A DNA stretch of 64,000 nucleotides from Reclinomonas americana ATCC 50394 (Eukaryota): the NCBI GenBank assembly GCA_048213135.1, contig PS015126.1, forward strand, positions 1 through 64,000, read 5' to 3'. Shown one piece after another: positions 1 through 64,000 of this stretch (position 1 is the stretch's first letter; every line of letters begins with the position of its first letter). The translations under genes and the position numbers were made by a program. The notes beneath the pieces are model-generated. The model was not told the DNA's origin. It made no database searches and was given only the letters and a program-made list of their open reading frames with translations.

Positions 1-105
1 ACCGCCGTAAACGTAACGTTAACGTTTACGTTTCGTTTTCGTTTCGTTTTCGTTTCGTTTCGTTCGTTACGTACGTAACGTAAACGTAACACGACGTAGT
101 AGTTA

Positions 106-156
<51 letters not shown>

Positions 157-701
157 CTCTCTCTCTCTCCTCCTCTCTCTCCTCCCTCCTCTCTCTCTCT
201 CTCTCTCTTTCTTGCTTTTGTTTGTTGAGAGATACGTTGTTTTGTTGCATCGGCTGCGGCTTGTTACACCGCGATTATGAGAGCTTCATCACTCTTTCTT
301 TCTTGTTTGTAAGGTAGAAGCTGTGAAACGTGACGCGTTCTTTTCTCATGTCTTCGGCTTCCTACATCGTCTGCGTGCACAACTCGATATAGTGTCTCTC
401 TCTCTCTGACATTCCGCCTCTACATGTGCTTTCCCTCTTTGCCTCTCTCTCGCTCGCCTTTGCCTTTTTCCAAACTCTGCGCAGAACCTGTGTTTCGTGA
501 ATTGCAGGGGGGTCCCTGGGTATTTCGCACTCTCCCTTTCCTCTGCATCAATGTGACATTCCGCCTCCTCCAATTCGCGTGTATCTATTGCATATGCTGA
601 GGTACGCAGAGTCATCGCGTCTCCCTTCCCTCCCTCTCTCCTCTGCCTTTTCCAGACACAGCTCAGATCCTATGTTACGTGGATTGCGGGTTTTCTTTTC
701 T

Positions 702-775
<74 letters not shown>

Positions 776-1021
776 TACTACGTACGTACGTACTACGTCG
801 TACGTACGTACGTACGTACGGTAACCGTACGTACGTACGTACNNNNNNNNNNNNNNNNNNNNNNNNNNNNNNNNNNNNNNNNNNNNNNNNNNNNNNNNNN
901 NNNNNNNNNNNNNNNNNNNNNNNNNNNNNNNNNNNNNNNNNNNNNNNNNNNNNNNNNNNNNNNNNNNNNNNNNNNNNNNNNNNNNNNNNNNNNNNNNNNN
1001 NNNNNNNNNNNNNNNNNNNNN

Positions 1022-1856
1022 ATAACCACTGCTGTACGGCCAAGGCGGATGTACGGTACAGCAGCCCTTCCCTCTCCTTCCCTCTCCCTTCCCTCCTCCC
1101 TTCCCTCTCCCTTCCCTCCTCCCTTCCCTCTCCCTCTCCCTCTCCCTCGCCCTCTCCCCTTCCCTCTCCCTCTCCCTCTCCCTTCCCTCTCCCCTTCCCT
1201 CTCCCCTTCCCTCTCCCTATCCCCTTCCCTTCCCCCCTTCCTCTCCCTCTCCATCCCTCTCTCCCTTCACTCATCGCCTCGCAGTCCTCCACTCAATCCC
1301 GCAAGCCACTGGCGTCGGCGTCGACATTAGCGTGGCTGCCTTGGCCATGGCACAACGCAACGCACGAAAGCTCAAGCTGCAGGATCGCGCTCGATTCGTG
1401 CACGGGGACTGGTCGCACGCCGGCGAGTTGCAGCGACAGATTGGCGGTGCGTGTGCTCACACATCTTCCTCCTCCCCTCTCCCAATCCCTTTCCGTCCTC
1501 CTCACCCCCTTCTTATTGCGTTCGTGCCAGCCGACGAGTTCTTCGACGTCATCCTCTGCAATCCACCGTACGTGTCGACCAAGGAGTACGCCGCCTTGAG
1601 CATGGATGTGTACCACGAACCGGCAATGGCGCTGCTGGGCGGACGCGACGGACTCGAGTGCTACCGACAAGTGAGCACGGCCGCTGCGCTGTTCTTGCGC
1701 GATCCCGGTGCCGTGCTGTGCCTGGAGATTGGGGCTCGACAGGAGCGAGCGGTGCGCGAAATCATGGAAGAGACGGGCCGCTGGAAGCATCTCTCGACCA
1801 AGCGCGATGGCGCCGGCATCGAGAGGTGCATGATGTTTGCGCTGGCCACCACATAA
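1022..1856 (+). CDS. HemK/PrmC-family (release factor) N5-glutamine methyltransferase, 3' part; 5' end lost in N-gap
   Basis: Spliced reading ...PQATGVGVDISVAALAMAQRNARKL...F.HGDW...FDVILCNPPY...EPAMALLGGRDGLECYR...LEIG...KRDGAGIERC*; NPPY and GG.DGL motifs are typical of HemK/PrmC; GT-AG introns at about 1056-1284 and 1447-1530. Confidence 0.85.
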
Positions 1857-1886
1857 TACACGTAGACTGTCCAATTTTCACAGCGT

Positions 1887-4414
1887 TCAGTCCTCCCACT
1901 TGTACACGAATAATTGCGAGGCCGACAGCGTGATGAGTGCGTCGAGCTCGCTGTTGTGGTGCACGTCCAGTACCTGCGACGAATGCGCCTGTAATCTCTG
2001 ATGCTCTTCGTCTGCGTTCACCGGCCACACAATGGGCTGTGCGCGCAAAAGTGAGTCAAGCATGCACAACGGAAGTACATAGTGAGAGAGGCACGACAAA
2101 CCCGCTTGCTCTGCTCATCGCCGCCGATCACCATGGGGATGCCGTCGCCAGTGGCCCCCGCCACAATCACGCTCGTCAGAGCGTGGCGACAGTGCTGCAA
2201 GCCGTACGTGAAGCCGCCGATCCGCTTGTCGGCCTCGAACTTGCGGAGCGTGTCGGACCAGTGCAGCACCACGTGTGCCGGTTCAACGGCACCCTCCTGC
2301 GCAGCAGCAGCGGCGGCGGCAACGGCAGGCAGTTGTCGATACGAGAGCATCATTCGCTCCGTGGTCTTGTCCGTCGTCATGGCGGTGCAGCCGGCGGGCG
2401 GCACACCACCGGCGCCAAACAAGGGTGACTGACGAGGTCACTCGCGGTGAGAAAAACTCGACAATTCCACCTCCTTTTGCCCCCTCGTTCCTCACCTCCG
2501 CAATCGGACTGCCAGGCAGCGGTTGGTACGAGTCGGCCCGACGCGCGGCCACCACACCGGTCGGTGAGGCTCCGACGAGGAGACCGCCGGCGACTCGACT
2601 GACGTACGAGAGCGAGTGCACGGCCGCACGACCGCCACACGCCAGCTCGTGGACCGAGCCGCGCGTTTGGCGCAAATCAAACACTCGCACCTGACCTTGC
2701 TCGAGACCGGCAAACACCACATTGGCGTCGTCGTCGCAAAAGGCCACGCTCCATCCGCACAGCTCGGTGGGGAAGCTGCGCGGGAGCGGGAGGAGGTGAG
2801 GAGAACACAACAAGACATGCGGTACTCTCGGACTCGCACCTGACGGCAATCGCTCGCGACCGCAAGTCGACAATCTGCAGCACCTTGTCGAACGACACGG
2901 AAGCCACGTGTTTGCTGAGCGGTGCACTGGAGAGATCGCGCACTTCCTTTTTGCCGAGCATGAAGCTGTCGGTGGCCGGGTGCACCGCATCCAATCGTTG
3001 CAGATCCACTGCGCGGATGCCCGCACAATTGCCGGCGCTACAACGATAACCATGGGGGAGACAGTACAGTCAGCAGCAGCAGCAACAGCACCTCACACGA
3101 GAGGAACGAGAAAAAACAGGCCTGGAGAGAAACGACGTCAGGGCAACATCGCCCAGCTCCGCGCAAAACGTCATGCACCGCGAGTTGTTGAGCGCCGCCG
3201 AACCCAAGCTCACGAAGCGACCGCGGTACCACACACGACTCGAGCCGCTCCCGGCCGCCGCCGAGGCACCGCCGCCGCCGCCACAGCCGTCGCCGGTCAT
3301 TGCAGAGGTCGGCTCGAGTCGTCGGGCCTTGTTCAGCTCGTTGGTGACCATGTTCAGTCGCAACGACAACTCGGCGTTCTGGCGAGCGCACAACGGGGGG
3401 TCAACTTTGAAGGAAAGAGGGGAGAGACCACCACGAAGCACCTCTTTCTTGAGTCGGGTGTTCTCGCTGGTCAGCACCTGCAGCCGCTGCGCCGTCTCCG
3501 TCGTCACACTATTGTCCACGACCGCCAGGTGCGCGTCGAACAGCACACGAATATCCTTGATCGCGGCGCCTCGGCGGCACGTGGGACATCGGCGATTGTC
3601 GCGCGCCTGCGACTGTAGCCACTGCTCCACGCATCGCTTGCCAAACAGGTGACCGCAGGGCAGGCACGAGAGGTGATGTGCGCCAGTGCTGGTGCACGGC
3701 TCGTCGCAAATGATGCAGCGAGTCTGCCAGGAGAAGGGTTAGGCAGCAAGGGAAAAGGCGAGGGAGACGGAGAAAACGGACGCAACCAAGGTCGGTTCAG
3801 GTTTGTTGCGTTTTCTCGGTGGCGACTGCCGGTCGGACACGGAGGTGGCAGTGGTTGTCGTTGTTGTTGTTGAGCTTGTGGGAGAGGCGCTTCGCTCTCG
3901 GCGGCGAGAGGGTGGTGAAGGTGGTGGTGGTGGCGGAAGTCGGGTGATGGATGGTGGTGGAAGAGGAGGAGGATGGGGGGCGCTGCTGACAAGGGGAAAG
4001 GGATGAGGGGAAGGGAGGGTAGGGAGGGAGGAAAGGAGGGAGGGAGGGAGAAGGCAGCGAGAGAAAGAGAAAGAGAGAGACAATAGAGAGAAAGAGAGAG
4101 AAAGCGATAGACATGAGAAAAGGAGAGCGCACACAGCAAGGCAGCAAGAGCGGGAGATGGCTTCTGAATTGCATCACAAAACGTCACTTCTCTTCTTTCC
4201 TCCTCCCCTTCTCTCTCCCCCTCACACACTCACTACCTCTTTCGCACTCACCTCAGTTGCGCCGCAGGAACGGCGACAACCTCCACAGGTTCATCGACTT
4301 CCATCTCCCTCTCTTCCCCTTCATCATCATCACCAGCATCACCGACATCGACATCGACTTCATCATCATCCACAACAACAGTGACTGCATTCTCCACTTG
4401 CACCGCATCGTGAT

Positions 4415-4446
<32 letters not shown>

Positions 4447-4613
4447 TCATCGTCGTCATCGTCACCAAGAACAACAACAACATCATCATCATCATCCACT
4501 TCACCAGCGACATTGTCAAGCACGTCGTCAGCAACAACGACTTCCACCAACTCCAGCACAGCTTGCTCTGCTCTCTCGCCAGTGAGGTCTACCGCATCGT
4601 GCGGCGACGACAT
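1887..4613 (-). CDS. RFWD3: RFWD3-like RING finger + coiled-coil + WD40 E3 ubiquitin ligase (multi-exon)
   Basis: Acidic N-terminus (MSSPHDAVDL...), RING CIICDEPC..GAHHLSCLPCGHLFGKRCVEQWL..CPTC...DIRVLF, coiled coil, then WD-like segments (VASVSFDKVLQIVDL; WSVAFC..VVFAGLEQGQVRVFDLR); stop at 1887-1889; start codon is inferred. Confidence 0.8.
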
Positions 4614-4916
4614 TTGGCGACGAGATGAGAGTGAGAGGGGTTTCCTGCAAATTGTGCGCGAAATGGATCCATGGAGGTGCGAGCACGAAGTGTCGGCGGC
4701 ACAGCTCGAGCTTATGGTTCGTAGGGATGAGCTCACTACTTCCGCCAAGGAATGTTGCATCAAGGTCAGAATGTTGAATGCGGATTTGGCATCGGTCGGA
4801 GCTTCGCCACGGCGCGCGTGCGCGCGATTGCCAGCCATCAAGCGACTCCCTATATGTGCAGCTCATCATCGACTTCGGCTTTCACAAGTTCTGCGTGCTC
4901 GGCTTTCCGCACCACA

Positions 4917-4941
4917 TTTTGGCGCCAATTTGCACCGTTTT
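4917..4941. promoter_or_regulatory. Shared upstream motif TTGGCGCCAATTTGCACCGTTT containing palindrome TTGGCGCCAA (second copy at ~12798-12820)
   Basis: Identical ~22-nt string upstream of both paralog start codons; TTTGGCGC resembles an E2F-type site; function not demonstrated. Confidence 0.35.
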
Positions 4942-4972
4942 CGTTTTCAAAGCATCTTCTATTGTAGCCGAC

Positions 4973-7900
4973 ATGCGTGCCGCTATCAACCTCACTCTCG
5001 TCGTTCTCTTTTTCATCCACTCGCTCGCTGTCACTGCAAGTTGCGTGCGTTTGTGTGTGTGTGTGTTGTGCACGCTTTTTCGCGCCTTGTGCACCTTGTG
5101 TGTTGATGCTCTCACACACGCACTCACACTCCTCTCCCAATCCACCTCTGCGCAGACGCACAGACAGTCACCACTGCCGTCGCCAACAGCATCACCGGCA
5201 CCACCGGTACTCTCAATGCGTGGGTCAATCCCAACAATGTCGCCGGAGGCACAACCAACTCCTTCGAGTGGTCTCCATACTCCGCCGCCATTGGTGTCTC
5301 CTCGGCCACTGTCTCCACCTTTGTGGGCACTGCAGGCACCTCGGGAACAACGGACGGTGTTGGCGCAAGTGCCTTGCTCTACGGGCCACTGGTTTGTTTT
5401 GCAGTGTCCTTGTTGTTTCTGCTGCTATCGTGTGCTTCGCCGACTCAGCGACTACGCTCTCAACAGGGGCTGGCTTTCGACGCAGCAGGCAACTTGTATG
5501 TTGGCGACTGCGGGTTTGTCACGCTCTTCCTTGTCTGCAGTCTGTCGATTCGTCTCTCTCACTCTTTTACACGCAATGTCGGTGGCAGCAACTNNNNNNN
5601 NNNNNNNNNNNNNGAGGGGGAGGGAGGGAGGGGGAGAGGGAGAAAACTAGCGCCATGCATTTCTCTATTCTCAACTGCGTCTTCTGTTTGTGCGTGAGTG
5701 CAGCCGACCGCGTGACCAATTCCATCCGAGCCATCGACACGGTGGCGATGACGGTGACGACCGTGGCGGGATCGACGAGCGGCGTCGCTGGATCCACGGA
5801 TGCCACTGGTAATTTATTCATAATAGGAGGCCCAGTGTGACTGTTTGCATGCGTGCTGACCAATGTGCATCAGGAACGGCTGCTCGCTTCAGCACACCAG
5901 TGGGATTGGCATACGACACAGGAAACAATGTCATTTATGTTGCCGATGTTGAGTATCCCCTCTACCACCCCACGCACGCTGATCACATCGCTTCTTTATT
6001 CTGACGCACTGAACTCCACAGACTGGCAACAACATCGTGCGAAGCATCCGAGTGTCAGACTCGTCAGTAAGCACCATCGCTGGTGCGGCGGGCATGAGTG
6101 GCTCAGCCAACGGCAGTGCACTGACCGTCGCCCGCTTCGACTTGCCGCATTATGTTGTATTTGATGCCTCGACCGCATCAGTGCTCATTGCCGATTTCAA
6201 CACGCACACCGTCCGTCGCCTCTCGCTGGCGTCGCAATCGGTGTCGGCCACACCCGCCACTGCCACTGGCTCCCTCGCCACTTCGATCACTGCCTCACTG
6301 ACTGGGTTGGCGAGCAACTGGACATACTATTATCGCGCCGTTGGTGTCACCTCCGCACCCAGCACCATCAATGGCGCCACCGTGTCGTTCACCACCACCA
6401 CCAATGTGGCTCCGACCGATATTAGCTGCTCGTCGACGACGTATGTGTCGCCGTCGGTGGCGAATCAAGTCGTGTGTGCGCTGCAGACGACGGACGCGAA
6501 TGCGGGCCAGTCGTTCACGTACTCGATTGTCGGTGGCGCCAATAGTGCAGTGTTTTCGATCAGCGGACAGTCGCTGGTGATTGTGGCGGCGGGGCAGGCG
6601 GGCAGCTCGCTGGCGGTGACGATCCGGTCGACCGATAACGGATCGCCGGCGCTCTTCTTCGACAAGGCGTTCACCATTGCCACGGGTGAGGCACATGTTA
6701 CCCTGCATGGTCTTGTGTGCTCTGTGTCTGTCTGTCCATCTATCTATCTTGCATCTCTCAAGCACACACGCGCGCGCATGTAGCGCAGGTTGCTTCACCA
6801 TGTTGTCTCTCTGCTGCCCACCTTTCTCTATTGCGTTTGTCTCTCTTTTTCTCATTCTCATGCTTTCCCGTCTTGCGGGTTGATTCATTCTCTTGCCCCT
6901 TCCTCATCTCTCATTTCTCTTCTGTGCAACATTGTGTCTACCCCTCGTTCTCCGTTGCCACTTTTCTTGTCTCTCCTTTGCTCGCTGGTTCTCTCATGCG
7001 TTATCCAGTTTTCTTCAAGATGTTGCCTCTTTCCTGTCCTCCTCCTTCTCCTCGGCCTCTTCCTTGTTCTTCTTCTCATTCTTCTTCTTCCTCTTCTTTT
7101 CTCCTCATTCCGCACTCCTCCTCCTCGTCCTCCTCCTCCTCCTCCTCTTCCCATGCTGATCATGATGCCCCACTTTTTCTATATGCCACAGCCACCCAAT
7201 CGCTGGCGACACTGGCGGCCAGCAGTGTGACCACCTCGACGGCGACATTGAATGCGGTGGTGGGCAACTCTGTGGCGGCGTCAACAATGACCAACTCGTT
7301 CGAGTGGGCGCCCTCGGCGGCTGCGTTGGGAGTCACGCCAGCAGTGTCAACGTGGTTGGGCACNNNNNNNNNNNNNNNNNNNNACCATACAACACACACG
7401 AACCAACGTACAGTCGATTGGCCGTCGAGTCCAGTGCCAAGCCGTTGGGTCCGCCAAACCGTGCTGTTGTTGCACATGCCCCATCAGCTGTACCGGAAGA
7501 TCCGATCGTGCCACAGTAGGTGGTGACCTCGCCGCCGAATGTGACCTAAGAAACGGAGTAACGTTGTGTGATCATACAAACACAGCGGTCGTAGATGCGC
7601 GCACGCACCTTTCTGATGGCGTTGTTCTGCCAGTCACCAACGTACATTGCCTTGTTCGAAGGATCAACCACGATGCCATGCGGTCTGTTAAACCTCGCAC
7701 TGGATCCAGTGCCATTGGCAGTGCCGGATGACCCGTTGCCAGCCAGTGTCGATAGAGAGCCGGACGGAGTGCTCACACGGATGGCATGGTTAAATTGCTG
7801 GAGGCGGCAACCGTCAGGGGCAGAGGAACTCTTTCACAGACATCGACAGCAACGCAACATCAACAATGTAGAGGTACCCTGTGGTCAAGTCAATCGACAC

Positions 7901-10900
7901 ATCGGTTGGTGAATCAAACCGCACGGCGCTGCCGATCCCATCGACCAAGCTTACAGCTCCGGCAGTTCCCAGAAACGTCGACGTCACGCCTGCACTCGTC
8001 ACTCGTCGAATCGTGCGGTTCCACATATCGCACACGAACGCAGTGCCCGAAGCATCAAAAGCGATGCTCTGCAATGCCAAAGTGAGCACTGAGTTATAAA
8101 CCATGCAAGGGAGACAACTCACCATCGGTGCAAATAAACGAGCAGCAGTCCCCGTGCCATCTGTCGAACCAGACATGCCCGCCNNNNNNNNNNNNNNNNN
8201 NNNNNNNNNNNNNNNNNNNNNNNNNNNNNNNNNNNNNNNNNNNNNNNNNNNNNNNNNNNNNNNNNNNNNNNNNNNNNNNNNNNNNNNNNNNNNNNNNNNN
8301 NNNNNNNNNNNNNNNNNNNNNNNNNNNNNNNNNNNNNNNNNNNNNNNNNNNNNNNNNNNNNNNNNNNNNNNNNNNNNNNNNNNNNNNNNNNNNNNNNNNN
8401 NNNNNNNNNNNNNNNNNNNNNNNNNNNNNNNNNNNNNNNNNNNNNNNNNNNNNNNNNNNNNNNNNNNNNNNNNNNNNNNNNNNNNNNNNNNNNNNNNNNN
8501 NNNNNNNNNNNNNNNNNNNNNNNNNNNNNNNNNNNNNNNNNNNNNNNNNNNNNNNNNNNNNNNNNNNNNNNNNNNNNNNNNNNNNNNNNNNNNNNNNNNN
8601 NNNNNNNNNNNNNNNNNNNNNNNNNNNNNNNNNNNNNNNNNNNNNNNNNNNNNNNNNNNNNNNNNNNNNNNNNNNNNNNNNNNNNNNNNNNNNNNNNNNN
8701 NNNNNNNNNNCTATGCTATTATTGTGACACTAGATGTGCACTTACGCGGTTGGATGCGAGCAGCTGATCGATTGCGCCACAACATTCGCGCTATTGACAT
8801 GCTGGCGATGACCGTATCGACTCTGGCCGGTTCGCTCACCGCCGTAGCAGGGTCGACAGATGCCACAGGCACTGCGGCTCGATTCAGCGAACCCATTGGC
8901 CTCCAGCTTGATCGAGCTCGTGGCGTTCTTTACGTTGCTGATGTTGCGTCGGGTTATTATGCAACGGACGTAAAGTAGTTTCTCGAATCATTTATTTTTA
9001 TGCCTGTTGAAGTTTAACAACTCCACCATTCGCCAAGTCGTCGTCAGCACCGGCGCCGTAACAACCATCGCCGGCGCTGCGGGAGCCACAGGAACAGCCG
9101 ACGGCAGCCCTGTGACAAGTGCTCGATTCAATGGCCCGGTTTGTTCGTCGGGTGCTTGTGGCGACTAATTTGATGCGTCTCTCATTTTGTCAGTCCAGGC
9201 GTTCATGGCGTACGATGCCACATCATCCACTCTGTATATTGCAGGTGTGCGATGAAAGGAGAGATTGAACCATCGTTTTGTCTTGTCCTCTTTCTCATAT
9301 TGCACCGTAGATTACAACAACAGCACCATTCGCCGACTCACCATTGGCTCTGCCACCATCTCGGCCACTCCGGCCACCTCCGGCGTCGCCTCCAGCACCG
9401 CCCTCACCGCATCGCTGACATCTCTCGCCGCCAGTTGGACGTACTACTTTCGTGCCCTCGCCACCTCCACCGTGCCCAGCACTCTCACCGGCTCCACCAT
9501 GTCCTTCGCCACCTCTAACTCGGCACCGAACGACATTGCGTGCACCGGAACGAATACGTATGTCGCGCCGTCGACAGCCAGTGTTCCGTTGTGTACGATG
9601 AGCACCAGCGACGGCAATGGAGGCCAGTCGTACACGTACGCAGTCAGCGGTGGCGCAAACGGCAGCGCGTTCTCCGTGAGCGCTGGCGCCCAGTTGCAGA
9701 TCACCTCGGCGGGACAGTCGAGCAGTCCACTGGTTGTCATGATCCGCTCGTTCGACAATGGCACGCCGCCGATGTTCTTCGACAAGTCATTCAGTGTGAC
9801 GTCGGGTGAGTGGATGATTGATTGAGAATGTTGTGTTTCTTGGGGTGGATGCTGACCTTGTCTTCCACAGTGAACAATGCACCAACCGCGGTGACGCTGA
9901 GTGCGAGCTCGTACATTCCGCCCAGCACAGCGGGACTGGCGATCGGCACGATGAGCACGAGTGATGTGGACTCGCAGCAGTCGTTCACATATTCGGTGGT
10001 GGGTGGTGCGAGCAGTGCGCTGGTGACGATTGCGTCTGGTAATCAGCTACAGTTTGCGAGTGCGGGCGTAGCGGCATCGTTGGTGGTGATTGTGCGCACG
10101 ACCGACAATGGCAATCCTGCGATGTCGTTTGACCAGACGCTCAACATTGCTGGTTGCGTGCTGTTGTGATTGCGAATCGTCGTGATGCGTAATGGTGCTG
10201 ATGGTGTGGCCTCTGCAGCGCCGACTGTGACGTCGCTGTCGGCCACCTTTGTGTCGGCACTGGCTGGCCAATTGATAACACTGACCGGAACTGGATTGCT
10301 GAACAACTCGGCCGATGCGTCGGCGTATGTGTTGGCCACTCCCCTTTGTGGCGCCACAACACCGCCGACGGCCGTGGCCAGCACCACCGTCAGCAGTGCA
10401 TTCGGGAGTACGACCAGTATCACGCTGACGATTGGAGCGGCGGGTGCAGCCGTGGGCACGTACGAGCTGTGCACGCGATGGGCGCCTGCCAAGACATATT
10501 TGGCCGTGTCGGCATTTGCCATTGGTGAGACTGAGGGGAGAGGGGAGACGGGAGAGAGAAGGTGGGGGAAGGAGAAGGAGTGGAGGAACAAGGAAAGGGA
10601 GTTGGGTGGAAGAGAGGGCACAGGAAGAGGGTGAGTGGCGAGGGAAGAGAGCGCAGGGAGAGGAGAGGAGCGAGGAGGGAAAGGGAAAGGGAAAGGGAAG
10701 GGAACTGGAGAGAAAGAGAGAGAGCAGCGGGAGAAAGAGCGAAGAGGGAGAAGTGAGAAGGAGAGTGACGGGGAAGCAGGGAAAGGGGAGAGAGAGAAGG
10801 CAGAGGGAGATGGAGAAAAAGCGGAAGAGGGAGAGGAAGAGGAAGAGGTAGAGGGAGAGGAGAGCGGGGAGAGTGAGGAGACTGAGAAAGAGAGCTGAAC

Positions 10901-12787
10901 CTTTGTCTGTGTGAGTGCGCAGGGACTGTTGGCCCGAGCGACATTCTGCTGTCGGGTGCGCAGACGTACTCGAGTGTGACGGTGCCATTCACGGTGGGCA
11001 CACTGAGTATGGTGGATCTCAACACGGGACAGACGCCAACATTCAGCATTGTGGGCGGTGTGCACGCGGCTCTGTTCAGTCTGGTGGGTGGCAATCAGCT
11101 GACGATCTCTGTGGCGCCGCCACTGAGTCGGCGGCTGCAAGTGTTTGTGCAAGTGAGCGACGGGGCGCTGTCGTACACCAAACAGTTCATGATTGTGTAT
11201 GGTGCGTGTATGGGGAAAGAGAGGGAAGGGAAGAAAAGCGGGAAAGGGGTAAGAGAGGGAAAGTGGGAAGAGAAGGGAGAAGAGAGGAAAGGGGGAAGGG
11301 AGGAAAGGAAGAAGAGAGGAAAAGGGAAAGAAAGTGACAGGGGAAGAGAAGCAGGAAGAGGAAAAGAGCGAAAGAAGAAAAGAAAGAAGAGAGGGAAGAG
11401 GGAGAAAGGGGAAGAGAGGGAAATTGGGAAGAGAAGTGGAGGGGGGAAGAGATGGAAAGGGGGAAGAGGGGGAAGAGGGAGAAAAGAGGGAAAGGGTGAA
11501 GAGGGAGAAGAGAGAGAAAGGTGGAAGAGAGGGAAAGGGGGAAGAGGGAGAAGATGGAGAAAGGTGGANNNNNNNNNNNNNNNNNNNNAAGGGAGGAAAG
11601 GAAGAAGAGAGCGAAAGAGGAAAGAGCGAAAGAGGAAGAGAGCGAAAGGGGAAGAGGTGGAGAGGGGAAAGGGAGAAGAGAGAGAAAGGGAAGAAAATGA
11701 AACGGGGAAGAAGGGATGGGGGAAGAGAGGGAACGGGGGAGGGGAATTTTGGGGATAGGCTACATGGCGTAGATAGCAAGGGAATAGTGAAAGAGCGGAG
11801 ATCGCAGATGTGACTAGTGGAAGACACAATGGTAAAGAGACAAATGGAAGTTCATTTAGTTTGCGGGTGGGTATCTAGTTGCAGCAAAAAGAGACATTGT
11901 TGTCTGTTGGATGTTCTCTCTCTCTCTCACTCCCTCCCTCTCACTCTGTCGAAGTGGCTCCTTCTACGGCAACGGAGGGTTTCTTCCTGAAAATAGAATG
12001 TCTTATCGCTTGTGCAGCATCGAATACAAGTTGTTCTACGCTGCAGAACGGCGTCGTGGCTCGTTGCGTTGCTTTTCACGTCCGGTGTGCAGCATCGTCG
12101 GTCGCCTCACTGTTTGCTATACGAGCAGCCGCGTTGGAGGTGTGTCAGTTCGAGGCAGTGGACCGGCCTGGCGGCACAATCTTGGCGTCGCTCGTCACTG
12201 CTCGCAATGAGATCGGTTGCTGCGAACTGTGCGATCTGTACTCGCAATGTCGATCGTGGACATTCTTGGATGCTGCTGCGGCGTCGAACTCTCTTGGAGT
12301 GAGCGTATGCACACTGAAGGCGCGTGATCGGAAGTGAGAAAGAGATTGTGTGAATTTGAGAAGCTCACCTTCGTGGGGCATGCAGAGCACAGTGCCGGCA
12401 ACTGCTGCGAATGCAGAGACCAGCAATGTGTGTGGCACGCACTTCTGCTTGGTGTCGGGACGCAAGACGAGTGCGGCTGCGTACGACAGCAGTGGCTTCC
12501 AGACCAGCACGGGTGAGTTCTCGCAGGGAAAAGAGATAAGAGAGCATCGTGATTGATGCGTTGGTTACTTGCATGCAGATCGACCTGGTGGCGATCTCAC
12601 GTGGGCCATCAAGACGACGACCGGGCCACAGGCATGCTCGCTGTGGTGCTCGCAGTTGACCGCGTGTGGCTCGTGGACATTCACTACGTCGACCAAGCAG
12701 TGCGTGCCGAAGAGTGGCGTGGTGGCCACGTCGACAATGACTGCGTGTGCTATGAGTGGCGACTGCACGTCGGGCGTGAAGATTTGA
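4973..12787 (+). CDS. Large secreted multidomain protein, copy 1: signal peptide, 2x[Fn3-like domain with inserted NHL repeats], cadherin-like repeats, IPT/Ig-like segment, 2x PAN/apple
   Basis: MRAAINLTLVVLFFIHSLAVTA signal peptide; NHL units (GTAARF..P.G...D...LYVAD..N..IR); cadherin-like NxAPTDI...TDANAGQSFTYSIVGG...IRSTDNG; PAN-like DRPGG..C...C....C.SWTF....C.LK; many GT-AG introns; 7384-8183 is assembled inverted. Confidence 0.8.
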
Positions 12788-12899
12788 AGAGTGAAAATTG
12801 GCGCCAATTTGCACCGTTTCCGCAGATTTGTTTTGGGTGTATTCATTCCGTATGGGCAAACGGCCTCTCTCCTCTCGCTTGCGCTCTCAAGCTGCCGGC

Positions 12900-15800
12900 A
12901 TGCACTCCCTCGTCTGTCTAACACTCATCCTCCTCTTTCTCGTTCACACACTCGTTGGCACTGCAAGTTGCGTTTGCGTGTGCGGCGCGCTTTTTCGCGC
13001 CTTGTGCACCTCCCGTGTATTGCTCACACGCACCCACGCACTTCTCTCACAATTCACCTCCGCACAGGCGCCCAGACGGTCACCACCGCCGTCGCCAACA
13101 ACATCACCGGCACGTCCGCCACTCTCAATTCATGGGTCAATCCCAACAATGTCGCCGGCGGCACCTCCAACTCCTTCGAGTGGTCCCCCTATGCTGCCAC
13201 TGTGGGCGTCTCCTCTGCCACCGTCTCCACTTTTGTGGGCACCGCTGGCTCATGGGGAACTGCGGATGGTGTTGGCGCCAGCGCACAACTGAATGGACCT
13301 CTGGTGCGCACTGATGATTATCCTTTCTGTGCGTGTAACGTGCTGGGCCTAATTCACTGCGCGACTGTGTACTGTCTGCAGGGTCTCACCTTTGACGCCA
13401 TGGGCAACTTGTACGTGGGCGAATACAAGTTTCGGCATGCACCCGCTCTTGTTCACAGTCTGTTCGATCCGACTCACTCTCCCTCGCACTCAATGATGAT
13501 NNNNNNNNNNNNNNNNNNNNGGGAGGGGGAGAGGGAGAAAACTAGCGCCATGCATTTCTCTATTCTCAACTGCGTCTTCTGTTTGTGCGTGAGTGCAGCC
13601 GACCGCGTGAACAACTCCATCCGAGCCATTGATACGGTGGCGATGACGGTGACGACGGTGGCGGGTTCGACCAGCGGCACATCTGGATCCACGGATGCCA
13701 CCGGTGAGTTTATCTTTGCGGCTCTGCGTGGTCGTCTGTGCACGTGTGTGAGTGTTGGGTGAATGAGTGTGTGTTTACAAGTGAGTGAGTGAGTAAGTGA
13801 GTGAGTGAGTGAGTGATAGTTTGCATTCGCGCTGATCGTTTCTGCAGGAACGACTTCTCGCTTCAGCGCCCCAGTGGGCCTGGCATTCGACGCCGGAAAC
13901 AACGTCATCTACATCTCTGATGTTGTGTGTCTCCTCCTTCCACTCTGAGCGCTGTCTTGATTCTCACTGCCAAATACGCCACGCAGTCTGGCAACAATAC
14001 TATGCGACAGTTCCGCGTTTCAAACTCGTCCGTGTCAACGATTGGCGGCGCGGCGGGCGTGAGTGGATCAGCCAACGGCAGCGCTTTGACGGTGGCGCGC
14101 TTCACACAGCCCCACTTCATCGCATTCGATGCATCGACTGCTTCCGTACTTGTCTCCGACCACGGTACGAACATCATCCGTCGCCTCTCGCTGGCGTCAC
14201 AATCGGTGTCAGCCACCCCCGCCACTTCCACGGGCTCCCTCGCCACGTCCATCACAGCCTCTCTGACTGGATTGGCAAGCAACTGGACATACTATTATCG
14301 CGCCGTCGGTGTCACCTCCACACCCAGCACCATCAACGGCGCCACCGTGTCGTTCACCACCACCACCAATGTGGCTCCGACCGATATTAGCTGCTCGTCG
14401 ACGACATATGTGTCGCCATCGGTGGCGAATCAAGTCGTGTGTGCGTTGCAGACGACGGACGCGAATGCGGGGCAGTCGTTCACATACTCGATTGTCGGCG
14501 GTGCCAACAGCGCAGTGTTTTCGATCAGCGGACAGTCGCTGGTGATTGTGGCGGCGGGGCAGGCGGGCAGTTCGCTGGCGGTGACGATCCGGTCGACGGA
14601 CAATGGAACGCCGGCGCTCTTCTTCGACAAGGCGTTCACCATTGCCACGGGTGAGGCACATGTTACCCTGCATGGTCTTGTGTGCTCTGTGTCTGTCTGT
14701 CCATCTATCTATCTTGCATCTCTCAAGCACACACGTGCGCGCATGTAGCGCAGGTTGCTTCACCATGTTGTTTCTCTGCTGCCCGCATTTCTCGGTTGCG
14801 TGTGTCTCTCTTTTTCTCATTCTCATGCTTTCCTGTCCTGCGGGTTGATTCATTCTCTTGCCCCTTCCTCATCTCTCATTCTCTACCCCTTTCTCCTTCC
14901 CCTTCTTTCTCTCCTTTTGCTCTCTCTGTCTCACACACACGTAATCTAGTTTTCCTCCAGATATTCTCTCTTCCCTGTCCACTTCCTCGTCATGTTGGTC
15001 ATTTACCTGTTGATGTGTCACAGCCACCCAATCGCTGGCCACGCTCACGGCCAGCAGTGTCACCACGTCGTCGGCAACATTGAATGCGGTGGTGGGCAAC
15101 TCTGTGGCGGCCTCGACAATGACCAACTCGTTCGAGTGGGCGCCTTCAGCGGCTGCACTCGGCGTCACGCCAGCCGTGTCGACATGGGTGGGTACGGCGG
15201 GCATGTCTGGTTCGACGGATGGCACGGGGACTGCTGCTCGTTTATCTGCACCGGCAGTTTGTCGTCATTCAAATCGGTAAGTTATTCGTAACTCAGTGCT
15301 CACTTTGGCATTGCAGAGCATCGCTTTTGATGCTTCGGGCACTGCGTTCGTGTGCGATATGTGGAACCGCACGATTCGGCAAGTCACGAGTGGAGGTGTG
15401 ACATCGACGTTTCTGGGAACTGCCGGAGCTGTAAGCTTTGTCGATGGGATCGGCAGCGCCGCGCTGTTTGATTCACCAACCGATGTGTCGATTGACTTGA
15501 CCACAGGGTACCTCTACATTGTTGATGTTGCGTTGCTGTCGGTGTCCGTGAAAGAGTTCCTCTGCCCCTGACGGCTGCCGTCTCCAGCAATCTAACCATG
15601 CCATCCGTGTGAGCACTGCATCCGGCTCTGTATCGACACTGGCTGGCAACGGGTCATCCGGCACTGCCAATGGCACTGGATCCAGTGCGAGGTTTAACAG
15701 ACCGCATGGCATCGTGGTTGATCCTTCGAACAAGGCAATGTACGTTGGTGACTGGCAGAACAACGCCATCAGAAAGGTGCGTGCGCGCATCTACGACCGC

Positions 15801-18800
15801 TGTGTTTGTATGATCACACAACGTTACTCCGTTTCTTAGGTCACATTCGGCGGCGAGGTCACCACCTACTGTGGCACTATTGGATCACCCGGTACAGTTG
15901 ATGGGGCATGTGTAACAACAGCACGGTTTGGCGGACCCAACGGCTTGGCACTGGACTCGACGGCCAATCGACTGTACGTTGGTTCGTGTTTGTTGTATGG
16001 TCTATGCTATTATTGTGACACTAGATGTGCACTTACGCGGTTGGGTGCGAGCAGCTGATCGAGATCGCCACAACATTCGTGCGATCGACATGCTGGCGAT
16101 GACGGTGTCAACTCTGGCCGGCTCGCTCTCTGGGGTTTCAGGAGCGACAGATGCCACAGGCACTGCGGCTCGATTCAACGAACCCATTGGCATCCAGCTT
16201 GATCGAGCTCGTGGCGTTCTTTACGTTGCTGACGTTGCGTCGGGTTATTATGCAACGGACGTAAAGTAGTTTCTCGAATCATTTATTTTTATGCCTGTTG
16301 AAGTTTAACAACTCCACCATTCGCCAAGTCGTCGTCAGCACCGGCGCCGTAACAACCATCGCCGGCGCTGCGGGAGCCACAGGAACAGCCGACGGCAGCC
16401 CTGTGACAAGTGCTCGATTCAATGGCCCGGTTTGTTTGTCTGGTGCTTGTGGCGACTAATTTGATGCGTCTCTCATTTTGTCTGTCCAGGTGTTTATGGC
16501 GTACGATGCCACATCATCCACTCTGTATATTGCAGGTGTGCTATGAAAGGAGAGATTGAACCACCGGTTTGTCTTGTCTTCTTTCTCATATTGCACCGTA
16601 GAGTACAACAACAACACCATTCGCCGACTCACCATCGGCTCCACCACCGTCTCGGCCACCCCGGCCACCTCCGGCGTCGCCTCCAGCACCACACTGTCCG
16701 CATCGCTGACGTCACTCGCCGCCAACTGGACGTACTACTTTCGTGCCCTCGCCACCTCCACCGTGCCCAGCACCCTCACCGGCTCCACAATGTCGTTCAC
16801 TACCTCCAACGCGGCGCCGACTGACATTACCTGCTCTACCACCACTTATGTTGCTCCATCGACGGCCAACATGCCTGTTTGTACTTTGAGTACCGGCGAC
16901 GATAACGCGGGACAGTCGTACACGTACGCGGTCAGCGGTGGCGCAAACGGCAGCGCGTTCTCCCTGGGTGGAGGAGGCGCCCAGTTGCAGATCACCTCGG
17001 CGGGACAATCTGCCAGTCCACTTGTTGTCACGATTCGCTCGTTTGACAATGGCACGCCGCCGATGTTCTTCGACAAGTCATTCAGTGTGACGTCGGGTGA
17101 GTAGATGATTGATTGAGACTGTTGTTTCTCGGCGTGGATGCTGACCTTGTCTTCCACAGTGAACAATGCGCCAACGGCAGTGACATTGAGTGCAAGCTCG
17201 TACATTCCGCCCAGCACGGCGGGACTGGCGATTGGCTCGATGAGCACGAGTGACGTGGACTCGCAGCAGTCGTTCACGTATTCGGTGGTGGGTGGTGCGA
17301 GCAGTGCGCTGGTGACGATTGTGTCTGGCAATCAGCTACAGTTTGCGAATGCGGGCGTAGCGGCATCGTTGGTGGTGATTGTGCGCACGACCGACAATGG
17401 CAACCCTGCGATGTCGTTCGATCAGACGCTCAACATTGCTGGTTGCGTGCTGTTGTGATTGCGAATCGTCGTGGTGCGTAATGGTGCTGATAGTGTGGCC
17501 TCTGCAGCGCCGACTGTGGCATCGCTGTCGGCCACCTTTGTGTCGGCACTGGCTGGCCAAGTGGTGACGCTGACAGGAACCGCGCTGGTGAACACCTCGG
17601 CCGACGCATCGGCGTATGTGTTGGCCACTCCCCTTTGTGGCGCGACAACACCGCCGACGGCCGTGGCCAGCACCACCATTAGCAGTGCATTCGGCAGTGC
17701 GACCAGCATCACGCTGACAATTGGAGCAGCGGGTGCAGCCGTAGGCACGTACGAGCTGTGCACGCGATGGACTCCTGCCAAGACATATCTGGCGGTGTCG
17801 GCATTTGCCATTGGTGAGGAATGAGGGGAAGGGAGAGGGGAGAGAGGAGGGGGGGAGGGAGAAGGAGTGGAGGAACAAGGAAAGGGAGTTGGGTGGAAGA
17901 GAGGGCACAGGGAGAGGGTGAGTGGCGAGGGAAGAGAGCGCAGGGAGAGGAGAGGAGCGAGGAGGGAGAGGGAAAGGGAAGGGAACTGGAGAGAAAGAGA
18001 GAAGAGCAGCGAGAGAAAGAGTGAAATCTGAGCGAAGAGGGAGAAGTGAGAAGGANNNNNNNNNNNNNNNNNNNNNNNNNNNNNNNNNNNNNNNNNNNNN
18101 NNNNNNNNNNNNNNNNNNNNNNNNNNNNNNNNNNNNNNNNNNNNNNNNNNNNNNNNNNNNNNNNNNNNNNNNNNNNNNNNNNNNNNNNNNNNNNNNNNNN
18201 NNNNNNNNNNNNNNNNNNNNNNNNNNNNNNNNNNNNNNNNNNNNNNNNNNNNNNNNNNNNNNNNNNNNNNNNNNNNNNNNNNNNNNNNNNNNNNNNNNNN
18301 NNNNNNNNNNNNNNNNNNNNNNNNNNNNNNNNNNNNNNNNNNNNNNNNNNNNNNNNNNNNNNNNNNNNNNNNNNNNNNNNNNNNNNNNNNNNNNNNNNNN
18401 NNNNNNNNNNNNNNNNNNNNNNNNNNNNNNNNNNNNNNNNNNNNNNNNNNNNNNNNNNNNNNNNNNNNNNNNNNNNNNNNNNNNNNGAGTGGCGGGGAAG
18501 CAGGGAAAGGGGAGAGAGAGAGAAGGCAGAGGGAGAGGAAGAGAGAGGGCCGAGGGAGAGGAAGAGGAAGAGGGAAAGGGAGAGGGAGAGGGAGAGGGAG
18601 AGCTGAACCGTTGTCTGTGTGAATGTGCAGGGAGTGTTGGTCCGAGCGACATTTTGCTTTCTGGACCGCAGACATACTCGAGTGCGACGGTGCCATTCAC
18701 GGTGGGCACACTGAGCATGGTGGATCTCAACACGGGACAGACGCCGACATTCAGCATTGTGGGCGGTGTGCATGCGGCTATGTTCACCGTCGTGGGTGGC

Positions 18801-20594
18801 AATCAGCTAACGCTGTCGGTGGCTCCGCCACTGAGTCGGCGACTGCAAGTGTTTGTGCAAGTGAGCGACGGGGCGCTGACGTACACCAAACAGTTCATGG
18901 TTGTGTACGGTGCGTGGGTGGGGAAGGGAAAGGGGGAGGGAGGGAAGAGGGGAAAGGAGGGAAGAGGGAGAAGAGAGGGAAATTGGGAAGAGAAGGTGGA
19001 AGAGAGTGACAGGGGGAAGGGAGGAAAGGAAGAAGAGAGGAAAAGGGAAAGAGAGTGACAGGGGAAGAGAAGCAGGAAGAGGAAGAGAGCGAAAGAAGAA
19101 AAGAGAGAAGAGAGGGAAGAGGGGGAAAGGGGAAGAGAGGGAAATTGGGAAGAGAAGTGGAGGGGGGAAGAGAGGGAAATTGGGAAGAGAAGTGAAGGGG
19201 GGGAGAGATGGAAAGGGGGAAGAGGGGGAAGAGGGAGAAAAGAGGGAAAGGGTGAAGAGGGAGAAGAGAGAGAAAGGTGGAAGAGAAAGGGGGAAGAGAG
19301 GGAAATTGGGTGGAGAAGGAAAGGGAGGAAGAGATGGAAAGGGGNNNNNNNNNNNNNNNNNNNNCAAGAGGGGGAAAGGGGACAGAGAGCGGAAGGGGAA
19401 GAGAGCGAAATTCGAAGAGAGCGAAACGGGGAAGAGAGGGAACGGGGAAGAGAGCGAAAGGGGAAGAGGGAAAGGGGGAAGAGGGAAAGAGAGGGAAGGG
19501 GAAAGGGAGAAAGGAAGGGAAAGGGGGAAGATGGTGAAAGGGGGAGGGGAATTTTGGGGATAGGCTACATGGCGTAGATAGCAAGGGAATAGTGAAAGAG
19601 CGGAGATCGCAGATGTGACTAGTGGAAAACAGCAATGGTAAAGAGACAAATGAAAGCTCATTTAGATTGCGGGTGTGTATCTAGTTGCAGCAAAAAGAGA
19701 CATTGTTGTCTGTTGGATGTTCTCTCTCTCTCTCACACACACACACTCCCTCCCTCTCACTCTGTCGAAGTGGCTCCTTCTACGGCATTTGAGGGTTTCT
19801 TGCTGAAAATAGAATGTCTTATCGCTTGTGCAGCATCGAATACAAGTTGTTCTACGCTGCAGAACGGCGTCGTGGCTCGTTGCGTTGCTTGTCAGCTCAG
19901 GTGAGCATCATCGCCGGTCGCCTCACTGTTTGCTATACGAGCAGCCGAGTTGGAGGTGTGTCAGTTCGAGGCAGTGGATCGACCTGGCGGCACAATCTTG
20001 GGGTCGCTCGTCTCTGTGCGCAATGAGATCGGTTGCTGCGAACTGTGCGATCGATCCTCACTGTGTCGGTCGTGGACATTCTTGGATGCTGCTGCGGCGT
20101 CGAACTCTCTTGGAGTGAGTGTGTGCACGCTGAAGGCACGTGATCGAAAGTGAGAAAGGGATTGTGTGGAATGGCAAGCTCACCTTCTTGTTGCTCGCAG
20201 AGCACGGTGCCGGCAACTGCTGCGAATGCAGAGACCAGCAACGTGTGCGGCTCCCACTTCTGCTTGGTGTCGGGACGCAAGACGAGTGCGGCGGCGTATG
20301 ACAGCAGCGGCTTCCTGACCAGCACGGGTGAGTCCTCGCAGAGAAAAGAGATGAGAGAGAGATCTGTGACTGACATTGTATGCAGATCGTCCTGGAGGTG
20401 ACCTCACGTGGGCCATCAAGACGATGACCGGACCGCAAGCATGCTCACTGTGGTGCTCCCAACTGACTGCCTGCGGCTCATGGACATTCACTACGTCGAC
20501 CAAGCAGTGCGTGCCGAAGAGCGGCGTGGTGGCCACGTCGACAGGGACGGCGTGTGCGACGAGCGGGGACTGCACGTCGGGATTGAAGATTTGA
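12900..20594 (+). CDS. Large secreted multidomain protein, copy 2 (tandem paralog of 4973-12787)
   Basis: Same exon/domain order; MHSLVCLTLILLFLVHTLVGTA signal peptide; ends ...SGDCTSGLKI* at 20594; long stretches near-identical to copy 1. Confidence 0.82.
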
Positions 20595-20637
20595 AGTGCA
20601 GTAGGCAAGTCGACCTCTGAAGTACACGCTCCCTCTG

Positions 20638-21078
20638 ACACACACAAGAAAGCTGCTGCTGCCCTCAATATTGGTGTTCGTGTTGATGTTTTGGATACGG
20701 TCGGACTTGGTCATTAAGATAGCTGTTGTTTGTTTCGGAGAAGTATCGCGATGGGATGCGTGCTGTCGAGCAACACACGCACAAGCGTGTTGTCTTCTAT
20801 ACACTGGTGTTTGGCTCCGGTGGCATCGTCCCGAAACGGACTGGTGACAACGTGGCCGAACTGGTGCATGGCCGTTCACCTCAGGAGCGTCGAAGCAGTG
20901 ACGACACGGATCGCTTGCTGTCGAAACTGTGTAGCTGCGCTGCGCGCCACGACCATACAAACAACAATTCATTCACCAACAAACAAGCAACAGCTGTCTT
21001 GATGACCAAGTTCAACCGTATCCAAAACATCAACACAGACACCAATCTTGAGGCAGCTGCAGGTTCCTTGTGTGTGTG
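20638..21078. repeat. Imperfect ~95-bp inverted repeat pair (20638-20735 / 20981-21078), candidate structured ncRNA pair or MITE
   Basis: Reverse complement of the left arm aligns to the right arm with an identical 22-nt core ACCGTATCCAAAACATCAACAC. Confidence 0.8.
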
Positions 21079-21675
21079 TGTGTGTTCGCTCTCGGAGCTC
21101 CGAACAAGTCGAGAGCTGCGATCTTCACCGCATAAGCGTGGTTGACCAATAGATTTGACGCACTTGCATACACCAACAACTCTTGCTATCCTTCTGCATT
21201 CCTTTTTGGAATTCGGCGTCAAATCCATGCTTGTTGTCATGAGCCGTGGTTTCTCTTGCAGAAACGCCAGCATTAGCCATCTCGACTTTTTCTCGCTTTT
21301 NNNNNNNNNNNNNNNNNNNNTCATCATGCAGCTGTGTTGTTGTTTGGATTAGCAAAGTTGTTGTTGTTTTTGTTTGTGGGGTTTGTTCGAATTATCTTCA
21401 AGAGATTGAGGTGTTCTGTGGCGGCAACCGTGAGGAGCTCGCGTAGAATTACAATAGATCCATGCGTATCGACACCAGGCACCGCTGCGGGTCTCCGGCG
21501 AAGAAATTCGACTTCGCGCATGGATTGAGCGGAGGACCGGAGCTTCTCGTCGCGAGTTTTCAGACAAAGAATCCCTCACACACTCCGCGTTTGCATGCGC
21601 ACACAGCAGCAGCAGCAGAAGCAGCAGCAACAAGTCGACGCTGGCGGTGACGACCAACTCGTTGACGAGCATCTC

Positions 21676-22118
21676 ATGTCCGGTTCCACCGCCCTCCGTC
21701 GCCCCGTTCCCTCGGCCACCTCCCCCGCACTCCTCTTCTCCGGCCTGCTCCTCTTTGCCGCCCTCGGCCTCACCGTCTTCATTGTGGTGGTGTACACACT
21801 GGCGACCGACGGATCGCCGTTCCGTGCCGATGTACTGACACCGTGGATGGGCGCCACTCTGCTCGACTTTTACACGAATGTCACGGTGTTGGTGGCGTGG
21901 ATATGGTATCGAGAGACGTCGTGGTTGTGGCGAGTTGTGTGGCTGGTGTTGCTGGTCGCCACTGGGAGCATCGCCACGTGTGCGTATGTGTGCATTCAGT
22001 TGTTCAAGGTGCGTTGGTGTTCTTCAAAGGGTAATTGGCGCGATTGCTGACAACTGGGGTGGAATAGGTGTGGCGACGTCGGTTGCCGATTCAGTGGGCG
22101 TTGTTGCGCGAGCGATAG
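21676..22118 (+). CDS. DUF1475-like small multi-pass membrane protein (2 exons)
   Basis: YTLATDGSPFR...LTPWMGATLLDFY.N...AWIWYRE...W.VLLV..GS...CAY...QLFK resembles the DUF1475 family as recalled; intron AAG|GTGCGT...AATAG|, then VWRRRLPIQWALLRER*. Confidence 0.7.
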
Positions 22119-22240
22119 GACGAGGGAGAGGGAAGGGGAGGGAGATAGAAAAGGAGATATAAACAGAGAAAAAAGAGATCAGAAGGCGAATCAATCCAAA
22201 AGGTTCAAGCGGTGGCCAAGGCACGCTAATAACGCATGCG

Positions 22241-22834
22241 AAGAGCGATTATCCCCTCTCACTTACTCATTGTGATCCACAAGGTCGTGACTGATAGCAT
22301 GTGGTGGTCGGGGCTCGCATAAGCCCCATGCAAAGAGCGATTATTCTCTCTCTCTCTCACTCATTTTGATCTACAAGGTGGCAACTGCTACCAAGAGGTG
22401 GCTAAAAACCCCGTCTAAAGAGCGATCAACTCTCTCTCTCTCTCTNNNNNNNNNNNNNNNNNNNNNNNNNNNNNNNNNNNNNNNNNNNNNNNNNNNNNNN
22501 NNNNNNNNNNNNNNNNNNNNNNNNNNNNNNNNNNNNNNNNNNNNNNNNNNNNNNNNNNNNNNNNNNNNNNNNNNNNNNNNNNNNNNNNNNNNNNNNNNNN
22601 NNNNNNNNNNNNNNNNNNNNNNNNNNNNNNNNNNNNNNNNNNNNNNNNNNNNNNNNNNNNNNNNNNNNNNNNNNNNNNNNNNNNNNNNNNNNNNNNNNNN
22701 NNNNNNNNNNNNNNNNNNNNNNNNNNNNNNNNNNNNNNNNNNNNNNNNNNNNNNNNNNNNNNNNNNNNNNNNNNNNNNNNNNNNNNNNNNNNNNNNNNNN
22801 NNNNNNNNNNNNNNNNCGTACGTACGTACGTACG

Positions 22835-22897
<63 letters not shown>

Positions 22898-22986
22898 GTA
22901 CTACGTACGTACGTACGTACGTACGTACGTACGTACGTACGTACGTACGTACGTACGTACTACGTACGTACGTACTACTACTACTA

Positions 22987-23071
<85 letters not shown>

Positions 23072-23326
23072 CGTTCGCTCATTGTGATCCACAAGTTGGC
23101 AACTGATATCAAGAGGTGGTTAGAAACCCCACGTAGATAGCTCTCCCTCCCTCCCTCCCTTCCTCCCTTCCTCCCTCTCTCATCTCTCTCTCTCTCTCTC
23201 TCTCTTATTTCTCCCTCCCTCTCTCACCCTTCTCTCTCATGCGATCCACATGGTGCAGACTGATATCAAGAGGCAGCTAGAAAACCCATGCAAAGAGCGA
23301 CAATATATCTCTCCCTCTCTCATTGC
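22241..23326. repeat. Degenerate tandem repeat (about 4 visible copies, ~70-bp core separated by CT microsatellite), interrupted by a gap
   Basis: Recurring CTCATTGTGATCCACAAGgTgGCAACTGATAtCAAGAGGtGGcTAgAAACCCC..AAAGAGCGA at ~22266, 22360, 23078, 23236. Confidence 0.7.
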
Positions 23327-23382
23327 GCGAGTGTATTGCCGGCGATGGGTGGCTTCAAGCAACGGAAAAACACGACGCCGGA

Positions 23383-26300
23383 TCACACAATGGCCGTCAC
23401 GATTTGCACCACGTCTTCGTCCTCCAGCACGTGGTTGAGGCCGACTTGCTGTGGGCGCGGATTGTGCTTGGCGCTGCGGAAAAGGTGTGAGAAGAAGGAG
23501 CAAGGAAAGTTACCGGACTTGCGCAAAGTGGTGCACACCTGATACCCTGCAGCGAGAGAAGACACATGAGAGCAGGCACGGAGCGGAAAGGGAGAGGGGT
23601 AATTCAACGACGAACCCATACGTAGGCGTACTTGAACAAGCCTCGCATCTCTCGATGAACTCCGTCACACACGTCACCGACCGTGCTGCCAGCCAACATG
23701 ACTGCGAGACACGGGGGTTACAAATTGTACACATTGATGAGGCGTTGCATTATCGCAACTGAATGGCTCTCCAAAGTCGGGTGGGTCTGCAATCGACAAA
23801 CCGATGAGGTATGATGGACAAGGGGGAAAAATAGTGGCCGCACACGCAACTGCCACGCTTCTTCGTGTACACGCGGATCAAATTGAGTCCCTCCCAGATG
23901 CGTTCCACGAGGTAGTCCAAGTTGAGGTCCCACTCGCAGCTGAGCAAATCGGGGGAAGGGGGTATTAGGGGAAGGGGGAAGGGGGGAAAGGGAGATAAAG
24001 GAAGAGAAAAGGGAGGGAGAGAGACAGTGAAAGAGAAGTGGGAGAAAGGGGGAGAAAGGGGGAGAAAGGGTGAGAAGGGGAGAAGGGGAGAAAGGGGAGA
24101 AAGGGGAGAAAGGTGGAGAGAAGGGGAATGAAAGGGGGAGACAGGGAAAGGGAGAAGAGCAAAGGAGGAGAAAAGGGGGAGAAAGGGAGAGAAAGGGAGA
24201 GAAAGGGAGAGAAAGGGGGAGAGAAAGGGGGAGAGAAAGGGAGAGTAAGAAGGGAGAGAAAGGGGGAGTGAAAGCGGAGACAGTTCTGTAACGGCTCACC
24301 TGATGACCACCGAGTTCGGCTGGCGCGCCAGCTGATCCACCTCCTCAATGGTGATCTGATCGCACTTGTTGTAGACCTGCGTGTTGCGGAAGGAGTATTG
24401 GTGACTCATTCACACTCGCATCCCTCAAGAAATGTCAATGACACGCAACATACAGGGCTGGCAGGTACTGCCGATTGCCCTCGATCACATCGATGAACTG
24501 ATCGTCGGTGGCGTCCTCGCGGAACACGACCTCGGCATTGTGGATCTCTGTCGGTCGGCAAACGTGAGGGGAAGTGGATGGGAGAGGCAGGAGCTTATTT
24601 TCGTTTCGCACGCAACTGTACAGGCCAAGAATGTCACGGCACAGCTTCTCGTTCATGTGAGTCAGCGGCACTGTCTTGCCGAACGAGATGCCACCGGCCT
24701 TCTTGATCTGTTTGTTTGTCGTTGGTGAGTGGAATGTCATGTATACAGAAGGTGTTGATGAGCGACTGTCCGCACCGTCAGCGTCACATCCGGGGGCTTA
24801 ATGTTGACACGAATGCCGCACTTGAAGAGCTCCTCCTCCAGCAACGCCTTGTGCACCGCGCCCTTGCCGGCGTCGAGCATCAGCTGTGCGAGGGTAGGAA
24901 AGGGGGGACGGGAGGAAGAGGGGAAGGGGGAAAGGGAGAGGGATAATAAGTATCACACTCCTCTTTGAAATCTTATGCGCACGTTTTTCGTGCTCTTCAG
25001 TCTTGAGTCTCTTGCACGTTTTCACGTGCGGAGGACGGGAGGAAGGAAGGATAAAGAGAGGAAGAGCGGAACAGGGAGGTGCAGCAGACAGAGGATAGAC
25101 GGAACAGAGCAACAAAATTATGCGGGCTCGGGGAAGGGCATTGGTCGAAGACTGGGAGTAGCAGAGGAAAACGGAGGGCACATGGAGAGCCGAGAAAATG
25201 AGATGCCATCTAACCTGTCGCCAAATGCGCGACTATAGGTGGGCCGTGGGGGACGAGGAAAGAAAGATGCCGACGGGGAGAGGAAGAGACGATGGCGACA
25301 GTTGAGAAGAACATGAGGGAAGGACGGAGAAGGCATTGAGCGAGAGGACGAGAGTCCATACGACGAAGAGTGACAGTGTTCGCGCCGATGAAGGAGAAGA
25401 ACACGAGGGAAGGACGGAAGGCATTGAGCGAGAGGACGAGAGATTATACGACGAAAGAGTGACTGTGTTCGCGCCGGAGAAGGAGAAGAACATGATGGAA
25501 GGACGGAGAAGGCATTGAGCAAGAGGACGAGAGTCCATACGACGAAAGAGTGACAGTGTTCGCGCCGATGAAGGAGAAGAACATGAGGGAAGGACGGAAG
25601 GCATTGAGCGAGAGGACGAGNNNNNNNNNNNNNNNNNNNNNNNNNNNNNNNNNNNNNNNNNNNNNNNNNNNNNNNNNNNNNNNNNNNNNNNNNNNNNNNN
25701 NNNNNNNNNNNNNNNNNNNNAGACCATACGAAGAAAGAGTGGCAGTGATCGCGCAGATGAACGAGAAGAACATGAGGGAAGGACGGAGAAGGCATTGAGC
25801 GAGAGGACGAGAGTCCATACGGACAGTGTTCGCGCAGATGAAGGAGGGAGGAGCAACAGGACGATGAAGACACATAGGGAGGCTACAGAGTCTTCCTCAC
25901 TTTGCCATCCACTCACCAACACGAGATCAGCGGTACGTGCCGTGGCAATCACTTGGCGACCGCGACCCTTGCCTGCAAACACATCGAACTGAGAATGAAA
26001 TAGAGACAGATGCACATTGCAAACAGTGCTCACCTTCCGCAGCTCCTTCGACGATACCCGGCAGATCGAGGAGCTGGATTTCGGCGCCGTTGTGCTTGAT
26101 GTTGCCAGGGACGGCGGTGAGCGTGGTGAACTGATAAGGGGAAAGGATGAGGGACGAGGCTGAATGGGGAGAAGATAATGGGCATGGGGGTAGACCTCGT
26201 ACGCGGCCGTCGCGGATTCCGTGTCGGTGATCTTGCACAGCAGGGTGGACTGCGCGGGGGAGGGAGGGGGGGAGGGAGCAGAGTGAGGAAAACTGACGAG

Positions 26301-26583
26301 ACAATGGAGGGCCAAGCAGCGGCTTGAGAGCGAGAGAGTGCACAGGAGGCAGAACGCTCCCATCATCATTATCTGAGAAACCTCACCTTACCCACACTGG
26401 GGAAACCGACCATGGCCACACGCGCAGATCCACGCTTCTTGGTGTCAAAACCCTCACCTCCCTGACAAAAGCAAAACACAAGCAATCAGTGAAGGAAAAT
26501 GTGCCCTCTCTCTCTCTCTCAAGAAGCAGCTCTCTCTTTGCCTCTCACAGACTAGCACCCTGTCTGCCACACAGACTCTCTCA

Positions 26584-26627
<44 letters not shown>

Positions 26628-26680
26628 CTCTGTGCACTCACTCTTACACATTCTCTCTCTCTCTCACTGTCACACATTCG

Positions 26681-26714
<34 letters not shown>

Positions 26715-27200
26715 CACACACACACTCAGTCTCTCACTGTCACACATTCGCACACACACATACACACACATTCTCTCCCTCTCCCTCCCTNNNNNNNNNN
26801 NNNNNNNNNNCTCTCTCCTCCTCCTCCCTCCTCTCTCTCTCTCTCTCCTCCTCCCTCCTCCTCCTCTCTCTCTCTCTCTCTCTCTGCTCTCTCCCTGCTC
26901 TTCCCCCTTTGCAACTCACCTTTCCTGAGCCCTTCTCACCCTCCAACAACTGCGAGCGCAACTGCGCAAGTCGCGCCTTCAACAAGCCCAAGTGATACTG
27001 ACAAAAAAACACACAAGAGTGAGTGAGAGACACAAGCAAGAAAGAGAGACTGAGAAAAGCACCTCAGTTCGCTTGTTCTTTTGCGTCTTGGCATACTCCT
27101 CCTCAATCTGCGCATGTTGTCACTCAGCAAACACACACACAACACACACACACTCTCTCTCCACACACTCAACATCCTTGATGCGCTCGAGAATACCCAT
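23383..27200 (-). CDS. DRG2: Developmentally regulated GTP-binding protein (DRG2-like, OBG family), 16 exons
   Basis: Spliced: [43 protein letters not shown]...[10 protein letters not shown]...YEFTTLT...[24 protein letters not shown]...YKIHNAEV...LYVYNKCD...YTKKRG...FKYAYVWGISAKH...[21 protein letters not shown]1 vs DRG2 assignment less certain. Confidence 0.93.
25304..25850. repeat. Intronic minisatellite in DRG (GAAGAACATGAGGGAAGGACGGAGAAGGCATTGAGCGAGAGGACGAGAGTCCATACGACG... units)
   Basis: At least 5 similar ~90-bp units, gap inside. Confidence 0.8.
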
Positions 27201-27260
27201 TTTTGCTTGTGTGGCCTTGTGTCAAACAACAACAGAAATTCAAAATATTTACACTGTCTC

Positions 27261-29150
<1,890 letters not shown>

Positions 29151-29559
29151 GTGGATTGATGGAGAGCAAAGGGCGAGAGGGAGAGAGAGAGAGATGCGCA
29201 CAAGAGACACTACTGATGCGATGCGCGAAAGTGACAAGGACGAGTGTGTGGAACGAAACCCGCGTGCGCGCGCACCCTCTTGGCGAATTTGATGACAAGA
29301 AACACACACACACACTCGCTGTGAGAAGGAGAGTGGTGGGTAGAGAGAGAGGGAGAGAGAGAGGGAGAAGAAGTGTGCGAGAAAAGAGACACACGATGCG
29401 TTCGTATGTGCGTTTGGTCAAAAAAAGATGTGCATGTTAGCTGATTGGAATGGACGGTGGAATCGAAAAGGGGTAAGGAAAGCGGCGTGAGGTCGGCGGG
29501 CGTGTTTGGTGTGCATATGCGTGATGGTGCTAATGTCCCCTCACTCGATATGAGGCGCT

Positions 29560-30060
29560 GGGCGAGTGCAGTGTTGTGTAACAGGGAATGGCGGGAGAAG
29601 TGCTCGCTCTGTCCAGGTCCGAGAGGGAGAAGGCTGTTGAGGTTTCTCTGTGTGCGTGCATGTGCATGGCTTGTTTCTCCGTCATTATGAACCGTGTGGA
29701 CGCCGGTGAGTGTGCGCAGTGTTGTGTAACTGGAAGTGGCGGGAAAGGTGCTCGCTCTGTCCGGGTCTGGGAAGGAGAAGGCTGTTGAGGTTCTCTGCGT
29801 GCGAGCATGTGCCTGTCTCACTGCTCTCTCACTTTGCGCTGTGTGAATGCCGGCGAGTGAACCGCAGCGTTGTGTAGCTGGAAGTGGCGGGAACGTGCTC
29901 GCTCTGTCCGGGTCTGGGAAGGGAAGCTGAGTGAGTGTTTCTCTGCAAGTGTACATGTGCCTGTCTCACTGCTCTCTCGTTTTGCGCTGTGTAGATGCCG
30001 GCGAGTGAACCGCAGTGTTGTGTAGCTGGAAGTGGCGGGAGAAGTGCTCGCTCTGTCCCT
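29560..30060. repeat. Tandem repeat (~4 units of ~120-175 bp) between the divergent IPK and Rab18 genes
   Basis: Recurring CGCAGTGTTGTGTAgCTGGAAGTGGCGGGAgAaGTGCTCGCTCTGTCC. Confidence 0.8.
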
Positions 30061-30278
30061 CTAATCCTCAATCAACAAAACGTGCGTGAGTGAAGTGTGC
30101 CTCTGTCTCTCTCTTTCTGTGCGTGCTTGGGTCTCGTGTGTAGCGAGATCTTTCAGTGAACGGGCGCGCGTTTGAGAGACACGTGTCTTTGTGTGTCTGA
30201 GTGACATCGCGCGTCTGACGTTTTCTCTCTCCCTTTGTGTGCTTTCTGTGTTGACAGGTTGTTTTGTGTTTGTCTTCC

Positions 30279-33200
30279 ATGAGCGACTACGATTACATTT
30301 TCAAGGTGAGCAGCGCGGGAGGGAGAGTGAGGGAAGGAGTGACAAGGGAAACAGCTATTTTTTCTCTCTTTCGCTGTCACGTGTCGGTGCTGACAAGGAA
30401 CGAACTGAGAGGGAGAGAAGAAGGGAAAGGGAGTGGAGGGGAGTTGATCACGACTCTTCTCAGTCTCATTCACACTCATTTCACTCTCGTGCTCTGTGAC
30501 GAATCACGCTCTCCCACACACACGAGCACACGCGTTCTCCCTGGCTCCCTCTACTCTCTGTCCCCCTCCTCTCGCTCTTTTGCACTGTCACAATCCGAGC
30601 AAAGATCGCGCTCCTCGTTTCCTCCTTCCTTTCATCTCATCTCCCTCTTTGTCGGCACGCAAACGCACACGCTCTCGTTTCTCCTTCCTCTCCTCTCATC
30701 TCCGTCTTTGTCGGTCTCAAACACAACGCAGATCACACAAACGCACAGGCTCACGTTCCTCCCTCCTCTCCTCTCATCTCCTTTTTGCCCTTACACAAAC
30801 ACAACACAGATCGCACTCCCACAAACTTCTCCCTGACTGCCTCTACTCACCTCTCCTCTTCTCCTTTGCTCTGACACAATACACAGCGCAAACCAGACGT
30901 TCTCTGCGTCGTGATGTCTTGTGTTTCCTTCTCCTCTCCTCTTGCTATCGCCTTTGCACTGCTCAATCACAACACAGATCACGCTCCCGAGGATATAAGC
31001 ACGCACTCTCTCCCCTCTCTTCCTCTTTCCCTCTCATCACTCTCCTCTTGTCTCTTCTCATCTCTCCTTTGCTCTGTCGCAAGCACAACGCGCATCACGC
31101 TCCTCCTGATGCAAGCACGTACCGCTCCCTCTTTTCCCTCTTTGCCTGTTCTCGCATCTCTCTTTTGCTGTACGAATCACGCTCCCGCAGACGCATGCAC
31201 ACACGCTCTCCCTGGCTCCCTCTACTCTGTTCCCCACCCGCTTCTCCTTTGCCCTATCGCAAACACAACGCAGATCACAGGCGCTGGTCGGTGGCGTTCT
31301 TCCTCTCTTTCTCTCTCTCACTTTCTCTTGATGCACTGCTCATGGACACTATGCCGTTCTTTGTTTCAACGCTTCTATATCCCTCTTCCTCTTGCGTTCT
31401 CTATCATCATCAACTGTCCCTCTCTCTCTCACTGCAGCAGCTCGCTGTTCTTCTCTCCCTCCCTTCTCTCTCTCGCCGCTCCTCATCCTTGTTTTTTTGT
31501 GCGTGCATAGATCCTGCTGGTGGGCGACGCGTCGGTCGGCAAGTCCTCGATTCTCCTGCGCTTCACCGACGACACCTTCGATGAGGAAATCGGCAGCACA
31601 ATTGGTAAGTGCTGGTGATGGAGAAGGAATGGGCGAAAGAGAGGATGGAGAGGGGGGGCGAGAACAAGCAAGAGGAATAGAAATATGCGAGTGGGATTTG
31701 TGACAAAGATCGCGCGAGTGTTTGCGGCTGGGCGAAGTGGGAGAGAGAGAGAGGCAGATATGGAGTGAGTGAGTGAGAGAGAGAGCGTTGAGAATGAGAG
31801 AGAACGAGAGACTGAGCGAGACTGAGCGAGACTGAGCGAGACTGAGCGAGACTGAGAGAGAAATGATAGATGCACAGAGTGAGATGGAGTTCCCTTCCTC
31901 TCCGCCATTCTCAACTCACTCTGTCTGTGCCCTACCACTGCCAGGTGTCGACTTCAAGAAGAAGATCGTCTCGATGAACCGCCAGCGTATTTTGTGCACC
32001 ATCTGGGACACGGCTGGTGCGTTTCGATCACTGTTCGTGTGCTGGACACGCACACTTGCATTCACGACTGCAATGGCACACACGCACACACGCACACGCA
32101 CACACACACACACACACACTCACTCACTCACACTCAAGTACACCCACACCCACAATAATACGCACACGCACACGCACGCGCACTTGCACAGCACACGTAG
32201 AACATGCAGTTAAGCATCCTCACTGTTGCACAAACTCACGCTTGCATAGACTCTCACTCTCTTTCACACACATACGCGCCCTTTCACCTGCACTCTCTCT
32301 CTCTCTCACGGGTTACTCGTCAACAGTGATACGTGCTCATGCACACCCGCACTCACACTCACACACGGGTACGTTTTCTCATTCACTGTTCTCATCGCAG
32401 GCCAGGAACGATTCCGCACGCTCACATCCGGTTACTACCGTAACGCCAAGGGAGTGGTACTGGTGTACGATGCCTCGAGCAGGAAGACGTTTGAGTCGGT
32501 GCAAATGGTGAGTTGCTGGTGCCGAATCACGTGCAAACAACGAGGGGACGCGGAAAGAAGGGAGGATGTGTGAGGGGAAGAGGAGGGAGGGGAAGAGGAG
32601 AGAGGAGAAGAGGAGAGAGGGGAAGAGGAGAGGGGAAAACGAGAGAGGGGAAGAGGAGTCACTCTCACTCTTTTCTCTCTCTCTCTCTCTCTCACACCCC
32701 CCAGCTTGCACATTGGCAAATTCGCTCACTTTCTCATCCACTCACTCGTTCTTCAACAAGTGCTTTCTCTCTCTGTGCCCACGCCTTACTTTCACACCAC
32801 CTTCTACGTATTCACTCACTGTTTCTCCCACTCGATCATTGTACGACCGACGTCCTCACTTGCATTCTGTCTCTGTTTCTCTCTTGTCTTGCACGCTTGC
32901 ACGTCCGTGTATTCGCTCGCTTTGTACTTGCTCATTCGTCGACCAGTGCCTTCTCTCTCTGTGCCTATCTCTCCCTCGCCTTATTTTCACACCACCTTCC
33001 ACGCATGTGCGCCTGTATTCAGTCACTGTATCCCCCTCGCTCATTATTGACAGACGACTTCTCTTCGTGCGCCTTCTCTCTCTGATTTCTCTCTTTCTCT
33101 CTCTTCTCTCTCTCACCCAGCTTGTACGTTCGCGCATTCGCTCACTTTCACGTCCACTCTCTCGTTCTTCGACAATCGCCTTCTCTCCTGTGCTCTCTCT

Positions 33201-34525
33201 CTTTCACTTGTTCATTTGCTTGTTTACTTTCACCCACTTGCTCGTTCGTGGACACACACGCCTCTCACTCTTTTGCTCACGATTCCCCCCTTTTGCGACG
33301 CAGTGGCTGGAGGAGGTCGACAACTACTCCACACACCAAGTGGTCAAGCTGCTGGTGGCCAACAAGATCGACCTGGAGAGCCAGCGACAGGTGTCGAGAG
33401 AAGAGGGTGCCAAGTTTGCGCGTCAGAATGGCATGCTCTTTATCGAGTGCAGTGCCAAGACGCGGGAGGGTGTCAGCGAGGCGTTTGAGGAGTTGATTCA
33501 CAAGGTGAGTTGAGAAAGGGAAGGGGGGAACAAAGGGAAGGGAGGAGGGAAGAGGGGAGGGAGGGGAGAGAGGGAGGGGAAGGGAAGAGATGCAATGAGA
33601 GCCGAGAATAGGGAGAGAGAGGAGGAGGAGATGTAAATAGAGGGCCACACTACTTAGTGGGAGACACACGAGAGGATTGAGGAATCCTCGTTGAGAAACG
33701 GCAGAGAGGTGGAAGAGATGCAAACAGAGAGCCACACTGCTTTGTGAGAGACACACGAGAGTAGTGATGAATGCACATCGAGGAAGACAGCGAGGTGGAC
33801 GTAACTGCATAAGAGATAAAAATGTCCTGCGAGGAGACCTTGGGCAGAGCGGAAGAAACGGCACTGTAGACGAGTGTCAGAGATAACACAACGAGGGAGA
33901 CATAGAGGGTCGATGAGCGCACGGCGGGAGCGACAGTGAATGGACGACGAGAGAGGCGTGCAGGGGAAATGACTGCATGCCGAGAGAGACGGGTTGGACA
34001 TAATTGCGAAAGAGAGGAAGGTGAATGGACAACGAGGGTGGTATGAGGAGAGATGATTGCATGTCGAGAGAAAGGCGATGATAGATGATCGCATGTCAAG
34101 GGCGACAGAGAAGAAGATGAATGGACGACCAGAGAGGCGTGAAAGGAGATGACTGTATGCCGAGAAGATATAGTTGAGAGAGAGAGAGAGAGAGAGAGGA
34201 AGGTGAATGGACGACGAGGTAGACATGAGGGGACGTGACTGCATGTCGAGAGAGATATTGAAGAGAGATGAACGGTGAATAGATATGTTTGAACAACCGA
34301 TGCACCCTGGGAGGAGAGTTGAATGCATGAACAGTGACTGCGAGAGAGAAGAGCATGAAATATCGAATGCGGCGCTGAGAAGACAGGGAGCCTGCGACTC
34401 ACAGACAGGTCTGCTTCTGACCGCCCCGCGCGCAGATTCTGGACACACCCGCTCTTCTGGAGAACGCAGCGCCGATTACGATATCACAACCGGCCGACGA
34501 GAGCAAGGGCGGACGGTGCTGCTGA
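30279..34525 (+). CDS. RAB18: Rab18-like small GTPase, 6 exons
   Basis: [45 protein letters not shown]...[19 protein letters not shown]...|WLEEV...ANKID...[31 protein letters not shown]...[14 protein letters not shown] and KIL.TP.L are Rab18-typical; CC prenylation end. Confidence 0.9.
33640..34360. repeat. Degenerate intronic repeat in Rab18 last intron (GTGAATGGACGACGAG...ATGACTGCATGtCGAGAGA units)
   Basis: Five or more imperfect ~80-bp units. Confidence 0.6.
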
Positions 34526-34662
34526 GCGCCGACCACGTGCGCGCGCACGTGTATGTATGTAGAAGGAAGTAAGAGCATGCTTGTTAGTGGAGGCAGAAAA
34601 GGGGCAGTGGAGGCGTGTACATTGAAATTGGTTGGTCCTCTCTGGTGTCCTCTGTGATTGAA

Positions 34663-34966
34663 ATGCTTCTCCAAGTGCTCTCACACACTGGCACCTATCG
34701 CCTGGTGCTGCTGGAGGACCGAGCATCGACACATCGCTTCACTCCACTCCTGCTTCGTCGCATTGTGCAGGCACATGAGTTGAGAGAATGAGAGAGAATG
34801 AGAGAGAAATGTGACTGTCTGTGCTCCTCCCTCACTCACGCTCACTCGCAGGTCCACGTGTGTGGTGGCCATGGACTCGCCTCCATCGCATTATCCTCGC
34901 ATGCTGAGGTGAGTGGAGAGGGAGAGAGAGAGAGAGATAGGAGAGAGAGGATGAGAGAGAGAGAGA

Positions 34967-35027
<61 letters not shown>

Positions 35028-36997
35028 CGACGAGAGAGGAGAGGAGGAGAGNNNNNNNNNNNNNNNNNNNNNNNNNNNNNNNNNNNNNNNNNNNNNNNNN
35101 NNNNNNNNNNNNNNNNNNNGGACCGACGAGACGAGGGAGGAGGAGGAGGAGAGAGAGGGGAGAGAGGAGAGAGAGGAAGCGCTGGAGCGGACTGCTGAAC
35201 TCTTCCTTCCCTCTCTTCTCTTGCACTCTATCCTTTCTCCCTCCCTCCCTCCCTCACCCTTCCTCTTTCTCACTCTCTCCTTTCCTCCTCTCATCTCTCC
35301 ATCACCTGTCTTTCTCGCCCTTCTCTCACTCCCCGCTTCTCCCAGCAGCCTCTCTCCCTTCGCTTCTCCCCCTTCCCCTTCTTCCGTCCTCGCTTCCTTC
35401 TCTTCTCTCCCGTCTCTCCCTCTCCTTCCTCCCTCTTCTCTCCCCCCTTCTCCCTCCTGCCTCCCTTCCTTTCCCCTCCTTTCTCACCCTCTCCTTGTGC
35501 TTCCTACCAGATCCCCACCCCACTTGTCCGTGATTGACGGCTTCTCGGACCCACTGCACTGGAAGGGATCGAGCGGAGTGCACTTGTCGTCGCAGGCGGG
35601 ACTGGGAGAGCTGTGCGCGCAGATCGAGGCCACGGGAGCGCACTGTTGCGTTCAGGAGCAGCGGAGGTCTCCCTTTCTCGTCGCACTCACGTTCTTTCGC
35701 TCGCCCGCCAGGCGTCGTGCTGGACTCGCTCAACGCCCTCTTGCGACTCCACTCGTGGACACAAGTGCTCCGCTTCCTGCGACGAGTCACCGACAGTGCG
35801 CGAGGTCTGCGGGCCTTGTACACCGCCGTCTCTTCTCCTCCGCTCACTTGCCTATTCTTCGCAGATCCACTGGCGGTGATCTGCATTGTGCACGTGGACC
35901 TGTTGCCGGGCGGCAGTGAGATTGACTTGGACGACTCGGAGGTGGTGGCAGAGGCGTCGCTCGCACGCGACTACAATGCGTTGCAGATGTATGCGCGGGC
36001 GCGCATCAGTGTCGAACCGGTGGTGGCGCAGCCGTATGCCGCGGACATTCGCATTTTGGGTGAGTGGGGGAAGAGAATGACCACATCGCTGTGTCTTGCT
36101 GATCCTCGTGACGCCTCCCGTTGCTGTCTCGTTTCTGTGTCACCCCCTTGCTTTTCTCAGTCTCGATATCTCCAGTTTTCCGTTTTCTCTCGTTTCCAGT
36201 CGTCTCTCTCCCTTTGCCTCACTCCCGCGCACTTTTCCCTTCTCCCCACTCACACCAGGCGGCTTCATGTCCGTTCCCGTGTCCTCGCTGCACGGAGAGG
36301 CCGCCGAGATGTACCTGGCTGAGAAGCGAAACAAGCAGCGAGTGGTTATTGCCGGTCGTGCCGACGTCAAGTGCACGTGCAGGGCGCGACGCTCCAACGC
36401 CAAGCTGCAGACATCGGTGCGTGTCGGTGCAGATCCAGTCGGTTTCTCTCTCGTCACTTCTCGTCTCGTGCAAACCTATCATCTGACGCTCATGCATCTG
36501 TCTCACTCCCCCGTTTTTATCCTCATTTGCTTCGCGCTTTCTCCGCGTCATCGTTGTCTCCAACGACACACACGTGTCGTGAATCTCACGCTCGCACTTC
36601 TCATTCGATTTCTGTATTTCCTGCACCTCCCCTCCTCTCACCGTCTTCTCTCTCGTCGCCCCGTCCATTTGTTGCTCGTTTCCTCTCTGTCCTCTCTATC
36701 TCCCCCTTCCCTCTCTGTCCCTCCCTTCTCTGCCTGACCTCTCATCTCAGGCTCGTTACGGTCCATCGTCTGCCTCCGACAAGTTCTCTGTCTGTCATCC
36801 TTTTCGTTTGCACTTCAGCTGCATGCTCTCTCCGCGTCATCTTTGTCTCTAACAACTGCAAATGTCGTTCATCCCTTTCCGTTGTCACGCTAGCACTTCT
36901 CGTTCATGTTCTTGTTTCTTGCATCTCCAATAGCTCCCCCTCCCTCTTTCGCCCCTTTCCTCTCTCTCTCTCTCTCTACTTTCTCTCTCTCTCTCTC

Positions 36998-37039
<42 letters not shown>

Positions 37040-37751
37040 CGTCGTCTCTACTCTCTCGTCTACTCGTCGTACGTCGNNNNNNNNNNNNNNNNNNNNNNNN
37101 NNNNNNNNNNNNNNNNNNNNNNNNNNNNNNNNNNNNNNNNNNNNNNNNNNNNNNNNNNNNNNNNNNNNNNNNNNNNNNNNNNNNNNNNNNNNNNNNNNNN
37201 NNNNNNNNNNNNNNNNNNNNNNNNNNNNNNNNNNNNNNNNNNNNNNNNNNNNNNNNNNNNNNNNNNNNNNNNNNNNNNNNNNNNNNNNNNNNNNNNNNNN
37301 NNNNNNNNNNNNNNNNNNNNNNNNNNNNNNNNNNNNNNNNNNNNNNNNNNNNNNNNNNNNNNNNNNNNNNNNNNNNNNNNNNNNNNNNNNNNNNNNNNNN
37401 NNNNNNNNNNNNNNNNNNNNNNNNNNNNNNNNNNNNNNNNNNNNNNNNNNNNNNNNNNNNNNNNNNNNNNNNNNNNNNNNNNNNNNNNNNNNNNNNNNNN
37501 NNNNNNNNNNNNNNNNNNNNNNNNNNNNNNNNNNNNNNNNNNNNNNNNNNNNNNNNNNNNNNNNNNNNNNNNNNNNNNNNNNNNNNNNNNNNNNNNNNNN
37601 NNNNNNNNNNNNNNNNNNNNNNNNNNNNNNNNNNNNNNNNNNNNNGTTTCCGTTCCGTCCGTACGTACGTACGTACCTTCCTTCCGTTCGTTACTTACGT
37701 TTCGTTTCGTTTCGTTTCGTCTCTCTACCTACTACTCCCTCCTCCTCTCTC

Positions 37752-37799
<48 letters not shown>

Positions 37800-38407
37800 T
37801 ACTTACAGACCTGCAAACGTGCTCGCACTCCCTCTCTCCCGTTTTCTCTCTCGTTGTTCCTGTCTCTCCCTCGTTCATGTGTTCCTCTCTTTGCCCTCTC
37901 TGTCTCCCCCCTCCCTTTCTTTCCTTCCCTTCTCTTCCCTTCCCTTCCCTTCCCCCTTCCCTCTCATCGCTTTCTTCCTTTGCAGGAGGAATGGTTCGTG
38001 GCCACCGACGACGACGACTCACTCCTCCCGCTGCCGGTTGAGGACTACGACGCAGTGCGTCGACGCGCCGAGCAAGCCAACGTTACGTCTTCTTCCTCCC
38101 TCCCTTGCTCTCCCCTTTACTCCTCCTTGCTCACCCATGGGTGCAGGCCACGGATCCCACCGAGGTCGCCTCATTCAACTTGAAGTTGTCCGACGCGGAG
38201 CGCGAGGCCAAGGATGCAGTGCGGTTACCGTACACCAAGCAAGCGGCGACTGCTGCTGCTGCCGGCGAGCCGGCAGGACTGCCGACCACGGTGCAAATCA
38301 GGGGAGGCAACAGCAGCAGCGGCAGCGCAACTGCATCTGGCACGATTTTTGTGGACCACGACGAGATCTTTGACGACGACGACCCCGACTTTGATCTCGA
38401 TCTCTGA
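34663..38407 (+). CDS. ELP5: Elongator complex subunit 5 (Elp5/Iki1)-like
   Basis: Spliced motifs IDGFSDPLHW, VVLDSLNALL, IVHVDL, SFNLKLSDAEREAKDAVRLPY and C-terminal DDDDPDFDLDL*; a gap in one intron could hide an exon. Confidence 0.82.
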
Positions 38408-38486
38408 ATGAACGAGATAGTAAACGAATTTACTCGCTAATAACAAACAAACTTGCATGAAAACACAATCCCTCTCCTCTCTCTGT

Positions 38487-41400
38487 TTAGTTCTTGAGGA
38501 AGCGGATGCCGCAGTAGGCGACCACTCTCATGAATGCAATCAGGGCAAACAGCACGCCAATGCAACCGCCGATGGTGATGTAGTCGTAGCCCTGGGCGCT
38601 AATCGTCTGCTCGCCCGATGTGACGGGGCATTGGCCCTTGGAGTTGAGCTGCGCCGGTGTGCAGTAGAGCTCGAGGCCGGAGAGCTCATTCAGGGCAAGA
38701 CCCACAAAGGCGTACTTGATGAAGCTCAGGGCGTCCTGCAAACAAGCAATAAGACGAGTGGACAGAGGGAGAGGGAGGAGGGTGGAAGGGAGAGTACGTA
38801 CCAGCCACACAAAGTACTTGGGCAGGAAGGCGGGTGCCAAGAAGAAACCGCCAAAGAGACGGGTAATCTGGGAGGGGTGGGGAGGAAAATGGTTAGCTTG
38901 TGCGTGATCTACTACTGCACTCAAAAATCTGGGCATCGCCGACGGTGACTGACAGAAAGGAGAGGAGATGGAGGAGGTGACAGGGAGGAAACGAGTGCAC
39001 ACGCATCAGCGTTGTGTTTGCGACAGAATTAAGGAATAGAGAGAGTGGGACGAGAGTCTATCTCTTACAAAACACAGGTGCAATGCAGGCTTCCCCTCTC
39101 CTCTCACCCATCACCCGCATCTCACCTCGAGCCACATCGGCAACACCGTAAGCGACTTCGTGGCCGTCTTGCACAACGCCGACACCATCAGCGCGAGTGA
39201 CGTGGCCGAAATCGTGCACAGCATCATGAACACCATAAAGACGAAGAACTTGCCGGCGTTGGGCTGCAGGCCCACCATCCAGTACACGATGCAGCTGAAG
39301 AGGATCTGCGGCCACCAATGTAAGCAGCCAGTGAGTGACACACAAACGTACACACAGAGTTCGACAATAAACATCAAATTCTACAAAGACTCGCTCATAC
39401 ACGCATCCACGAACACAACAATCACGGAGACAAACGATCCCACACACACATACACAAAAGCTCAACATATACAGCATCGCACACAAGCAAACACACAGCC
39501 CACCACTGGAACACGCACACACAAAAATCTTGCAGACTTATAGGATGCACGACAGACGAATCCACTTTCTCGCACACACAGTTCACATCAAACTAACACA
39601 CACACACACAGGTGGCCCCCACTCTTCGCTCTCTTCTCAACTGCCTTCGTTCTCACCTCCCCTTCCCCTTTTACCTTCCCTTCGCCTTCCACACACACAC
39701 ACACACACACGTGGCCCCCACTCTTCGCTCTCTTCCCATCCGCCTTCGTTCTCACCTACCCTTCCCCTTTTACCCTCCCTTCCCGTTCCACCCTCCCTTT
39801 CCCTTCTGCCTCCTTTTCCCCTCCACTCACCGGCTGAATGAGCTGCACGATAAACTCGACGACCATCTTGGCGCAAAAGTACGCACTGGCGCGATACGTA
39901 CCCGCCAGGCGTTCCCTCAACGACAGCACACGCTCCTCGGGGAACGAGTTGACCACCGACATGGAGCCGCACACTCCCTGGTTGACGCAGCAGAAGAAGA
40001 GCAGCGGAGCGCGGCGGCTGATGCTGCTCTGCGAGGTGCCGATTTGATAAAAGGCGCCGCCAATCAGCAGAGACATGATAATGTTCTGGATTGTGGCCAC
40101 AATGACGCTGCCGCGGTGTCGCCACTGCTCCTTCATGCAGCGCGTGGTCAGCGTGACAAACTGGCGCATCCATGAGGTGCGGTCGCGCTCCATCAGCGGC
40201 GCCACCTCATTGTCGTCGTCCAGGCCCATGCCACCGTCCTTGGAGGCCACGCCACCGTCGCCGTCGTGCGGTCGTTTGAGGTGGTCCTTGTTGCGTGACA
40301 GCGGCTTGATGGCCGGCCGCATGGGCAGCTCCAGCCCGCGATCCACATCGATCTCGCGATGTGGCAGCAGCGCGCGCAGGCGTTGGGCGTTCTCGTCGGC
40401 CTTTCTCCGCGCCTCGTCGGCGTCCACGGCGCGGTCCTCAATGGTGGCCGACACCACCTCCATGACGTGGTCGGCGGGGTTGTTGGCGGCGTTGGCAGGG
40501 AAGCCGGCCTCGGCGTAGTAGCGCAGAATGTCCTTTTGCGGGCCCCAGTAGATGGTTTGACCAAAGTTGAGGAGGAGGATGTCATCTGCGACAAGGGGAA
40601 AGGGGGATAAAAGGGAAAGGGTGAGGAGGGTGAAGGGAGAGGCAAAGTGGAAAGAGGGAGAGGGAAGAGAGGGAGGAGGGAAGACGGAAGAGGGGGGAGA
40701 GGGAGGGGAGGAGAAGGGAAATGGGAGAGGCAAGGGAGAGAGTGAGAGAGACCGTGCGTCGGAGAGAGAGAGAGAGAGACACGTGGTGGACGATGAGCGA
40801 CAATGACTATCACGAGACGGACTGAAGAGGTAGAGACGGACAAGAAGGAACGTGGATACCGAAAGGCACAAGACATGAAAATCGAAGAAAACAGAAGCCG
40901 CCTAGAACAGAGAAGACGTACGAACCGAAAAGAAGGACTTGACTCGCTTTAGACACGGAAGGCAAATGGCGAAAGCAAACGCAATGAGGTAGAGAAACAG
41001 AATACAAGACACTCCGCCCGAAGAGGAAAGAGAGGAATGCGAAAGAGAGAGAGAGAAACGAAGAGAATCAGAAAGAGAGAGAGCTAGAGAAAAAAAGAGA
41101 ATAAGAAAGAGAGAGAAAATGAGAACCAGTGAGAGCGAACAATAACATTCCGTCACCTCTGGCAAGACAACAGTTACAGCGAGATTAGTGATACAAATGT
41201 ACAGATAAAAAGACTAGGAAAGAGAGAGAATGCAAAGGCGAGAGAGAGAGAAAAACAGAAAATGAGGAAGTGAGAAACAGAGGGAATGCAACACAGAAAC
41301 AGAGAGAAAGACGACGGTGAACGCAAGCGTAACGACAAAAGATACAGAAAAGAGACTGTGTGAGAGAGAAGCAGAAAGAAGTCAAAAGAGATAGAGAAAG

Positions 41401-43655
41401 GAGCATGAGGAAGAACACATTTCCACCACCTCCGCCAAGACGACGGTGAAGGCCAGCGTGATGACACCAAAAAAGACAGGAAAGAGACTGTGCATGTGTG
41501 AGAGAAAGGGAGAGAATGAGGACGAACGCGCTTCTTCCCACCTCCACCAAGACCACATTGAACGCAAGCGTGATGACACACAGATACAGAAAAGAGACTG
41601 TGTGTGTGTGTGAGAGAGAGAAACAGAGAGAAGGCAAAAGCGAGAGAACAGAGAAAATGAGAAACAGAGAGAATGAGAAAGAGAGAGAGAGAGAAGGAAA
41701 AGAGAGAGAGAAGAACAAGAAAAACGAGGAAGTGAGAAACAGAGGGAATGCAATAGAGAAAAAAAGCATGAGGTAGAACACGTGCCCTCCACACCTCCGA
41801 CAAGACGACGGTGAACGCAAGCGTGACGACACAAAGATACGACCGTGTGGGAGAGAGAGAAAGAGAGAAAATGCTCGGTCGCCCTTCCCCTTGTCCTTTC
41901 CCTCTCTAATCCCTTGCCCTTTCCCCATTCGTGGCACTCACCAAACATGTCAAAAATCTTGCTCTGCGGCTGATGAATGGTGCACACAATGGTGCAAATG
42001 CGCGTGTCGGCAATCTTCTTGAGGTACGAGCACACCGACAGCGCCGTCACCGAGTCGAGACCCGTGGTCGGCTCGTCGAGGAAGAGGAGCGTCGGTCCGC
42101 ACAGCAGCTCAATGGCAATGGAGAGGCGCTTGCGCTCGCCACCCGAGATGCCGTCGGTGGACTCGCCGACAAGTGTGTTGCGAATGTTCTGCAGACCCAT
42201 TTGCTCAATGGCCCACTCGACGCGCTCGTCGAGAATCTCTTGCGGCGCCGAGCCGGGCAGGCGCAGGCGCGCCGTGTACTGCAGCGTCTCCTCCACCGTC
42301 AACTTGCCGTTGAGCAGATCCGCTTGCATCACGTAGCCGGCCATGATCTTGAGGTCGGCGAGGGTGTACGGGCGGCCGTTGAGACGCGTTTCGCCCTCAA
42401 ACGACACCATGTTGTCTTGGCGGCGGGCGAGGGCGTTGAGGAGAGTGGTCTTGCCGGAGCCACTCGGCCCCATAATGGCCAGGAAGCCGCCGGCGGCCTG
42501 GCCGGAGACGCCCGTGACGAGGATCTTGCGCTTGCCGCCGGCCTTGCGGGGTTGCGCGAAAATCACGAGGTCCTTCCAGGTGAGCACGCTGGGGACGGCG
42601 GAGTCGAGGCGGGTTTCGATGTCGGTGTGGTCGATCACGGGGTCTGCAGAATAGGGAAGGGAGGGAAGGGGGGAGTGAGGGAAAGGGGTAAAGGGCAAAG
42701 GAGGAGAGGAGAGGAGAAGGGAGGAGAGATGAGGAGAGAAGTGGATCAGAGGAGAGGAGCACAGGAGAGGAGCAGGAGAGGAGATGAGGAGAAGAGAGAA
42801 CAAAGGAGGAAGTGACGGAAAGCAGAGAGAAAGAAAAGAGAAGCAAAGAGGGAGAGAAGAGAAGAGTTGAGAAGAGACGAGGCACGGCGAGGAGCAAAGA
42901 CGAGGGGAGTAGTGTGGAGAGGAGAGGAGAGGAGAGGAGAGGAGAGGAGAGGAGAGGAGAGGAGAGGAGAGGAGCAAGAGCAGGAACAGGAGAGGAAAGG
43001 AGAGGAGAGGAAAGGAGAGGAGAGACGAAAGGAGAAGGGAAATGAAGTGAAAGAGAGAGAAAAGATGAGAAAAAGCGAGGCACTGCAGGAGAAGCGACGA
43101 GGAGTGGAGTGGAGTGGAGAGGAGTGGAGAGGAGAGGAGAGAAGAGAAAAGAAGAGAGAGGAGAGGAGAGGAGATGGAGGGAAGGGAAGAAGAGCAGCCA
43201 GAGCACAAGAAAGCAATGACAGATCGCAGAAAGACAACAGAGCGCGAGACTCGTTTGAGAGCGAAAGAGAGAGAGAGAGAGTGAAAGTGATGCAGTGAGG
43301 CTGCAAGAGTGTGCGCAAGACGTGAGAGAGCGAGCAGCAGAAAAAGAACAAGGGGCGCAGAGACAAAGGGTGCGCGCGCGCGACAACACCCCAATCGGTG
43401 CGCAAGAACCCGGAGACACACACACACACACGACTGATGCAGAGAGAAAAAGAGAAGAGAGAGGCGACATGGGAGACCGACAACAAAGCAAGTGCATTAC
43501 TTGCGGCCGCGTGCGCGTGTGACTGTGAGTGAGAGAGAGACAGAGTGATGCAGCAACTGTGAGTGCGCGCGCTCTTTCTCACCTCGTGTGTTGACACTGG
43601 CTCCGCGGTCGCGGCGACCAGGAGAGGGAATAGGCGACAGCTCAACGTCTGTCAT
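38487..43655 (-). CDS. ABCG (White-type) half transporter, NBD-TMD, 6 exons
   Basis: Walker A GPSGSGKTT, signature ISGGERKR, Walker B LLFLDEPTTGLDS, CTIHQP, NPADH, ABC2-type TMD (ER.L.LRER.AG.Y...Y; IVYWMVGLQ; LS.IKYAF.GLA.NEL); stop 38487-38489. Confidence 0.95.
41230..41860. repeat. Degenerate intronic repeats in ABCG intron 2
   Basis: Recurring AAGACGACGGTGAACGCAAGCGTGAtGACAc..GATACAGAAAAGAGACTGTG. Confidence 0.6.
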
Positions 43656-43951
43656 ATTGTGATTTCTGAGTGATGCAGCAAAAGTGAGCGACTGACGCAA
43701 CACACACACGATGAAAATCACGAGAGAGACAAAGAGCAGACGAGACCTTTATGTGTGTGTGCGTGTCAACGTGTGCGGGGGTGGAGAAGGAGAAGGCGCT
43801 GAGCGATTCTTGCTTTGTGGCAGTTGCGTTGTCTTCTCTCTGCAGACGCGCAACAAAACAATTGGACTTTTCTTGTCTAGAAGCCAATTGGAGTGTGCGC
43901 CCAGTGCGCGCGCTGTGCGCAACGCGGAAGTCACGCTCTCTCTCTGGTGAT

Positions 43952-43994
<43 letters not shown>

Positions 43995-44501
43995 AGAGTG
44001 TGCGCACGCAGACTGGGCTGTGAAGAGCGAGAGAGGGCAGAGGCGACACACGCGCGCAAGCGAGAGTGATATCCGAATGCAGAAAGCATCTTTTTTGGCG
44101 ATCAGTGGCGCTTGTATGCATGCGTGCGTGGGTGCGTGAGCGAAGGAGTGAGAAAGAGAGTGAGTGGGTGAGAGAGGCACAGTCATCGCGATCGACTCGC
44201 CGCTTTTGGCAGGAAGCAATTGCACTGTAGTGTCTGCGTTTTCGATACGGGTCAGCTGGCCCGGCAACTGTGGAGTGAGAGAGGAGCAACCGCTTTCCCA
44301 TCTCTTGCTGCACTGTGTGCCCTGACCAGGGGTTCAACATCAATAGCGATGGACGTCCACGATTTCTGGTGCTGGCCGGCCTGGTGGCTGCGTGACTGGA
44401 AACAAGGAGAGACTTGTTGCTGAACCCTTGTCGCTCTTCGATTGTATTCCCTTCCCCACCATCGCATACTTTGCCCCTTGGCCTCCATCCCCCACTGTGA
44501 A

Positions 44502-45551
44502 TCACAACTCCGCCGAGCGTGCAGCAGCAGCGATGCGGAGCTCCTCGGCACGGAGACCCAATTCGCGCTGGCTATTCGCCTGCGACTTCTTCTCGCACGC
44601 CGAGTAGCACTGCTGGTGCCACACCTCGGCGGCCTCGGTCTGCGCCGCCTGATTCAGCTCCACCTCGTCGATGCACTTGGCGTGGGGGAGCGGCGACACG
44701 TCGCGAGATTGGTGGGCGTGCTGGCAGGCGGCACGGGCGTCCTGCGTCGCGGTGGAGCTCTGCTCGATCGAGTGCGCGAACGTGGTGTCGCACTCGTTCA
44801 GGCAGCTGTTGAAGACGCCTGCGCACACTAGAGTGAGCGTGCGAGAAGAGGGGAAGGGGACGTGAGTGCGATCGCAACTGGAGCTGGCAGTGGTGGTGGC
44901 CTGCTCGGTGACTTGGTGCACCGAGTTGGTGATGCCGCATGACGAAATGCAGCTGCGAGGAGGAGGTTAGAGAGAAGGGAGGAAGGGAGGCGAAGGGTAA
45001 GGACGAGAAAGACGAGAGGAGGAGACGAGAGGGGAGGGAAGGGAGGGAGGGACGAGAGGGGGAGACGGGAGCGGGAGGGAGACGGGAGGGGAGACGAGAG
45101 GGGGAGACGGGAGGGGAGACGGAGCGGGAGACGGGAGACGGGAGGGAGACGGGAGGGGANNNNNNNNNNNNNNNNNNNNGTGTGTGTGTGTGTGTGTGAG
45201 TGCGTGTGCAGTGTGTGTGTGCAGTGTGAGGTCAGCGCAACGACTGCAGAGACACAGGCTGAGAGGCGCACGAGCTGAACGCCAACTCCGCGCGTTCCAG
45301 ACACGCATGTCGCACACCACTGCGCGCGACGCGCTCACACTCCACAGAGGCCTCCGTGAAGGCACTCACACACGAGACCTCCGCCTCACCAGCTGCACAC
45401 ATATAAAAGCGGAAGTTTTAAATACCGCCCCTAGGCCTGTACACAGCACGCTCACGTACTTACCGACGGATTGGTCGCCGCTGCTGGCACGTACAGCGGC
45501 CACCAGCACAACAATGACGAGTGTAAGCAGAATGACTCGAGACTGCAGCAT
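44502..45551 (-). CDS. Small secreted cysteine-rich, predicted helical protein of unknown family
   Basis: Signal peptide MLQSRVILLTLVIVVLVAAVRA, intron G|GTAAGT...GCAG|, exons with spaced Cys (SCVSAF...ECE...ACLE...SC; CISSC; SCLNEC...ACQ...CID...CYSACE), stop at 44502. Confidence 0.55.
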
Positions 45552-45993
45552 TTATTCGCTCCTCCGGAGTGTAGTAAGTGCGGTGTTTTATCGGTCGGAC
45601 AACTTCTCACACTCGGAAAAACTCTGCTTTTTTTCAGTTGCACTCGACAAGGTGAGCGGCCTGTGTGTGTGCCTCTGTGTGCATCACCTCACTCATTCAA
45701 CTGCACATGTCGTGTCTGCGTGCATCGCTCTCTCTCTTGCACTGTTCTTCATTTGTGTTTTGTTGTCTTGGTTTCTCTCTCTCTCTCGCACTTGCTGCAC
45801 ACGCACTGTTCCTCGCATGTGTTGTTGTGGGTTCTCTATATCTCTCTCTCACACACACACCAACATACACACGTGCTGCACACTGTTCCTCATTTGTGTT
45901 TGTTGTTTGATTTCTCTCTTTAACACACTCACTCTTTCTTCCTATCTCTCTCTCACTTGCTGCACACGCACTGTTCCTCATTTGTGCTTGTTG

Positions 45994-46042
<49 letters not shown>

Positions 46043-46479
46043 NNNNNNNNNNNNNNNNNNNNNNNNNNNNNNNNNNNNNNNNNNNNNNNNNNNNNNNNNN
46101 NNNNNNNNNNNNNNNNNNNNNNNNNNNNNNNNNNNNNNNNNNNNNNNNNNNNNNNNNNNNNNNNNNNNNNNNNNNNNNNNNNNNNNNNNNNNNNNNNNNN
46201 NGGGAGAGCGAGAGGGGAGAGAGAGCAAGGAGAGCGAGAGGGGGAGAGCGAGAGGGGAGACGAGAGGCGAGAGCGAGAGGGGAGACGAGATGGGAGAGCG
46301 AGAGGGGAGACGAGAGGAGAGACAAGAGAGAAGAAAAGGAGAGGAGAGATATAGGGAGACGGAAGGGAGACGGAGGACAATGAGGTGTAGGCAGGAAGAC
46401 TTGCAGAGGCAGTCGGACGAGGGGAGGGAAGCAGAGAGAAGCACGTGATGCGGAAGAAAAAAGTGGGGAAATGAGTGGA

Positions 46480-46776
46480 GACTGACGGAGACTGCGAGAA
46501 CGACTTGCAGAGAGAACCAAGCGAGAGCGCATCACACCTTCCACGCGTGCCATCGATGCGCTTGTTGCACAGCGACTCAACGGCCTCTGCGCGACGCAGG
46601 CAGCCCTTGGTCAGCATGTACTTGGTGGGCTCCGGATCGTTGGTGGCATGGCACCAGTCCCAGTCACGCGCACGACGCGACTCGCACGCATACTTGTGCG
46701 TCTGAGACACGTCAACGCACGCACTCTCGCACAACAGAGCAGCATGATCGTCGCTGACAGCAAGTGGCTGGAATCT
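46480..46776 (-). CDS. Isolated Cys-rich coding exon (LCESACVD...ACE...WC...GC...LC...RC), gene ends lost in flanking gaps
   Basis: Complex, coding-like island between microsatellites; Cys spacing resembles the downstream secreted protein. Confidence 0.4.
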
Positions 46777-47012
46777 GTGATCGGAAAATTAGGAATGCGA
46801 AGACAATGAAGAGGAGAGAGAGAGAGAGAGTGCGACTGTGTGTGTGTGTATGTGTGTGTGTGTATGTGTGTATGTGTGTGTAGTAAAGTGTGCGTGCATG
46901 TGAGTGTGTGAGTGCGATTGCATGCGTATGTATGTGCGAGTGTGGGTGCAGTGCGTGTGAGTGAGTGAGAGAGAGAGAGAGAGAGAGAGAGANNNNNNNN
47001 NNNNNNNNNNNN

Positions 47013-47307
<295 letters not shown>

Positions 47308-47928
47308 TGCACCCACAATCTAGTTCTCGTCCCTTGTGGTCTCCCTTGTCTCTTTGTCTGTTCTCTCTCTATGCGCCTTCAACCGTGTTTTTGTCCCTCT
47401 CATTGCTGAACTTCTCTTTCCCTTGTCTCTCCGTCTCTATGTTTTCTCCTTCTGAACCACCCTCCACGCTTGGTCTGTCCTTCTTGTTGTTGGGCACACT
47501 CTCCCTCCTTCCCTCTCTCCTTGTCTCTCTGCTCAGTCTTTCTGTCCCTCCTCGTCTTTCTGTGCACTTGAATATTGTTCTTGTCCGTCTTATGAACTTC
47601 TCAGTTCGCCTACTCTCTCTGTCTCTCATTCAGCGCCCTTTTCTCTTGTTCTTCTCCTTGTTGTTGAACTTCTTTCTTTGCCTTCTCTTCTCTCTTGTTT
47701 CTGCTCTCTCTCTTTCTCTCACCTTGTCCCTCTATAATTTACACCTCTTTCTTTCTGCACCTGTCATGTTGTTCTTGCCGGTTTTTGAACTGCTTTTTTC
47801 CGTTGTGCTCTCCGTTGTGCTTGCTCCTCGTCTCTCCGTCTCTCTCACTCTAGTTGTGCGTCCTTCTCTCTTGAGCTTGTCCCTCTTGTTGTTGACCTTT
47901 TCCCTTCGCCTTTCTCTGTCTCTTCTTG

Positions 47929-47974
<46 letters not shown>

Positions 47975-48119
47975 AACTCTGTCTCCTTGTGCTCCCTTAA
48001 GTCTTGTTCTTGTCCCTCTTGTTGTTGACATTCTCTCTCTCTCTCTCCCCTCCCTTTCCTCTCCCCTCCCTCTCCCTTCTCTTTTCCCTCCTTCCCCTCC
48101 CTTACCCCCTTCCCCCCCA

Positions 48120-51100
48120 AAGTGTCGCCCTCCACCCTTTCCCTCCCGGCTGGCCTGTCGGTGGCCACATCGCAAAGCGTCGACCTCACCTTCACCCCGG
48201 CGGCCACCACCGCCGGCGTGCTCAACGTGTACAAGAAGTCCACGTGCGCGGACCTCGCGCCCACCACGCTGGTGTACACGGCCGCCAATGCTGCCGTCAT
48301 CAACGTACAGATTGTGACCACGCTGGAGACCGCCAGTGCCACGCGCTACTTGTGCTTTGATTCGGACGGTGCCGGCCCGCTGGCCAGCCAGAAAGTGGCC
48401 ACGATTTACATTTGTTGCGTGCTTCCCTTGTCCGCCCGTAGCAAGTCCTTGCCCTGACCTACGCCCGCAGACACCAAGTCCGACTTGAGCACCTCTGTGC
48501 TGGCACTCGGCCTCTCCGCCTTCCCCGTGACGATCACCGGTCAGAACTTTGGCCTGCCGTCGACTGCCAGCTTCTTCCTGTCGGCGGCGAGCACGTGCGC
48601 GGCACCGTTGGCCAACACCGCCGTCTCGTACGCCAGTGTCTCTGCCTCCACGCTCATTCGTCTCACCATCTCCACCGCCTCGTCGTTCGGCCTGGCCTCC
48701 ACTCAGGCGGCCGCCAGTGGCATGGGGGCTTGCACGCTCGCCGCCGCCGGTCCTGCGTACCTCTGCGGAACGTTGCGTCCTCCGTGTCATCCTTTTTTGT
48801 CACCCTGCGCGGTCACTGATTCGGTACCGGTGGTGCAGGTTCCAGACGACGACTGCCTTTGTCAACATTTCTTTCGGCACCATCACCCTCACGCCTTCCA
48901 ATGCCAGCGATGTCGGCTTTGTCAACAGCACGCTCGTGCAGCTCGGCACGCCGCAGACGCTGACGATTGGTGATGCCAATCTGTCCCTCAACCAGTGCAC
49001 GCGCTTCAAGGTTGTTCGTTTGGGTGATAGCTGCTCGTCGGATGCCAGTTGCGGAAAAAGAGAGAAGGGAGAAAGGGGGAGAAAGGGGGAGAAAGGGGAG
49101 AAGAAGGAGGAGAANNNNNNNNNNNNNNNNNNNNNNNNNNNNNNNNNNNNNNNNNNNNNNNNNNNNNNNNNNNNNNNNNNNNNNNNNNNNNNNNNNNNNN
49201 NNNNNNNNNNNNNNNNNNNNNNNNNNNNNNNNNNNNNNNNNNNNNNNNNNNNNNNNNNNNNNNNNNNNNNNNNNNNNNNNNNGAGAAGGGAGAAGGGAGA
49301 AGGAGGGAGAAGGGAGAAGGGAGAAGGGAGAAGGGGGAGAAAGGGGGAGAAAGAGAAGGAGGGAGAAAGGGAGAACGACTCGAAAAGAGAGGCGAGGGAG
49401 CGAGAAAGCGAGGCAGAGGTGAAGAGAGTGAGCCGTAAAGAGCGGACTTCCCTGGATATGGCAGGTGGAATGAACAAGAGGGAGTGATTTACAAGAGAGA
49501 GGACGAGAGGATGAAGGGAGGAGGAAGAAAGAGGAGAGCGACAAAGTGAACGCAGAGAGAGAAAAGAGATCGAGCGAGTGAGAGAGAAAGAGATGTAGAG
49601 AGTGAGCAGAAACGAGCGGACTCAACCGTGGCGAGCACGTGGGAGAGAGGAGGCTTGGGTTCAACGAAAGGGGTTGGGTCTGAAGACTAGAGAGACGGAA
49701 CAAGACAGAGACAGAGAGGGGGAGAGAGAGAGAGAGTTTGTTGGAGTAAACAAGAGTATGTGATACCAAGTGAAGAGGAAGAATGGAGGAAGAGAGGAAG
49801 AGGAGCTGTGTTGAGAAGGAGAGAAGAGCAGAAAGACGAGAGATCGCTGTTCTTCACAAGCTGCTGATCAAAGTGATATACGAAAAGAGAGAGAGAGAGA
49901 CAGCAAGACTGTATGTGCGAGAATGAGCAAGAGAAAATGGAAAAGAAAAATAAGAGAAGAGAGAGAAGCGAGAGATTGTCGTTCACTTCCCAGCGAGTGA
50001 AGAGACCAATTCCTTCGATTTCATTCCCTCTCTTCTCCTCCGTCACTTCTCAACTTCCGCCAAACGCTTGCTTATCCCTCTCGATTTTCTTCCTCACTGC
50101 ATACATGTCCTCATACCACTCTGCCCTGCACTCCTCCAGCTTTCTCGCAGTGTCGCCATTTGTTGTTTTCCACTTTCGTCTCCTCCTTCTTTCTCTATCG
50201 TTTTATCGCGCTCCTTTCCACTGCTGCATATCCTTTCTCGCTGCATCCTCTCCCCTTACACTCTCTCTGTTCCCCTTCTCCTGTAAGCACAGGCTCTTTC
50301 GCGACGGTCGACTCCTTCTCCGCCACCTCCGCTGCCTCGCTGTGCAACTTTAGCACCGGCTGCAACTTCTACACCGTCAAGGTGACAACGCTGCAGGCTG
50401 CCTCGCTGCGCTTCTGCATCTCCCAAAATGCCGGCGCGTGGGTGGCGATTCCGGGTAACACTGGCGTCACCGGCATTCCGTCGGCGCAGGGCACCGTCAG
50501 CACGCCGGCAATCGTTTCGTGCATGGCTGTGTTGCTGCTATTCTCACCATCGCTGACGTCTTGTGTCTCAGTTCCTCACGGCACCGACGCCCAACACTGT
50601 GCGCACCGCCACCATCCCGATCACATACTCGCAGCCCTTCAACAGCGTGCCCCGACTCCTCTTCGGTCTCGCGTCGTACACGGGTGTCTCGCTCAGCGGC
50701 GCTGTCGCTGTCGACACCAACTTTTGGTGCTCGATTGCGACGTCCATGACGTCGACGACGGGAGCCACCCTCTCTTGCAGCTCTGCGGGCACTGCCGTCA
50801 GCAGCTCGTCGATTCGTTGCGTGCGTGGGTGACTCGAGTAATCCAGCAACGCACTCTCTCTTCTCGTATCTCACCAAAGACATTGTCGCGCAGAGTACCT
50901 GGCGGTCGCACAGACGAGCAGCATGGTCGGCGCCAATGGCCTGGTGATCAGCTCCAATGACAGCGCGTGGACCTCGACTTCTTCGACCAAGAGCAGCACT
51001 CTGGTTCGTGTCTCCGATTCGGCGCCTTCGACTTTTTCATGTCCGCCGCTAACTCTTGCGGGAGCACAGACGTCGTCGATCAGCCTTGTCGGCACGTACC

Positions 51101-52463
51101 CGCTGAAGGCGTCAGTGGCCTTTGCACTGTGCGGCGTGCAGACACTGCGTGCCGGCAACACGCCGACGGACTACCGTCCCGACACATTCTCCACCTCGTA
51201 CACGCCGTCGACGTCGGCCGTCTCTCTGTCCACCCTTGTCAGCGGCAGCTCGCGTGTCAGCCAGCTGCGCTACTCGTATGTCGCTGGGTCTGGGTTGATC
51301 GACGCGACGAACAACGCCAGTGGATATGTGGTGTATGCTGGACGTGCGTCGTGGGGGGAAGGAGGGGGGAGAGGGGGAGAGGGAGAGAGAGGAGAGGGGA
51401 AGAAGGGGAGGGAGGTGGGAGGAGAGGGAGAGGGAGAGGGAGAGGGAGCATGAGAAGAGATTGACAGGCGGAATGAGGGTCAAGATGGAGAAGGGACTGA
51501 GAATGAGAATGAGAATGAGAATGAGAGGGAGGAGAGGATGGAGAAGGAAAGCGGCAGCAAGAGAAATGAGACCTGGTGGCAGGGAGTGGACCAAGAAGAA
51601 AGAAAGGAGGAGAGGATGGAGAAGGAAAATAGCGACGAGAGAAAATGAGACTTGGTGGATTAAGAAGAAGGAGAGGGAGGAGAGGGTGAGAAAGCAGCGG
51701 CGGGAGAAAATGAGAATTGGTGGCAGGGAGTGGACCAAGAAGAAATAGAGAGGGAGGAGAGGATGGAGAAGGAAAGCAGCGGCGAGAGAAAATGAGAATA
51801 AGTGGCAGGGAGTGGATTAAGAAGAAGAAGGAGAGGGAGGAGAAGATGGAGAAGGAAAGAAGCGGCAAGAGAATTGAGAATTGGTGGCAGAAAGTGGACT
51901 TAGATGAAGAAAGAGTGGGAGATGTAGGACGGGAAGGAGAGAGCATGATGTTGATAGATTGGAACGTTCACTGGTCCATCTCCCTATTTCTTCTTGGTCC
52001 ACTCCCTGTCACCAAGTCTCATTTCTCTCGCCGCTGCTTTCTTCTCCGTTCTCTCATCCCTCTTATTCTCCTTCACATTCTCATCTCATTCTCCTTCTCC
52101 CTCTCTCGCGCTTCAATTTTCCTTCTCTTTCTGACGCACTTCTATGCTTTCCCTCAACTCTCTTCTCTCTCTCTATCCTCCCTCTCTCCCCTCCCAGCGG
52201 CCTCGGGCTCCGGCGCTGTGTCGGTCGCCTTTACCAGCGCCAATCCCGCCTTCACCCCGCTGCGCCCGCTCGGCTTCCAGGCCGCCGTCTTCCTCAAGGA
52301 CTACAACTCGGGCACGGTGACCAGCACCATTAGTGTCAGTGTGGGCGGTCTCGGGCAGACCACCAATGGTGCCGGCAACTACACGGGACTGACGTTTACG
52401 ATTTCAGCGCCGATGGGTGGGTCGGCCAGTGCCTCGTGGATTGCGATTGGTCGGCCGGCGTGA
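48120..52463 (+). CDS. Extracellular Ser/Thr/Ala-rich beta-rich protein ending in three H-type-lectin/gp53-like repeats; 5' end not identified
   Basis: In-frame chain of exons (approx. 48122-48413, 48471-48771, 48839-49047, 50293-50513, 50572-50815, 50894-51343, 52198-52463); repeats end ...QYLAV, ...RYSYVAG, ...SWIAIGRPA*. Confidence 0.6.
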
Positions 52464-54262
52464 GCGCGTGGCTGGTGCTTGTTGGTGGGAATGGTCGAAA
52501 AATGAATCCGATGGGAGAAGGGGGATGGAGGGAGGGACGCAGGCGCCTTGCGCATGCAGCTTGGGTGAAGGAAGAGTGCATTTACACACATGTGAGTGAA
52601 ATGGAAGAACGACTTTGAGGCGCACTCTATCGCCTGCTCGATCTTCACCTTCAGAAACCGTGGCGGAATTTGATTGGCTTTGCCTCTTGAAAGGGAAGAT
52701 GACTGTTGGAGAGGTAATTATGTGTCTGTATATTGTTGGTGTGCCAGAGTCATTCCCGGGAAGGGATTTGTGGGCGATTATTGCATTATTGGAATGTGGT
52801 GAGTGAAGTGTTTTGTTTTTTTTCAGTCGACGTCGCGTCCTGCTGCAATGCATTCACTCACTCTCTTGCAAGTCAGAGAGAGAGAGAGAGAGAAAGAGAG
52901 ACGACTGGCGGACTGCGTGAGACGTGCTCGGAACAAAGCATATTACTTCTGACGAGCAAAAAAAACAAAAGACGAATCGGTGCATCGAGTCGAGTATGGT
53001 GTGTATGTCATTGCGCTGTGCTATATTGACGATGTGGCGGACACTGTGGTTCTCTCTCTTTTTCTCTCTCCCTTACTCTCTCTCTCTCTCTCTGTGCGCA
53101 CTTGTCACTGACTGCAGATTTGTGTTTCTGGCAGTTCTCTGTACATGTGCTCAAAAGCGGTGCATTTGGGGAGGCGGTGAATTTGGTGGACGACATGTCG
53201 CGCGCTTCCGCTCTCTCCTCACGAGAAAGCGACGCTGCACGACGTCGCTCATCGCGCGAGAAGAATGAATGCAGAGGATGGGAGGCCGTACCGAAGACGA
53301 AACTGGTGACGAACATCCTGGAGTTTGTGGACGACAGTAGTGTTCTTGTACAGGTGGCCACCAGTCTCGTCGTTCATGAGCCACCTCGCTCTGACGGTGG
53401 GGAGCAGTCCTTTGAAGAGGAAGTGCGCGCAAAATCGGTCTATCATTGCGTATGCCGTCCCCGTCTCATTTCTGCGTTCCGTGACAGTATCACAAGCACG
53501 ACCTTGAGGAATTCGAAGGAGCATTTGGTTCTAAGCAGTCAACGTTGCCGTCGATGACGCAAGTCGGCAAGCTTCCGGTTGTGCGAGAGAATGGAGGGAG
53601 GAGTGAAGACGGAGGGAGCGGTGGCTTTACAAACCCGAATTCTCGGTCGGAGATCACGGCACCGACAAAGTTCTGTAAGCCAAGTTTGTGGTTCCTATGT
53701 GCCTTGCAGATGCCATGCTCTCACGCACACTGCGCAACAATTTGCAGTTTCACTCTTGCCTACAAGAACAGGTTGCGAGCGAATGACTGCCTTGCCTTTC
53801 ATTATTACCCCTCACTTCGATTGCCCGATCACCGCTCAGAGCTGATCGTACTCTGTCGCATGAGTGTACCGGCAGTTTGGCTGAGACGTGGTAGCTGAGT
53901 TCCGATGCAATCTTTGAGGTGTGGCGCGGATGCGTGTGTAACTGACTGGCGAACTGGTGCAACATTGCAGTGCTTTGAAGTCAGCAACTGCGGTGGACAT
54001 GTCAGCGCCCGACAACCACGATCGTGCAACAGTCGGCGCTTGTGGGTGCGACAATACCGTTACCCTGCCGCTCACACTGCATGTTGCTCACTTCTCGTGC
54101 TCAGAACAAGCAGGCAAGGCAAAATGACCTGGCAATCCTGTCGACTGTCAATGATGATGGTTTCTCGATTGTCAAGGCCACTCTTGCGCGGCGGTGGTGC
54201 CTGTGTTTCCTGCGGCACAAGGCAGCGCACGGCTGGACGCGTTTATCCGGCAATGCCGTCAG

Positions 54263-54920
54263 CCGCTGAACATGGACCCGTCACTCCCAGCCACCCTCAT
54301 CACACAGCAAATCCACGTGTATCACCTGAACAACGCTCACCATTGGATCCACTGCAATCGCAATCCCCGCCATTGACCCCACACCGAATTCAACTGCCAG
54401 AATTTGAAGTGGTGCTGGCGTCGCGCCGAGCCTCACATGTACAGCCGCCATCACGCGAACATCAAGGTCCACAACAGTCCTCGTTGAGTGATCCACAACC
54501 GCTGCCTCCTGCGTCAATACTGCCCGAGTCGCCGTCGGCACCATGGTCAGAGCTGGAAATGCTTCCACAAGCGCAGCAGTTGTCACCGACGACACGTACA
54601 GATGTGGTGTCTGTTCGTGTCGTGGCGATGCATGACTCTTCGCTGTCGGTGGTGGTGCAGGGCATGTCAGCCATGTCCACTCTCGCAGACTTGTTGCGTG
54701 AAGCCACGCGCTTACTGCGTGAGAGAAGTGGGGATGGAGAGATGGAGATCGTGGGGGTGGAGAGGCCAGTGCCGTTCAACATTGCTAAAGTCGGTGTGAT
54801 GGAGCTGGAAGATCTTGGCATTTCTGCCAATACGCCACTGGCTGTGAGAGTAACCGTATCTCCTTTTACTGCTGCTGCTGCTGGTGCATCAGCATGGGCG
54901 GGAGAGGGCGAAACTGAAAG
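54263..54920 (+). CDS. Upstream exon of the NACHT-WD40 gene: Pro/Ser-rich linker plus ubiquitin-like domain candidate
   Basis: VSVRVVAM...STLADL.......ELEDLGISANTPLAVRV resembles a beta-grasp fold; donor AAG|GTGAGT at 54921 (phase 2) joins TTCTGCAG| at 55094 in frame with the big ORF; exon 5' end approximate. Confidence 0.5.
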
Positions 54921-55095
54921 GTGAGTGGTTCACTCTGAATCGTTTGCTCTGTGTTTTCAATGGAGTGCTGACACTTGCATCAAAATTACTCTTGTCCAGC
55001 GCGTCAGGATTCATATTTTCTGAGCGGTTTGCAAGTCATCTATGTTTCGAGCTCGAGAAGTATATTACTAAGCTGATGCACTGTAATTCTGCAGC

Positions 55096-58000
55096 ATGAT
55101 CAACTTCAGTCGCGTCAGTATGGCGTTTGAAGCACTGGTTACCGCAATGCGTCTGCGTAGTCAATGTGCACTGGCTAGCTTCAGTCGCGATAATCCCGAC
55201 TTTGATGTGCGAGCGTGGACTCCCGACGTGTGGACTCCTCCACTGTTCTGGCATCCAATGACGATCAGGACGTGGTACAGTGGTCATGCGCCACTCAGCC
55301 CTGGTCGAGTCAAGTTATATGGGCCGCAGCAGCAGCATGTGTTGGACTGGAAGACTGCCTTTGATGCCGACCCCACATCGGACCCTTCTTGTGATGCATT
55401 CGACGTGACGGCATTGGCCTCGATCCTGCTGTTTGGTGGTCTTGTGCTTGACGACGGTCGCAAGGCACTGCTACTTGACGATGTTGATGAACGAAAGGCG
55501 GTGGAGCAGTTGCGTGAAGTGCGAAACGAGTTGGCACATGGTTCGTCGGCTTGGACCGAGGCCAGTCTGCGAGAGTACCTTGGCGACGGCGACGGCGGTG
55601 TTCTCATCTCTATCTTGGCCAAGCTGCGCCTTTCTGGTGAAGTGCGAGACTACATCACGACGAGAATACGCGAGGCTAGTCATGTCCAGCACATCATCAG
55701 CACATTCGAGGAGCGACTGCATCGACTGGCCGTGCGTGAAATGGTCAGCTATCGCGAAAACGACAGTCTGTACATGGACATGCAGATGTATGTGCCACTT
55801 CTGTGCTCACATGAGCGTGATGTCTCGTCGCGAGACACAGTGATGGATCTGTTGACGGATGTGGACGCTTTCCTCGCCAACACCAACACCACGCAGCGTG
55901 TGCTGGTGCTGTTTGGCAACAGTGGTGCTGGCAAGACTATCACCATGTCAGTGCTGGCAGAGAGAGCATGGCGACGGTGGCAGACGAGAGAGAGCAGACG
56001 AGTGCCTGTGCGTGTGCCTCTTGGTGCTTTGCGCAATGCCGATGAGCGGCTGTTAGAGGAGGCACTGGAGCGACTGTCTCCCGAGTTGGGACTGGCGTCG
56101 GATGTGCGGCGATTGAAGGAAGAACCACTCTTGCTGTTGCTTGACGGGTACGACGAGTTGTATCGTGGTGTGAATCTGTTTGTGACGAACCAGCTGGATG
56201 TGTGTCGCGATGTAAAGGTGATTATCACCTGTCGTGGCGATTACGCGCTGACGGCACTTGGTGGTGTGACACAGTATCGACGGTTCTTTGCGCCGGTGGA
56301 TGCACGAGGACAGTTGTGCACGCAACAGCTTATGCAGCGGCACCTAGCACCATTCAACGCGGAGCAGATTGAGGAGTACTTTGCGCGACTTATGCAACTG
56401 GGTGGTGATGATGGCGAAGAGCGGTGGTCGACTGCCGCGGAGTACATTCGTGCACTGAAGAGTGTGCATGGACTGGATGCGCTGGTGTCGAATCCGTTCT
56501 TGCTGACAGTGGTGGCTCGTGTGTTGCCGCAGTTGGTGGCAAGTGGTGTGCAGCGACCGACTCGGTGCGATGTATTTGACCGGTTCATACGACAGTGGAT
56601 TGAAAGGGAGCAGGAGAGACAGACGCGTCTTGGTGCAGAGCGCGTGCCGAGCGAGGAGACGTGTTTGGCGTTCTGCGAGGGACTGGCGCGATTGATGCAC
56701 GAGAGGAATGTGGTGCGTGTGTCTGTGATGGAGAGTCGGTTAGGTGATGAGGAGGATGATTTTGGTGGTGCGCCTCTCGCCTTGCGACGAGTGAAAGAGA
56801 GAGCGTTTGACAAGTTCCTCGGCAGCAAGAACCAGCATGTGCGAGTGTGCTGTCCAATTGTGCGACGGTATGGGACGACGCAGTGGGGGTTCGTGCATGT
56901 GTCGTTGCTGGAGCACTGTGTGGCACGGCATGTGTTTGCATGGAAGACGTGGGATGAGGAGCGGAGATTAACGATGCAAGATGTGCAGCAGCATGTGCTG
57001 GCAGTGCGGTTGCTGAATGATCGACCATCGTTGGTGGAGCAGATGGCCGAGGTGGTGCGACGGTCCCCCACCTTGCAAGCGAGACTGTGGGAGGTGATTG
57101 CAATGTCGAGGGAGGTGGATGAGGAGCGATTGGTGACGGCGTCGGCGAATGCAGCAACGATGTTGTGTGTGGCTGAAGTGTCGTTCAGTGGGCGAGATTT
57201 GTCGGGCGTGCAAGTGAGGGGTGCGGATTTGAGGGATGCGGTGATGCACAGGACGGTGTGGAGGGGAGCGGATTTGCGAGGGGTGAATGTGTGCATGGCG
57301 TATGCTAGGGAGGCGGATTTCAGAGGGGCGGATGTGACCGGTGTGAAGTGGCCGCAGAAGCCCATGGTTGGACACACAGACTGGGTGAGAGCTGTTGCCG
57401 TCACACCTGACAGTCAGTACATCGTGGGCGGCAGTGACGACAGAACTGTACGAGTGTGGTCGCTGGCTAGTGGTGAGGAGGTGCGCCGGCTGGAAGGTCA
57501 CACCGCCGCAGTGCAGTCTGTTGCTGTCACTCCCAATGGCGAACACATTGTGAGTGGGAGTCGTGACAAGACTGTACGGGTGTGGTCGGTGGCAAGTGGC
57601 GAAGAGGTGCGCCGTCTGGAGGGACATACTAAGCAGGTGTTTTATGTCGCCGTCACTTTCGACGGTCAGCATCTAGTTAGTGCGAGTCAGGACAAGATGC
57701 TGCGAGTGTGGAACATTGATAGTGGAAAATGTGTGCGTCGTCTAAAGGGACACACAAGAGGTGTGTTGACTGCTGCCACCACCCCCAACGGGCAGTTCGT
57801 TGTGAGTGGCAGTGAAGACAGGACAGTGCGCGTGTGGTCACTGGCAAGTGGGGAGGAGATGCGCCGACTGGAGGGCCACACTGACTACGTACTATCTGTT
57901 GCCATCACTCCAGATGGTCAGCATATACTGAGCGGTAGTGATGATAAGACAATTCGGATGTGGTCGCTGGCGAACGGAGAAGAAATGAGACGGTTTGAAG

Positions 58001-59235
58001 GTCACGCGGAAGGAGTAATGTCTGTTGCTGTCACTCCGAATGGTCTGCACATTATCAGTGGCAGTCACGATAAAACTGTACGCGTGTGGTCACTGGCGAA
58101 TGGAGAAGAAGTACGACGACTGGAGGGACACACTTGGGGAGTGGAGAGCGTCGCAGTCACTCCTGACGGTCAGCACATTTTGAGTGGGAGTGAGGACCAG
58201 ACAGTGCGAATGTGGTCTGTGGCAAGTGGAGAGGAGGTGCGACGGCTAGAGGGCCACTCTGACTACGTGTGGACTGCTCTCGTCACCCCCGATGGTCAAT
58301 TTATCGTTAGCGGAAGCTACGACGGAACCGTGCGATTGTGGTCCGCTGTAAACGGCGAAGAAATGCGACGGTTTGAGGGACACATCGGAGCGGTGTTGTC
58401 CGTTGCGATTTCATCTGATTGTCTGCACCTTGCGAGTGGCAGTCGTGACAGTACTGTACGAGTATGGTCACTGACACATGGGGCAGAAGTGCGACGATTG
58501 GATGGACACACCAACGCCGTGCAATCTGTGGTCATCTCATCCGATGGCCATTACGCTGTAAGCGGAAGTGACGACACGACAATTCGAGTGTGGTCACTTG
58601 TGAGCGGTGAGGTGGTGCGGCGAATGGAGGGTCACACTGATCGCGTGAACGCTGTTGCCGTATCTCCCGACAACGTGTACATTGTTAGTGGGAGTGAGGA
58701 TATGGATGTTCGGGTATGGTCACTGGCGAGTGGAGAGGGATTGCGACAATTGGGAGGACACACTGGATCGGTGCGGTCCCTCGTCGTCACCTTTGATGGT
58801 CTGTTCATTGTGAGTGGCAGTGAGGATGAGACCGTGCGTGTGTGGTCGCTTGCGCTTGGTGAAGAAGTGAGTCGACTGGAGGGCCACACTGGCTCTGTGC
58901 GGTCTGTTGCTATCGCCACCGATGGCCAGCACGTTGTGAGCGGGAGTGAAGACGGGACAGTGCGATTGTGGTCGTTGACGAGTGGCGATGAGATGTACCG
59001 ACTGGAGGGACATACTGGATATGTAAACTCAGTTGCTTTCACGGCAGACTGTCGGCACGTCGTCAGTGGTAGTGATGACCGGTCCGTGCGAGTGTGGCAT
59101 GTAGCGAGAGAAGAACAAGTTCCTCGCGATCGTGATACAGATGCGGCAACGCGCATTAGTAATCGAGGAGGATGTTTGCTTGAGAGAGTTTGTGGTTCGT
59201 TTTTGCCTGATTTTACCGACGCTTTGTATGAATAA
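55096..59235 (+). CDS. NLR-like STAND protein: DZIP3-type HEPN domain, NACHT NTPase, pentapeptide repeats, 14 WD40 repeats
   Basis: FDVTAL..IL...QLREVRNELAH (HEPN RxxxxH); Walker A GNSGAGKT (55915-55938); Walker B LLLLLDGYDE; KVIITCR; NPFLL; FVH.SLLEHCVA; A(D/N)L pentapeptides 57181-57345; 14 GH...W repeats at exact 126-bp period from 57370. Confidence 0.92.
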   Translation: MINFSRVSMAFEALVTAMRLRSQCALASFSRDNPDFDVRAWTPDVWTPPLFWHPMTIRTWYSGHAPLSPGRVKLYGPQQQHVLDWKTAFDADPTSDPSCDAFDVTALASILLFGGLVLDDGRKALLLDDVDERKAVEQLREVRNELAHGSSAWTEASLREYLGDGDGGVLISILAKLRLSGEVRDYITTRIREASHVQHIISTFEERLHRLAVREMVSYRENDSLYMDMQMYVPLLCSHERDVSSRDTVMDLLTDVDAFLANTNTTQRVLVLFGNSGAGKTITMSVLAERAWRRWQTRESRRVPVRVPLGALRNADERLLEEALERLSPELGLASDVRRLKEEPLLLLLDGYDELYRGVNLFVTNQLDVCRDVKVIITCRGDYALTALGGVTQYRRFFAPVDARGQLCTQQLMQRHLAPFNAEQIEEYFARLMQLGGDDGEERWSTAAEYIRALKSVHGLDALVSNPFLLTVVARVLPQLVASGVQRPTRCDVFDRFIRQWIEREQERQTRLGAERVPSEETCLAFCEGLARLMHERNVVRVSVMESRLGDEEDDFGGAPLALRRVKERAFDKFLGSKNQHVRVCCPIVRRYGTTQWGFVHVSLLEHCVARHVFAWKTWDEERRLTMQDVQQHVLAVRLLNDRPSLVEQMAEVVRRSPTLQARLWEVIAMSREVDEERLVTASANAATMLCVAEVSFSGRDLSGVQVRGADLRDAVMHRTVWRGADLRGVNVCMAYAREADFRGADVTGVKWPQKPMVGHTDWVRAVAVTPDSQYIVGGSDDRTVRVWSLASGEEVRRLEGHTAAVQSVAVTPNGEHIVSGSRDKTVRVWSVASGEEVRRLEGHTKQVFYVAVTFDGQHLVSASQDKMLRVWNIDSGKCVRRLKGHTRGVLTAATTPNGQFVVSGSEDRTVRVWSLASGEEMRRLEGHTDYVLSVAITPDGQHILSGSDDKTIRMWSLANGEEMRRFEGHAEGVMSVAVTPNGLHIISGSHDKTVRVWSLANGEEVRRLEGHTWGVESVAVTPDGQHILSGSEDQTVRMWSVASGEEVRRLEGHSDYVWTALVTPDGQFIVSGSYDGTVRLWSAVNGEEMRRFEGHIGAVLSVAISSDCLHLASGSRDSTVRVWSLTHGAEVRRLDGHTNAVQSVVISSDGHYAVSGSDDTTIRVWSLVSGEVVRRMEGHTDRVNAVAVSPDNVYIVSGSEDMDVRVWSLASGEGLRQLGGHTGSVRSLVVTFDGLFIVSGSEDETVRVWSLALGEEVSRLEGHTGSVRSVAIATDGQHVVSGSEDGTVRLWSLTSGDEMYRLEGHTGYVNSVAFTADCRHVVSGSDDRSVRVWHVAREEQVPRDRDTDAATRISNRGGCLLERVCGSFLPDFTDALYE

Positions 59236-59414
59236 TGAATAGTGCACAAGGTTTGGGGGTGGAGGAGAGACACTGTACCAGCCGCTTTGAAATAGAAGAC
59301 ACCGGCCGTACACCAGTATGCAGAGTCTCCGCGACCACAGTGGTGGTGCTGCCGAGGTTGGCAACAGTCATTCAATACCTACTCGGATCAAATGCTCTTG
59401 TTCGTTACACTGAA

Positions 59415-62400
59415 TCAAGCAGCCCCAGCTACCATGCCACTGCGTTCTAATCTACTCTCGTCTTCGTGAGCCGCCTCCAGGAGCGGCGCATGGAGCGTCG
59501 AATCGCTGGCGACCTGCACGTGACGGTCGCCCACTTGCATTTCAATATCTGCGGTGCACGCGACGCGTAAGTTAGAGGGGGAGAAAATGCCGAGATCGAA
59601 AGATTGAGGGAACGAGAGAAGAGAAAATGAGCGAGCGAGAGAGAGAGAACACATAGTGGGCATAGAGAAGGATGTGTTCCGTTAATTCCGAATCCCAGTC
59701 GAAGCTCACCATCAGAGGCTGCGGATCCCCGCCTCTGCCGACGTCGGCAAAACGCCACCACGGCCTTAACACCAGACAGCACTACTGGGCCCACCAACAC
59801 TGCGCCAGCCAGCGAGAGCACTACGATGCAGGTGACAACCTTGAAGCGCGTGGAGGCCTGTGATGCGAACACGGTGGAAATAACAACCAGGGAGCCGAGA
59901 CCAATGGCCTGCCAAGCGCACAGAGAATGAGAATGCATGTGAGTCTACACTCAACAACTGTGCGAGTCACCTCCAGCACGTTATACAACATGTGTTCATA
60001 GGCGCGAACAACGAGGTGTACCGTGAGGAAGGCGACACACACCACCCACAACGCCAGCGGAAGGATGTCGATTGATCCCGTGGCGGCGAGAGGGAAGAGC
60101 ACGGCGAGGATGATCAGACGTCGACAAAGTTGATAGCCTGATGTGCCGAAAAGGAATAGTGAGAAGTAATGTGCAATACTGCTGGTGGGGCAGTTGCTGT
60201 TTTCAACTGCCTTCACTGTGTGCCCGTGTGCCTCTCAGTCTTGTGGTGCGCGTACGAGATCCTTTCGGCCATAAACTGATTGCTGTGCGTACCCAGCAAA
60301 GGAATTGCTTGAATGTGAAAAAGTGACACAGCCAGTGCAGCGGAGAAGCAAACAATCAAACATCAGTGCGCCCGTGTACACTCTGATCTCTCTGCTCTCA
60401 GCAATCTTTGGGCATGATTTGCTGTGCGTACCCAGCAAATGCAAACCTTCCCTTGCATGTGAAAGGGTAACGTAGAAAATACATCTACCCTTGTGCATTC
60501 AGATCGATCTCCATATCTCTCTCTCCCGTCCTCCCCTTCGCGCCACTCACCTTGATACCACACCACCGGAGGCCGGAAGTGATGGTACAACACGCCGAAT
60601 CGTCGCCGAGTCTGTCACACAGGTGTGAGACAATGGCATCTCACGCTGATTACTTGCAATCCCACCGACCTTCTCATCATGCAGTCTCTTATGCCGACGC
60701 AAGCGCACGGTCCACCACACCACCAATACTGGTACACTGAGAGTGGCTGCCAGCAGCACGGCGAAGAGCGGAATCAGTCGCTGCCACCTGTGCACACACT
60801 TGCCGATCAGCATGGAAAGTGACGGTCACGCAGTTGCACATCAAACGCAACACTCCCTCGTAGCACACAATGCTGGGCGAAAACAGCACAACATGACTGT
60901 TGCCGACCTCCGTGCACGTGAAAAACGTGATGGCCGTCTCCGCCAGGCCCTCATACGCTCCCAGCAGCAGCACAACTGTTGTCAGGATGTAGTGGTGCGG
61001 CGTGGCGATAAGCTTGAACCATGTGACAAATCGCGGCCATCGTCCGCTCGTCGAGCCATGGTGGATGCAGCGTACCAATGCTTTTGCAAGCAGCCAGTGT
61101 AGAACAAAGCAGGCCCACAAGATTGCCAGCGACACAAATGGCGACACGACACGAGCCAACAGGTCGCCCACAGCGTCCGTGTTGAACGGGCAGCCGACAT
61201 CTAGAATGCGCGGCACGACAAAGGTGAGCAGTCGGTTGAGAGAGATGAGTTCCACGTTGGGGTAGAAGAGAAGCGTGGTGGTCTGGAGGGTGAAGATGAT
61301 GATTTCGGCAGAGGCTGCGAGCATAAACACGCGTGGGTCAGTCTTGAGAGACACTATTCCATCCACAAGGAGCGTTGTTTGCATTCCTCTCCAATTGCCC
61401 CCAGTTCTATTCTCACAACTTGCTTCATGTCTCCTCTCCTCACTTGCTGTCTCTCCTTCGACTGCGTCGTGTTACCATCTCTCTCCCACTCGCTGTTTCC
61501 CGCAATGAGTGCGGCTTCCTTCATCGCTCCTCTATTTGTCGCGTTTCCTGTCTCCTTTCCTCTGGTACTCGCTTCCCAGTCCATAGCTCTTATCGCCCTC
61601 GCGTTTCCCATCTCTTCTATTCTCACTTTCGCGTTTTCCGTCTCTTCTCCCGGATTACATACCTCCGCCAACATCAATCTGGAAGAAGACGTGGATGAAC
61701 AGCACAAAGGCAAGCATCTTGGTGAATGTCCACAAGCGCGCCCATCCAGAGGTTGATTCGCAAGGAATGCACACTCCCTGCCACTGAGAGTAGCCCTCCT
61801 GCACATTCCAGTGAGTTCATCATCTTCCACCCGCTGCTATGCCATGTGACCCACCTTACACGCTCCACACAGTGGCGAGTCCGACGCACGATTCGTCTCC
61901 TCATTGCAGTATTCGGCGTCGACGGCAACCACAGTTTGGTTGGTGCCATCACCGCGTTCGCAGTAATCATAGGGACAAAGGTATGCCACCACGGTTAACG
62001 GTGGCGACACCAGCGTGCCTGTCCACCCTTTGGACAAGACACCCTCAATCTGCCAGTCGGCAGCAACTGGAAAGGTCCAGAACTGCGACTGCACTTCCAT
62101 CTGCAGTCCGCCGAGGCAGTCGGCATTGGCTGGACACGGTACACACGTCTGGTTGAATGCGCTCGTCGGCAGCGCGTACTCGCCAGGAGGGCATTGCTGG
62201 CAGCCAATGTCCGTGTAACTGTAACCCGCAGGGCAGGCTGCCAGTGGCAATGAGAGCTGAGGTTGCGGGCCGACAAAGCCACCGCCAGAGCCAGTGGTGA
62301 TGCTGATGCTCACAGAGTCACTGCTGTCGCGCAGGCGCGCACGAATGCCTTGAGTCGGATTCGCCCCACGCTCGACAATCGTCAACTGGAATGTCGCTGT

Positions 62401-64000
62401 TCCAGCCACGGTCGACTCTGACAGAGAGCTTGTCTGCATATACGTGGACGGGGGGGTCGTCAGCGAGGAACAATCTTGAAAGAAGAGATGAGTAAGCACG
62501 ACAAACCGCTGGGCTGCAACCCGAGGAGCAAGTGACATGGAACTGGGTGTTGTCCAGTGTCGACATAAATTGACCAAAGACATCCGTAGCGTTCACCTGT
62601 ATCACGCGTGGCTTCTGTGGCGATGGATACAGCACATCACTGGTCGAGTCCATCATCACAGAGTACAGCGCTGCAGCAGAGCATGATGAGCCTTCAAAAG
62701 ACAGGTAAACATATTTGTGCTCATCGCATTCAACGCAACTGCTGCCAACATCATTCGCCAGCAAGTTGCTGGCCAGGTTACCAGTGACGCTTAATTGCCG
62801 CTGTTGCATCCACGACGACCATCCGCCAGCAGCAGCGAAGGACTGCGACACAGCGGCAAGCGTTGACGGCTTGCCACCACCGTTCCAAAAGATGCCGCCA
62901 CCGGCTCCTTCGCCAACCAAGCGGGGTTGACCCAGAGGCGCCACCACTTGATTACCAAACACTGACACACCAAACAGGAGCACACCGACGGAACCCACTG
63001 TCGATTGAGTGATGTTAACGGCCAGACCGCCACCGCGTGCTCCACTCCAGTTGTTAGCAAATGTCGTTGAGATAAACGAAGTCACCGTCGTGTCAGCCAC
63101 AGACGCTCCGCCACCATCACCTCGCTCGGCCGTGTTGCTGACGAAACGAGTATTTGAGCAGCTGAGCATGGAAGAGCCTCCGGTAAAGAGTCCGCCACCA
63201 ACTGTAGTCGCCGTGTTGTTCATCAGCAGCGAGCCAGTGATGTTCACTTGTGGATTGTTGTCCGTGTATACACCACCACCGTTATCAGCCTGATTTCCCT
63301 CCACAGTCACTGCCGTCATTGCCACTTGCGCAGTCTCCGCTGCCGACACGCCACCACCACCACCACCATTGACACGATTGGCGAGCAGTCGAGATCCCCG
63401 TAGCGTGGTGCTTGAACTGCCAGCAGCATACAAAGCACCGCCCCACAATTGTGCCAGGCCGGCACTCAGCGTGCTGCCCGTATCCATCCACATTCCCAGT
63501 CCCTGTGAAGTCACATGACCGCCGGAAGTGGCAGCTGTGTTGCTCTGGAACTGGGTTGTGGACGATGTGACATTGGCCGTCTGGGACACGTACATGGCGC
63601 CTCCGGCCAGGGTGGCATTGTTGGCCAACATGATGCAGTTGGCGAGGCTGATCTGCGACACGCCGTCCGCATACACGCCACCACCATCTGCCGTTGCCTG
63701 ATTGCCGCTGATTGTAGTGCCAGTCAACGTGTGCTTGCTGTTCTGGTCAGTGAACATGCCACTACCGAATGGGGCAATGTTGCCAACAATTAACGCATTC
63801 GACCAAGACGACGAGGACCGCAGGTCGGCAAACATTCCACCACCGAAATGAAGCGCGTTGTTGTTGTGCACACTAGAGCCACTCAACACGGCAAGCGTGG
63901 CGGTAGCCGTGAGAAACAACCCACCACCGCTCTGCACAGCTTGATTCCTGTTCACCACAGATTGTGATTGAATCTGCAAGTTTGCCTGCTCGGCACGCAC
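59415..64000 (-). CDS. Pmp/pectin-lyase-like beta-helix (GGG/GGA..N repeats) + Cys-rich linker + multi-pass TM domain protein; 5' end outside window
   Basis: Repeated N.A...GGG(L/V)(F/Y) motifs; CP.GY..CQQCPPGEY...C.PCP..A.C.GG..FW; CP..YC..C...R...LCGAC; TM region with FFTC, C.EG, LYHHFR...W, RRLI, AYEH..YN.LE. Confidence 0.8.

Follow-up and report, generated by a model that had tools for sequence, protein, structure and literature searches.

A putative NLR-type NACHT-pentapeptide-WD40 protein with a candidate HEPN head in Reclinomonas americana

Gene organization

The window analysed here (a 64-kb stretch of Reclinomonas americana ATCC 50394, contig PS015126.1) contains a forward-strand ORF of 1379 aa (55096-59235) encoding a NACHT NTPase domain, pentapeptide repeats and 14 WD40 repeats, which is a real, intact nuclear gene of an intron-bearing eukaryote. 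The main exon (55095-59235) carries the ATG at 55096 and the stop codon at 59233-59235. No HSPs were obtained outside the ORF in a search for paralogues or gene clusters within the 64-kb window, and the window contains no Rfam match. It also carries an ABCG gene with spliceosomal introns. The best matches of this gene (55-58% identity) come from green algae, chytrids and Tribonema alike, and its introns rule against a kinetoplastid origin of the DNA, which composition had suggested.

Judging from splice signals and codon usage, a small coding exon upstream (54556-54920, forward strand; in-frame ATG at 54559) is probably spliced to the ORF through a 174-nt intron (54921-55094, forward strand; GTGAGT...TACTAAG...CAG). 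The exon ends at 54920 with the donor AG/GTGAGT, and the intron at 55094 with the acceptor CAG; across the junction a phase-2 codon (AG+C) is formed, which leads in frame into ATG 55096. The in-frame splice proposed in the initial annotation is thus plausible, with canonical sites and frame at the level of the sequence. All three frames of the candidate intron contain stops, its GC content is 42.5%, and AGGTGAGT has only 7 occurrences on both strands of the window. Among the ABCG introns of the window (n = 3), all three donors read GTGAG[T/A] and two acceptors were read as CAG. Scored for codon usage with the main ORF as training set, 54556-54918 reaches +0.22 in frame, vs -0.20 and -0.35 out of frame, and ranks among the highest 1.7% of 14128 stop-free scoring windows and the highest 0.67% of 96058 scoring windows overall. 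GC by codon position in the upstream exon (.65/.49/.53) is similar to that of the main ORF (.64/.46/.58). Farther upstream, the stretches between 53905 and 54555 are not coding-like by the same score, and the coding status of a possible P/S/Q-rich N-terminal extension from the in-frame ATG at 54253 (54253-54555, forward strand, open in the exon frame) is uncertain, its score being that of a median stop-free window (a fraction of 0.50 of the null scores as high or higher). There is no start codon at 54263, formerly taken as the start of the gene; ATGs in frame are those at 54253 and 54559.

Alternatively, the intron may lie in the 5' UTR or be unused, in which case translation would begin at ATG 55096 and the protein would not include the upstream ORF. 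This gene model is independent of how the N-terminal module and the function of the protein are read. It would agree with the position of ATG 55096 one base past the acceptor, with an in-frame TAA at 55084-55086, with the non-coding-like upstream stretches and with the abundance of long ORFs in the window (47 of at least 250 aa are listed, some of them inflated by N runs). The stop codon of the upstream ORF, however, sits within the donor, the junction is in frame, and the exon ranks high under the main-ORF codon model, so that translation from ATG 55096 alone appears doubtful, though still a possibility to be taken seriously.

The upstream exon is possibly a beta-grasp domain, as suggested by a predicted beta-beta-alpha-beta segment (E17-24, E31-37, H43-58 and E63-68) in an AlphaFold model of pLDDT 43.6, in which C-terminal strands are not predicted. 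ESM Atlas provides leads to Rad60-SLD (0.89) and ubiquitin (0.88), with 122-123 of 256 features shared. Ubiquitin and Rad60-SLD profiles gave no Pfam match to the exon at E<=10, nor was there a PDB match; together with the low model confidence, this also favours the model in which the exon lies outside the protein. The ubiquitin-like pattern noted earlier hence finds no Pfam ubiquitin-family counterpart at that threshold, and corresponds to a low-confidence model.

NACHT, pentapeptide and WD40 regions

The NACHT domain (PF05729; aa 268-386, 55897-56253) was matched by Pfam at 36.2 bits (curated cut-off 26.7; E 7.1e-9). Walker A and Walker B motifs are defined as GxxxxGK[ST] and hhhhDGxDE, respectively, and both are intact in this domain, as GNSGAGKT (aa 274-281, 55915-55938) and LLLLLDGYDE (aa 345-354, 56128-56157). 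Helical domains follow, and precede pentapeptide repeats (PF00805; aa 694-752, 57175-57351; E 6.9e-7 for aa 694-729 and onward), a region to which NCBIfam MfpA/Qnr-type models match below threshold.

The C-terminal part consists of 14 WD40 repeats of 42 aa each (57364-59127), matched by Pfam in 14 stretches (E 3.1e-159) and showing a period of exactly 42 aa across aa 757-1344. This number is enough for two 7-bladed propellers, which the array may form, and TEP1-type propeller models of Pfam match it as well. The repeats are old and diverged: mean inter-repeat identity is 57% for the protein, 64% for nucleotides and 45.5% at third codon positions, with no sign of recent diversification or homogenisation among the repeats and no periodicity at any lag. 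Variation is highest in repeat columns 6, 7, 9, 18, 25 and 27, which presumably form the top, ligand-binding face of the blades.

The NACHT, pentapeptide and 14 WD40 assignments made from the sequence at first reading were thus all recovered by Pfam. The protein combines a variable N-terminal module, a STAND NTPase and C-terminal superstructure-forming repeats, the tripartite arrangement of NLR-like proteins, and the NLR-like architecture proposed earlier agrees with these domains as well as with relatives bearing other N-terminal modules. Its domain content supports the identification of the product as a putative STAND/NLR-type sensor-switch-effector protein.

Relatives of the protein

From NACHT to WD40, the chassis is a member, by sequence homology, of a family with swapped N-termini. 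This NACHT-pentapeptide-WD40 family occurs in Mortierellomycota (Linnemannia, Mortierella, Haplosporangium), in their endosymbiont Mycoavidus cysteinexigens and in scattered bacteria (Nitrospirota, Tatlockia, Protofrankia). BLASTP aligned aa 176-1297 with a Linnemannia protein (P0003; E 2e-133, 30% identity over 1149 columns) and also matched a EukProt protein (P0004; E 6e-37); the pentapeptide region aligns with the pentapeptide regions of both. A profile search added 57 longer relatives, the precomputed Pfam lists or names of which include TIR_2, metallophosphoesterase, EF-hand or ankyrin. Homology to the relatives starts only at about aa 176, and none of the 59 relatives matched aa 1-200 in phmmer (best E 0.29).

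A tree was computed from 42 of the 60 family sequences (59 relatives and the protein itself), those with a profile match of more than 350 positions being kept. The Reclinomonas protein falls outside the Mortierellomycota and Mycoavidus clade (support 100/100), on a long branch (2.08) on which it is weakly paired with P0004 (91/76, with a long-branch warning).

N-terminal module

The N-terminal module (aa 1-175) is an orphan: phmmer with the N-terminus (aa 1-260) gave no match among 1.84 billion (1.84e9) representative sequences, and a scan of metagenome contigs with the N-terminus gave five loci, all matching the NACHT region only, at 26-28% identity. Within the module, a HEPN-like region was delimited at about aa 75-180 (55318-55635, forward strand) from sub-threshold profiles and ESM Atlas leads. 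It contains RNELAH (aa 143-148, 55522-55539), a candidate Rx4H catalytic motif with R143 and H148, and upstream of it FDVTAL (aa 102-107, 55399-55416), both present as first noted.

Four sub-threshold HEPN profiles from two libraries converge on a single RNELAH-bearing helix (aa 128-156), namely Pfam HEPN_Swt1 (E 0.0086-0.018; 15.8-16.8 bits, cut-off 27.5), Pfam HEPN_RiboL-PSP (E 0.076-0.22; 11.8-13.4 bits, cut-off 28.4), PADLOC CARF_HEPN (E 0.0023) and PADLOC RTasHEPN (E 0.027). No Pfam or PADLOC HEPN profile reaches its curated threshold, only about 25 residues being aligned, and even the best PADLOC matches (E 0.0023-0.076) are at noise level. HEPN_DZIP3 (PF18738), to which the initial annotation had pointed, gave no match at E<=10 on aa 1-235, 61-215 or 81-185, and is represented by an ESM Atlas lead only; the first ESM Atlas matches, to be taken as leads, are clusters of HEPN_Swt1 (0.79) and HEPN_DZIP3 (0.78). 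Ten N-free translations from the same window served as negative control for the sub-threshold matches. HEPN families account for 0 of their 9 sub-threshold Pfam matches, and none of the 10 has any PADLOC match. Since one control sequence reached a sub-threshold E of 0.019, and the unrelated Methyltransf_8 matched the upstream exon at a strength (E 0.005) similar to that of the HEPN matches, E-values like those of the HEPN profiles arise by chance.

RNELAH satisfies the Rx4-6H motif of HEPN domains. In 260 aa of this composition, chance predicts 0.8 occurrences of a bare Rx4H, which is therefore not significant by itself, vs 0.017 occurrences of RNx3H. Asparagine after the arginine is described as typical of HEPN in PMC9646362 and its reference 68. 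In section 7 of Anantharaman 2013 (PMC3710099), HEPN is presented as a four-helix up-down bundle in which the motif ends helix 3, and the linear order found here, an acidic-residue helix (FDVTAL), an insert, the RNELAH-ending helix, a loop and a further helix, fits that description. An AlphaFold2 single-sequence model of aa 1-260 places helices at 97-114, 132-147 and 155-162, with RNELAH at the end of 132-147; its mean pLDDT is 39.7, with values below 50 in 247 of 260 residues, and it is too poor to define the fold because the N-terminus has no homologues. Modelling aa 61-235 as a pair gave no answer (score 0.17, mark 0.32) and is no argument in either direction. In PDB phmmer, aa 1-260 gave chance-level matches only, e.g. 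a polyhydroxyalkanoate synthase (E 1.1).

In our judgement, these sequence features make the N-terminal module likely to be a HEPN domain, with a putative RNase mechanism. Of the HEPN RNase claimed earlier, the intact RxxxxH stands, while all HEPN profiles remain sub-threshold. The same STAND chassis might instead carry a helical domain that is lineage-specific and unrelated to HEPN (an adaptor, or an effector of another kind), in which an RNxxxH helix occurs by chance. Such a head would account for HEPN matches that are all sub-threshold and confined to one helix, for the lack of homologues and for the low fold confidence; P0003 and P0004 have long alpha-helical N-termini of no enzymatic family, and the 'NLR_Helical' domain provides a precedent (Wojciechowski 2022, PMC9815663). 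The convergence of four HEPN models, vs no HEPN match in the 10 controls, and the HEPN-typical asparagine argue against it, and we regard a non-HEPN head as rather unlikely. Its EF-hand form, prompted by a weak parvalbumin-like alignment over the same stretch (PDB phmmer, E 0.57), is rejected, as there is no Pfam EF-hand match at E<=10 and the loops lack canonical Ca-binding positions.

Possible function

Taken as a whole, the best explanation, to which we assign a probability of about 0.5, is an NLR-type STAND protein in which a divergent HEPN head on the shared chassis would act as an oligomerisation-activated RNase with a defence or conflict output. The lineage-specific N-terminal module (aa ~75-180) would be a divergent HEPN, with RNELAH ending its third core helix. 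A ligand would be bound by the WD40/pentapeptide part, and the NACHT domain would then oligomerise in an NTP-dependent manner. The HEPN domains would thus come close to one another, and their Rx4H motifs could pair into an RNase site; by cleaving RNA, the protein would arrest or kill the cell in defence or conflict.

A non-immune scaffold or regulatory NACHT-WD40 protein, working in the manner of TEP1 or NWD1 without death or defence output, would be consistent with the age of the WD40 repeats (45.5% identity at third codon positions), with a gene that has no paralogue or cluster within the 64-kb window and with the matching TEP1-type propeller models. It is rather improbable in view of the TIR_2 and metallophosphoesterase heads swapped within the family, as N-terminal module swapping is described as typical of conflict systems (Kibby et al., bioRxiv 10.1101/2022.07.19.500537), and of variable repeat columns at what is presumably the ligand-binding face. 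For the defence-linked STAND protein preferred here, the immune or abortive role is suggested by architecture only, by analogy with such systems.

STAND receptors that are NLR-like and bear enzymatic heads are well known from animals, plants, fungi and bacteria but, to our knowledge, hardly from free-living protists. We tentatively propose, as a reading that may well not hold, that the protein is a protist-built, RNase-armed NLR and the founding member of a new HEPN family on a NACHT-pentapeptide-WD40 chassis, maybe with a beta-grasp domain in front. If so, the chassis would have its nearest kin in the proteins of another protist and in bacteria, and the gene would represent an independent eukaryotic origin of the HEPN-NACHT death/defence design otherwise known from animals and bacteria, as well as evidence for cross-domain movement of a sensor chassis and local effector swapping. 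Should the head be a working HEPN RNase, the principle of oligomerising to switch on an RNase would have an independent origin or assembly in a further eukaryotic lineage, the known HEPN domains would gain a new, very divergent family, and the gene (one exon, 1379 aa) would be a tractable case of effector swapping on a chassis common to bacteria and early-diverging fungi. Should the head not be HEPN, the protein would simply be another orphan-headed NACHT-WD40 protein.

Comparison with known systems

In RNase L and Ire1, sensor-driven self-association switches on a KEN-type HEPN RNase. The KEN domain is counted among HEPN domains in PMC3710099. This is a working analogy only, as the Reclinomonas protein has no kinase or pseudokinase and presumably no sequence relation to these enzymes.

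Like the fungal HET-E/HET-D/NWD proteins of Podospora, the protein carries, after its NACHT domain, a long array of 42-residue WD40 repeats that resemble one another unusually closely, their mean identity of 57% comparing with the 10-20% given as usual for WD proteins in PMC1805685. Unlike them, it has no HET domain (no Pfam HET match), and its repeats are not homogenised, while those of Podospora NWD proteins are described there as up to 100% identical through concerted evolution. The comparison with HET-E/NWD allorecognition made in the initial annotation therefore fails for the repeats, which are old and diverged (64% nucleotide and 45.5% third-position identity).

Animal and bacterial HEPN-NACHT receptors have already been described (PMC9646362, PMC3710099). 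The animal ones include DZIP3/hRUL138-like HEPN-NACHT proteins (bivalves, cnidarians), which are also expanded in Capsaspora, and CXorf38-HEPN-NACHT proteins (PMC9646362, PMC3710099), and more than 50 HEPN-NACHT proteins are reported from the pearl oyster (PMC9646362). With these proteins, as presented in those sources, the Reclinomonas protein shares an Rx4H motif (often RN...H) in an N-terminal HEPN, here a candidate one, a central NACHT domain and C-terminal repeats. It differs from them in having no HEPN_DZIP3 match, in belonging to another NACHT clade and in possessing pentapeptide repeats. In the relevant parts of PMC9646362 and PMC3710099, animal HEPN-NACHT proteins are depicted with LRR; tails of the WD40 type come up separately, for NACHT proteins.

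The modules described for bacterial bNACHT/Avs proteins include HEPN RNases and pentapeptide or beta-propeller sensors (bioRxiv 10.1101/2022.07.19.500537, PMC3710099). An effector, a STAND switch and a repeat sensor would be combined in this protein just as in bacterial NACHT/STAND defence proteins, but its gene is eukaryotic and intron-adjacent and matches no PADLOC family beyond noise. Relative to the Mortierellomycota/Mycoavidus family, the protein has an unrelated N-terminal module in place of the long helical N-terminus shared there, whereas the NACHT, helical domains, pentapeptide and WD40 parts are homologous.

Domain architecture of the NACHT-WD40 ORF

The main ORF (1379 open codons; 55096–59235, plus strand; residues numbered from ATG 55096) is a real, intact gene of confirmed NLR-type architecture, with a HEPN head that is probable from sequence comparison. 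The NLR-like order proposed in the initial annotation is borne out by Pfam, which matches a NACHT domain (residues 268–386; E = 7.1e-9, with 36.2 bits where the gathering score is 26.7), pentapeptide repeats (from residue 694; E = 6.9e-7) and 14 WD40 stretches (residues 757–1344; E = 3.1e-159). Walker A (GNSGAGKT; residues 274–281) and Walker B (LLLLLDGYDE; residues 345–354) are intact, and the two N-terminal motifs noticed in that annotation, FDVTAL (residues 102–107) and RNELAH (residues 143–148; 55522–55539), were found where it had placed them. An antisense ORF of 387 codons (56241–57404, minus strand), opposite the NACHT-to-pentapeptide region, has no family matches and is most likely a by-product of sense-strand codon bias.

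The WD40 array is strictly periodic (14 × 42 residues), with a mean pairwise identity among the 14 repeats of 57% in protein and 64% in nucleotide sequence, and its most variable repeat columns are 6, 7, 9, 18, 25 and 27, which would lie on the top face of the propeller. Identity at codon positions 1, 2 and 3 is 68%, 79% and 45.5%, respectively, and comparison of the repeats by lag favours none, which marks the array as old and maintained by purifying selection. It lacks the homogenisation of the Podospora NWD repeats, which reach up to 100% identity (Paoletti et al. 2007, PMC1805685).

The N-terminal module

The nearest relatives are homologous only from about residue 176 onward. In a search of 1.84 billion representative proteins, residues 1–260 had no match at E ≤ 0.001; none of the 59 family relatives shares them (best E = 0.29), and all five loci found in metagenome contigs match the NACHT region alone. 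Four HEPN profiles from two libraries converge, all below threshold, on the same helix (residues 128–156), namely Pfam HEPN_Swt1 (E = 0.0086–0.018; 15.8–16.8 bits against 27.5) and HEPN_RiboL-PSP (E = 0.076–0.22), and PADLOC CARF_HEPN (E = 0.0023) and RTasHEPN (E = 0.027). The HEPN_DZIP3 profile, proposed earlier as the test of this module, gave no match to it. Among 10 N-free control translations from the window, five had sub-threshold Pfam matches (nine matches; E = 0.019–1.9), none of the nine to a HEPN family, and none of the 10 had a PADLOC match. The top ESM Atlas clusters for the module, HEPN_Swt1 (0.79) and HEPN_DZIP3 (0.78), serve as a lead only.

A bare RX4H motif means little alone, since 0.8 occurrences are expected per 260 residues of the same composition; for RNX3H the expectation is 0.017. 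In a low-confidence AlphaFold model (mean pLDDT 39.7), a predicted helix with an acidic residue is followed by an insert, by a second helix with RNELAH at its end and, past a loop, by a third helix, an order that would fit the HEPN core as described by Anantharaman et al. 2013 (PMC3710099). Starting from a prior of a few percent for HEPN at this position and taking the targeted sub-threshold matches into account, we put the probability of a HEPN domain here at about 65–70%.

Gene model and upstream exon

The window is eukaryotic DNA whose genes contain spliceosomal introns, as shown by an ABCG half-transporter gene (38490–42686, minus strand) that is broken into at least four tblastn blocks (42686–41913, 40586–39828, 39305–39123 and 38882–38490) with GTGAG(T/A) donors (GTGAGT, GTGAGT and GTGAGA); two of its three acceptors read as CAG. 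Its introns (about 1.3 kb, 0.5 kb and 0.24 kb) have purine-rich starts and pyrimidine-rich ends.

Upstream of the main ORF, an ORF at 53905–54924 (plus strand) has its stop inside an AG/GTGAGT donor, where the exon would end at 54920. The candidate intron (54921–55094; 174 nt, 42.5% GC, stops in all three frames) contains TACTAAG (55066–55072, plus strand) and ends in an acceptor CAG at 55094, forming a phase-2 codon (AG + C) that leads directly into ATG 55096; AGGTGAGT occurs seven times in total on both strands of the 64-kb window. When codon usage learned from the main ORF is used for scoring, 54556–54918 reaches +0.22 in its own frame and −0.20 and −0.35 in the other two. This score is within the top 1.7% for 14128 stop-free windows and within the top 0.67% for 96058 windows elsewhere on the 64-kb stretch. 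Both stretches upstream of 54556 (54253–54555 and 53905–54252) have median scores, and either ATG 54559 or ATG 54253 may be the true start. The in-frame splice suggested in the initial annotation has the donor, the acceptor, the phase-2 join and the codon score in its favour, but a 5′-UTR intron is possible, because a TAA lies in frame at 55084–55086 and ATG 55096 is one base past the acceptor. On these sequence features, a spliced upstream coding exon is the likely reading.

The ubiquitin-like pattern once assigned to this exon found no profile backing: no Pfam ubiquitin family matches at E ≤ 10, the sole Pfam match is a sub-threshold one to Methyltransf_8 (E = 0.005), and matches to PDB sequences are at chance level. 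The top ESM Atlas clusters are Rad60-SLD (0.89) and ubiquitin (0.88), which with 122–123 shared features fall below the bar of 0.9 and are treated as a lead only. In a low-confidence AlphaFold model (pLDDT 43.6), the predicted strands (17–24, 31–37 and 63–68) and helix (43–58) might correspond to the initial half of a beta-grasp fold.

Relatives of the chassis

A profile of the chassis (residues 176–760 with the matching parts of P0003, a Linnemannia NACHT-pentapeptide-WD40 protein, and P0004, a EukProt protein; alignment A1) retrieved 57 longer proteins at E ≤ 0.001. Mortierellomycota account for most of them and Mycoavidus cysteinexigens for one; further proteins carry the names Nitrospirota, Tatlockia and Protofrankia, two come from EukProt ('tig...'), and the remainder are unnamed metagenome proteins. 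Other heads, read from precomputed Pfam lists and names, are PF13676, presumably TIR_2 (P0167–P0170 and P0178), metallophosphoesterase (P0161 and P0175), EF-hands (P0156) and ankyrin (P0165 and P0173).

In a maximum-likelihood tree of 42 of 60 sequences (59 relatives and the query; profile match spanning >350 positions), the query falls outside the Mortierellomycota-Mycoavidus clade (100/100). Its branch is long (2.08); it pairs with P0004 at 91/76, and the pair joins the Nitrospirota protein at 84/55, a tentative placement in view of the long-branch warning. The NACHT-pentapeptide-WD40 protein of the endosymbiont Mycoavidus cysteinexigens nests with those of its Mortierellomycota hosts (P0150 and P0125–P0153; clade 100/100), which agrees with the host-symbiont gene exchange suggested by Wojciechowski et al. 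2022 (PMC9815663). That study describes Mortierellomycetes NLRs with a long helical N-terminus common to Mycoavidus, and the part of its text covered here has no mention of HEPN.

Other features of the window

Relatives of the ABCG gene reach at best 55–58% identity, and these best matches are scattered among green algae, chytrids and Tribonema. Codon usage differs sharply between this gene and the NACHT-WD40 ORF, 12 kb apart: third-position GC is 0.83 in the ABCG exons (38493–42686) but 0.58 in the ORF (55096–59232), a gap that may stem from expression level or from the NACHT gene being of foreign origin. Some 2.3 kb upstream of the NACHT gene are purine-rich tandem repeats (51355–51921, plus strand; periods 41, 82 and 147; 79–82% matches), and the ABCG introns are full of similar GA-rich and CT-rich tracts. 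In an ORF at 32566–33513 (plus strand), residues 245–314 match the C-terminal half of a Ras-family GTPase profile (E = 4.2e-19); the ORF probably represents a single exon of a small GTPase gene. The window has 19 N runs of 20–569 bases (e.g. 843–1021, 8184–8710, 18056–18486 and 37077–37645), and many mechanically listed long ORFs crossing them are artefacts.

Proposed mechanism and comparison with known systems

The analysis shows the order of the domains, an NTPase that looks competent and a family whose members have exchanged their heads. In the proposed mechanism, the pentapeptide and WD40 repeats would sense a ligand, and the NACHT domain would oligomerise and draw the heads together, where paired RX4H motifs, if the head is HEPN, may make up an RNase able to arrest the cell or kill it.

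In the main-text passages covered on HEPN with NACHT and WD40, neither a protist example nor the exact HEPN-NACHT-WD40 combination with pentapeptide repeats was seen. In animals, HEPN domains of the DZIP3 and CXorf38 types are described as fused to NACHT, and Capsaspora shows an expansion; for bacteria, HEPN-STAND NTPase fusions are described (PMC3710099). Crassostrea has HEPN with WD40 without NACHT (PMC8195603). In the pearl oyster, an N-terminal DZIP3-like HEPN heads more than 50 NACHT proteins, and NACHT proteins with LRR, TPR or WD40 tails also occur (PMC9646362). Bacterial NACHT proteins are listed with HEPN RNase heads and with pentapeptide or propeller sensors (bioRxiv 10.1101/2022.07.19.500537).
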